From contig OZ076409.1 of NCBI GenBank assembly GCA_964187785.1, positions 35,404,001-35,468,000 on the forward strand: DNA of 64,000 bases. The letters are read 5' to 3'. Below the pieces are notes generated by a model. That model saw only the letters and a program-made list of their open reading frames with translations, was not told where the DNA came from and ran no database searches. Positions 1 to 64,000 of the stretch are shown piece by piece; the first letter of the stretch is position 1, and each line of letters starts with the position of its first letter. The stretch is from Amphiscolops sp. MND2022 (Eukaryota). Made by a program: the position numbers and the translations under genes.

Positions 1-470
1 TTAGTTGTGAAAAAAACGTTAATTTTAGATACAGCTTCGCTGGCGTTTTTCGTGATTTGCCTTGAAAATATGTTATTTTTTAATAATTTTTTTTATTACG
101 GTAAAAAAAACGTTAATTTTAGATGATTTGCCTAGAAAACATGTTATTTTTTAACAGTTTATTTTTTATTTTGTTAGTTTTTTAGTTGCGAAAAACAGTT
201 AATTTTCTAATGATTTACCTTGAAAATGTTATTTTTTAACATTTTTTTATTACGGTAAAAAAAAACGTTAATTTTAGATGGTTTGCCTTGAAAATATGTT
301 ATTTTTTAACATTTTGTTTTGTTATGCCATATATCAGGAAGTTTTAATGATTTACCTTGAAAATATGTTATTTTTTAACATTTAGTATAAAAAAAGTTAA
401 TTTTAGATGATTTATCTTGAAAATATGTTTTTTTAACAATTTTTTTTGTTGTGCCATATATCGGGAAATA
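1..470. repeat. Degenerate AT-rich tandem repeat
   Basis: Recurrent unit aaaaaacgttaattttagatgatttgccttgaaaatatgttatttttaaca, several diverged copies; runs off the window start. Confidence 0.75.
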
Positions 471-954
471 GCCTACTACTTATATCGAACAACTTTAATT
501 TGGTTTTTAAAAAAAAAAGAAAAAAGGAATTGTCTTGCGACGCGCAGGTGAACAAAGAAGATTAGTACAGGAAGAACGTAGCAAAGGAATACTGGAAAGA
601 AAGACGAAACAATCGTTCCAGTTTTAGAACCAGTGAGTTGCATTAGTTGATGTATTTCATAATACGTATATGTAGGACGGGCAGTCGAGTACTTTGAACT
701 AACACAGAAGTCTACAGAGAGTCAGGTCTAATAAAGAACAACTTGAATTAAAAAAAATCATATGCCGGTGTGAGCTGGTATATGAATCGAATGGAATGAA
801 ATACCACTGGTAAATACTGGTTAATACCACAGACGCGAGTATATACGTCTAATACCTTGACTACAATATTAGAGGTAATGGATGTGAATAGAAGGTTAAG
901 ATGAGAGTCATATCCACCCCTAGAGTGAGTGCATTACAGTTCCAACAGTGGGTA

Positions 955-1990
955 TTTGGAATTTTTGCAGTAGATTTCGCTAGTAAGCAGTTTTAGAAAG
1001 CGTGCAGTGTTATCCACTGACAAATGCTGTTACGTTGCAGTCGATTCCACTTTGCCGGCGATTTCTCCGCAGTGAAATTCGCTGCAATGCATTGGATTTC
1101 ACTATGAAATACCTTAAACATTCGGATCTTGCAGTGGATTCCAGTAAACACTGCCGTGGATTCCACTGAACGCTGCAGTGGACTCCACCGATGGCCGCAG
1201 TGGAATCCACTATTGGCTGTAGTGGTCTCCACTGCAGTGTTTCAGTGGATTTCACTGAATTCTTTCAATACCAACCTACAAACGTTATCAACCATCGTAA
1301 AGAAATGGAGTTCATGTACTTCAGTGCCTAAAAAGTCTTCCTTCACGGGTTCAGTTTTGAGAATGAGAAACATTTTCAGAATCAGCAAATGTCACAAAAA
1401 GAAGGATTCAGAATTTCTTCATTTGGTTTAATATTATTCCAAAAGAGTTTTTGTCAATCAATTTATACAGATACTCGCACTGCTTCACCACTTTACTTTG
1501 ATTGTTTTTTTTCCATTATTTGATTGAATCACAGTTGGCATCAAAATTTCACACACAGCTCTTGCTAGTTACTTAGTTATACACATATACCTAGTTACTT
1601 TATTTCGCTGAAACTTGCAGTGGATTCCACTTCAGCTTACAGTGGATTCCACTCTGGCTTACAGTCAATTCCACTCGTTGTGCAGTCAATTCCACAAGTT
1701 GAAAAGTGAAATCGACTGTACCCAAAAGTGGAATTGGCTGCAAGCCAAAGCGGAATCCACTGTAAGATGAGGTGGAATCTACTGCAAGTATCAGCGAATT
1801 TCGCTGAAAGTTGGAATAAGCTGACGCGATCGGTTCAATTCAGCTGGCAGTGAAAGCAGTAGATTTCGGTGCAGGCATTTTTGTATATTAGCTAGATATG
1901 TTAGTGGAATCCAAAACAGGCTACAAGGGAATCCATTCAAAATCAGTGAAATACATACATAACATTACGTCAATGGATTTCGGTGACTTA
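955..1990. repeat. Cluster of short palindromic repeats (TGCAGTGGATTCCACT), probably DNA-transposon subterminal repeats
   Basis: Many cagtggattccact/agtggaatccactg variants at 1000-1260 and 1605-1810; termini not identified. The overlapping short ORFs are repeat artefacts. Confidence 0.6.
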
Positions 1991-3449
1991 ATAGCACAAA
2001 AGTGTGCTAACCCACTTTTGGCACTGTGATGTGGCTTGTGAATTGACGTGGATTAAGTTAAAGAAACGTTCATGGTAGAAACATTTGTTCATCCTGAACA
2101 TTGCAAGCTTAAGTTGGACGCAAGTTTCGAGGCTCAAGCATTGCGGAATGCCATTATGCTGCACTTCGATTTTTACTCCTTTTTCATCTTCGCCACATTC
2201 GTGACACTGACTTTCCAAATGAGAGCTTGTTTCTCAAAACCAAAATTTCGCTGTAAATTTCGGCAATCACTGAGCCTGTTTCGAACTTTGTGCTCAAAAA
2301 TAGTGCAGCTTCAACGATTTGGTTGCCACGACAAAAATGAACAAGCTGGAACCGGCTCAAATCGACGGCCCGCTCGAGTTACTTGAAAATACAAAGGACA
2401 CTCGTTTCAAACTTTTATCATTTTCTCAGTGCTGAAAAACATCCCAAAGAATACGTATTCGGAAACGTCTTGTAGTACCATAGTGCTGAAAAAGGAACTT
2501 TCAACTGGAAAAATCACCTTTTTCTAAGCCGAACTCCTTTATGAAAGCAGCAGGGTACCCTTTGACACGAAGAGATGCAAAACGTTTCAACAGAGTATCA
2601 TAAAGTTTTGAGAATAGAACAGGTGTTTGCTTAAGTTGAAAAAAATAACGCCTGACAATACCAAAAATATCCAAAGGAGGACTCTTTGGTTCCAAATGAT
2701 TTTATATCAACACCAAATATCCTCAAAATTAAATGGAGGACCTTTTCTTAACCTCAAAACATTCTCCAAGAAAAGTTATTCCGTTATATCCGAAATTAGT
2801 TGAATCTGGTTTGCGTTAAATCTGATATGGGTTGTGTTGTAGTCGAAGAGGACTCCTTAGCACTTTTTACAGCTCGAATGTAGTATGTAGGTTGCCAAAA
2901 GAGACATTGCCGAAACTGAAGAACTTTTGGTAAAACTATGTTGGACCGTTCAGGCGTATCAAAAAACTGACAAAAAGCAATGACTGCAGTCGACTCTTTC
3001 CTTAAGAAAAGCGCCGACTAAAAATAATTCAAATTTGATGTTTGTTCGCATATTCTTTGCGTAATTAACAGTAGTAAAGACAGTGCAGTCCGTTAGATTA
3101 AACTGTGAAAAGTTCAAGTTTTTAAAGTCAATCAGAAGATCTAGTCGGACATATATTTACCAAAAGAGATTCACGAGGAAAATTTATATAAACGTTTGAA
3201 ATGCGATTCCATTATCGCTTCTACTTTTGATCTCAATATGTCCTAAAATCGTTAGAAAATCTGCTGACGAAATCAGAGATAATTGATCGTATCTTTGTCA
3301 GGCACATTCCAGTGTTCGATACACATAGCGTTCGGTAGGGTCTAACACGAAAAATATAGAAGAACAAAAAACCGAAATCCTTAGTTTTACGATGAGTGCC
3401 GAACGGAACGACCAGTATATAGTAGAAAATATACAAAATCAACACTAGA

Positions 3450-5350
3450 AGGCAATAACGAAGATCGCAAGGTCGCCTTAAGGTACATTAAAAACTTTCT
3501 GGTGAAAAAGAAGGTGGCGGCTTCAGAAAAAGTCACTCCAGCACTTAGAAACATGAAAGTGAAAGATCCTAAAGGCTACCGGACATTACTGAAAAGCTTC
3601 AGCCGAAACAAAGAAAAGATACCGATTGAAAAAAGTATTTCTTTGGAACATTTTAAGAAGCTCAACAGTGTCTCGGCCAAAAGCCATATTGATTGTAACA
3701 TATCGTGTGGAGTTATTGATATCCAAATTAAATGAAACTAATTCGCTCGATGAAGTGAGGTGTAGTCTGAGGAAATTTCGTAATGGAACATCAGCTGGTC
3801 AAGAGTTCCTTAAGTATGCCCACAAGTCTATCGTGAACCTTCTAACACTTTTTGCAAAAAGGTTCTAAAAAGTGGCGTTGTTCCTGATGACTGGGCCCTT
3901 TAATCCGAATAACTATAGGAAAATTTCATATGACTAAAGCGATATGTTCAACACCAGTAGTCTGTAGAAGGTATTCAGGTCTCTCATTATCAACCGATAT
4001 CAACGCAAACTGCAAAATAAGCAGCTTCTTGGCCAAGAGCAAGCAGAACTTAGGGAACATGAAGAGTGTTTTGACCACGCTTTTGTACTACACACAATAA
4101 TATCGACGAATAAAAAGGAGTATTTGTAACATTTGTTGATTATGTGAAACCCTCCGATCATGTGGAACACACTTTGCTGTGGGAAAAATTTGGACAATAT
4201 GATAATAATAATAGTAAAGTTTTATCTGTGATTAGACATTCATATCAGAAGACTAATTAATAATAAAATGTGCATTAAAATGGGCAAAACCAAAATATGA
4301 TCTTTTCTCGTGGTAACGTTAGCAAAACTGGATCGATCACATCTCATGGCCTGTCGATCGAGAGAGTTGACGTGCTTTGTTACCTGGGAAGAGTCTTAAG
4401 GTATAACAATACTATTCAGTCTGCGATGACACATTGATAAAGCTAGGGAAGCTTTCTTCAAAATAGAAATATTGCTTAGTTAATTTGATCTTAAGATCGA
4501 AACACGTCTGATTTTGTTAGTTTCAGAAATATCACCAATTCTTTTAAGTAGATGCGCCTTTTGGAAGACCAACGCTCTGGTTTATGTTGAACTCCGTAGG
4601 CATGGAAAGAACTTTACTGTCTGGAAGCAAATTGTCACTTTTTTGAAAAAGTGATCAAATCAAGTAATAAGTTATCGTGTGTTATGTGCCTTTATCAATC
4701 GAAAAAAACTTATAAATTGCAGGGTACCGATGACTTAAGAGAATCCATGTTTCGTCTCTGTTTACAAATTCAACAGGTTTTTTAAAAGAAAATGTGAAAA
4801 TCTAGCTTTTCAATCATGGCAAATGATGCTTCAAGAGAACTCAGTATGTAGAAATTACCGCCTATATAAGCATCGACTAGAATCGGAGCGATATCTGAAA
4901 GTAATTAGAGGGCCTGAATGAGTGAAATTAACCAATTTTAGGTAATCGCCTGCTGCTTTACCAACTGGTAAAATGGTGTTATGAAAATCACTGATAGAAA
5001 CTTGTCCCCTATATGGGTTCTATAAGGTTCAGGACGAAAACCATCTGTTATTGAACTGTAAGTTTGTCAGCGCTAAACGCCAAGAGCTTTTGCCAATTTA
5101 TTACTTTACTCACCCTAATTTAATATAGTCTGACCATCCGATGACTATAGTTTAAATGTATTGGACAAGTTTTGACATGTTCATCGGAAGAGTTCCTTTA
5201 GACCTATACGTCTAAAGGAACTCTTCCGATGAACATGTCGAAACTTGTCCAATACATTTAAACTGTTGCACCAGTATTGTATTAATGAAAGTTTGTAACC
5301 TGCTGTTTGTACGCCTTGGGGCAAAATTTTAATGAACTCTCTCTAACTCT
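3450..5350 (+). mobile_element. Decayed non-LTR retrotransposon (LINE ORF2 fossil)
   Basis: Broken frames give RT-flank motifs: EVRCSLRKFRNGTSAG..EFLKY, SGVVPDDW, EQAELR, DHAFVLHTII. A C-terminal DENHLLLNC lies near 5035; many stops and frameshifts. Confidence 0.7.
5149..5264. repeat. Near-perfect hairpin, 55-bp arms, 6-nt loop
   Basis: 5149-5203 is the reverse complement of 5210-5264 with one mismatch; loop ctatac. Confidence 0.95.
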
Positions 5351-6605
5351 CTCATAGTTTAATATTCAACGTCTCTTCAGAACCTTAAGCACCATCTCGT
5401 ATAAATCCAGAGCTTTAGTTATGTTATGAGAAAACGTTTGCCGATAATCAAACGGTTCAGTTTTCTTGAGCAAAAAGTTTAAAGTAACTTTTTCTTGAAG
5501 CGTCAATAAAGTAATTGATTAGTCCCGGCTTTTCAATAACTCCAGGCTTTGATTCAGGACTGTCTCTTTTTTCCTGAGGTTACAGGCAAAGTGCCAGCAA
5601 TTATCACTTTTTGCTCGAAGAATTTTAGCACAGTATTTTTTCAACTAAATTTTGCTGTGATTTGACGAAGTGATGCCTTAGGCAATAACTTCTTGAATCG
5701 TTTACCGCCACTTTAACCTCGGTTGTTTGTAGTGTGTAAAAAGAACATTTACCTTCTTTTCAAATGAATTGAGACAACAAAAGGAAGTACCGAATCCACG
5801 TGCAACTGAAGTTTCTCATCAAAATGAGAATGGGACATGCGAGGAAGTTTGTTAATAGGTTTTTAAAACTGTTTCGTAGATTCGTTAATGTTGAAACTTC
5901 ATCATGCAATGATTATGTAATGCATAAAAGTTAACTTCTCACAACGAGAACGATTCTTACAGAAAAAATCAGCCCTTTTTGAGTTTTTTCATCGTGTTTT
6001 CTTCTTTCCGTGGATATAGACGCTCAAAATGGTAGCGCAGCAACTCTCACATGTAAAGTGTACAGATAATTGAACTGAAGAAGTCTTGGAACAAACATCA
6101 ACAGCCGAGAAAGGTTCTTTTACTATGCGGTTAGAAAAATCTATCATTCATATATCAGAACATGTCTCAAAATTTGTCGTCTAAAAATGTCATAGTCGGA
6201 TAGATTGACATTTGTAAATCATCCGTAAAAATATTTTGTAATTTACACTGATCGAAAACAACTAGTTCAAAGTTGAATGATATCATCGTGGGAGTTGGAC
6301 GTCATTAACGTCGACACGCTTGACGATGTGTTTAATTGTCAAGTTGATCTTTAACTTTTTACCTGTGTTTCCTTCTGCGCACATTGGGACAACCAATGAA
6401 CCCTATAGATTGAATACCTCATTCGTTTTGACATTACAACAGCTTAAATGGCGTTGACCATTGACAGATGTACAGATATGAATGGTTTGGCACCAAACGA
6501 GCATGGAGAAAAAACTTCTTGATTTTCAGTTGTAAACTATCCACCGCTTGTCAAACTACAAACTGAAAGTATCAGATTGTTCACTTCTGCAAAAATAATG
6601 AGAGT

Positions 6606-9600
6606 ATGAGCAACCAAGACGGCGTAAGTATTTTGTGGAAAAAACTGGGTTATTCAGTTTCGTCATGGGGACGACAGCTTACATTGTTAAGCGATATCTG
6701 GGGTCTGGTTTTGCCTGGAGAAACACTGGCTATCGTGGGTCCATCCGGAAGTGGGAAAACAACCTTGCTGAACATTCTGGCGGACAAAGTGTCCAGTGGG
6801 AAATTAGAGGGCGAGGTATTGATCAACGGAAAGCCAAGAAAACAGGTGGGTTTTTGCCAGTATTTGCTTTTCTAGAAATGAACTATCTGGGCAACCATAT
6901 TTTGAGTCAAATTATAGGATCTCATGAACGGCAGCCTTGCAAAGTTTTAGTCAGTATGATTACTACGTTAAGTTGCAGCACATTACTTATATCGTTGTTT
7001 CAGAGTTTTAGAGGCAACGGAGCCTATGTGTGCCAAGAGAACCAGTTCATGGAAGTTTTCACAGTCCGGGAAACGCTCGACTTCCAGGCAAGTTTGGCGC
7101 AGCCTTCTTTGGACTCTTCGGAAAAGGAGCAATTAGTGCAGAAGTTTTTGGAGGACATGGGGCTTGTTTCGTGCCAAGATACTTTGATCGGAAATGTTGA
7201 CCTGGGTATCCGCGGGATCTCATCTGGACAGAACAAACGATTGGCCCTTGCCATGGCTCTCATTTCCAACCCTAATATCATTCTGTTGGACGAACCGACA
7301 TCCAAAGTTGACAGTTCTGGAGCCTTGCATGTCATGAAAACTCTCAAGAGCCAAGCTGAAGAAAAACGTTAGCTTTTTAATACATGCTAGAGGCAGAAAA
7401 GTAGGGCATTTTTGGAGACATGGGTAAGAAATTGATATCACGAAAGTGATTTGAGAAACAATTGGTATTAAGGAAGTTGATGATTTTTTTATTTTATGAA
7501 TTCTCGCTTTTTTTAGGAGTCTCTCATCATGGAAGTTGCCTAGAAATCATGTTTTCCCAGCATCTGGATCAGAGTCTGATGATTGAAAACCGCGTTTTCT
7601 TAACGATTATTAGCACTGCATTAAAAGAGGCATGAATTTTAACTTATAACATTTAAAACCGTTTTTGAGACTCATTCGGTATTTTCAAAAACATTCAGTT
7701 TGGAGTCAACAACGATTTTTGTTTTGAAATAAAATCGGGTCCTGATTATTCGGACAGCGAACATCCTTTTTTCTTTTCTCTTTGTTTTTGTTACTTTTCA
7801 ATCACTTGCTTTTACTAATACAGTACTGTGATTAAGAAAACGTCAACGGGAGCGATTTTAGGCTCCATTTTCTCGAAATCTGTTGACAGAAATAAACAAA
7901 AGATCAGAAATAAAGGTTTTTTTCAGAATTTCATCTAGTTTATATTAGTGTTTTTAAAGCTTTTCTGAACAAAAATAGAGAAAGTTACAAATAGGTGATT
8001 TTGAGCAAATTTTGGGCTTTTTTCCGTTTTTCCTATTTTTGACCGGGTTATCCATAGTTTGATTGGTATGATTTGTGCTCAATTAATTACCACAAATCTA
8101 CTGAAACCATGGATGTATATTTATTTCAAAAATAACCATCAATTTTCGGAAAATCATGTTTGAAAAGTAAATATTTGTCTATTTACATGTACAGAGATAG
8201 GAAATGAACGTTTCGCGGTGAAAAAGTGCGATTAGTTTTTCATTTCGAATGTTTTTAAAACAAAAAATATATCATTGATTTGTAGACAATCTGCAGAAAC
8301 CTATGACTTTGAAATTTTTTGAAAAATTTTCCAAAACATTGCCTAAAACAGGGAAAATAGCAGAAGTGTTCTTTCTGCACCTGAGATTTCACTTGATGCG
8401 CCAATCAGAACAGAAAGTGGGAGCAAATGATCTCTAATTGGTTGATAACGATGCTCAACGCATAGGGGGACGATTTCTTAATCACTGTACTGTATTCGGT
8501 ATAGAACTACCTACCGTTCGCTACCTCTAATTTCTGAGTTTCTGTTGGTTACATTACACCTAAGAATGGAAACTTTCAATACGCGTCATCCATACGCGGT
8601 AAACAACTACCGTTCGCAACGGTATAAGTCCTTCAAATTTCATTGAATCCGAGGTTAGGTTGGTTGTATAGCACCCATGAACAGAAACTTTCAATACGCG
8701 GTATTGGTGAAAAAACTCAAATAAATTGTTATATACTTGCCTTGTATTTTTACTGGTATTAATTTTGTATTGAGTCGTTTTTACCGAACATTTTAGTAAA
8801 ACATTTAGAATGTGAATTGAACTGAGGTTAAAACAAATTCTTTTCAAGTCGCTCTAGGACACATTGAGTTTTCTGTTCGAACTTCCAGTTTTGTGCAGAT
8901 TTTCTTTCTCTCTGAGTTTTGTTCAACTTTATCCAGACAGAACAGTCGTCTTCAGCATTCACCAGCCATCCTCTGAAGTGTTCTTCTTATTCGACAAACG
9001 TCTACTACTCTCTGAATGAAGAATCGCTACAAACCACGTTGTTCCCTGCATCAAAATAAGTGGACGATTACCATTCCATCACCTGAGTCAAAGCGTAATT
9101 TTCGCTGATTTTTTGTTATTCTAAAAGAATGCCTTCCAAGAGGGCCTAATTTTAATTTGAATCGTTTCCAATCATTTTGGGAGACTAATTTGGTATTTTC
9201 AAGACCATTCAGTTTTGCAGTTTACAAAGTAGTTTGGTTTGAATTTATATCGTTTTTGATTATTCGGAGAACATACATCTTTTTCTCTCTTTCCTTGTTT
9301 TTTTTCTTACTCATTTGGTTTTTTGCCATATGTGCAGATTTTCATTCTCTGAGTTTCCTTCAACCATTTCTAGACAAAACAGTCGTCTTCAGCATTCATC
9401 AGCCATCGTCTGAAGTGTTCGTCTTGTTCGACAAACTTCTACTACTCTCTGAAGGAAGAATGGCTTTCTTCGGCAAAGCTAGTGAAGCTTCAGCGTACTT
9501 CCAGAAGCACAGTGGCAGCTTCACTCGGTATTCTAACCCTGCTGATCAAATGTTGCTCCTCGTCAACTCGGATTTCATTGGCCACGAAAGCGTTCGGGCT

Positions 9601-10632
9601 ATATTGGATAGCTATGATGAAAGCGCTGAGAAGCAAAGTTTGACAGATTCGGTTGAAAGTCTGGAAGAAGAAGACTACCCCACGGTCCATGAAAAAGCTT
9701 CTTTTTTGCAACAGTTTGCAACACAAACAATTCGACTTTTCAAATACGTTACAAGGAGTCCTCAACAGTTTCCTTCTTACTTATTTGGCTTGATAGCTGG
9801 TACCTTTCTATATTGGTCTCTGCTTACAAAATACGACAACAAATATGACATGCCGTTGACTATTCTCATAAATTTCTTGTTCTTCATAATGATGAATTCA
9901 GGAAGCCTCACAATGGCGATTGCAATACTGCACAGAGAGAGCATTCAACCGACGTTTCTCAGAGAGAGGTTCAGTGGTTTGATAGATTGCCTTCCCTTCT
10001 GCTTGGCTATGTTTGTAGTTCACGCTCCGGCTGAGCTGTTAGGTGCATTCCTTGTAGCTTTTATGGAGTACTACCTTCTGGAAATCAACAACGTCATCTG
10101 GTTTGGTGTCATTCTAGCCGGAGCCATGATTAGTCTGGGATCAGGGATGCTAAAGATGAATGTTACACAACCAACGTCAATTACCACTTTTGACATGCAT
10201 TGCAAAAAAAACAACAACTTGAGTCTTTGCTAATGATACAACAAAAAACATTTTCGAACATATGTTTTTCGATTGAGAAGTCCTCTTTTTGAAAAATCTG
10301 ACATATAATATAACGTAGTTGTTGAAAAACGATAATCTTTAACATCCCCGCCTCGGCACAGCATTCAGATGCCTACCTTTCATAACCACGAACCAGACAT
10401 CAATGATCTGTCTGTATCTTGTCGCTTTCTCAATCCAGATGTTCTCGTCTGGCTTCGTGATAAATGTCTCCGAACTTAAATTTCCCTACAAACAGTTGAG
10501 TGAGGTGAGCCTGTACAAGTACATCATGAAAGGTTTGCTCTATACAGAGTTCGCGGGGGAGAGACAGAACGAGACGGTTGACAGGAATGTTACTGCGTAC
10601 CTGGAATTTCACGAATGCCTAGATGAGGATAG
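6606..10632 (+). CDS. ABCG/White-family ABC half transporter (NBD-TMD), spliced; possibly pseudogenised, last exon unresolved
   Basis: Exons 6606-6845, 7004-7367, 9374-~10144 and 10362-10632, with matching phases (0,1,1). Walker A GPSGSGKTT, Q-loop YVCQE, signature ISSGQ, Walker B IILLDEPT, H-loop SIHQP, then a hydrophobic TMD with FLRER and SGF..N..E motifs. Confidence 0.85.
7821..8492. mobile_element. Tc1/mariner-type MITE in ABCG intron 2
   Basis: ~24-bp TIR cagtac(t/a)gtgattaagaaa(a/t)cgtc, flanked by TA on both sides (7819-20, 8493-94). Confidence 0.85.
8892..9028 (+). pseudogene. Duplicated copy of the ABCG exon-3 acceptor and 5' part, with an in-frame stop
   Basis: Homologous to ~9331-9465; CAG acceptor at 8934-36; reads RTVVFSIHQPSSEVFFLFDKRLLLSE, then TGA at 9017-19 where the real exon has GGA. 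Confidence 0.9.
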
Positions 10633-10738
10633 GTTGGTCAGGGTGTCATGTTTTTCAGACAGAAGTGAATTATATGGAAAAATCTGCGAAAGCTGTGATT
10701 GATGGAAATTAATCCAAAAAAAAACTATAATTAAGGTA

Positions 10739-10990
10739 CCCCAGTCGAACTCCCATACATTTCTTGCAAGAATCTTGCAGAAGTGGTACATTTCAGACAC
10801 TATCTGCAAGAATCTTGCAAGAATCTTGGATTTCAGACAAACCTGTCAGATTCTTGCAGATCAGACATTTCTTGCAGATTGAGACGTTTCTTGCAAGATT
10901 CTTGCAGGTCAAGACATTTCTTGCAAGATTCTTGGACGGATCTTGCAAGACAATGTCTGAAACTTGAAAGATATTCTGCAAGAAAATGTC
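10739..10990 (+). mobile_element. End of a CCC-terminated non-autonomous DNA transposon with CTTGCAAG subterminal repeats
   Basis: ccccagtcgaactcccatacatttcttgcaag is the reverse complement of the end at ~48332-48362; followed by an array of tcttgcaaga. Confidence 0.7.
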
Positions 10991-11504
10991 TGGAATGTAC
11001 GGGAAACAACAAGGCTTTTTTCCAATTTTAAACCAGGAATATCTTCAAATTGAATGTAAATGTCTCTTATATGTAGTCGCGCGGACTTAAATGTGACCAA
11101 GAATTTTAAACCAAGCAAGAATTTTGAACCAAGAACCAAGCCATCTTGGAAGAAGTTATGCGACGCGTGCCGTTAACTACCCTCAAGCGCGCTGTTAATT
11201 ACCCTCTTGAGTCGAGTCAACTTGTTGACAACAGTTCGAGAGTCTCTTGGAGTGAGTGATGATGAAGAATAAACAAGCCATTTTCAAAGGAAGCCGACAA
11301 CCAATGGAATTCCATTCAGGAAAGTTTACGCCGACTTAGGACAATTAACCGGGGTTTTAGCCGCTAAATTGATGTAAATGTCTCGTATATGGAGTCGCAC
11401 GGACTTAACTGTGACTGAAGATGTTGAAACATGATTTGTTCATTTCAGAACTACCGCGTTTGGGTGCTGTTCGTTTGACACGATGGTGACCTAGGTAGGA
11501 CCTA

Positions 11505-11905
11505 GCTAGGACAGCCGTCTGAACCGTGCCCTAACTTGCGAGGATCTTGATGAAGGAGCTACTCAAGTGTACATGTACAGTGAGATGAAACATACGTCAG
11601 TTCATCCAGAAATTGTACAGGTGTAAACAATTTCTGCTACTGCTTCCTATACAACAGGTGCAGCCCAGAAGGTAGTCTTATTCTTTTTGAAGTTTGGACA
11701 TTCGGTCCACTTGACAGCAACAACAAACTTGAATCACATATGTCGAAAGAAATCTTAATCGTTGAATAAGTGTACAAATTTATATTTATTTTTATCTATA
11801 TTTGTATTGCTGATGCTGTAAAAAGTTTTCATTTGGAATTTTCAGACTCTTTTTTTAATTTACTTTCAACATTCAAGCATTTCCTTCCAAGTTAATTCCA
11901 AGATC
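11505..11905 (+). repeat. Dispersed ~400-bp repeat, second copy at ~47608-48045
   Basis: Shared ccgtgccctaacttgcgaggatcttgatgaaggagctactcaa...gaagtttggacattcggtccacttgacagcaacaacaaacttgaatcacatatgtcgaa. Confidence 0.9.
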
Positions 11906-13081
11906 AAAAGTGAAATAAAATTGGTTTGCCGAAGGTCAAGGAAACTAGATGAAATCAAGGTGCTTTCCCATCTGCAAAATAGTTTAAGAGAGGTTGAAAA
12001 CGGGTTTTAGTTCATCGGATTCCGCAAATTGTAAAGATTTCAATGTATTTTTTGTTTCGAAAACACTCTAACTTAAAAAATGATCGCTTTTGTACACCAC
12101 GAAAAGTTCATTACCTATTTTAATACATGTATTTTTCAATTTCGGCAAGTAAATGGAAATCCAAATGTAAATATATGTAAAAACCATATACGTCACAGAA
12201 AATTTGATAATAATAAGTCACAGAAAAGAATGAATGAAACGGAAATGCCGAGTACGGCTACTTTCCCATAGGCCGTTCTGTCAATCAATTGAACTCGTCA
12301 GAACTAACGACACTTTTTATTGGCTCATATTATCAAAATCCCCACTCGGCCAATCAGAAGCGTTGTTAGTTAAGAGTTATTAGAATGTACAAATCAGTAG
12401 TTAGTGGTAACGGTGAAAAAAATCCAAACAAATGAGGCTAAGAGACAAGTGAGCGAAACTACAGTAAAAGGTATACTATTGGACAACATATTCAAAATAA
12501 AAATCTAGTTGAAAGCTGTGAGAAATCAACTTTCACGGCGAAAGAATGACAAGCAGAAAATGATTCCGTTAATCTTACGGAAAATTCCAATTTAGATTGC
12601 TGAAAATATTTAAGCTTTGGACCATGTCATCTATTCCCCCCGGTACATTTTGTTAGGAATTCCTCGCCCCCAACACGAAACCACATTTTCGTCTTGAATA
12701 ATTGTCTCTACGACTGTTTGGACACTTCAGGCAAAACAATTGCCATAAAGTTTTAATATTATTGTCCAAAATAGCAAAAATGCACGCTTGGAACAAGCTA
12801 GAATGGTCTAAAAAGGTTGAGTCCAGAAATAACAATTGAATTTACATGTTTCGTAACATTGTATTAATTTGCACAAACTAGGTATACCGTAAAAAAACTA
12901 GGTATACTGTATATATTTACATGTTAGGAACTAGCAACAAAACTTGATTATAATAAAAATATATAACCAGTTAAAAATTACCAGTTAGTACAAATGTTGG
13001 TAACTTAAAAGTAGAAAAAGAGCACCTTTCAGAGAGCACTGCAGTTATTTTAAAAGTCCAGTGGCGAACTTGTGTATGCCT

Positions 13082-13498
13082 TCATGGCAACTTCGCGGCA
13101 AATTCATTTTCCTCAGTCTTTGTAGATGTGAAGGAATTTCCTCGTCCGGCTAGGCAGTAGAACTCGTTGTCGTCTAGTTTGATGCCATAAATTTCTTCAA
13201 TTTCTCTAACAGATGGTTCGTTCAGCTCCTCCGTTTCCGCGGGGGGGAGAGGGGTTTCGTTTTCTTGGTTGTTTTTATTCAGGGCAGGCGCTAGCTCGGG
13301 CATATAGTCCGGTTCTTCATTGTCGGATTCACTCTCGTTTTGTGTTTCTGCAACGAAAGCCTCTTCTTCATCAGACTCGAAAGGAAATTCGAGCTCAGCC
13401 TCGCTGCCCCTCCACACTTCTATTGATGAATTTAGCATCAACACCATATTTAAGGGCAGGGTTTTAATAGGAGTACTGTACCTATCAGGGGTGTTCAA
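13082..13498 (-). other. Short acidic ORF (138 aa), unknown; probably a mobile-element remnant
   Basis: Open E/D/P-rich frame in AT-rich context, non-ATG start, no recognisable domain. Confidence 0.25.
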
Positions 13499-15129
13499 TT
13501 AAGTTTGCAAAGAAAAATTATTGCAATTGAACAATTACAATTATTTATTTAGCGACTCGGTGTTCCAACAATTTTTGATTGCGCGTAATCCTGCAGGGTG
13601 ATTATTAATTGCAGTGTAGCATTTTAAAGTATTGGTTTTTTTAGTCGAGCGAAATTTATGATGACTGATTATAGAAAGGAACTTTCGCCAAGCTATTTTT
13701 AGTCTCAAATGTTTTTGATGATAAATGAAGCATTTTGGACTCATTTTGATGTTCAAGAATATTTGTAAATTCAAGTTTCTTCATCAGTTTGTTTGAGTAC
13801 AATAATTTTTTTATTTTTTTTTAGAAGTGGAAAATTACAATATTGATTTTTGTAGGCTCAGATTTGAATAAATTGATTATTTTGAGTCAATATATGACAA
13901 TACAATAATGAACACCCCTGGTACCTATGGTTCTCCTCATCCGATGAGATATCGATAACGAGGGCGTAGTTATCCATTTGGTCAAAAATTTGGTTAAATT
14001 GTTATAATTTAAATTATAACTCAAATTTGAGCAAACTGCTTTTTCCGATTGATGTACGGCAAATGGAGGAGTCAACTTTCCTTCGTAATTTTCACTGAAA
14101 TTTTATTGGCCGGTTTGCTTCCGTCTGCGCTGGGATTGGTCGAAATATGAATTAAAGATTTTGTATTCTATTCTTCGTTTCATTCTTTACTGACGCTGTT
14201 ATGACGTCATCATTTGCCTCATGTCTCACTAGCGAGTGTTTTTCATGTTATTGGTTTTTCTTTTGTCTAATTGTGTCCAAATGGACATTAGACAGACAAG
14301 CTCAAAAGTGCATGTACACTCTATTTGTGATTATTCCACGATCTCCAATTAACCACTATAATTTGTTGTAATAATTATAACAAACTACATTACACATTCA
14401 TGGATTTTTTCTCAGGAACAGTTCTGCTTAAACTTTTTGTTTAGATATATCCCTTGCGAGAAGGAATTTCCAATTCAACAGCTTTGAAGCATCACAATCT
14501 AGCGTGAGCAGAAGATGTCAATCAATACGCCAACATTTGTGTGATGCAAGTAGAGATGCAACTGAGTGAAGTCTCCAAGACAATTTGTACTCCTGAGCCG
14601 CCTGAGATTGGTAGAATTTGTCGGGGCGAAGGCAATTTAGTAGATGAGTTTGCGAATTTATGTCCAGCAGACATAGACGTTGGACAAATCTTGGAGACCT
14701 CACACGTGTGACTAAATCTGATGTTGTCCGATGTATTAGCAATTTGCGAAGGGGCTCCTCCAAATATTAATTTTTTACATCATTTTGTTCTGTGATATAA
14801 ACTTGATAGCTATAAAGTATACTCTGATGTTTTACTTTTATGTCTACCATTGTCTTTGCGACTTTGGTTTTACTTGTAAGTCTTGAATATACAGTTTTAT
14901 TTATATTTATTTCGTTTCAATGCCTGTGAGTCGGGCTGTTCAAAACAGTTTAGTGCCCTGAAGATATTATGAGATAAAGAGAGGGGCTATTAATTTAATC
15001 TTCTGTCTAGCGTGAATTTCTGCTATTTTGGACAAAATTACCAAAAAATAGGGTCTTTTTCACTGAAGAATAGATACGTCTTTTCTATAATCCAGCGCAA
15101 TAGTTGACAACAATTTGTTTTTTTTTCGG

Positions 15130-15590
15130 GAACTCAAATAGAAAGCGTTGAAAACAGGAAAGCTTGCGGTCGGCGTGATCAAACGTCAAAACCACTTCAA
15201 CATGTTATCATCATAATTTTTTTTCAAAAACACATTAACGCGTTTATTCAGATATGAATTTTTCCCGCATTATGAAATGTTTAAACAATATAACGTCTTC
15301 ACCTGATGATGATAGCTAATAAACATTCAAGTGGAAGATATCAAAGATTCATTTTATGTTGCCGCGTTGTTTAATCGTGTCGGTTCGGGTTAGAATCGGG
15401 AATTCCCAAATTCTTGTAGAAACGTTTCCCACCTTTCCAAGTACGAGAGTTTTCACAGAGTATTTTTATTATTCATTCAACTAATTTCACGTAAACGTAA
15501 ACATCTCGCTAGTTGTCTGACTTTTTCTCACAAGAAATCATCTTTCTGTCTTAACACCTTAACAGGTTCTCACATCAGCTGCATCTTCAT
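15130..15590 (+). repeat. Dispersed repeat, diverged copy at ~17240-17930
   Basis: Shared gtcggcgtgat(c/t)aaacgtcaaaa..cagatatgaattttcccgca..gctaataaacattcaagt..gttttcacagagt..cagctgcatctt. Confidence 0.75.
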
Positions 15591-15742
15591 GAAGAAACCT
15601 TATTGCAAAACAAATTTGAAAAATGTATACAGAAACTCACTCATCCCTGTAAGGCAGAATTCAATGCATTGAAACTTGCCCAAGAGGGATGAGTGAATTT
15701 TTGTTTATATTTTTCAAATTTGTACTTCAATAAGCTTTCGTC
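15590..15742. repeat. Imperfect ~150-bp hairpin (MITE-like)
   Basis: caaatttgaaaaat..ctcactcatccct pairs with agggatgagtga..atttttcaaatttg around a central ttcaatgcattgaa. Confidence 0.75.
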
Positions 15743-16199
15743 TTGAGTCAAGTTATTAAAGACTGCCATTCACAATTGTCATCCACGTGTCCCAAAATCA
15801 ATTTCAATGCCCACCAGTCCGCAAGATTGCTGAGCTGTCTTATTTGTATTTTACTGTTATTTAGCGACTTCATTCAGGTATGCAATTAAATATTCTGCGC
15901 GTCAAAGGAAAGTTGAATTGAAACTCAAAAATGTCTGGAAACTTCAGTAATAAGTTAAAGTGTTTCGTTTCCTATAGTAAACAAGAGGTAAAAAACACTT
16001 GCAAAAGAACATGAAAAAGTACAAATTAGATAGCTAAACTCTTAGTAATTGACAGATTAATAATTAGTATTTACAAATTTTTATTATTCGTTTGATATTG
16101 CTGTGGGTTTTTTATTGTGTTTCATGGTTTATGGGGTTTTGAAGCCGTTTCCAGACATTGCGGTATGCACTAATAGCTAATTTGTGTTCTCCCGTCATA

Positions 16200-16541
16200 A
16201 ATTTTTGTGCTTTCCCGTATAATTTTTTTTGGCCAGTTTTTGGTGTACGTCATAGAGAAACAACTGAAACACTGGGAAAATATTTTATTAAATCTGAAAT
16301 GGGAGGTTTTAAATTCATCAAGGGATTCCAAAAATTGACATATACACATGCAGGAGGCTTTAACGGAACATTATTTTGTCTTCGATTTTGTGCTTTTTTC
16401 GTATAAATTTTTTTCGGCCAGTTATTGGTGTACGTCATAGAGAAACAACTGAAACACTGGGAAAATATTTTATTAAATCTGAAATGGGAGGTTTTAAATT
16501 CATCAAGGGATTCCAACAATTGACATATACCCATGCAGGAG
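16200..16541. repeat. ~185-bp tandem duplication; related diverged copies at ~26885-27170
   Basis: Two near-identical copies of tggtgtacgtcatagagaaacaactgaaacactgggaaaat...catgcaggagg. Confidence 0.85.
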
Positions 16542-16870
16542 GCGTCTCGGATTTGTCCAAAAAGCGTCAAAGGAATGAAAATCTTCCAAATGCGGATGAA
16601 AATAAAAGTAAAAACGATTGAAAATAAACGTGTCTCGGATTTGTCCAAAACGCGTCACAGGAATTAAAACATTCCAAACGCGGATAAAAATGAAGGTAAA
16701 AACGAATGAAACTCAAGGTGTCTCGGATTTGTCCAAAAAGCATCAAAGAAATAAAAACAATGGAAATGCGTATGAAAATGAAAGTAAAAACAATGAAAAT
16801 CAACGTGTCTCGGATTTGTCCGAAAAGCGTGACAGGAATGAAAACATTCCAAAAGCGGATGAAATTAAAA
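16542..16870 (+). repeat. 88-bp satellite array
   Basis: Unit aaaatcaacgtgtctcggatttgtccaaaaagcgtcacaggaatgaaaacattccaaatgcggatgaaaataaaagtaaaaacgattg; period 88 measured (16544 to 16632). Confidence 0.95.
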
Positions 16871-17078
16871 TTGTTCATTTCTTTGGAAGGAGAGTTGCTT
16901 CTCCGCTCGGCTGGACCGTACCTGAATTCTCACAAAAAGTGATCACATCAGCAGTCTGCCTGCCAGGCTAGAAATAGAGGAGCAGCTGCTAGAGATCACC
17001 CTTCATGCAGAGGTCCAACCGAGACTAATTTATATTGGTAACTGCGAAAGCTGTTACCATGCTAGAACACTGTATGAT
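16871..17078 (+). repeat. ~200-nt structured module following the satellite (copy 1 of 4)
   Basis: Near-identical to 34450-34657 and 36099-36306; diverged inverted copy at 31885-32072; nested inverted repeats. Confidence 0.85.
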
Positions 17079-18000
17079 TTCAATGCAAACTAGGTCGCGA
17101 TAATGGTATTTGACCCTTCTGTCTTATTCCCCCCCAGCCACAGTTTGGGGGGGGGGGATTGAACACATGGTCCACAAACTTAGACAAAACCATGGAACCT
17201 TTTCTATAATTCAACGCAGACCTCATATTGTTTTAATTTTCAGGAAATCTGAACAAACTTTAGAGCAAAAAAGCATCTTGTCGGCGTGATTAAACGTCAA
17301 AATTACTTCAACACTTTATCATCAGATGATAATTATTTCAAAACACAATAACGCGTTCAACGTTTAACGTTTATAATGCGGGAAAAGTTCATATCTGATT
17401 ATAGTCAGATATGAATTTTCCCGCAATATGAAACATTTTAAACATAACGTTTTTGAAAGGATCGATCGCTAATAAACATTCAAGTCGAATATATCAACGA
17501 GTCATTCCAATCCATGATATCGCCAGCCGAAGAGTCAAACACTGAATGTCTTTTGAATGTTGAAAACCGAAAATTCCAAGCCGATTACGACTGGAGTATA
17601 GTCTAAATTCCCATGTGAGATTCCCATATGTGAATTGAGTAGTTGGAATTCACACTTCCATAGAGCATCGAAAGCTATTGCATTAATAAAACAATTACAT
17701 TATTAACATATTGCGAACTTCTTTCTTCTTGCTCGGCACAGTCAACTCTGTGAAAACTATCGTACTTGGAAAGGTGTGAAAATTTCTACATGATATGTAT
17801 TATGTACATTTTATGTATATAGAATCCTTTCACACCTTTTCAAGTACGACAGTTTTCACAGAGTCATCCTTACACCTCAACACATCAACATTTACCACCT
17901 CAATATCTTCTCACACCAGCTGCATCTTTATTATATTTTGCCGAACAGTGAGTAACTGTAAACCATTTTTCAGATTTTCCTTATAATTGCGACTTGAATC

Positions 18001-18403
18001 GACTCTTTTCTGTTTCCCCACCCCACCACCAAAATTTTTGGAAGTAAATTTTCTTAAAAACTTTAGACTAGTCTAATTAAAAGTAAAACCGTATTTCATA
18101 ATGGGAAGTTAACGTCTATTGAAATAGTTTTTTGCTTGAAAAAAACATTGTTCACGCTTTTTGACTATGATTATGTTCGTATTAAGTTTTTATTGATGAC
18201 TTAAAACAGGAAGCTGTTGATTTCTTCATCAAAAATGTGTGACTACTCATTGAAAAAGTGTGAACAAAGTTTTTATCGGAATCCTAAACTGTCACACTAA
18301 GAATAAATGCAAATTTGAAGATTTCTGGTTTGTATTCAAGTCTTTTTGGTATACGATTTCCACTAATTTTCCAGGGAACTTTCCCTGTTAACAGAAAAGA
18401 GCC
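18001..18403. mobile_element. MITE with GGCTCTTTTCTG-type TIR and 8-bp TSD (Merlin-like)
   Basis: TSD cttgaatc at 17993-18000 and 18404-18411; internal sequence shared with 43703-44114 and 44499-44912. Confidence 0.85.
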
Positions 18404-19189
18404 CTTGAATCATATTATTCACTAGCTACCATTCACTTCACACTGTCATTATGATGTCTTCCCACGAATGCGAAGGGTCCCCATGAGTCCGAAATCTAAT
18501 CTTGCAAAAAACATTCATGTAAAAAATCAGCAAAGAACCATTTGCTACTTGGTAATCAAAACATTAATCATTGGAATGCCAAAAAATATATTTAATATCG
18601 ACTTTCATTTTTTTGTTTTTTGACTTTTTTTAACTAGTTACTTAGTTAATTCAATTCAATTCAATTTTCTGTAAGACTCGCTTTTCCAACGCTGAGTATA
18701 GCTATATTTTAATTAAATACCGGGAGAAAGTTGCAAAAGAACTAAAATAGGAACAAAACGTCTCAACATTCTTTCGGATTCGTGGGAATCAAAATTTATG
18801 TTCGGACTCGTGAATATAAATTATCATTATTATCATTATGAATGTCTATTCTGTGCAAGATTACTTTCGGACAAGTGACCGACTGAGCTTTCATGAGATA
18901 TTTTCCGCCATCAAATACAAACAAATGAGTTGTAATAATTATTACACTTTAGTGTTATTACTTCACAGGAACTTTAGAAAACGTTATTCATTTTTCATCC
19001 CTGATCCAGATATAATCCTTGTTTATCCGTGAGTACGTATTTGTGACCATGTTTTTTAATCCCCCTTGAGATACAAAACACAGTTTAAAGACCATAATGT
19101 AAAAATAGATGTCTTTACAATATGGTATTTTAATCGTTTATAACGTTTTTACTCCAGTCATAGCTACGAAGAAAATAGCTATGAAAAAA

Positions 19190-19645
19190 ACGAAAAAAAA
19201 TCAACGTGTCTCGGATTTGTCCAAAAAGCGTCACAGGAATGAAAACCTTCCAAATGCGTATGGAAATGAAAGAAAAAACGATTGAAAATCAACGGGTCCC
19301 GGATTTATCCAAAAAGCGTCACAGGAAAGAAAACATTCCAAATGCGGATGAAAATAAAAGTAAAAACGATTGAAAATCAACGTGTCTCTACTTTGTCCAA
19401 AAAGCCTCAAAGGAATAAAAGCATTTCAAATGCGTATGAAAACGAAAGTAAAAACGAATGAAAACTTTCATTGATTAATTTGTTGATTAACCAACGTGTC
19501 TCGGATTGTCCAAAAAGCAACAAAAGGATGAAAATATTCCAGATGCGATTGAAAATGAAAACTATGCCTAAACGAAAATCAGCATGTCTCGGACTTGTCC
19601 AGACAGCGTCAAAGCGATGAAAACATTCCAAATAAGGATGAAAAT
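19190..19645 (+). repeat. 88-bp satellite array (diverged)
   Basis: About five copies of the caacgtgtctcggatttgtcc unit. Confidence 0.9.
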
Positions 19646-19822
19646 GATTTACAAGAAAAAGACAATCTTGAAAATAATTTTTCAACCGAGGAAGATATTA
19701 CCGTGCCCGGAATATCAGAAAATGATAGAAATGGGGAAATGAAAGAAAATACTAGTTCCAGAGTAGGGAAGTATAATCTTCGACCTAACCCCACCCCAAC
19801 TACACTTTTGAATACAGATATT
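19645..19822 (+). mobile_element. Probable 3' end of a Gypsy-type pol (post-integrase tail)
   Basis: Acidic tail ending GKYNLRPNPTP, then after a frameshift NYTFEYRY-stop. The Y-x-L-R-P tail resembles Ty3/Gypsy pol C-termini; the upstream part is absent. Confidence 0.45.
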
Positions 19823-20068
19823 AGACTCAAAACTGAATTTTCGTCACCTCCATTTTAATAAGTATAGTGTTTTTCAGGGGGCACAACAGATTAACTGATT
19901 TAGTACTAGAATAACCTAACTTTCAGGCAGCACAATAACAAATGAATACAAAGCTGCACTCAACAACTTTACAAATCAAACTGAAAAGAAATATAAAGCC
20001 GGAAACATAAATAACATCAGACAACATGTAAGATTGGCTATCAATGCGTGACACGCGAAGTTTAAACA

Positions 20069-23000
20069 TCAATCCTTTGAAGAGCTTTCTCTCAGACTTG
20101 TGACACTCCGAGCAACGTCAGATTTGCTCAAACTGCCGAAACATTGACTGGTCCGAACTCGACGGGATGCGCGAAGAGGAGCCATCTCAGACGAAAATCC
20201 CTCTGGTCCACGAACCTTGGTTCGTCGTGGGCCTGCTCGTGACGCTTGAAGACTTTTGTAGCTGGCTGAAAGCCTCTTATGAATCTTTGCTCGACCAAAG
20301 AGGTCGACACTGCGCCAAGGATCATAGGTTGCGTCGAGTCCACTGTCTCCGAAATCAGCAGTCAGGGCATGGAAATCCTCGAGAGCACTATCAGAGGTAC
20401 ATACAGGTACCGAGTAAGGAAGGTTGGCGAGGATAGATTGTACAGGCATGATAACATCCGTAGAACGACAATTCAAACTATCAGTGGTAACCGCTCCGAA
20501 ACGAACGACTGGCAATGTAGAGGACTTATCGGTTAAACATAAGCAGCTAAGTTTGAACAGATAGTAAATATGTCCGCGTTCTTTGAGAGCTGGCAAATTA
20601 GACAAGAAGTCAACAATGTCATGCAAGGCACTAGGGCTTGAAGTCAATGAGACACGAGACCCCCTCAGATGGGTGAGAACTCCAATATACTCATCCCGGC
20701 AGATTTGCTCATTGGTGTCTTGTACCCATCCTCGAAGTCTGAACCCACGGTAAAGATCGGCGAAACATCGGGTGGCGAAATTAAGGGGCATCTCGAACAT
20801 GACGTAGGGATCGAAACTGGCCATCCCCCGGACGTTATTTGTAGTCATTGTCACATGTTTTCTGACTCCTTCAATCAGAAAGAGGTAGTAATGGCGAGCC
20901 AGATCACAAAATTCTTTTTTGAGTTCGGCAACTAGATCATCAGCCTTCGCTCGGTCCAGCTTCTTATCGCTGAGTTCAGCAGCTGCCTTCCTGTTCAAAG
21001 CTTGTTCCAATTTCTGACTTAAGTTAAGTCTGTGCAGGAAGTCGTCGGGTAGAAGAGCCTCCTGGCCTTCAAGGTGCAGGGACAAAAGGCCGACCCAGTC
21101 ATCATCAGCAGGGATACAACGGTCAATCAAGCAGCGGACGCATAACTTACGGATAAAGCGGGAGAGTTGTCCGAACACATAAAACCCAGCATCGCGCTTA
21201 TTGTTCAAAGATCGGTCGAAGCAAGAAACGACTGAAACCAAATATACACAATCATGTGATCTAACCGAAGTAGGAGTTAGTAAACAACAAAGTTGGCATT
21301 GTTTTAAACAAGTGTTTTAAACAAGGGATAAAAAACATGTTTTAAATAGCATTGAAAAAAAACAATATTTTTTATTTTGTTTTCTTTCCCACTACAGTAT
21401 TATGACACAAAGCTTGTCTTCTGTGTCTTCTGTTTTGGAAAACTACTTAAACCTCTTGTACAATCATTTTCAAGGGGCTTCTCTTACTTCATCTTAAAAC
21501 GTAAAGGGCTTTGAATATTTTCGACATTGTAAGTCCGATATCATTCCTGAAATTAAAAAAATTGACTGTGTTGTTTGTTTTTATTAGACGAGTCTGTAGT
21601 TATTTAGCATTTCTTTAAAAAACAATAAAAAATAAAAAACATGCATTTTTCGAAAAATTCAAAAAAACTGTGTAAAACAAAAAAAACATGTTTAAATCGC
21701 AACCTTGGTAAACAACGTACTCACAGTCATGGATGATACGGGAGAAAAGCTCGAGACGCACAGTGAAGAGGTCGTCCATTAGGATCATCCAATCTAGGGA
21801 TTGAGGCTAAAAAACAAGATTAAGGATTGCTACAGTGGATTAGTGGATGACAAGAACTCAGGGGAGTGACTCCTAAAGAGGAAGTAAACATTGTTTCTGA
21901 TTCCTTGCCATTCTTGCTTCCGACTGTACTTTCGGAGGAAGGAAGAAACCTCTGTCCAATGGGTCAACAGTTCATGGCACAGGTGAGGCAAAGACAGCAA
22001 GTCAAATTTGCAAGCGACAATGGCCTGGGAAAGAAAAACAGGAAGGCAACATAAACTCTTTCAATGGAACATTGATGACAATGTGAGGACACGTGACATA
22101 AAATATACATTACCTTGGATAATTCAGGGCATTCCAATGTCCAGGGACAAGTCAGACTGCCACCAAGAGACACGATCAAGCCTTGCAGGACTGAAAAGAA
22201 ATCAATTCGCTGGAAGACACTATGGCTGTCTCGGTGCATGATGGTCTGTAAATCCACGCTCTCAAAGCGGAAAGGGGATTGTAAAGTCCGCTTGAATATC
22301 CCTGAATCATCCACTGTCTGCACAAAATCAACAGGGAAACCAGAGCAGGCTACGAACTGTGGTCTGGTGGACACCACGGACAGAAGACGGGACAGGGCTC
22401 CCAACTCTCCTGCTAGCGGGGGACTTTGTACTCCGAAACGGCAAAGGAAGACTTTCACGAGGTTGTCGTCTTTCCAAAAACGCACAAACACGAATTTGAA
22501 TCGTCCAGATTCCTCAATTTCTAGAGCAAATTGTCCTGTGATCAATAAGTGCTGTCCCAGATCTTTCATAAGGCACACAAAGAAGTGATGGAAGATAGCC
22601 TGAAAAAAACTCAAATTACAACAACATAAAGTCGTAACTACAAATAGGGAAAACACAATTTACAGACACTATAAGAGGATAGTTTGACTACAAAGAAAGC
22701 AACTACAGGTGAAATACGAGTACTTACTGTGATTCTCTCATCACTCCGGTCGAAATCGGAAAAGAGGCTTTGATGGTTGGTGAAGGTACCAACATTAGTC
22801 CAGATACTGCGCAATTGAGCAAAATTTCCTCCTGTCTTGAGATAATCACCAATGAGACACAGCTGAGTATACGATCGACTAGTTCCTGGCGTGACACTGA
22901 CCCTTGAGGCCTTGAAATCTTCGTAAAAGGGAAGTTTGTCTCCAATTTCTACCAGTTCTTCCTTAATGAACTTGGGTAATTCCTGCTCCAACTCGAGGTG

Positions 23001-24515
23001 CCCCAGCAAATTACCTCTCTTGTCCCTGACGAAATGGCTCACATTCCCGGTAATGGGATCAGTCTTTCTGAGATGTACGTAACGCCATTTCTGGTCTCTC
23101 CTAAAGTGTTCACGAGAGGAAAAATGACGCTTGACTTCAGCTGCTCCTTTGCCGTATATAGAAACATTGCGGCAGCAGATCTGACAATAGAAGCAGTGAG
23201 GGTTCTCGAGAGGGTTCATTGGTCCGGAGACAAACACTCGGGCCCATTCAATCTTTCGAAAGTAGCTCTCCTTGAAAATCTTGTCGGGCCTGCTCATTCT
23301 GGTTCTCTTGAGAGGAGGATCCCCGACTGCTACCGTCCTAGTGGACTTGACACCACTTCTGGCATGACAGTATTCGGAAAAAGCTTCTTTCTGAAGAGAA
23401 ATCCTCTCTTGGCTGCTACCTGATGCCTCAGGAGTTTGTGGTCCACTAGACCCCAGGTTGGAGTGAGACCTTTCAATAGGAGCAACTTCAAGGTCTGTAT
23501 TGCTTAAAAAGCCTATATCGCTCTCTCCAGTCTGAATTGCTCCGCTGGTATAGCTTTCAGAGTCACTGGTAACAGGGCAGATGTTACTTTCAGCGGAAGA
23601 ACCGGCTAACGACGGCAAAGGGGTTGCGGCTCGGAATCTACTGGAAGGTTGTGGTCTCTGGGACTGTGGCTGGGGAACAGAGCCACCCGGTAGCCGAGAA
23701 GCGCGTTGGAGCAGTCCGCTCATCATTTCAAACGACGCGTGGGCAGTCTCGTCACAAGCGACCCGGATTAAATTATACACCTGCTCCTCGCTGAAAGCTA
23801 CTGTAGTGTGATCCTTAGATAGTTCGACAGGTGGATTTTGATCAAAATACTTCTTTAGTAAGGAGCGACTTGGGCAACTAAGTCGTCTCAAGAATGGGAA
23901 AGGATCCAAGGAATTTAATACTGGATCACCCCTCGAGTTCTCAACATCAGTCTGGCCGCCATCAGCAGTGTCCGTATCTAGGTCCCCCACTTGGCCCGCC
24001 AATTGATGAGGTCGGTACAACACTGAGAAACATGATTCCCCTTTAGCTGCCTCTTTAAGAAGTGTTGGTTCAGTGAAGAGCGGTTCAGAGTTGGGTACCT
24101 TTGTACAATCCCCTAAACTGAGGACATCGGAGTCGCTGTCTCGCAATAGGTCGTTGGACAGAAAAGCAGTAGTAGGAGGAGGCTTATCAGTGAAGGAAAA
24201 GAGAACTTCCTTGGTGGAATAATCTTTCTCTCCGCTGGCAACCTGGTCAACTGGTAGGGGTGTAGATGAAGTAGGACATGAAGCGGTGGCTGCGGTGGGA
24301 GCAGGGGAATTGGCCTCGGTCTGAGGATCACCTTCATAGTTAGGAGTTGAAGCCTGAGCAATTTGCGCTTGAACCACGTTATCACAGGCGTTTCGGTTTA
24401 CATCCTCTTGCTCCTCTTGCGAACTTCCACTCGAAGCGAACAAGGCAGAATGAGAGCTTGGGACTCCAGCATTGTCTTGCTGAGTTTTTTCTGTTGATTC
24501 TTTTCCGGCTGACAT
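20069..24515 (-). CDS. Spliced ~1,200-aa protein with a BED-like C2H2 zinc finger and an hAT-transposase-like body lacking canonical catalytic motifs
   Basis: Exons 24515-22728, 22599-22114, 22024-~21890 (weak donor), 21806-21725 and 21231-20069; GT-AG with compatible phases and no stops. Motifs: FYCQICCRNVSIYGKGAAEVKRHFSSREH; FALEIEESG..FVFVRFW..VKVFL; DIVDFLSNLPALKE..YYLFKLSCLCL. Confidence 0.7.
21288..21707 (+). mobile_element. hAT non-autonomous element inside an intron
   Basis: TIR caa(a/g)gttg; perfect 8-bp TSD gtaaacaa (21280-87, 21708-15); internal remnant FRHCKSDIIPEI. Confidence 0.9.
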
Positions 24516-25374
24516 GCTGAAACGGAAAGGAAACATAAATTTCTCAATGTTCACGAAATGTTTATAGGCGAAGTGGTGAAAGAGGTTTTCAAACAATTAC
24601 GACTCGAGTCACCCAGGGTATACCTTGATACAAGTTTAGGTGGTCATGACTACAACACCAGAAGAAAACAAAAAGGTCTGCTACCTTCTACATACAACAG
24701 ACTGGTTCTAAAATAGCGTTTTAAAGTTTAACTAATGTACTCAGAAAAGCCTACAATTGGCTTCATATACTCAATTTAATTCCTCCGGAACTGAGGAACT
24801 TTACTGCGGAGCAAGTCAATAAAATTGTAAGAAACATAAATGAAGTCTACGTAATCGATAACAAGGAACTATTCGAATTCTTTTTTCTAATTCCACAAAA
24901 CCTGAAAATTCATTGCGGAATAAAAAAACGACGCTTGTTGTTCACAGACACAGAAACTTGGTTCTCTTGGGCAAAAGCTCGACGAGCTGGAAAGCTCTTC
25001 TTTTGTCCTTTTCTAAAAGATACCTTCTGAGAAAAAATCCATTTAGAGCCACATTTAGCCACGGAAGCAAAATTGAAACTTTTCCACGTGTTCAAAACGT
25101 GTATTTTTGATGGAGGAAGTATCTAGGAAGTAGATTGAAAGTCGAGATGTCGGACTTGGTAACCTCCTGTAAACAAATTTCACAAATTGGTTACCGAGTC
25201 CTTATGCTGTATTTTTAAGGAGGCACTCAGCTCATGAGATACATAGTATCCCACTTGACGGGACCCACGACGAGAACGTGGCCTCCGTTGGGTCTCAAAA
25301 TCTAAATTTTGGGCAAAATAGCTGTTAAAATATGGAAATCAGCTATTGAAATAGGAATTAGATCTAAAACCTAG

Positions 25375-25917
25375 GTCGTTGCGATTTAAACATGTTTTTT
25401 TCGTTTTATACGTTTTTTTTCGAAAAATGCATGTTTTTTGTTTTTTTTCAAAGAAATGCAAAATAACTGCACACAGCCGGTAAAAGAGACAAAGCAAACT
25501 GCAAAATCCTTCCAGGAAAGCCCATACGTAATCCCAGCTTCCACCATGAGGTTGTAGATGCCTCTTCAAAATTTTCAAAAACACTTGGCGCAAAGGGATC
25601 TTCTTTTGCTAAAACTTTCATGACTTCAGGCATGATATCGGCCTTACAATGTCGAATCTTTTCAAGGCTCATTACGTTTTCAGATGAAGTAAGCGACACT
25701 AGTAGAAAAAAAAACAAATTAAACAACATTGTTTTTTTCAATGCTGCTTAAGCAGCATTGAAAAAAAACAATGTTGTTTATTTTGTTTTTTCCCCACTAC
25801 AGTTTCTTTTACCTTCTTTAAACAAGTGGTTTAAACAAGGGTTTAAAAACATGTTTTGATCAAAACATGTTTTATAACCCTTGTTTAAAACACTCGTTTA
25901 AAACAATGCCAACTTTG
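25375..25917 (-). mobile_element. hAT deletion derivative, same family as 21288-21707, inverted
   Basis: Same terminal sequences; internal frame IRHCKADIMPEVM...TSWWKLG...ALSLLPAVCS resembles an hAT C-terminal dimerisation region. No clean TSD. Confidence 0.75.
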
Positions 25918-27331
25918 AAGTTTTTCACGTGCTTGAAACGTACGTGTTTTTTGGAGGAAGTCTTAGTGTAGAAAAACCCTGATCAAGTTTGTTCTGCTAG
26001 AAAAACCCTGATCAAGTTTGTTCTGCACAACATAAAAACATCGAAACGGGAAACTCACCTGATTCCGGAAGTGATGGCTGATGAAGTTGTTTCTCTTTTC
26101 AGGAAATTAAGATAAGACGTTTCTGAACAGACAAGATAAACAAAGAAAATCAGGCGAGCATTTGTGGATATCGTGAATGTGACACAGAATGGCCAGAAGG
26201 GACAATAAAGAGGCAACTAAAATGCTTTTTGAATGACAAATGACCGATGGAATACTGAAACTATAAAATAAAGTAACAATAAGGGGCAATATGAAACAAC
26301 AATACAATAAATCAGCCAAAACTGAAACAATTGAAGTATTTAGAGGGAGAGATTAAGTTGATTGAAGTGTTGATAGTAAATTTAGACAATTGAGCAAATC
26401 TTAAGGCAATTGAGTACGACTGTATAGCAGTGTAAAGGCAATGTATGAGGTGATGGAGTGATTTGATTTCGACCAATCAAATTCGAGCATTCAAAATTAC
26501 GATAACGTTTCTTTCAACGATTTGAATGTTCCCGGCAATGAGCGAATGGACAAACGAATACAATGTAGACAAGGCGTGAACAAATTAGAATGGGTAATTG
26601 AAGTTCAATTAAATGTACACGCTTAGTCTGCCAGCTAATGCACTTCAATTTGTCCATCCAATGTTTATTTAGACACAATTGGACAAAGAAAAATACAGAA
26701 AGAAAATCGAATATATAAAATGAATAAATATATATTTCGACATAAAGATTAAATTTTAGTAGATTAGAACATGAAAAATTATAATTTTATCAAAGGCATA
26801 CGATTGGCTTAGAGTAGTAGTGAGGTAACTTGAAAACAAAGTTTAATTATCCACTGAGGTGAAGATGAGTGGTAAAGAACTGAATTGGTTGGCGTACGTC
26901 ATGGAGAAACAGCTGTAACAATGGAAATTTTCTATTAAATCCGAAAAGGGAGGTTCTAAATACATCTAGGGATTCCAAAAATTGATATGTACACATGCAA
27001 GATTGTTCAATGGAAAGTTGTTTTGTTTTCGATTTTTGTATTTTTTTGTAAAAATTTTTTGATCAGTTATTGGCGTACGTCATAGAGTTTTCGATTTTTG
27101 TGTTTTTTCGTAATAAAAATTTTTGACCAGTTATTGGCGTACGTCTTAGAGAAACAACTGGAGCACTGGTAAATTTAAGTGGTAAACACCTTTAGGATTT
27201 GCACTTGAATAAGTTATCCCCAGAGATATGATACATTGGATATTTCACTAGAGCAAATGAAATGTCATTGGTTGTACGTATACCAGAATAATAATTATTA
27301 CTCTGGTATATTTGAACTGTAGTATCTGGTA

Positions 27332-27385
27332 AATTTGAATTGTAGTATCCAATGTATTAATACATTGGATACTACAATTCAAATT
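27332..27385. repeat. Perfect 54-bp palindrome without loop
   Basis: aatttgaattgtagtatccaatgtatt|aatacattggatactacaattcaaatt. Confidence 0.95.
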
Positions 27386-28198
27386 AGGAATTCTAATATT
27401 CAAAAGTTTTGTAAGGAAGCTTATTTTCAACAAAATTCAAGTAAGAGTAATAGGATTTATAATACAAAGTGTCAAAAAAACTTGTTTTGAGTTTTAAGAA
27501 AACTTATTATGCGGGGGGAAACTTTCTGAGGCATTTGTATGCGGATTATACATACATCTGGAATATACATATAAGGAATTCTGGAAACTATCAAAACTAA
27601 GGAAACTTGATGCAAATATAATGCATTAACAAGTGGAAAATGTATCAGTAATACTTATACTTCAATGCATATTGGCTCATAAGGAAAAACTCAGACACGT
27701 ACATTTACGCGCACTCTGAAAGTTGTATCTTGTAATGTTGTGAAAATTTGCAATTGAGATATAAAATTTGTTCACACTATTTTTCCTTATGAAGTAACTC
27801 GTTTTTGACAGCTTCTTTTTTTTGAGTCACAGATCAATTTTGTAGTTAAAATGTCGAAGTTCGGATTCAACAGACCAGTTGGACGATTTTTTTTTCATTT
27901 TGTGTTTTAAAACTTCACATTTGCAGCTAATGTTAGCACTATTTTCTTTATTGTTACTAATTATGAAGTGAATTGAAGAACTTGTACATCCAATTCAGTC
28001 CAACTGACCCATGGTTTTTTTCAAAAAAGCAATACGCCCCGGGATTTTGACGCGAGAAGCATGCGATAAATGTGTAGGGTGTCACGTTTTCTGTACCTTT
28101 CTGATACATTCCCCGTATGTCACTTGAACGTAACTTGGTTTTAATAAGGGGCATCTCATCGAAGCTTCTTCTTTTTCAGATCTTGATTTGATTTCCAG

Positions 28199-30735
28199 AT
28201 GAAGAAAGCTGCGAGTCAACCTTCAACTCAAAGTCGGAGTTCCCGGTGAGCCGCATGAAATTTTCGGAGACTGTTTAGATTGTGCATATATATGCTAATC
28301 GTTCAGGCAAAAAGAAAATCCGTTAAGTTTTTCGAATTGTTGGTCACACGCAAAAAACCTTCGCTCAGTGACGAGACTTTGATTCTTCAACTTTTTTTAT
28401 TCTAGCAGGAGATAAAACGGGATTTTCTGGTACTCGATATCCGATAAATCATTTTATACAAACATTTCAACAAATAGTATGTTTCAGACTGGCTGAGTTA
28501 CGAAGACTGGAGAGCGAGAACTTCGCTCTTCCTAGTGATTATACATTCCTCTTCTATTTCGAGCGCGAGAAGAAATTTATGTCCATTAATTGTCAATCTG
28601 GCTTCTGGAAAAAGGATTTCACCACTGCCAAAAAAATTGCTCTGGAGAAAGGCACTTATGTTGCTTTCAACAGCATTGGTACTGGCCAATTTCTTTGCAA
28701 GGGACCAGTTTTTCTTCTGGAGGCTGTTGCAAAGCATGTTGACGACAAAGTAGATGCTGGCTTTGACCTCGAAACGCTAGATATTACCATTGCCATGGAG
28801 GAAGCAAAAGACCAGCTAGAAAATCGAGAAGAAGAAGAAGAAGAAGAAGAAGGGGAAGAAGCAGAAGAAGTTGAAAATGAAGATATCAACACAACTTTCC
28901 TCCAAGTTAATAAAGCGCCCATTGAAAGGAATACTTCCCAGGAGATTTTCGACAACGATAATCCCCCAGTTGAGCCACATTTGGAGACACCCACAGCCTC
29001 AACCTCCAAAACGTGCCCAACTTGTAACCAATATCTGGATCACAAAAAACAGGTCTTTGGTTTTTGTTTCATTTGATTGCCGAAAAAAAAACAAAACAGT
29101 AATTTTCTTTTTCTTAAATTACTAAGGTCTTACTGTATACATTCATTATTTTGCTCATGTATATTTTTTAAAGAAGATGGATGCTGCTTTATTCGTGTAT
29201 TTTTAAAACATTTTTCTTTGATCCTGACATGAAAACAAGTTCTTCAACGATATTTATAACTAAAAATTAGTCTAAAAACGTAAATTCAAAAAGCAATAAA
29301 TCGTCTCATTTTGAAGGGCGACAATTCGTCCCAATTTGAAAAGGTGACAATTTGTCCCATTTGTATAAGGCAACAATTTGTCCCAATTTGTTCAGTTGAT
29401 CGGCAAATTTGAAGATTGAAATTGAAGAATTGAACAAAAAAAACTACAATTGATTGCATTTAAACAAAAAATTACATTACATTCAGGACCTATTGATTGG
29501 TGTTACTTGTTGGTACCTGCCTCCAAATGGAATAGATCTGGTTACTTTATTGCAAAGGTATTGATTGGCCATTAAACTGGGAACGAAGTGACGTTTTTAT
29601 TGTAGGGGACGATTTCAAGCTTATTGTCAGGTTAATCGTATCAACAGTTCAATTTTGCTCAGATAATATCCGTTGATGTTATTTAAAATTACAATCGTTG
29701 TTTTACGTTTGAGGCTTTATTTTTTCCTCAACCTAAGTGATTATGTTTAGAGAGAGGCGTGGGACAGGTTTACTCACTTGCTAACACGGCTAGAAAGTCG
29801 TTTGGATAGGGCGGCGGACATTCAGGAGGAGTCTCTAAAGTTTGCCCGAAAAGCTTTGAAAGAATTCAACTCTCTTTCAGCCATGTCAAGTCAAAGTTCG
29901 TTGAACGACGCTACTGGAAGCCAAACCTCTAATCCTTCAGGCAGGGGTGTTCAATATTTTTTTTTTCAAATTTTATTATTGCCTAAAACCTAATATATTT
30001 TCAGGGAGGACAAAATAAAAATTTTATTATTTTTATTGCTAAAATAATCATTTGTATACTCAGCGAAAAACGGATATCAACAAAAACTTAAACCGGCCAT
30101 CCATAATCAACCAAAACGCGTTGACAGGGCTTTTTTCTTGGACCCTAGGTATTTGACAAAGGTATTTCCAGAAACTAGCTCAAATTTTCAGTATTTTTGA
30201 ATTTCATTGGCTGACGAAATGTTGAATCGAACGATCTTATTTTTAGTTATCTCAAGAAAAATTACTTTTATTCTAAAAGGTCCAAAAACAATTTTGATTC
30301 ATTAGAGCTCTAATTATTAAGTTCTAATATTACGCTAGCGTAAAAATAATTTTTTTTTATTTATTATAATTATTTCTACCCAAAATTATTTTTTGAACAC
30401 GCCTGCCTTCAGGAGAAGAAGTGATGTTCAATGGTTTAAATCTTACCAATTTGGGGGGCGATACTCCTGCTCAGAAGACCAAAAACATTGCTTTGGCCTT
30501 GTTCACGACTGACGAGCTGGGAAAAGTGGTTATTGACCCCAGAAAATCGCTGAATAATTGTTCTCAGCGAGTGCCAGCCGACGAATATCGGACGGAATTG
30601 TACAGGAAAGCTGTACGCGTAGCTTTAGGTCAGCATTTTACGACCGACCTGTACAGAAATACACTACGTCTTGTGAACCAGATGGGAGTGGACAAAAGTG
30701 CCAAGCCGAAACAAAACAAACTCGAAAAGAATTAA
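28199..30735 (+). CDS. Spliced ~375-aa BEN-domain-like protein (acidic region, CxxC, coiled coil, C-terminal BEN-like domain)
   Basis: Exons 28199-28245, 28488-29052, 29751-~29946 and 30413-30735, phases 2,0,1, no stops. The C-terminus LNLTNLGGDTPAQKTKNIALALFTTDEL...RVPADEYRTELYRKAV...TLRLVNQM fits the BEN pattern (LF..xEL, R..xD..R, terminal I/VN helix). Confidence 0.65.
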
Positions 30736-31039
30736 TCTTGAAACTTTTGTCAATATTTCCGAAAACTTTGTCCGTATTTATTCTTGACATATGAACTTTG
30801 CATTAAACTTCCTGTTGTTGACAACATTTGAAACACTTTTGGGCATTTTCTACTCGAGCGGATCGTTGAAAAGTTATATGTTCAATGTTCGATTCAATGA
30901 GTGTACTTATTATTATTAGTACAAAAGATGTCTAATACGAGTTTCCTACGAAAGTAGTTGTGTTTTGCGCAGAGAATTTGCATTTTCCCACTCGAATGAC
31001 TTTTGCAACAATTGATTTAAAGATGAAACTTTTTCAGAT

Positions 31040-31814
31040 ATGTTTGCGGATGCTGAAACGGTTAACAACCTGATGACCAGAATTGAAAAACTGGAGGAGA
31101 CCTTGGTTCGATTCGATACCATTGAGATAGAATATAGGAACACCATGCTCAAAATCTACCAGCATTTCAGGTTGCAGGTTAGCAACAATCTTCAAAATCA
31201 ATCTTGTCTTTGGAAAAAGAATTTCTGAACTTTTGATTCAAAAAACGCAACTAGAGAAATTTCAATTGCTCTAGAGTTAGTCTCAAACTATTGAAAGAGT
31301 TTAAACTAGAACAATTGTTACTAGAATGAAGATCGCGCGAAAGCATCACAGCTGAAAGACGTTACCGAAGAACTGTGGTACAATTCAAACAATTTGTTGG
31401 AGTATCAATGTGACAGAACGGACTATCGGAAAGTCGGGAGAGTTCTCGTCAAAAAAATTTACTCAAAAGAAGAAAGACAGCAGTACAGCTTTTCTCCGAG
31501 GAAGCGAGCACCAATGGAAAAATTCCAGCGAGAACCCGCAACTGCTGAAAGTCTTGAAGCATTCAAAGGTGAGCTACAACTTTTCCCGTTGTGTTTAGTT
31601 TCTGTCTCCGACTTAACAGTATATACTGTATAGTATATACTTTAGAGTTAGTAAAAACTCATGTCCCAATATTTTCTATTTTCTCTAGGGTTGATTTTAT
31701 CATTGCTCTAACTTCGAAGTTAGACCGATGATAAAATCACCCGTGCAGAAGATAGAAAATTTTGGAAATTGAACTTTGTGTCTCTAATATCCCGAGAAAA
31801 AAAGGAATTTGAAT
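31040..31814 (+). pseudogene. Second coiled-coil plus BEN-like gene, last exon with in-frame stops
   Basis: Exons 31040-31177, 31325-31568 and ~31689-31814. Motifs: DYRKVGRVLVKKIYSKEE..SFSPRK..REPA; FWKLNFVSLISREKK. TAA and TAG interrupt the last exon. Confidence 0.5.
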
Positions 31815-31884
31815 GAAGATGGGAAAACGAAAAAGAGCCGATGTTTAAAGCGTTTTGGTCAATTGGCCTTTTTAGTTTGTGTGC

Positions 31885-32072
31885 TCGGGTCCTTTCGCAG
31901 TTAGCGGTATGAATAAATCTCGGTTGGACCGCCGCATGAAAGATGATCGACAACAGCTGCCCCTCTATTTCTAGCCTGACAGGCAGACTACTGTTGTGAT
32001 TACTTTTTGTGAGAGATCAGGTACGGTCCAGCCGAGCGGAGAAAATACTCTCCTTCCATGAAATGATCAATT
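31885..32072 (-). repeat. Diverged inverted copy of the ~200-nt structured module
   Basis: Reverse complement reads ggaaggagagtattttctccgctcggctggaccgtacctg...caggctagaaatagagg...cggtccaaccgaga. Confidence 0.9.
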
Positions 32073-32709
32073 GGAGTTTGTTCTATATCTATTTTTTGTT
32101 CGAAAAATATTGGTTCAGCGCAGAATGTCAAATGTGGTATTGGTTTGCGTGCAATACATGTATTTAAAACAAATGAGAAAACTTTTACATATATTTATTT
32201 TTTTTATAGAAAAGCAACCATTTCCCCCCGAAACCTTGGTTTTCCAATCCACACTGCATGGAAATCAAACGCTAGGTGTAACGCGGATTATATTATCAGT
32301 AATTCATTGTATGCTGTTCTGCGCTATTGAACAAGCCTTCCTAATTGATGCTACGTACCGGTAGCAAGCAAACAGTACCAGTAGCTAGCATACTTGTTAA
32401 TTAAGTTTGTTTACAAGTACATACAAGTACAGTAGCGTTGTAAACTATAGCAACTCCAATGCTCAAAATTGCAAAGTTCAAGTCCAAGTTTTTTAAAGAC
32501 TGACACAAACACGAAAATATGTCAGCTACAAAAAGTTCTTACAATTTCATCTAGTTTACAAAAAAGTTTGTTTGAAAATTTTGTGACAAAAATTACAAAA
32601 ATTAGAAATTGTAAATTAATCAGTCAAAATTTTGACAGTTCAATCAAACTTGTACATTTTTTGGAGTTTCACAAAGTTGAAAGAATAATTTTGAAAAATT
32701 TTTAGTCTA

Positions 32710-34449
32710 TCATTTTTTTTCGTTTTTAGTTCTTATTTCATCCGCATTTGGAATGTTTTCATTTCTGTGACGCTTTTTGGACAAATCCGGGACCCGTTGA
32801 TTTTCAATTGTTTTTACTTTAATTTTCATCGGCATTTGGAATGTTTTCATTCCTGTGACGCTTTTTGGACAAATCCGGGACCCGTTGATTTTCAATCGTT
32901 TTCACTTTTATTTTCATCCTGATTTGGAATGTTTTCATTCCTGTGACGCTTTTTGGACATATAAAAATAAAGGTAAAAACGAATCGAAATCAACGTGTCT
33001 CGGATTTGTCCGAAAACCCTGGTCGAGAAAAATGCGTTCCTTGCAAGGATCTTGCAAGATCCTTGTAAAAATGCAATTACTTGTAAGATCTTGCAAGGAA
33101 ATTTGTTCCTTGCAAGATGTTGCAAGGAAATGTTTTCCTTGAAAGATCTTGCAAGGAAATGTTTTCTTGAAAGATCTGGCAAGGAAATGCTTTCCTTGCA
33201 AGATTCTTGAGTTCAATGTACTTCATACTGAGAAATTATGTTAACGTAGTTGTGATTTGAGAATAATGTCAAAAACGTTAATAACTATTATTTCAGAAGG
33301 GTAATTTAACAAATTGAAAAATAATTTCAATCGAAATATTATGCACAGTCTAATTTCAAATCAATAACTGGTAAATAACACAATTGGTTGGAAAAATTTT
33401 CAGAATACTCTGAAACTGTATTTTAAATGTTGCGTCACTGAAATGTACTACTATTTTTCAAATAACTTCACTATCACACTTTTAGAGATAGTTTCTACAG
33501 TTTGCATCTTTTTGGTGGTTGAATCCTCTAGTTAGTAAACCCCGTTCTGTGACAGAATCTAAAAGTCACGATGCAGTAGTCAACTTGAAGTCAAAAACAA
33601 AGAATATAAAAAACAAAAAAAATTGTCGGGAACCTTCCACGAAGTTTTTCTCCTTGGAAGAATATTGCAAGGAATTTTTTTTCTTGCAAGATACTTGCAA
33701 GATGTCTTGCAGAAAAATGCATTATCTTGTAAGACCTTGAAAGAAAATCTTGCAAGATCCTTGCAAGGAACGCATTTTTTTCTACCAGGGAAGCGTCACA
33801 GGATTTAAAACATTCCAAATGCGGATAAAAATAAAAGTAAAAACGAATGAAAATCAACATGCCTCGGATTTGTTCAAAAAGCGTCAAATTAATGAAATTA
33901 TTCCAAATGCGGATGAAAAGGAAATTAGAAACGAATAAAGTCAACGTGTCTCGGATTTGTCCGAAAAGCGTCACAGAAATAAAAACATTCCAAATGCGGA
34001 TAAAAATAAAGGTAAAAACGAATGGGAATCAACGTGTCTCGGATTTGTCCAAAAAGCATCAATGAAATGAAACCAATCGAAATGCGTATGAAAATGAAAG
34101 TAAGAACTAATGAAAATCAAAGTGTCTCGGATTTGTCCAAAAAGCGTCAAAGGAATGAAAATCTTCCAAATGCGGATGAAAATAAAAGGGAAACGTTTGA
34201 AAATAAACGTGTCTCGGATTTGTCCAAAACGCGTCACAGGAATTAAAACATTCCAAACGCGGATAAAAATGAAGGTAAAAACGAATGAAACTCAAGGTGT
34301 CTCGGATTTGTCCAAAAAGCATCAAAGAAATAAAAACAATGGAAATGCGTATGAAAATGAAAGTAAAAACAATGAAAATCAACGTGTCTCGGATTTGTCC
34401 GAAAAGCGTGACAGGAATGAAAACATTCCAAAAGCGGATGAAATTAAAA
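32710..34449. repeat. 88-bp satellite; orientation switches near 32960; interrupted by a MITE
   Basis: Minus-orientation units at 32710-32960; plus-orientation units at 32960-33016 and 33791-34449. Confidence 0.9.
33017..33790. mobile_element. CCC...GGG non-autonomous DNA transposon with 2-bp TSD (CMC/EnSpm-like)
   Basis: ~45-bp TIR ccctggt..aaaaatgcgttccttgcaaggatcttgcaagat; CTTGCAAG subterminal repeats. Inserted in a satellite unit (gtccgaaaa|...|aagcgtcac), implying an AA duplication. Confidence 0.85.
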
Positions 34450-37299
34450 TTGTTCATTTCTTTGGAAGGAGAGTTGCTTCTCCGCTCGGCTGGACCGTAC
34501 CTGAATTCTCACAAAAAGTGATCACATCAGCAGTCTGCCTGCCAGGCTAGAAAGAGAGGAGCAGCTGTTGTAGATCACCCTTCATGCAGCGGTCCAACCG
34601 AGACTAATTTATATTGGTAACTGCGAAAGCTGTTACCATGCTAGAACACTGTATGATACGGCAAATCGACTGAATGCTACAACAAACCTTGGTTGGGTGT
34701 TTTTCAACCACAGTCAATTGTCCGTACTTTTGTTCGTATCAGTTGACAGTTAATGTTACTAAATATGTATTGACAAGATGTTGCTTAAGCAGTTTTCAGG
34801 GTCGACAAGTAAATCGTTTTACTTCCAGATTTTACATGTTTTTGTTTTCTTTTTGCATAATGACTACGTTATACCAATTGAAGACAAATTCTTTATCAGT
34901 AAGTAAATAGGAAACTACATGTAGTTGAATGGCTTTCCTGCTTGGCGTATTGGACTAGCAGTCCAAAGAACTAGTATACAGCCAATCACAGTGCAGTAAT
35001 CACTTCGTATAAATATTTAGTCTGGCTAACTGAATGCAGACAAATAGGACATGCGCCGGAAACAGCAACAAACAAATATTTTTCCACAAAAACTTTACAC
35101 TAGTTCAAGTAAAAGTAAAACCTCTTTCATAATGGGACTATAACGTCTATTTTTAAAACAGTTTTTTTGCTTGAACAAAACGTTTTTCATACATTTTGAC
35201 TATGAATATATTCGTAAAAAGTGTTTATTGATGACTCAAAACAGGAAGCTGTTGATTTCTTCATCAAAAATGCGTGACTACTTTGGGAGAAAGTGTGAAC
35301 AAAGTCCGTATCTCATTTCCAAACTGTCATCCTGAGAATATACTTAAAATTGAAGCATTCTGGCTCGTATTCAAGTATTTTTAAATCAGATTTTCATTAA
35401 TTTTACAAACAAACTGGCGGTGGGGGAAAACAGAAAAAAGCCGACGAGACATCACATTGTAACAATATTGAAACTTTTCAATGGCTCAACTTATAGGCTT
35501 GAACAAAGTATAATTCATACCTGGTTCATTAACAGTATGTATTTTTCTACGCAGGTGCTGTTCGAATTCTCTGTGGCACCAGCAGTTATGCCTACCTGAG
35601 AGCAAAGGATGGTGCAAATCAAGTTGGACTGGAAGAGCGATACGAGGAAATAAATAAAGGTAAAAACGAATGGGAATCAACGTGTCTCGGATTTGTCCAA
35701 AAAGCATCAATGAAATGAAACCAATCGAAATGCGTATGAAAATGAAAGTAAGAACTAATGAAAATCAAAGTGTCTCGGATTTGTCCAAAAAGCGTCAAAG
35801 GAATGAAAATCTTCCAAATGCGGATGAAAATAAAAGGAAAAACGATTGAAAATAAACGTGTCTCGGATTTGTCCAAAACGCGTCACAGGAATTAAAACAT
35901 TCCAAACGCGGATAAAAATGAAGGTAAAAACGAATGAAACTCAAGGTGTCTCGGATTTGTCCAAAAAGCATCAAAGAAATAAAAACAATGGAAATGCGTA
36001 TGAAAATGAAAGTAAAAACAATGAAAATCAACGTGTCTCGGATTTGTCCGAAAAGCGTGACAGGAATGAAAACATTCCAAAAGCGGATGAAATTAAAATT
36101 GTTCATTTCTTTGGAAGGAGAGTTGCTTCTCCGCTCGGCTGGACCGTACCTGAATTCTCACAAAAAGTGATCACATCAGCAGTCTGCCTGCCAGGCTAGA
36201 AATAGAGGAGCAGCTGTTGTAGATCACCCTTCATGCAGCCGTCCAACCGAGACTAATTTATATTGGTAACTGCGAAAGCTGTTACCATGCTAGAACACTG
36301 TATGATACGGCAAATCGACTGAATGCTACAACAAATCTTGGTTGGGTGTTTTTCAACCACAGTCAATTGTCCGTACTTTTGTTCGTATCAGTTGACAGTT
36401 AATGTTACTAAATATGTATTGACAAGATGTTGCTTAAGCAGTTTTCAGGGTCGACAAGTAAATCGTTTTACTTCCAGATTTTACATGTTTTTGTTTTCTT
36501 TTTGCATAATGACTACGTTATACCAATTGAAGACAAATTCTTTATCAGTAAGTAAATAGGAAACTACATGTAGTTGAATGGCTTTCCTGCTTGGCGTATT
36601 GGACTAGCAGTCCAAAGAACTAGTATACAGCCAATCACAGTGCAGTAATCACTTCGTATAAATGTTTAGTCTGGCTAACTGAATGCAGACAAATAGGACA
36701 TGCGCCGGAAACAGCAACAAACAAATATTTTTCCACAAAAACTTTACACTAGTTCAAGTAAAAGTAAAACCTCTTTCATAATGGGACTATAACGTCTATT
36801 TTTAAAACAGTTTTTTGCTTGAACAAAACGTTTTTCATACATTTTGACTATGAATATATTCGTAAAAAGTGTTTATTGATGACTCAAAACAGGAAGCTGT
36901 TGATTTCTTCATCAAAAATGCGTGACTACTTTGGGAGAAAGTGTGAACAAAGTCCTTATCTCATTTCCAAACTGTCATCCTGAGAATATACCTAAAATTG
37001 AAGCATTCTGGCTCGTATTCAAGTATTTTTAAATCAGATTTTCATTAATTTTACAAACAAACTGGCGGCGGGGGAAAACAGAAAAAAGCCGACGAGACAT
37101 CACATTGTAACAATATTGAAACTTTTCAATGGCTCAACTTATAGGCTCGAACAAATTATAATTCATACCTGGTTCAATAACAGTATGTATTTTTCTACGC
37201 AGGTGCTGTTCGAATTCTCTGTGGCACCAGCAGTTATGCCTATCTGAGAGCAAAGGATGGTGCAAATCAAGTTGGACTGGAAGAGCGATACGAGGAAAT
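34004..37299 (+). repeat. Near-identical 1,648-bp tandem duplication
   Basis: 34004-35651 repeated at 35652-37299 (same offset at both ends). Each unit holds satellite, the structured module and a partial Merlin-like MITE. Confidence 0.92.
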
Positions 37300-37464
37300 G
37301 ATGAAAACTAAAACTCCAAACATTAAATGCTCTGAATTTTGAAATATTCGCATTTTGTTTTAGCATTTGCGGGAAAGAAAATCAATTTTACGCATGTTTT
37401 TTTTGCAAAATGCAGAAAAATTAGGATTTATATTTTCTTTTAGCGCGTTGCCATTCTCTATAGC

Positions 37465-37589
37465 CAGGGCTGGGTAAAATACAATAAGTGATTACAATAT
37501 TTGCAATAATTGTGGAAGCAAAAAATGATAATTGCAATAACTGTGTACAATGGTAAAAATTGAGAGAATATTGATTGTACCCAGCCCTG
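37465..37589. mobile_element. 125-bp hAT MITE
   Basis: TIR cagggctgggta; TSD tctatagc/gctatagc (7/8). Confidence 0.85.
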
Positions 37590-37807
37590 GCTATAGCACT
37601 ATCTTTTCTGATAAGGAAAAAAGTGCTCTAATTTTTCCGCATTGGAAAACTTTGGCTTTGAGCCCCTTCCCTGTGTTGAGAAAAAGAAAGAACTAAATAG
37701 GAAATACCGCATAGGGTACTTTCCGTTGAGAAAAAGAATTATTTTATCAACTTTGCTCCGAATTTGTCACGGTTCTTATTAGCTCAGCTGTAAGTTTGTT
37801 TTCAGAG

Positions 37808-39019
37808 ATGTCGAATATCACCGCAGTCAAAAACTTCAATTGGAAAATGCTGGGTGCAGTTGATGCATCCCTTACCAGTGAAGTTATAGATTCTTGTGGA
37901 ATTAGAACCCACAAAATTCAAACAGAGTTTACAGCTAACGAGGATTCAGTGATTGTGGAATCCTACCTGAGGACGCAATATTTAACAGCAAAAAACACGT
38001 TGTCGTTTAAACCAGTGAATTACTTGACCTCGGAAAACTACACCCCAATGGGCGTTTTTGCGAAAAAACCGTTTCCTGAAGGTAGTAAAATTGATGGCCT
38101 AACAGCTTTTTTTATCGAAGATGCCGGAGGAAGAAGTCAAGGAAGGTGAGAATGATTTTTCACTGATAGAGAGTGGGCTGTTGGGACGACAGTGGCTGAT
38201 GCTTGGACCGCTAGCATTTGTAAATGCTTCTTGTAAGCCAAACATAGAGTATAAGCATGAAGGTAATCGATGGTGGGAACAACCCAAACTTCAAATCTTT
38301 TCATTTTTCGGAAATACTGATTAAGAAAACAATCTGAAACAGGGTTGTTGTGTTTTTTAACATTTGTTTTTCAACACCTGTTTTTAACATAATATTTAAC
38401 GTTTTTCAACCATGATTTTTCAACATATTTTCAACACCCTTAATGAATCATTTGTATTTCAGAGAAGAAAAAGCAAATTTGACAATGGAACGTTTATCAG
38501 CTCGAATTGAAATGGTGTTTTCCACCATTGGCTTTGCGTACCTTGATGAAAGAAACAGATTTGGGCTGCAAAAATGGCTATTGTCCTTCGCCCCTTGTGT
38601 TGTGATGTTGTTTTATTTCAACGACGTTCTTAACTTTCTCTCAATTTTTAAGTGTTTTTAACTTTATTTAACGTTTTTAACGCTTTTGAACGTCAAAATG
38701 TTTTTAACGTGTAAAAAATACAACCCTGATCTGAAATCTGAAATACAATTTTCAAAAAAAAAAACAATTTCCAATTTCAATTTTCACTTTCACAAATAAT
38801 TGTTTCCCTCCTTTGAAGGTAATATCATGCTTTGTAATGTCATCGAAGACATCCGAGAAGGAGCCGAAATTGTAGTCTATTATCATAAACATTACTTTGG
38901 CGACTTCAATGTTAATTGCTTGTGCCCCTTCAAGTCTAAGCATCGTGAATATTTCACCGACATTTAACCAAGGACGAGAATAGCAAAAAAAACGCAAAAC
39001 TCATGAAATACTCATCTTC
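37808..39019 (+). pseudogene. SUV4-20/KMT5-like SET domain 1 (two exons, disrupted)
   Basis: Exons 37808-38262 and 38819-39019. Motifs D..LTSEVID..GIRTHK, GENDFS, LMLGPLAFVNASCKPN, DIREGAEIVVYY..YFGDFNVNCLC parallel SUV4-20 (DD.ATSLVLD..LGFQTHK, GENDFS, LWLGPAAFINHDCRPN, DIEPGEEISCYYG..FFG.NN..CEC). +1 frameshift in T7 at 38107-13; stops at 38965 and 39004. Confidence 0.85.
38340..38728. mobile_element. hAT MITE in the SET intron
   Basis: TIR cagggttg; perfect 8-bp TSD atctgaaa (38332-39, 38729-36). Confidence 0.9.
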
Positions 39020-39276
39020 GTATGTCAAAGATTAAAAACTTCATCTGAAGATTTCAACCACTTTTTGCCCATTACCTTGGCAATTTTCAAATGCTCAGTT
39101 TATTTTTATTAGTATTCGTATGCTGAATATACTGAAGAAGAAAATATCATACCAATACCGAACAAAAATTGAATTTGTTCACAACAGGTCCGCTCAAATT
39201 TAAACTTTGGTCATTTTTTACTTGAAACTCACATGAAAGTTTATATCTATAGTTATAGCGTCTTCTTCCATTTCAG

Positions 39277-40415
39277 ATATGTCTGGCAACATCGTCATTC
39301 CTTGGCGAAAACTGAGAACGATAGATAGCTCTATTTGGAAGCAGACTGTCGTTGACAACATAGATTTCACAACAGAGATGTCAACGAGTACGAGTGAGTA
39401 GATATCTAGTGATAAACATATATAAACATATAAACATTATCGGAGACTCAAATTCGAAAATTGTTTTTGAAAAAAGGGAAAAACGAGACATGAAGTAATC
39501 AAATGAACATCATTCAAACGACTGCGAAGCTTTTGATTATTATTGATAAGTATTACTCAAGTTCTCGTTGTATTTTCAAGAAAAATATCGAAATTTCAAC
39601 GAAAATAGAAAAAAAGATATGAGTTATTGAAATGCAGTTTGTCTTGAAACATTTTTTCAGGTACATCTGGCGACGATGATTTGTTGAGAAAGTTTCTCTC
39701 ATCAGAGTATGGTATTTTCCGAGAATTATTTCAACATAAGCAATGCAGTGGAGTCATCACCAGACAGCCGTTAGAAAAAATGTGATGCTATCAGGATTGA
39801 TAGGCGTTGTTGCCTCGATATCTACTGAAGAATTTCTGGAACAACAACAAAAGGACTTCATGGTCTACAGAAAAAGAGAAGAAGAGGAGTTGTTTCTGCT
39901 TTGTGGGCCTTTGTCATTGGTTAGAAACTCATGTACACCCAATGTTGACATTATAAAGTCTGGAAATGTTTTGTCCTGCCAACCTACCAGACATATTAGC
40001 GCTGGTGAAGAAATTTCGTCAGGATTTGATGTTTTTCATTCAAAAGAGTACAGTTTCAGCGGAAAAGAAAATTTAGATACAGTAAGTCTTTTGTCACAAC
40101 AGACTTTAATGGGCTCTCCAGTTCCAGTGAAACGACCGTATTTTCTCTCATCGAATCCTTTACATCGTGTTCGTGATCCTTTACATCGCTTCTCAAACAA
40201 CGTATCTCGAGTTGAAGAACAAACACCGGAAGACGATACAGACGAAGAAGAACTTCTGAACTATGATGACGTTTTTGGTGATTATGGCAACCGAAGTGAT
40301 GAGCGTTTAATCAGTATCGAGGACAGCAACAGTATTGCCCAAAACAACAGCGAGACCCAAGACGATACAGCAGAAAATCAACCAGATAATTTCATTCTGG
40401 AAGAAGACATACGAA
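39277..40415 (+). pseudogene. Second, more diverged SUV4-20-like SET domain plus acidic linker (two exons)
   Basis: Exons 39277-39393 and 39661-40415. Motifs: WRKLRTID..., KDFMVY..LFLLCGPLSLVRNSCTPN..TRHISAGEEI. -1 frameshift in A6 at 39775-80. Confidence 0.75.
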
Positions 40416-40793
40416 GTAAGTTTATTTACTTTGCTATAGCCTTTTTGACAACCCGTTTGTCGGAATACTATTGTCTGATTTTCAAATTACCTGGTAACTA
40501 CATGTACAGCGAATTAAAAAAAACATCAATTTCCAAATAACATTCTGTTCATATTTTGCCATGAAAGTTACATTGAGGAAACTTGCAATTTTTTTTTCAA
40601 AATTTCAATAAACCAAACTTTTCAGCGAAAATATTAGTTTTTAAAGAAAAAATTAAAGGTTTTTGTTCTAACTTTGTGATTCGCATTTTCGGGACGTAGC
40701 ATTAGGATTATATCAACACAGTGGATGTTAACAAAAACTTTAAAATTACGATTTAAAAATCATACTTATATTTGGAATTCTTCATTTTTTGAG

Positions 40794-42758
40794 GAAACGA
40801 TCAAGCATCAGACTCAACTGGAGATCCTGGCAAGCTGCCCGGCGAACCACCTGGCGAAATACCTGGCGAACTACCAATTGTTCATGGATCAGCACATTCA
40901 GTTTCTTCTTTCATGAGAAACCTCCAATCCTTCCATAATAGACATAAAACTTCCAAAGTTGCTCAGAAAGAATTGTTACGCCTAATCAACAATTTTTTTG
41001 GTCCTCTCCAGATCTCATCAGAATGTTACTTGGAGGAAAAACCTTGTCTCACTGTTTTCGACTTCGCAGATTGCAAGTTAATCTGTGTAGACGCTGTAAA
41101 ACAACTCCAGTTTTTGATAAACAGAAGTTTTCGTCATATTGAGAAATCTTGGCATGCTGATTGCGATTTCCAAATACCACATTACCCGATGAAAAAAGGT
41201 GAGATTCAGCTAAATCTAAATTTGGATGGAGTGTCTATTTTCAAGTCTCGGAAATTCAGCATTTGGCCTTTCTGGTTACAAGTTGTTAATTTGCCTCCAA
41301 AACTGCGGTCATCTTTCAAAAACAACCTTTTGTTAGGATTGTGGTAAGGGATCTCAAAACCTGATTGGGAAACGACTTTACCAAAAATTAGCTTTGAGAT
41401 GGAATCTTTGGAGAAACCGAGTTTCAACGAACATATCGGAACATTCAAATGTAAATTTTGTCTACTAATCTGCGACATGCCTGCAAAAGCTGCTGCTTTG
41501 AACATGAATCAATTTAATGGTTTTAATGGGTGCACCCATTGTTTGATGATTGGGAAAAGAGAAGATCATCGCACGTTATACCCTTGTACGGATAACGCTC
41601 CCTTAAGAGATGAAAAAAGTTTTTCGCAAAATGCTAAGAAAGCCGAGGAAACCAAAAAAGTTGTCGCTGGCATCAAAGGGCAGTCCTTTCTCAAGTCACA
41701 CTTCGCTTTTCCCTGGGATGCTCCAGTTGACCCGATGCATCAGATTTATCTAGGCACAGGAAAATCTCTGACAAAGCTTTTCGTATCGAGCTTGAAAAAA
41801 TTTGAATTATCAACATTGAATACATTTTTGCAAATTTTAAGAATACCCAATGAGTTCCTCCGTCGTCCAAAGAAAGTTGAAGAGATTTCATATTGGAAAG
41901 CTGGTGACTTCAAACTTATGTTTTTACACATAATTCCGCTGATCATTGGCCAATTCAAAAGTCTTGCTGATGAAAAGAAGAAAAAGTATCAAAAGCTTTC
42001 TTTAGCTGTTCGGTTATTGTCCCTGAAGCAGGTTCGTGAGGAACATGTGAAGGAAGCTTCTTCTCTGATTCAATCCTTTTTTTTCCAACTTCACGGAGAT
42101 TTACGGAACAAATATGCAATCGTATAACTTTCATTCAATGCGACATTTGTGTGATCAAGTTCGACGAGTGGGACCTCTTTGGAACACATCAGCTTTTTCT
42201 TACGAATCAGCCAATCATTTTCTTGTCAAAAATGTGGCGGGTACTGTAAAATCACCAGAAGCTATCGTCGAGGCTTTTTTGAAATCTAAAGAAGTGTTCA
42301 TTTGTGATGATACCGAACCAGATTTTGAAACTTTGAAAAAGTTTTCGAAAGTTTCTACTGATTGTCACAACTTCTGCAAAATATTCCCAGGTCCACAAGA
42401 CTTTTTTGGTCGCTTCCGTACTCCTGACGGAGTAATTCTATCCTCTTTGTCCTACTCAAGGCTGAACGACAATGTGTCAAACTGCGTTATTCAAACAAGA
42501 AGTGGGATTTTTGTACAAGTGGAATGTTATCTTTCCATTGAATCTACTTTGTTTGCAATTGTCCGTACATTTCGGAATGTCAAAACCTTTGACGAGTTAC
42601 CACGCAGTTTGCAAACTAATTTTTTGTATCGTTTAGAAGATCTAGGGCCACTAGAGAGAATTAATACGGATCAATTGGCGTATAAATGTGTTCTGATTGA
42701 GTTGCAAAGTGGGACATTTCTTGCCAGTGTTGTTAAAGAAGGATTCGAACATAATTGA
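40794..42758 (+). mobile_element. CMC/EnSpm (CACTA-type) DDE transposase, disrupted
   Basis: Motifs LNLNLDGV.IFKS..SIWP....VNLPP, CDMPAKA...QFNGFNGCTHC, VDPMHQIYLG, WKAGDF, SYNFH..RHL....GPLW..SAF.YES. Premature TAA at 41345-47; +1 frameshift in T8 at 42077-84. Confidence 0.9.
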
Positions 42759-43242
42759 ACTTTGAAACAAGAGTAATTATTTTTCGAGAAGAGTACTTAG
42801 ACGTCTATTGTTGTTCACAAATGAAGTTAAAACTTTTTTAATGGACAAACCATTTTCAGAATCATTTGATGATCATTAACACGAAGGATGAAAACTTCGA
42901 CACTCTTTCGTAAGTTGAATTCGATTGATCTGACAATTGCAATCTAAAATAGTTTTGTTTTCGTTTTTCTACTGATAAAATCCTGTTTTTATTTTAGCAC
43001 TTACTCTCAGGTATTGATCCGGATCAGGCCCGCCTATACATCAGTCGGAGTCGCAATTTCTAACAAAAAATGCAGAACCTCTCGCGGTAAGTTTGACCAA
43101 AAATTGAGACACAAGACTTTCATAATCCCTCTCATTTTTATTTGAAATCTAGACATCTTTTCATCATTTTCCATAGAAAACGATATAATCATTATAAAAG
43201 GATCATATTATAAAATGTTCATTATAAAATGATGATAAAATC

Positions 43243-43644
43243 GGCTCTTTTTCCTTTTCCTCCCCACACTTTTCAAAGAAAACAAACTCAACATAAAGGA
43301 TTATATTTGACTATATCATTCAATATTTCTTCGAATAAAACTTTTCCTTTGTTTTGTTGTGTCCACACTATTAGAGTAGGTTTCCGCTTGAACAAAACAT
43401 TGTTCACACAATTTGACTAATTATGTTCGTATTGAGTGATGACTCAAAACAGGAAGCTGTTGATTTGTTCATCAAAAATGCGTAACTACTTAGGGAAAAA
43501 GTGTGAACAAAGTTTGTATCTGAATCCTACACTATCCCCCTGAGACTAAATTTAAAACAACTGTTTCATTGGAAACGTAATTGAGATATATTTAATTGCA
43601 AAAACATCATCTTGAAAAGTGTGGGGGGGGAAAGGAAAAGTTCC
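43243..43644. mobile_element. Diverged Merlin-like MITE
   Basis: Imperfect GG...CC TIRs; TSD ataaaatc/ataaactc; shares gactcaaaacaggaagctgttgatt core with neighbouring MITEs. Confidence 0.7.
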
Positions 43645-43702
43645 ATAAACTCAATATATAAAATGATATTCCGCAAGATGACTGATTTGGAAAGCAAATT
43701 TC

Positions 43703-44114
43703 GGCTCTTTTCTGTTTCCCCCCCCCACCACCAAAATTTTTGAAAATATCTTTCCTTAAAAACTTTATACTAGCCTAATTAAAAGCAAAACATTCTTTCA
43801 TAACAGGAAGATAACTTCTATTAGAGTAGTTTTCCGCTTGAACAAAACATTGTCCACGCTTTTTGACTATAATTATGTTCGGATTAAGTGTTTATTGATG
43901 ACTCAAAACAGGAAGCTGTTGATTCTTCATCAAAAATGCGTAACTACAAATTGAAAAAAGTGTGAACAAAGTTTGTATCTGAATCCTAAACTATCACCCT
44001 GAGAATAAATTTGAAACTGAAGCTTTCTGGTTTGTTTTCAAGTCTATGTGTTATAAGATTTTCAATAATTTTCCAAAAAAAATTTGGTGGTGGGAGGGAA
44101 AGCAGAAAAGAGCC
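43703..44114. mobile_element. MITE with GGCTCTTTTCTG TIR and 8-bp TSD (Merlin-like)
   Basis: TSD caaatttc at 43695-702 and 44115-122. Confidence 0.9.
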
Positions 44115-44329
44115 CAAATTTCTGAAATTTCAGACAACGTGTACACTACGTGAGCGACCTCAATTAGGCGAAGCCGAGACAAGAAACGAGACAACTACTA
44201 CTCGCATCCATTACTGACGTCACTGACGAGTCCGCGCGACAGAAGGCAATTACAGCGTAATGTAATGTAATGTATATACTGGTGACGTCGATTATAACAG
44301 TGACGTCACAGAGCAACTTGAAGAAACAA

Positions 44330-45620
44330 ATTAATCCACGTGTCTCTGTTTTGTCCAAAAAGCGTCAAAGAAATGAAAACATTCCAAATGCGGATGAAAA
44401 AAAAACAGTAAAAACGATTGAAAATCAACGTGTCTCGGATTTGTCCACAAAGCGTCACAGGAGTGAAAACATTCCAAATGCGGATGAAAAAAAAGTAAGG
44501 CTCTTTTCTGTTTCCCCCCCCCCCCCCACCACCAAATTTTTTTTTGAAAATTAGTGAAAATCTTATAACAAATAGACTTGGATACAAACAAGAAAGCTTC
44601 AGTTTTAAATTTATTCTAAGGGTGATAGTTTAGGATTCAGATACAAACTTTATTCACACTTTTTCCCTATGTAGTTACGCATTTTCGATGAAGAAATCAA
44701 CAGCTTCCTGTTTTGAGTCATCAATAAACACTTGATACGAACATAATCATAGTGAAAATGTGTGAACAATGTTTTGTTCAAGCGGGAAACTACTCTAATA
44801 AAATTTAACTTCCTGTTATGAAAGAAGGTTTTACTTTTAACAAGGTTAGCCTAATGTTTTTAAGCTATTTTCAAAAAATTTGGTGGTGGGGGGGGGGAAA
44901 CAGAAAGGAGCCAAAAGTAAAAACGATTGAAAATCAACGTATCTCGGATTTGTCCAAAAAGCGTCACGGGAATGAAAACATTCCGAATGCGGATGAAAAA
45001 AAAGTAAAAACGATTGAAAATCAACGTGTCTCGGATTTGTCCACAAAGCGTCACAGGAGTGAAAACATTCCGAATGCGAATGAAAAAAAAAGTAAAAACG
45101 ATTGAAAATCAACGTGTCTCGGATTTGTCCACTAAGCGTCACAGGAATGAAAACATTCCAAATGCGGATGAAAAAAAAAGTAGAAACGATTGAAAATCAA
45201 CGTGTCTCGGATTTGTCCAAAAAGCGTCACAGGAATGAAAACATTCCAAATGCGGAAGAAAATAAAAGTGAAAACTAATGAAAATCAACGTGTCTCGGAT
45301 TTGTCTGAAACGCGTCACAGGAATGAAAACATTCCAAATGCGGATGAAAATAAAAGTAGAAACTAATGAAATCAACGCGTCTCGGCTTTGTCCAAAAAGC
45401 GTCACAGGAGTGAAAACATTCCGAATGCGAATGAAAAAAAGTAAAAACGATTGAAAATCAACGTGTCTCGGATTTGTCCAAAAAGCGTCACAGGAATGAA
45501 AACATTCCAAATGCGGATGAAAAAAAAAGTAAAAACGATTGAAAATCAACGTGTCTCGGATTTGTCCAAAAAGCGTCACAGGAATGAAAAAACATTCCAA
45601 ATGCGGATGAAAATAAAACT
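44330..45620 (+). repeat. 88-bp satellite array, interrupted by a MITE
   Basis: About ten units of the caacgtgtctcggatttgtcc family. Confidence 0.95.
44499..44912. mobile_element. MITE (Merlin-like), inverted relative to 43703-44114, inserted in satellite
   Basis: TSD aaaagtaa at 44491-98 and 44913-20. Confidence 0.9.
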
Positions 45621-46247
45621 CAAAACCAGAGAAATTTCTCTGATTTTTACTTTCATTTAGAATTTTAATAGTAATTTTATTTACTTTTTCATTAACGAAT
45701 TCTTACTTTTCTTCATTAACAATTGTTACTTTTTTCCGATATTCCAAGCACGGTAATAACTCCTTCGATGAGAGAATTATTTGCATCCCTTGAACACGAA
45801 CAATAGTCAATTTCCGTTTCTTCAAAGAGTACAACTACTAGGAAGAATTCAAATACTAAATTGTTAACTCAGGACTCATGCAGTAATTACAGGCATAACA
45901 AACATATGTAAGATGTGAGGACAGAAAAACAAATGTAAATATAAATGCTAGCAATTTTATAAATACAATTTTTGATAGCAAGTTTGTGTTTTCGGTTCTT
46001 TGTTTATGTTCAAGTCGAGCCAATCGGGTGAAGAAACTCAAAGAGACCCTAACTGAGCCAAACACATTATACATTGAAGGTAAGTGCAGAAGTTAACCGA
46101 AAACACCCGAGATGCATTCATGCCTTTCAAAATGTTGACAAATCCACTGAGTCTTTTTTAGGATTGTTGAAGACATGTCTGCAGGCGAATTTCAGTCGAG
46201 GCAACTCAGCTTGAACAACTAAAACAAGTAAAACAATACCAACTAGA

Positions 46248-46351
46248 ATGAACCTCAAAACGGCTGCAAAATGAATAACGTAAAAAACACGTTCAACTGC
46301 AGTTGAACGTGTTTTTTGCGTTACTCATTTTGCAGCCGTTGTTAGGTTCAT
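46248..46351. repeat. ~100-bp near-perfect palindrome centred on CTGCAG
   Basis: aacggctgcaaaatga...cacgttcaactg|cagttgaacgtg...tcattttgcagccgtt. Confidence 0.92.
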
Positions 46352-47607
46352 GATTACATTCAACTAATTTTTTGTTCAGTCGCGCTGTCCAGAATTCCTT
46401 TCAGCCAATCATGTTTTGCATCATGTTATCACCATACTACAAAGTGTCATCTTAAGTTTGCTATAGATACGTCTCGACTCGAGGTCAATTTAAGCTGACA
46501 TAGAGACAACAAGGAACATGGAACTTAGTAAGTTCACTTTTGCTCCTTTTCGGTAGCCTTCGATTGTTTCGTAGTTCATTCCTGAAGCGAATTTCAGCAC
46601 AAGTAACAATATTCTCAAAATTGGGAAAAACATCTAAAAAATGGGAATAATGTCTAAATATTGAGACGTTACTGCTGAAAATTGAATGATATTTAGACGT
46701 CTAGATTTGGATCTTTTCTGTCAATCCCCCCACAGTAAGCGCGAAAAATTTTAATTCCCCAACACTCCCCGGTAAAATTGTTCCTTTAGACGTATTTCCT
46801 CATAAAATTTGATAGACTTTTTAAATTTAAACTTCTATAGAGGTTATTATAATAACGTTGAGGAATTAAATTTTCCCCGCTTACTGTGGGTGGTGGGGGG
46901 AGGCTAATAAATAGACAAGATTTGTGATCACCATGTTTCATAGTATGAGGAACGTTGAATTCTAGATTGAAAGTCGAACGTTTCTTTCTCTCCAATGTGA
47001 TCTCTCTCTGACACGGGCGGACTGGAACAAAACATTTGTAAAAGAAGTACCACTGCAAGAGAAGCCTTTCGTATTTTCGAGTTAGTGAAACATTTCTTAA
47101 TTCCGTGACGCCCCCCACCGCGGCTAGTTAGTACTTATAAGCAAATGCCGTATGGGAGAAATATCAAATGTTTGCATATGAAATATTGCAACTACAGCAT
47201 ACTTTTGCAAACTTTGACCTGCTAATTTGTATTAAGAGGAAATTATTCAAATCAACGCAAAGGACATGTCAACATGATAGTATTGGAACCTTGTGTACCA
47301 TATCATTGGCAAATTAGCATGTTTTTTTTCTATTATATCCCTTTCGGGCAAAATTGGGACTTTCAAAACAGTTTACCAATTTTCAATTATTCAATTCAAT
47401 AAGAAAAAATAATCAATATATTAAACGAAAACAAAGTTGAGATCTTATTATATTACAACTAATTCATTCGTTGTTCCTCACTATTTTGAAAATTAACTAT
47501 GTGTCTTATCCCCCAATAAACTATAATGTGACCAAAGTTTTTGAAATATGATATGTTTATTCTAGAACACTCGGTTTTGGGAGCTGCACATTTGCCACAG
47601 TTGTGAT

Positions 47608-48362
47608 CTAGGACAGTCGCTTGAGAGCCGTGCCCTAACTTGCGAGGATCTTGATGAAGGAGCTACTCAAATGTACATGTACCGTGAGATGAAACATACG
47701 TCAGTGCATCCAGAAAATGTACAGTTGTAAACAATTTCTGCTACTGCTAAATAAAAGGTGCAGCCCTCAAGGTAGTGTTTTTCTCATGAAGACGGAAGCA
47801 GCAGACTACCTGCAGAGTGATTTGGACGACGAGTGATTCGTCGAAGTTTGGACATTCGGTCCACTTGACAGCAACAACAAACTTGAATCACATATGTCGA
47901 ACGAACTCTTATTCTTTGAATACGTGTACATTTTTATCTTTATCTTCATCTATATTTGTTTTGCTGAAGCTGTAAAAATCTTTCATTTGGAAATTTTCAG
48001 ACTCCTTTTCCAATTTACTTTCAAGATTCAAGCATTTTCTTCCAAGTTACTCTCAAGGTTCAGGCATTTTCTTCCAAGATACTTCCAAGATCAGGCATTT
48101 TCTTCCAAGTTACTTCCAAGATCAGGCATTTTCTTCCAAGTTACTTCCAAGATCAGGCATTTTCTTCCAAGTTACTTCCAAGATCAGATATTTTCTTGCA
48201 AGATCTTGCAAGACCAGACATTTTCTTGCAAGATCTTGCAAGACCAGACATTATCTTCCAAGATCTTCCAAGATACCTGCAAGAATAATGCATTGTCTTC
48301 CAAGATCTTGGAAGTGAAATCTGACAGATTCTTGCAAGAAATGTATGGGAGTTCGACTGGGG
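47608..48362. mobile_element. Right part of a CCC-terminated element: dispersed repeat, CTT(G/C)CAAG array, terminal gtatgggagttcgactggg
   Basis: Homologous to 11505-11905; the terminus is the reverse complement of 10739-10770. Confidence 0.7.
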
Positions 48363-49354
48363 GTAATGATAAAAACAAACAAAGCATCGCGATTAAAATA
48401 TGCAAGGAAAGACCTAAAACTGAATTCATTATAAGAAAGAAAAAACTGCAGAAGAAAACTGGAGGCGTATAAATAGCAACCAAAAAGTGCATATCAGTGT
48501 AAATAAAATGAAACAGGAGAGCAGGAATATACACCAAAGTATATCTAGTTCTTTCACCAGCTGCTCACACTTGATAATTCAAGTGAGTAATTTTTCTGGC
48601 CGTAGCTCCTCACGCTTTTTTAGCATCCGAAAAAAAGAATACCTTCAAAAGTTATCTAGAAAGGAACTAATACATCAACTGTTCAAAAATATAATCTTTC
48701 TTGATCAAATCGGACTACGCCCGTATTTACGCCCATTAGAAAAGAACATACATTACGCTTCAGTAAGGTGCTCTTAAGGAAAACTAACTCGAAAGAGAAA
48801 ATTGGTGAAATTTAAGAACATTTGCTTTTAAAAAAAATTTTTTTGCAGATTTAACTCGACAGGCTTCCACAGGGAACTTTTAGAGCCTAATAATTTTAGT
48901 TGATTTCCAAAAACGTTTGCTGTTCTTCATTGTCGATATATTTTAAATGCATTGGCTCAAACAAAACAGTAAAAACTCTTTTTCAGTTGAAATACAATTT
49001 TCTACATACTCGATTGAAGTATGCATTTAAAATGTATTTTTTTAAAAAGCTGAGAACATAAAAGATAACATGACACCATTGGTAGGTATGTGGATTTGTA
49101 TGTTATGGGTGGCTTCGCTGCTTTCTTCCAGTTGGGGTACTTTTTACTCCTCTTTTTCCGCCACGATGGAAAACTGTAGTTCAATTCCAGACCTAGCAAT
49201 GACAATTCAAATAATAATTTATGTAGCTCAATATTTTGTAAAAACGGAAAGTGTTTGTAATCGATGGAAATTTCCGAAAACATGGCTTGAACTATGTTTT
49301 TAACACGCATTTTTATCATGCGCCAGTGTACTTTGTTTTTGTGGGGTCGCAAGA

Positions 49355-51341
49355 AGGGGAGGTGGAAATTTCGTCGTAGGAAATTTCGTCGTAGGAAATT
49401 TCGTCGTATTAGCAAATCCAGAAATTTCGCCGTCAGAAAATTCGTCGCCAGAAATTTCGTCGTATTGATTAGAATAACAGCGTTCACCAAAAAATATTAT
49501 TTGAATTATTCAATTATCTAATTATTAAAATAAGATCTCAAGAACAAGTTTCATTTTGACACCAAAATTGAGTCAAAAAGTTAATTGCATTCAATCAACT
49601 GAGCAATGGTATATTTTCAGTCCTAGCAGTGTAACTACTTATCGGGCTTTACAATACAATTTAAGTTTGTTCCAGGGGGAATTTTTGCTTTTTTTGTCAG
49701 AAATTTATTTTAAAAACTTTGCTTCATTTTGGTAATTTTCAAGGTAATTTTGCCTCAAGGTAATTTTGCTTCAAGTGTCGAAACAACTTCGTGTTGGGGG
49801 GATAAGAAACAACGTGTATCTGGGGGGATAAGGTCCGAAACTGTTTCTCTCAAAACCATAACTAAAAGTAGTCAATGATAGTAATAATTGTACAATTATC
49901 GATAATTATTTAGACTCAATAATAAAACGATTCCTATTAGATTAAAGAAGATGCGACGTTTTATAGAACGTAATCACCGGCGACGAAAATTCTGACGACG
50001 AAATTCCGACGACGAAATTTCCGACGACGAAATTTCCGACGACGAAATTTCTTGCGACGAAATTGTTGACGACGAAATTTCCGGCGACGAAATTTCTGGT
50101 AATCGAAAGAAGGTTTTTGTAATGGATGTAATGCAAAAATAGAGGTGAGATTTTGATAAGAAACTCGTGAATGTAAAGACAAAATACTCGGGGTTGGTGA
50201 TGCCAAAATATTTTGTGAATCTGTTGAAGAGAACAAAAATAAAATATTCAGATTCAATGTTTTTATCAATTCAAAATTGAATTCAGTTTCACAGAGTAGC
50301 TTCAACAAAGTTTAGATAAACAAAAAGGCAAGTTTGATAGTGAAAGCAAAACCAGTTGAAATATTCCAATTAAGCAATTCATGATTCTAGCATCTAGCGA
50401 AGAAATTCTATGCTAGTAAAATTTTGTTTATTCCGCTCTACAAGTCTTGAAAGGATGAAGTTTTAGAGCAAAGATAACATTCAACACAGAGTTTGCTCTG
50501 CACTCGAATTGTAACACTGCCTTAAAAAAATTCAGCGGTTTCTTTTGCTGACAAAGCTCATCGGAGAAATATCCTGAAAGACTTAACTTCTACGACAATA
50601 TCTGGATGAAAACTGAAGCCCAATTTTTACTCGGCACATTTTGTAACACAGGTTCATCTAGCACTGCACTGAGTTCATATTTGTTTCCAAATTTGGAAGC
50701 TAGTTGCCATAAATACAAAAATACCTTTTATGTTCATGCTATGACTAAAATGGGCCATATATGATCATTTTATGAACTGAATGTTTTATGTATTATGTTG
50801 TTGATAACCAGATATTTGGTCATCAAAAATTGCGTCGTCGGAAATTTCGTCGTCGAAATTTAGATTCTAGAAAACTTTGTCGCATTTCAGCTCATTCATA
50901 GGAAATCTTAACTGAAAATATCGTAACTGAAGCGCTTTGTAATCACTGTTAATTGTATCAAAACTGTTTTGATTATCACTACTATTAGTTACGGTTTACA
51001 GAAAAAAGTTTCGGAAACAAAACTCCATTTATTCATTGAAAACTTCCCATTATCATAGTTACTTTAACGCATCGTTTCTATGCCTGTTCAAACCTGTTCT
51101 GTAAACTCGAAAAAAGATTTTGAATGAAAGTTCAGGCCTGAAAATATTCGGTTGCAAAATGGGCGAGTTGATTGAAAATAATAAACGTTTTGATTCAATG
51201 TTGGTGTCAAACTGAAGGTTGTTCTTAAGATCTCAGTGGAATAACTAAGAGTTCGAATAATTTGACTGGTATCTTTCCGTGAATGCTGTTACATTTAATC
51301 AATACTACGAAACTCTTGACGGCGACCATTCCGCCTCCCGT
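49355..51341. mobile_element. ~2-kb foldback-type element with long, decayed inverted arms
   Basis: Termini gggaggtggaa / ttccgcctccc; 49460-49620 inverts to ~51150-51310 and ~49835-49920 to ~50940-51015; aaatttcgtcgt minirepeats at 49366-49465, 49978-50100 and 50830-50860. Confidence 0.7.
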
Positions 51342-53128
51342 ACTTTTAACTTACATGTTTACCATAAACCACTATAGTAAAGCTGAGTTCATTTCTAAGG
51401 AACTTTTCGAAGTTACTGCTTTTGGCTGCTTAGGCTGAAGGTGGAACCGAAGACCAATCCATTCAGACTTCCGGTATCTGACACAGAAAAATTATTGATC
51501 TTTGTTGACGCAAACTTCCCAGATATTACAAAACTGTTCAACTACGCTTGACGTTAGCATTACCTTTTTTCACAACCATACCCATTTTCCAGACAATTTC
51601 GTGCTCGAAATCAAACCCTGACAAATCAGTAGTAGATTTCAACTATTGATGCAGTGGGATTGATTCAGTGGGATGATGTTGATTCGTTTCCGACAGTAAT
51701 TGCTTCATGGTTAAGATGCAGCAAATTTTTCATCAGCACCAGCGTTAAACTGCAAATTTTTCTATGTCAGAAAAGCATTTAGTCCATAAAAGGACGATTG
51801 TACCGTCATTGTATGAGTTGAATGATTTTTCTTTTGTATAGTCATTGAGCAACTGAACTGTTCTCAGACATCACCGTATATAACGTTTCATGACCTAGGT
51901 GTTTAACAATGGACAATACGATACACATTCCGTATCTATAAGTTTGATGGAATTGCGGAAAAGTCCACTTTTCACTAATTGCGCGCCTTGACTAGTTTAC
52001 ATTATTTTCCATTACGCTCGTTCACACAGATACATTTTCCCGGAGTAGACCGTCTTGACTGACTCAGGATGAATGACGATTTCACGCAGCGTGACTGAAG
52101 TCCATTTTAACGGGATGTGTATCGTAATGAATGTCAATCCGGCCGAAAATGTGCCCGATCAGCTGCTTTCAAAATTAGAACGGCGTCTTTGTGAAACCTG
52201 AAAAACGTCGCGGCGCAGAATTGCCGCCAAATTTAAGATGCAGTTATAGGCAGCTTGATAAAATAAAATCGAATCAGTGAAGATTTAATGCATGGACAAT
52301 TCTTTGGGGATTTAATAAAATCATGGAAAATTAGCTTTGTAACCTACAAAAACATGTAAAAAGTTCAAGCAGTTCCAACCAGGGAGTGCCATAGTGCCGC
52401 AAAATGTGAAAAGGGGGTCATTTGGGCTTTTTCAACATCCAATTTGTAGCAAAATATCAAAAAAACTGAAGAAGGACCCTTTGAAGACATTAAAATGTTT
52501 TCAACAAAAGTCGAAAAGGGGTCTCCTCCTTTAGTCTCTTCCGGTTTTGTATGTCACGTATGTCTTTCATTCTAGAAGCTCCGACTAGAATTATACTTAT
52601 AGTTTGTTACCGCGAATTGAGATGCTTCTCGGAAATTAGTGGGCTGAAAAAACTTTCAATTGGTTCAAAATGTGGAGGGTGCAGCTATAGCTAAGAGTTT
52701 GTTTTTTTCACTGGAAGTATTTTTTTTCAGTTTTGGTGAGAAACATACCCGGTTTGTATAGTTCTTGGTCAAGGTACACGCCATAACTGCTCAGTGAATA
52801 AAAGGAATTTGCATATAAAACCGTCAAAGAACATGTCATTGTTGTTTCGCCTTAAAACTGCGAATCGTAACTCCAAGGCGCTTTTGTTATCACCAAGAGA
52901 ATACATTTTAGTGAAAAAGTATGGAACAAAAAAAGAGAATATTCAAAATGAGCTAAACATAAATTTTTTGGAATTTCTGTTTATAATGCTGTTTGTTTCG
53001 ATTTTCACTTCTCTAATTTTTGATTCTGAGATTTTCTGAAATTGCATTTCTCGGAACTTTACACGACGAAATGCTTATACTTCAGTTTTTCCACTAAGAA
53101 GTTTTTCGTTCATCAAAATCACAAGTAA

Positions 53129-53698
53129 TTTTGACCTTTCGGTTTTTTTTGAAAGCAGTTCCAAAAAAAGTTAGAATTGAGGTTGAAAAACATTTTAATT
53201 CTTACAAATTATCCCAAGAATACTTTTCTAACCAGTAGTTTTTCAGATTTTGATAGATGAAGTTTACAAATTTCGAAATTCCTCAAACACCAATATGATC
53301 AAACTTTTGATCAATCAAACTCTGATTTGACTGGATAACCAAAAACTTCAGTGTGTCTGATCAAATAATGGGAGATGTTTGGTCGTGATTCTTTTTTGTC
53401 AAATGCATATGCAAAGAAACAGCTCACCTCCAAAGATTTGGCCAGTGCAGGACTATTAGCAACATACGAAATAGTAACTGAAGTTTTTAGTTATCCAGTC
53501 AAATCAAAGTGTTATTGATCAAAAGTTTGATCAGATTGGTGTTTGAGGAATTTCGGAATTTGTAAACTTCATCTATCAAAATCTGAAAAACTACTGGTTA
53601 GGAAAGTATTCTTGGGATAATTTGTAAGAATTAAAATGTTTTTCAACCTCAATTCTAACTTTTTTGGAACTGCTTTCAAAAAAACCGAAAGGTCAAAA
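53129..53698. repeat. Long inverted repeat, ~220-bp arms, ~125-bp spacer
   Basis: 53129-53352 is nearly the exact reverse complement of 53478-53698. Confidence 0.92.
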
Positions 53699-53778
53699 CG
53701 ATGTTGTTAAAAATGATGTACAATGGTAACAAAATATTTTGGTACCATGGTACATCATTTTTAACAACATCATTTTGA
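53693..53778. repeat. ~85-bp palindrome abutting the long inverted repeat
   Basis: gatgttgttaaaaatgatgtac..aaaatatttt..gtacatcatttttaacaacatc. Confidence 0.9.
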
Positions 53779-54163
53779 TATCTTGTAGATGTCACTAAAG
53801 TAGTGTTCTACTTTCTACATTTTGAAAAATTGAAAGCATTCTGGAAATGTCAAATTATCATCAATAGAGCTAGCATAGATGATAATGACATCAATAGTCT
53901 TGTTAACCTGGCTAATGTTTCATGATTTTATAGAACTCTCAAGCAAACTTCCAAGCAATAAAATTTCACTGATTCCAAATATTTTTGTCAAGCTGCATGT
54001 AAGATGAACCCTAGATTTGGCGGCAATTTAGAGCCGCGATGTTTTGAAGGTTTCATTGAGGAGCACTTCAAGTTTTAAAAGCAGTTGAGACCTCATCAGT
54101 TTCACTGCGATTTCAAAGCAAATGAATTTCAGTCGCATTATAAGTTTCAAAGTAGCTTCAAAG

Positions 54164-54956
54164 TAGGGGTGAGCAGTTAACCGAAAAATAACCGAAACCG
54201 CGGTTTTTTCTGGAAACCGAAACCGAACCGACTTTTGAACAAAAACCGAAAACAATCGGTTCGGTTTTTCGCCGTTATTCGGCCATTGGCTCACAATGAA
54301 TTTAATGCGTACACAAGCATTTCTAAGAAATGCCGGTCTGTGGTGCATATAGGACAGTACACGACGCGCCTGCAGTGAGCCATTGAACGTACTTACCTAC
54401 ATTTCTAAGAAATACAACCGCGGTGACCTCTGTGCAAATTAACCGCTAAAGTATCCCAGTTGCTCATATTCAACGATTTATTTACAGAAGTCGAGGAAAC
54501 AAGAGAAAATCTAGTATGCGTTGAATTGGAAAAATTTGTCAAGGAGAAAAACATTCCCCGAAATGATGATCCCTTGCAATGGTGGCGAAACAATGGAGTC
54601 CGTTACCCACACTTAGCAAAACTTTCAAGAGTTGTTTTGGGACAACCCGGAACAGCTACAAGCAGCGAGCGTGTTTGGAGTACGGCTGGCAATACGGTTT
54701 CCGCGCGAAGACAAAGTTTGTCACCAGACAGCATCCGAGATGTTGTTTTCTTACACGAAAACCAAGATTTATGTCAAAAAAACGTTAAATTCATTTTGTT
54801 GATGTATAACGTTTATCAAAATTGAAATGTTTTCTGGATGTTGCTTGTTTTCATCACTTGAGTGCAAAAACCGAACCGAAACCGAAACCGCGGTTTTTTC
54901 CCAAAACCGAATCGAAACCGAACCGAAATCAAAAATGTGCGAACCGCTCAGCCCTA
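54164..54956 (+). mobile_element. hAT deletion derivative retaining the C-terminal dimerisation domain
   Basis: TIR taggg(g/c)tgagc; perfect TSD cttcaaag (54156-63, 54957-64); aaaccg subterminal repeats. ORF 54460-54825: DPLQWW...YPHLAKLSRVVLGQPGTATSSERVWSTAG. Confidence 0.95.
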
Positions 54957-55138
54957 CTTCAAAGTTCAGAGTGCTATTTGACTAACAGTGAATACACTAA
55001 CGGTACTTAATCCAGAAGTTTAAGCTTGAAAACAAAGTGATCGCGACGATGAAGAAGTTGAAACGTTTTCAATTTAATTTGAAATAGTGGAATCTGCATT
55101 GCATGCTGAGTTGTCATGTTTTAAAAACAAAGTTAGTC

Positions 55139-55603
55139 TGCATTTTTGGCATAGCGACAACTCATATCAAGCGACAACTCATATCAGGTGACAACTCAAA
55201 TCAAGCGATAATTCATATCAATTAAGAGAAAGCGACAACTCATATCAAGTTTGCCAATAGGTTACAAATACCTAATTTTTACTTCAAGAACAAATTATTA
55301 GTAAACATACTTAACTGCAATTAGAAATTTCAAAGTTACACTGATATTTACCATGAACTCTTCTTACTATTTCATAATTTCTAAAAATTACTTATCAATT
55401 ATCTGATTTTCTGTCATAGTCTAATGGATTATTTGGAAGAAATTTTCTTATGTCGATTCTAATGTTCTGATATGAGTTTTGATTGTTATAGGTTGTCGCT
55501 TGATATGAGTTGTTGCTTTTTCAAATTGATATGAGTTGTCGCCTGATATGAGTTGTCGCTTGATATTCGTTGTCGCTTGATATGAGTTGTCGCCAAACGT
55601 GCA
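55139..55603. mobile_element. MITE-like element with inverted 17-bp subterminal repeats
   Basis: gcgacaactcatatcaa repeats at the left end and ttgatatgagttgtcgc at the right end. Confidence 0.75.
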
Positions 55604-57716
55604 TTTTTCTATGCAGCATTTTAACAGTTCAAGCAATCTCTACTAAGGAATGCTAGTCGAAAAAGGAAATGTTTGATGACAGTGAAATTACGTCTCATTC
55701 TTTTCATTGATTTCCTTCTGCTGGAAGTTCTGAAACTGTTGTTGCAACTGTTTAAGTTTGGAGTCTTTGCACTACAACCTATATCTAGATAAATTCGAAA
55801 TGTCCGACAAATAAAATGCAATCTGATGCACTACTGTCATGTGCCAACGTTCCGCACCAGTAGCTATCATTTCACGCTTCATGCCGAGGAAGATGAGAAA
55901 AAAACGTGTCGGAAATGGATCTAACAGAGACTCCCTTTGAAGTGCTCAAGATGTACATGTCATTTTGTCAGCACCAGCAATTGATGCAATTCAAGGCGTC
56001 AAACTTGGAATAGAAGGCTCGCTAATTCAAGCAGGCAAAATCATCGTGGAGGCTAAGAACCTATGAAGACAAACTTATGAAGCAAAAACAGGAACGCCAT
56101 GATTTCCATTTTCATTTTTACACTCGTTGAAACTCTTCGAAAGCTTGAAGTTTTTCTATGGGCTACCAAGGGCTTCTCCTTAAAAAGTAATAATTATATA
56201 AAGAACTGTCCCGTCGAATTTTTGACAGTTGTGTGCGTACCGTACTCCTCCAAGTTTGCTCCAGAAATTCCGTAGTATGAGACTGGATTTGTGGTTAGCA
56301 TTAAGGAAATTACTAAGTGACACAGAACAAACTTGAAATCGAGCAAAATTGGAGTTTAAAAACTTGGTTGGGCGTTGGGTTCGAAGTTTCAGTGACATCG
56401 TAGTAGGAACTTTATACAAGTACAGAAGGTTTCCTGTTGTTGGACAGTTGCGTTCGTATTTATCCAGGTTTGTTCAACAAACTTCGTAGAATGAGACTGG
56501 ATTTGTGATCAGCATTAATGAAGTTTACAAAGTACATTAAACAAGTATATCATCGAGCAAAATTGGAGTTGGTCATATTAGATTGCACTTGATTTTTTTA
56601 CGTTCCTTCCACGCATTTCAAATTTGAGAAACGCAAAATAATACTAACTCATTCATTTTGTTCTATTTTGACATAATCGAATTTCGTACTCAAATTTTAG
56701 AAGTGCTTCCACAGAATTCAACTACCATAGAATTAGCTTCGAAATCTTTCTTTCGAAGAGCGCCTCCCGGAAAAGTGCCACAAAATTACAACAAAATACC
56801 CAAAAGTTTCCATCCTTTGGTGATGTTGGCAATTTTCGTACTGTTTTGTGAATCTTTGGAGTTCAAATGCAAAGCATTGACATAATTCTTGACATTTTTG
56901 AGAAAAATCTCATATATTCAATCAATAATTTTTTTGTTTTTGTCCGTTATACGCAACGTACCGTTTGGATATTTTTTGTGGGTAGGGATGTCTACTGAAC
57001 ACAACAACGAAACATGCGTTATGTACAATGATGGCTAGGTTGACATGGTGCTCGTTCAATCTGACGTTCGTTTGGCTGATGATCTTGAATTGCATAATCG
57101 TTCACATTTCTGTTTTTTTCTCTAAATGTTTGTATTCATTGTTTAGTGGAACGATGTCATTCGCCGATTGTTTGATTTCAGTTTCACAGAACAGAAATTT
57201 TTGTGGGCTTGATACTGCTGATCGGTTTAATGCTTTGAATTCAGGGAATATTTTATCTTTTTCCAGAGATAAGGATTTCGACGAAAAACTTCACTCTAAG
57301 AAGTGAACCTTTTTTCCGGCAATTTCTCGCAGAGCTCTTGTGTTCAGAAAGTCCTGAACTTGTGTGCGTTTTGAATTATCTGACCTCTGCTCATTTTTTC
57401 TCACTTTATGTACTGGAAATTTAATTTTCTCTCAATTGCAATAGCTGTTTCCATGTCTCTTCCGAAATTCGTTGTGTGGACTCAATTCCAAGAAACCACC
57501 TTACAGGATATCGGAACTACGAGTGTTGCTTTTTGTTCGACTCTTTCAAGTTTTTTGTTTGTCTTCTGGCTTGTTTTCGAGATTGGAGTTTTAAAACCTG
57601 GATTGCTCACAGCGCCTTTCTGTATCTGTAGGTCTAATGCTAACTAATCATATGAAGAAATGAGTATCCACATAGTTCAAGGGCAAAACAGTTAGCTATT
57701 TAACATACTTTTTCTA

Positions 57717-57948
57717 TGTTTCGAAAAAGATTTCCTTTTAGGCTAGTAGCTCTAATTAAACTTCAGCGGTAACATTAACTTTTTCCAACGATAAAGCAAA
57801 GGTAAACGAATGAAATATCTCGTCAATGAACGAACAATCTCTAACGAGCAAACGTTTTAAAGTCAGAAAGTTTTCAGTCCGATATCTTCATTCAGGAAAT
57901 GAGTCTTTTAGTTTTCTCAGTTTTCAAACTTGATCACGATTTCCAACA
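57717..57948 (-). mobile_element. Candidate 3' LTR of the BEL/Pao element
   Basis: Minus-strand PPT ggcgggagga (57958-57949) directly before TGTTGGAAA. A matching AACA end at 57717 is the best candidate; the 5' LTR is outside the window. Confidence 0.6.
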
Positions 57949-60900
57949 TCCTCCCGCCAGCGCAAAAGAAGGGGCTCTATGTATGGAATGACGAAAGATG
58001 CGGGTGATTGCAGATAAACTCGTTGTTGGAATGTGATCAGTGGTGTTTACCGTACCGAATTGATTTCAACTTTGAGTTTAGATTTTTTTCCCTTTTTTCC
58101 ACTTTTAAATATTCAAATAAATTCTAAAGGTGAAATCAATTGTAAAGGCCTCCGGAACAATTTTCCTGAGGACATAACTTCGACTGCTCTGACATGCCCG
58201 TCTCAGGCGTGTAAAAGTTTTGATATTCTGCCAATGCGCCAACAGTGACGAGGACGCTTCTCATTGAGTAGAACAATGTCGTTTTCCTTTGGCAAAAGTT
58301 TAGAAGAGTTGCTCGGTGTGTTGAAGTACTGTCGTAGCTCGATTAAATATTCTTTTGACCATACGCCCCAAAACTGATCCACGAGTGTTTTTAAAAACTG
58401 TTGCCGTTTCTGAACTGACTGTCTGCTGTTTTCTGGGAAACTGACTGCACTCCCCAAAAGGCTTCTTCCATGAAGTAGATGCGAATGAGTCAGTGGAAGA
58501 CACTCGGAGGGGTGATCCATGTAGAAGTAGCTCAACGGGCGACTGTTCACAACTGCTTCGACCTCGGTGACTGCTGTGACCAATTCGTCGTAACCAATGT
58601 TATTACGACCCAACACTTTTCGGAGTGGCTCCTTGACTGACCTCACCAATCTTTCCCAGAAACCTCCCCACCAAGGTGCAAGCTCCACAGTGAATTTCCA
58701 TTCCACACCAGGATGAGAAACATTCTGGCAAAGAAAGGACACAAAGCTTCTAACTTCTTCACTTGCACCTCTGAAGGTTTTGCCGTTGTCCGAATAGACT
58801 GTAGTAGGTGTTCCACGTCTCGCTACAAACCTTTTAAATGCCCTCAAAAACGATGTAACTGTGAGACTCTGTGTGACCTCTAAGTGTACCGCCCTCGATG
58901 ATGCACAAGTGAAAAGGCAAATATATGCCTTGTTGCTCCCAACGTCCGGATCGAAATACCTAAGGTATAGAGGTCCTGCAAAATCTATCCCGACATGAGT
59001 GAACGCTGGCGCAACCGACAACCTTTCTACAGGCCAATTCGCCTCCTCTGGAACCCTATAGCTTTTCTGGGAATAACGTTTGCAAAAAGTGCATTTGCTA
59101 ATCACACGCCGAACCTGCTGCCTTGCCTTGACTACCCAGAACCTATCCCTCAGTACACTCACTGTGCAACGCTCCGACCCGTGGTTTATCTTATCGTGGT
59201 AATGCATGATGATTAGATCTGTGATGTAATCCCCTGCTGGTAGAAAAATTGGATTCCTGGCATCGTAGGAAAGAAATTCTGCTTCCTCCAATCTCGTTTG
59301 ACATCTGATCAGCCCCTCCGTTGATAGAAAGAGGCGCAGCTCTCTGACCCTCGATGGCACTACACCAGCTTTGATTGTTAGAAACTTCACTTCCTCCCAG
59401 AAAGCTGCCCTTTGAACCGCAGCACGAACTCTTCTCTCTGCCTCGTGCTGTCTGCTCATGAACCTCATCTTCTTCAAACGTTCCAAAACACCTAAAAGAA
59501 CCTCAACTACCTGAACCAACCTTTTGAACTTGCTGTAACGTTTGTAGTCTACTACATTCAATAGACTGTAATCTTGAATGTCGTCCAAGACAACCATTGA
59601 TGCCACTTGTTGTTGTTGTTCCTCGGCCTCCTCCAAAGGCCATCGACCGTCCTTGTCAAGCAAAAACCCTGGCCCCTGCCACCAGAGCTTGCTCTCCTGC
59701 AACTCGCCAACCCTCAAGCCACGTGACGGAATGTCTGCCGGATTGTCCCCCGAAGCGACATAATGCCAAGAATCCACCTGTGTCAAGTTCCTGATTTCGA
59801 TCAACCTACAATGAACAAACTGTCCGCGGTTCGCTGCTAAAGATCTGATCCAAGACAATACGATGACTGAATCCGACCAGAAGTGAGTCCCTGAAACCAC
59901 TTCTCCCAAAGCGTCCAACACGTTTTTGTTAAGCCTGGCGGCTAACATCGCGGCAATCAATTCCATTCTAGGAATTGTGTCCGTTTTCAACCTGCATATC
60001 TTCCTTTTTGATGAAATCAGAAACGTTGTGACTTTTCCGTTCACGACCGACCTACCGTAACAAGCAACTGCACAGACCCGCTTGGAAGCATCTGAAAAAG
60101 TATGGAGTTCAAATGAATACCTACCTTTAGCCTCCAAATACTGTATCGGAATAGATAGTTTCGCTGATTTCCATTCAGAAAAAATCTGCTGGAACACCTC
60201 GCTGCTCTCAGCTGGTAGTATGTCATCCCAACCTAACGACTGTTTCCAGAGATCCTGTATTGCCAACCTGAGCTCCACCACCACTGCTGAAACTAAACCC
60301 AACGGATCATAGACACTAGAAACCAATCCAAGAACAACCCGTTTTGTGAGTTTGTTGTGCTCAGGCACTTTCTCCACGAAGGTGGAAAACTCAAAGACCA
60401 GTTCATCCTCCTGCACCCGATATGAAAGCCCCAACACTTTCACAAGACCTCGTTCTTCGAATGTGCTCCCCGCTAATCCCTTCTCCTCCAAGTAAGTGTG
60501 AACTTTGGAATCATTCGTCACCCACTTCCTAAGTCTCATACCAGCTCGCCCAATGATTTGATTCGAAACTGAAATTAAAGATTCAGCCTCGTTTGCATCG
60601 GGAAGACTCAACGTCAAATCATCGCCGTAAAAACTGTCGATTAGAGCCTTCAACAAAACCCTCTGTTCAACGTCGGCTGCCTGCTCGAGCCACCTCTTCA
60701 AGTGTAGCCTAATTGTTGCGTTCACCAAAAAAGGACTGCAAACAAACTCGAAGACCACCTTCAAATACCTGAAAACTTTGACTGTCCTGCTACCCCTAAT
60801 GCGACCTTATACAAAAGAATCCTCAAAGCGTCGATGTCATCTGGATGGACACAGACCTGAAGAAAAGCTTTCTCAATATCTGCCAAAAGTGTCACCTGGA

Positions 60901-63900
60901 ACAACCTAAACCGCAACAAAATAGCCAACAACGAAACCAACAATTTGGCCCCTTTGAAAGACAATCATTGATTGAAAAATCAAATCTAGAAGACCTTGCG
61001 GCCCCATCTAGAACCACTCGAAGCTTCGTGGTGGCTTTATCTTCTCGAAGAATTGCATGATGTGGTGTGTAGTGACACCTCTTGTTAGTCTCAATCTCCT
61101 CCTCTGGCACCTCCTCCAGAATGCCAGTCCTCACCTGCTCCTGCAAAACCTCATCGTACTCTTTCAGACGATTTTTGGCACTGACACTCTTCGTAGTAGT
61201 CTCCAACCTGTTCATTGCCAACCTTCTGTGATCTCTTAAGAACTCCTCGGTTCCATTCCACGGAAGCTTTGCTAAGTAACTTTCGCCGTTGTATTCAATT
61301 GTGTTGTGGTAATCCGCCAACACAGTGCTTTCCTCCTCTCTTATGCCCATGCTTTCCAGCTGCCAGAAAGACCCAATCTTTTCTTAAAGAGCATCCGTAA
61401 CCCGCACGGAGCTCAAGAATGTGCCCATCGCACTTTCCTTACCTTCAAGACCACACTGGAAAGGCCCAGACAAAACCCAACCGAATTTGCTGCTTACCGC
61501 ACTAACCTTGTCACCGTAGCAACCAACAATGACCTCCGATGTAACAAACTTGTAATAAAGATCTGAACCGATCAGAATGTTGACTGACAACGCCCCCGCG
61601 ACGTCATCCTGAAAGTCTTCTGCTAGGTGCAAGTTGCTCAAATACCCATACTGTCCCTTAACCGCGTGAACATTGCTAGGACTCAATAATGGCGAACAGA
61701 TGGTTTTCATCCCCCCCAGATGAACAATCGTTTGTCCAAACAACGTCTGGATGCAAGCTTCGTACACATTCTGTTCAACCTGCTGTACGTCCAAAAAACC
61801 AAAAGCATTCACCCCGAACGCCTTCCGCCCAACAACCCTCAGTCCGCAGCTGTCTGCAAACGCCTCCGTAATGTAAGATTGTTGCGAACACTTATCAAGA
61901 AGTATTCGCCCTCTGAAGCCTCCGTCTGCACCGTTGGAAACCATTGTCACAGCTGTTTCGAGTAAAACCAAACTACCCGAAGAGCTGCACAGCGATGACG
62001 ACGTACCTTGCGTCTTGTCCAAGGAAACCTTTTCCGTTCGAAATTGGTTCTCGGCCCCCGCCGGACCGGAGTTCGTCTGCCAATTTCGACACCAGTTTGG
62101 ATCTGCCTTTACCGCGTGTGTTTGGTTCTCGTCCCCCGCCAGACGAGAACTTCTTTGCCAATTTTGGCTGACCGAATTGTTCCCTGTAGCTCTTGTGTTC
62201 GATGGACGTTGAAAACATATTGCCTGATGATGGTTTCGTCCGCATCGGAAACAACCCTTGACCGCCTTACAAGTCCTTGATTGATGCTCAGCTGACAAAC
62301 ACCTAAAGCAGCACCCATTCTGCATCAGAACGGTTTTTCGATCATTAGGTGACTGCACCACCGAACATTTGTGACTGCTGTGGTTTCCTGAGCAGAAGAC
62401 ACCATCCTTCTCCTGCACTTTATTGACGAACGACGCAGTTGTGAATTGGTTGCAACTGTACTTGTCCGTCTGACCAGAAGGTTTGTCCTTAGTTGTTGAG
62501 AAAGCACACTTTTCTCTAGCTTCAACCTCTTTAGTGAGAAGCTCCAGCAGTTCCCTCAAATCCCAGATTTCTGAAGAAATGAATCGAGTCACTTGTAATT
62601 TGATATCTTCCGGAAGTTTCTCCAGCAAATTTGAGATGAGAAGGAAACCGAATGTACTTTGGTCAACTGATAAAGACTGCAAACCTCGGATGATGACCTC
62701 AACCTGTCCTAAAAAACCCCTTAACCTCGCCACGTCTCTGCCCTCTGCCACACCGGAAATCTTAACGAGCTTATTCATGAAATTTGCTATCAACATCTGT
62801 TTGTCCCCGAATTGTTTTTCCAAAAGCATCCACGCACTGTCGTAGTTTGCACTTATGATGGGCAAACCAGCAATGGTTTCCGCTGCCTTACCTGTCAAGC
62901 TTGCCTTCAAGTAGGTAAACTTGTCAATTTTAGACAGTGCTGAATTTTGGTGAACTGCATTTCCAAAAAATTGCGGAAACTCATCCACTCAGTGACTGTT
63001 CCGTCGAATTTTGGCAGTTCAACTTTTAGAAGTTTTACAATGACGCGCTTTGAGAACTTTTTCAAGCTCTTTTTCATCTGTTTCATTTCTTTTTGTTGCT
63101 CTCTGTCCTCTTTGTCTTCTTCATCTCCTTCTTCTTCTTCTTCTTCTTCTTCTTCGTCTTCTTCTTCTTCGTATTCTTCTTCTTCGTCTTCTTCTTCTTC
63201 GTCTTCTTCTTCGTCTTCTTCTTCTGCTTGGATACCATCATCTTCTTCGTTTTCATCTCTTCTTTTTCTGAATTTTTTATTTCGTTTTTTGTCTTCTTTG
63301 TCGCTTGAAAACATCACGGCGGTTTTGCCGCGTTTTGTTTTGCCACTTTTGTTTTGCGTTGTGTCAGTAACGGCAATTTTCTTCGAGTGCCCTCGAACTG
63401 CGTTGATCCCGACATGTCCAGCTCTCCAATCGCCAACAACTCCTACATCTCCAACTCTCCGACCGCCAATAACTCCTACATCTCAACTCTCCGACCGCCA
63501 ACAACTCCTACTTCCCCAACTCTCCGACCGCCAACAACTCCCACATCGCCATCTCTTTGACCGCCAACTTCTGCTCCAGCTCGCCGACCGCTGCCAACAT
63601 CTCCTTCATCGTGTTCAAAATGATAACTTTTACGTTGAGTTTTTTTCCGAATTCATTGATGGTCCTCTATTCTTCTCTCCGCCTGTTGATGGTTTTGATG
63701 AACTCCAAACTGAATTCCCGCCGAAATCAGCGCCCCGGTTGAAACTTTCATTCAGCAAAACTGTGCTTTTCCAAATTTGTGACTGCGCTCCAGTTTGAAG
63801 CTCCAATGTATTCAAAGTTGACGTTCCCAAGGAATCGAAATGTCCGAATACGGATGCCATGACATCTCCCCCCTCGACCGACCGCAAGTCCGGACTGGTA

Positions 63901-64000
63901 CTCTGTTGCTCCTCATCTATCGTAGAGACATTTCTTCGTCCGCCTGATTGATCCTCCGCTACCGCTGGGTTAACAGAATCTTCCCTGAATGCTACCTCTG
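57949..64000 (-). mobile_element. BEL/Pao LTR retrotransposon gag-pol, disrupted, running off the window
   Basis: Gag LPKFDG..W..F, LSKIDKFTYLK, CCHC knuckles; protease region ILLDKCSQQSYI; RT YTPHHAILREDKATTKLRVV, ADIEKAFLQV, FYGDD; RNase H FSDAS, TIPRMEL, WSDS, NPAD; integrase H..H..C..C, GIDFAGP, SDNG, WWGGFWER. Frame breaks near 62950, 61385, 60950, 60764 and 58210. Confidence 0.97.
63100..63260. repeat. (TTC/GAA)n microsatellite encoding a poly-E/D tract in the BEL/Pao gag region
   Basis: Long tcttct run; the minus strand reads EEEDEEEDEEEEDEEEEYEEEE. Confidence 0.9.

Follow-up and report, generated by a model that had tools for sequence, protein, structure and literature searches.

DNA transposons that carry a SET lysine methyltransferase have been described before. 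In its accessible part, PMC12730594 names HarbingerS elements and MuDR elements of Phytophthora as carriers of SET genes, whose class it does not state there and which belong to superfamilies other than that of the element considered here, and the accessible part of bioRxiv 10.1101/2025.02.11.637652 places the HarbingerS SET in an accessory gene outside the transposase. The same portion of that preprint describes the giant red-algal Plavaka, with PAG2 combining a DNA methylase and a SET; this is likewise a large EnSpm-group element with chromatin-enzyme cargo, which differs from the present one in its separate accessory SET gene, its length (17-19 kb) and its kingdom. The CMC/CMCT group itself (EnSpm/CACTA, Mirage, Chapaev) is defined in the accessible text of PMC12730594 by a DDE triad, C(2)C and H(3-4)H motifs lying between its second D and its E.

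A giant CMC element

The exons at 37808-42758, in which an earlier note had recognised a CMC-type transposase, sit inside a CMC (EnSpm/Mirage-type) DNA transposon at 10739-48362 of the window, i.e. of the whole 64,000-nucleotide stretch analysed (Table 1). Intact relatives measure 35.3 and 36.1 kb, at least eight full-length copies are 97-99% alike, and exact matches to the terminal inverted repeat (TIR) number 151, against none for the reversed control. All seven other paired element ends have a 2-bp target site duplication (TSD), so that the 3-bp GTA/GTA duplication possible from the window alone was rejected for TA plus one extra G. The element is a cut-and-paste transposon of the CMC group, about 35 kb long, and has been mobile recently. 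Its 37-bp TIR and 2-bp TSD agree with the TIRs and 2-5 bp TSD of CMC/CMCT, and depart from strict EnSpm/CACTA (CAC..GTG ends, 3-bp TSD) in having CCCC..GGGG ends and two duplicated bases. A 2-bp TSD with CCC ends presumably fits animal EnSpm/Mirage.

The assignment of the transposase is supported by its DDE motifs, fold and profile match as well as by the TIRs and TSD. Residues D27, D110, C129, C132, H198, H329, H333 and E353 are invariant in 12/12 aligned transposases, and the DG, CD.PA, D.MH and ES motifs that had been called retained were all located (as NLDG, ICDMPA, DPMH and YESAN). The transposase passes the DUF1258 profile (36.8 bits, cut-off 33.1), with Transposase_21 and DUF4218 below cut-off (E 0.002-0.003); Pfam gave only weak matches on the window's own broken exons. 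The modelled fold matches RAG1 (Z 14.8, rmsd 4.8, 357 aligned; Foldseek E 1e-7), and the core is, on this model, RAG1/Transib-like; a transposase profile found no match among PDB sequences. In the C-terminal tail, at least eight BAH domains match model residues 393-526 with middling scores (Z 7.0-8.3, from a whole-chain model and without sequence support), those of ORC1 and DNMT1 among them. The BAH domains of ORC1 and DNMT1 are readers of H4K20 methylation. BAH sequence searches on the tail gave no match, and neither did a search of the viral fold library.

The element also carries accessory genes and passengers. The BEN-like exon is 52-65% identical to relatives in 3/6 sister regions, and the two passenger frames are present in 2/2 full copies compared and in 0/6 sister regions. 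More 88-bp satellite arrays lie at 16544, 19185, 32720 and 44913. The earlier note had overlooked the element as such, including its TIRs (10739 and 48362) and its accessory genes, of which there are several.

Table 1. Features of the element in the window.
Feature	Position	Strand	Remarks
Whole CMC DNA transposon copy	10739..48362	+	37,624 bp
Left TIR	10739..10775	+	37 bp; starts CCCCAG; preceded by TA 10737-10738
Two passenger frames, 652 and 415 aa	20072..24596	-	652-aa frame with weak zf-BED/hAT-like features
Accessory exon, acidic, CxxC at end	28372..29073	+	relatives in 3/6 sister regions tested
Accessory exon, BEN-domain-like (lead)	30397..30732	+	Atlas 0.92-0.93; BEN on 20-33% of members
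Second accessory exon	31325..31570	+	the same three sister regions have relatives; likeness to BEN judged only by eye
1.65-kb tandem duplication	33998..37299	+	private to window copy; includes 88-bp satellite arrays
SET1 exon 1	37808..38262	+	ATG 2 bases past acceptor; THK 37907-15, NDFS 38151-62, LGPLAFVNASC 38202-34
Miniature element in intron 1, presumably hAT-type	38340..38728		CAGGGTTG ends; 8-bp duplication ATCTGAAA
SET1 exon 2, to shared TGA 39004-39006	38819..39006	+	VVYY; post-SET CLCPFKSKH
Exon A of SET2-transposase (predicted)	39277..39393	+	ATG 39279, 2 bases past acceptor; those two bases AT/GG among copies
Exon B, decayed SET2 core and acidic linker (predicted)	39661..40415	+	donor kept in 7/7 compared
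Exon C, CMC transposase	40794..42758	+	D, D, E triad with CxxC, DPMH, HxxxH
Transposase motifs			NLDG (D) 41219-30; ICDMPA (D) 41468-85; CxxC 41531-42; DPMH 41729-40; HxxxH 42126-46; YESAN (E) 42201-15
C-terminal BAH-like domain (candidate)	42324..42725	+	structure match only; model residues 393-526, coordinates converted from L003
Subterminal tandem repeats	48008..48314		31-bp and TCTTGCAAGA units; related arrays 10851-10934, 33080-33209
Right TIR	48326..48362	-	matches left perfectly; then one extra G, then TA 48364-48365

SET1, SET2 and the transposase

The five exons described earlier, with GT/AG ends and phase-1 junctions, could all be found again, as could two SET-like units and the GAG acceptor before exon C. 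This acceptor is unusual and weak. Three homopolymer frameshifts reported for the window copy lie at 38107 (extra T), about 39774 (missing A) and 42077 (extra T). Three stops had also been ascribed to decay of this copy, which is correct for TAA 38965-67 and TAA 41345-47: both, like the frameshifts, are private to it in comparison with 8 other copies. The third, TGA 39004-39006, is common to relatives, being in frame in 5/8 aligned copies (C3b, C10, C9, C2b, C6a) and in 2/3 older ones; in the remaining 3/8, exon-2 length differs and the frame is broken at the junction. None of the 8 aligned copies leaves the five-exon model open, and the model, whose exon-2 donor (GT 39020) is missing from 3/3 older relatives, was rejected. 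The in-frame union of SET1 with SET2 proposed earlier is not confirmed by these observations, SET-SET-transposase is not supported as the main polypeptide, and such a tandem chain is probably not real. SET1 of intact copies is 213 aa long. The miniature element in its first intron, across which the alignment of the window copy to older copies breaks, we take to be of hAT type from the rules for ends and duplications.

The predicted product of exons 3-5 (A to C in Table 1), starting at ATG 39279, is an open 944-aa SET2-transposase in 4/8 aligned copies, and a fifth copy, with an in-frame deletion, is open across it too. The intron-3 acceptor is shifted in frame in older copies, the intron-4 sites are kept in 7/7, and homology to sister transposases begins at about 40865 (a hand-converted position), upstream of 40913, where exon C has its first Met. 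Comparison of copies thus points to a SET2-transposase fusion in the window's family, across predicted splice junctions. SET2 retains the GP, C and N of the fold, and has lost Ser161, Asn182, Tyr217 and the post-SET cysteines, so that the two working H4K20 enzymes implied by the earlier reading are not borne out. A working fused SET is apparently not needed, because this family has transposed recently despite its decayed one.

Five sister families have one SUV4-20-like SET and the transposase in a single intronless frame (1001, 977, 1016, 1099 and 1043 codons), so that no splice model has to be invoked for the fusion. Two of the five are flanked by TIRs of their own, the duplications being TA and TT, and the TSD is 2 bp in 2/2 sister elements with both ends found; compact intronless elements measure 11.3 and 15.3 kb; both domains occur in 25/161 library proteins. 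The SET-transposase fusion is real, and SET and transposase co-occur, as the proposed check on relatives across the genome had asked, in other copies with TIRs and TSDs. In several sister loci, the two domains stand in separate frames. In such loci, two inserts that separate SET from transposase were considered as introns and have no clear GT-AG ends, and profile searches gave no support to a tyrosine-recombinase reading of a second SET group. In 3/4 single-SET sister families an acceptor lies 5-9 bases upstream of the ATG; the exon-3 acceptor therefore needs no SET1.

Origin and active site of the SET domains

The SUV4-20/KMT5B-C origin suggested earlier for the SET domains is upheld by sequence, fold and tree alike. 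All 10 of 10 matches of an element SET among PDB sequences are to SUV4-20, which also scores best among SET families (105-109 bits, next 47). A sister-family SET model, N-terminal helical domain included, reaches Z 20.9 and 19.0 to SUV4-20, compared with 10.2 for the next and 8.1 for the SET of SETMAR. In the tree, the phylogenetic check that had been proposed (44 rows vs 9 outgroup rows; midpoint root, no AU test), element SETs fall together with canonical SUV4-20 and separately from the other SET families, with support 97/94. Capture by the transposon and duplication of the SET, likewise put forward before, are supported as well. Canonical SUV4-20 sequences came from a genome motif search and metagenome contigs; protein searches for canonical SUV4-20 returned none. 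The host retains a separate canonical SUV4-20 gene, the only genome match to the canonical motif in the motif search, to which element SETs are about 25% identical. The capture is old, and its source is not the present host gene.

Across families the element SETs are 23-48% identical. Ser161 is present in 29/29, SET1 included, Asn182 and Tyr217 each in 28/29 and three zinc cysteines in 29/29; His183 is kept in 8/29 and the fourth zinc cysteine in 5/29. Phe191 is replaced by Tyr in 24/29, SET1 included (Phe in 5/29), Trp174 is Met or Leu in 29/29 (Trp in 0/29), and Ala178 is mostly Leu or Ile. With Tyr, Met, Leu and Val at Phe191, Trp174, Ala178 and Ile181, SET1 does not match the SUV4-20 methyl pocket. 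Activity of SUV420H1 is dramatically lost on changing Phe191 to Tyr (PMC3874154), and ordinary H4K20me2 writing by element SETs is doubtful because this crippling change is found in 24/29.

Between sister families, dN/dS is 0.13-0.20 for SET and 0.14-0.20 for transposase. In the window's family, where the values come from counting pairwise against older, broken copies, of which C7 and C12 are close kin, dN/dS is 0.24-0.42 for SET1, 0.22-0.38 for the transposase and 0.73-2.35, with wide intervals, for SET2. SET1 thus appears to be under purifying selection, and SET2 to be near neutral.

Proposed explanation and relation to known systems

The explanation that we favour, a probable one as a whole, starts from what the copies show: long ago, in a CMC lineage, a SUV4-20-derived SET became fused to the transposase N-terminus, giving the architecture SET, acidic linker, RAG1-like DDE core and BAH-like tail. 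In the window's family the SET would have been duplicated: SET1 may have become a separate 213-aa gene, conserved in its active-site residues and under purifying selection, and SET2, still spliced to the transposase, would have lost those residues. The SET may contact nucleosomes via the H4 tail. Most likely it has remained a lysine methyltransferase that depends on SAM, but its methyl pocket is rebuilt, and its reaction would thus not be the host's H4K20me1-to-me2 step. Whether joined to the transposase or provided alongside it, the SET would condition chromatin to the element's advantage, at the ends of the element or at the sites where it inserts.

It is possible, though we lean against it, that the element SET is a dead or near-dead nucleosome-binding tether that steers the transposase (target choice or access) and transfers no methyl group. 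The crippled SUV420H1 mutant (PMC3874154), with Tyr at position 191 in 24/29 element SETs and His183 lost in 21/29, would agree with this, as would a SET2 that keeps the GP, C and N of the fold without catalytic residues; the title of PDB entry 8t9h names non-catalytic mechanisms of SUV420H1. However, families that share only 23-48% identity keep lysine-binding Ser161 in 29/29 SETs, and Asn182 and Tyr217 in nearly all, which a pure tether would not require, and free SET1 could not tether at all unless it binds the transposase. Neutral cargo, or a domesticated host gene like SETMAR, is hardly credible: the window copy is broken and the element has other passengers, yet the fusion is multi-copy with TIRs and TSDs, SET dN/dS equals that of the transposase, and the host has its own canonical SUV4-20 gene.

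Two further alternatives concern the window's family. SET1, SET2 and transposase could form one protein through a donor before the TGA (ATC|GTGAAT, phase 1), exon-2 skipping or read-through, as the phase of every junction and one in-frame GT upstream of the TGA, kept in 2/3 older copies, might suggest. This is decidedly unlikely given the shared TGA, the 0/8 open copies, the loss of donor 39020 in 3/3 older copies, an A-run whose length varies regardless of frame, and the exon-3-type acceptor 5-9 bases before the ATG in 3/4 single-SET sister families. That the SET2 exons are instead a dead, unspliced remnant, with the transposase starting alone, is very unlikely; the weak GAG acceptor, near-neutral SET2 and split frames of some sister loci speak for it, but exons A and B remain open, the splice sites are either retained or have shifted without loss of frame, and conserved transposase sequence extends upstream of exon C's first Met.

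How transposons of the cut-and-paste kind cope with nucleosomes and silencing is for the most part an open question. Here an H4K20-class enzyme domain sits inside the transposase, kept by selection across families less than 30% alike, and the element may bind or mark chromatin to its own benefit. Intact intronless copies are directly expressible, which makes a putative transposon-encoded histone writer testable, and in the window's family a conserved SET that stands free and a fused SET that has decayed form a natural split. Element SETs are natural variants of the SUV4-20 pocket, possibly with a new specificity. It is tempting to speculate, unlikely as we think it, that this animal transposase lineage has its own chromatin writer (the re-tuned SUV4-20 SET) at one end and a BAH-like reader at the other, and that the genome's mobile elements have spread SUV4-20-like SETs to far more than 100 loci, a number that could reshape host H4K20 methylation; the transposase would then mark, and later recognise, nucleosomes at its own ends or targets.

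SET-carrying transposons are known, but a literature search, with Repbase and most subscription journals outside its scope, returned no in-frame fusion of a SUV4-20 SET with a transposase. With SUV420H1/H2 (KMT5B/C), the element SETs share the N-terminal helices, the SET, the zinc post-SET fold, Ser161, Asn182, Tyr217 and three cysteines; they differ in the methyl pocket and have mostly lost His183 and the fourth cysteine. With CMC/CMCT elements, as far as the accessible text of PMC12730594 goes, the present element has in common the DDE triad and its C(2)C and H(3-4)H motifs, the RAG1/Transib fold, TIRs, a 2-bp TSD, subterminal repeats and accessory genes, and it is set apart by an N-terminal SET in the transposase, CCC instead of the usual CA ends, and a length of 35 kb. 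SETMAR/Metnase likewise is a single protein whose SET lies on the N-terminal side of a DDE transposase, but according to the accessible part of PMC2847698 it is a domesticated host gene with a mariner transposase and an H3K36-type SET, whereas the present fusion is itself the mobile element.

Copies, ends and cargo of the element

The window (G000:C1:35404001-35468000, in a 1.07 Gb genome with spliceosomal introns) holds a mobile element bounded by a perfect 37-bp inverted repeat starting with CCCCAG. Its right end is common to all ten copies compared, and in two full copies colinearity with the window extends across nearly the entire length. The genome contains 151 exact matches to the terminal repeat and none to its reversed control. 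Among the 100 places listed, at least eight full-length copies (35-51 kb, counting the one in the window) and several derivatives of 1-1.5 kb are readable. A 2-bp target duplication was found at six of six paired ends, and at a seventh pair. The transposase has matches at 147 places in this genome (of 301 candidates, 147 were scored); besides the window copy, 11 are 91-99% identical across most of the query. Multi-copy relatives carrying SET and transposase between inverted repeats and target duplications, as envisaged in the earlier note, are present.

The CMC assignment also stands: 12 of 12 aligned transposases share, without variation, the DDE triad plus the C(2)C and H(3-4)H motifs that form the CMC signature (PMC12730594). 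The structure predicted for an intact copy (pLDDT 85) matches RAG1 (Z 14.8). Upstream of the SETs lie three accessory exons, with relatives in three of six sister regions tested; one of these exons is BEN-like, which we note as a lead. A short acceptor-led frame (AVRILCG...) lies just upstream of SET1, within the duplicated block, and no relatives of it were found in the sister regions. By eye, the flank past the right end of copy C2a (L098, G000:C2:56.408 Mb) reads like a tRNA gene, which this insertion may adjoin.

Features in and around the element (window positions)
Feature	Position	Strand	Remark
ABC transporter exon of host gene	6567-6872	+	left of element
CMC element	10739-48362		
Acceptor-led frame	37203-37340	+	upstream of SET1
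Small element	37465-37589		before SET1; CAGGG ends, 8-bp duplication
SET1 exons	37808-38262, 38819-39006		
Small element	38340-38728		in SET1 intron; CAGGG ends, 8-bp duplication
SET2-transposase exons	39277-39393, 39661-40415, 40794-42758		
hAT transposase dimerisation domain	54427-54822	+	
BEL/Pao LTR retrotransposon frames (DUF1759, Peptidase_A17, integrase)	58206-62988	-	outside element

Fusion of SET and transposase and the order of the exons

The SET-transposase fusion is real. A single stop-free frame holds one SET and the transposase in each of five sister families, with lengths of 1001 (L022/L046), 977 (L028, L030), 1016 (L123), 1099 (L125) and 1043 codons (L127); a Pfam search detects SET and DUF1258 in these frames. 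Both element ends were located for two of six regions tested, and two of the fused frames belong to elements that are complete from end to end (11.3 and 15.3 kb), with CCCA termini and target duplications of TA and TT. Both domains occur in 25 of 161 library proteins, two of which share 99% identity with loci in this genome, while the other 23 are 27-40% identical to the best locus compared. SET and transposase are in separate frames at L121/122, L129, L130, L175, L179 and L180. At two of these CMC loci, L175 (G000:C10:3.507 Mb) and L180 (C1:12.728 Mb), two or three tandem SETs precede a broken transposase: SET duplication is recurrent. The L125+L126 (G000:C2:18564712-18580058) and L123+L124 elements also contain frames that look SGNH-hydrolase-like by eye, and the former a RING/zf-UBP (BRAP2-like) host fragment.

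In the window copy, the five exons, splice dinucleotides and motifs of the earlier note are all in place; its single chain from SET1 through SET2 to the transposase is not supported by the aligned copies. The five-exon join is open in none of eight copies (C8 and C12, in which one anchor could not be located, were left out). Of the three stops and three homopolymer frameshifts listed as lesions, five are private to the window copy relative to eight others: single-base homopolymer changes at 38107, near 39774 and at 42077, which may be sequencing errors, plus two TAA stops (38965-67, 41345-47). The sixth, TGA 39004-39006, is shared. It is the sole internal stop of the join in C3b, C10 and C2b, where SET1 ends at 213 aa, and is in frame in older copies C7 and C12; in the third older copy the A-run is shorter and the frame differs. 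The exon-2 donor at 39020 is missing from all three older copies. One in-frame donor exists before the TGA, and a SET1-SET2 join through it is possible. Read from ATG 39279, exons 3-5 give 944 aa in four of eight copies, and a fifth copy yields 928 aa. An acceptor shortly upstream of the ATG is also found in three of four single-SET families, so that the exon-3 acceptor looks like a leader junction. The intron-3 acceptor is shifted six bases, with the frame kept, in older copies; the intron-4 donor and GAG acceptor are retained in seven of seven, several in-frame AGs follow the latter, and sister-transposase homology starts upstream of the first Met in exon 5.

Origin of the SET domain and its relatives

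That the SET is of SUV4-20/KMT5 type is upheld by PDB matches, profile, fold and tree. All ten PDB matches of one element SET are SUV420H1/H2, and a 22-sequence profile scores these at 105-109 bits (next family, 47). In comparisons with a sister-family SET model (pLDDT 87), SUV420H1 reaches Z 20.9 (187 residues aligned, rmsd 2.8), SUV420H2 19.0 and the next structure 10.2. The host has one canonical SUV4-20 gene (C12:41.46 Mb), the single genome match to the canonical motif. A midpoint-rooted tree of 53 rows comprised the 22 SETs of the alignment, SET1, SET2, 16 of the 25 library fusions, the host gene, three of six metagenome SUV4-20s and nine other SETs of this genome. In it, element SETs and canonical SUV4-20 separate from other SETs with support 97/94, and SET2 sits on a long branch. 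The element SETs fall outside the 100/100 cluster of four canonical SUV4-20 genes, which places the capture, in one or more events, far back in time.

A second multi-copy SUV4-20-like group (L161, L163-L167, L169-L171, L173, L174; e.g. G000:C11:60851923, C2:61782471), with SETs joined to repeat linkers and C2H2-like fingers, forms one branch (94/71) and keeps His183 and all four zinc cysteines in 9/9. One region in L165 looked tyrosine-recombinase-like (Crypton-like) by eye, a reading to which profile searches gave no support. Further multi-copy SET families (L193-L198; e.g. G000:C7:41633021, C4:55768346) resemble SETD8/PR-Set7 by eye, and some lie in frames of 1100 codons. Of the 1399 candidates that the SET profile has in this genome, 150 were scored. 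Mobile elements may have multiplied both classes of H4K20 enzyme in this animal.

Selection, possible function and known SET-bearing transposons

Selection on the fused SET is evident between sister families, with pairwise dN/dS of 0.13-0.20 for SET and 0.14-0.20 for transposase. Within the window family, in comparisons with three older copies, values are 0.42, 0.26 and 0.24 for SET1, 0.38, 0.25 and 0.22 for the transposase, and 0.73, 2.35 and 1.08 for SET2, whose intervals include 1. The SET has been duplicated, with unequal decay, and SET2 lacks Ser161, Asn182, Tyr217 and the post-SET cysteines. SET1 is probably a free protein; the transposase would carry SET2 as a relic leader.

With Suv4-20h2 numbering taken from PMC3874154 (182, 183 and 185 counted along the motif), the 29 CMC-linked SETs keep Ser161 (29/29), Asn182 (28/29), Cys185 (29/29), Tyr217 (28/29) and two post-SET cysteines (29/29). 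Trp174 is Met or Leu in all 29, Phe191 is Tyr in 24, and His183 persists in only eight; the last post-SET cysteine is present in five, and a His often stands three positions further along. A Phe-to-Tyr change in SUV420H1 is reported to cause a dramatic loss of activity (PMC3874154), and with these pocket changes it is doubtful that the element SETs perform the host reaction. Judged by these residues, either altered specificity or binding only may apply. We consider an altered methyltransferase the probable state of the element SET; that it serves as a non-catalytic tether is rather unlikely. The SET probably acts on nucleosomes in the element's favour. A strict need for the fused SET is countered by the window family, which spread recently though its fused SET had decayed, an objection eased if SET1 could act in trans.

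The transposase tail may also bear on chromatin. In the whole-chain model, residues 393-526 match BAH domains of EBS, AIPP3, TNRC18, Rsc2, Ash1L and ORC1 at middling Z scores (7.0-8.3), and DNMT1 BAH1 with H4K20me3 at 6.5; a search for BAH in the tail by sequence gave no match. The ORC1 BAH domain reads H4K20me2. The tail domain occurs in 36 proteins without a detected SET versus 19 with one, and so predates SET capture.

A SUV4-20-type SET within a transposase chain was not found in the literature searched, Repbase excluded. SET-bearing transposons as such are already known: SET genes have been described in HarbingerS and Phytophthora MuDR elements (PMC12730594) and in Helitrons and the red-algal Plavaka PAG2 (bioRxiv 10.1101/2025.02.11.637652). 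SETMAR is likewise a SET-transposase fusion (PMC2847698), but a domesticated one, unlike the fusion in the mobile elements described here.
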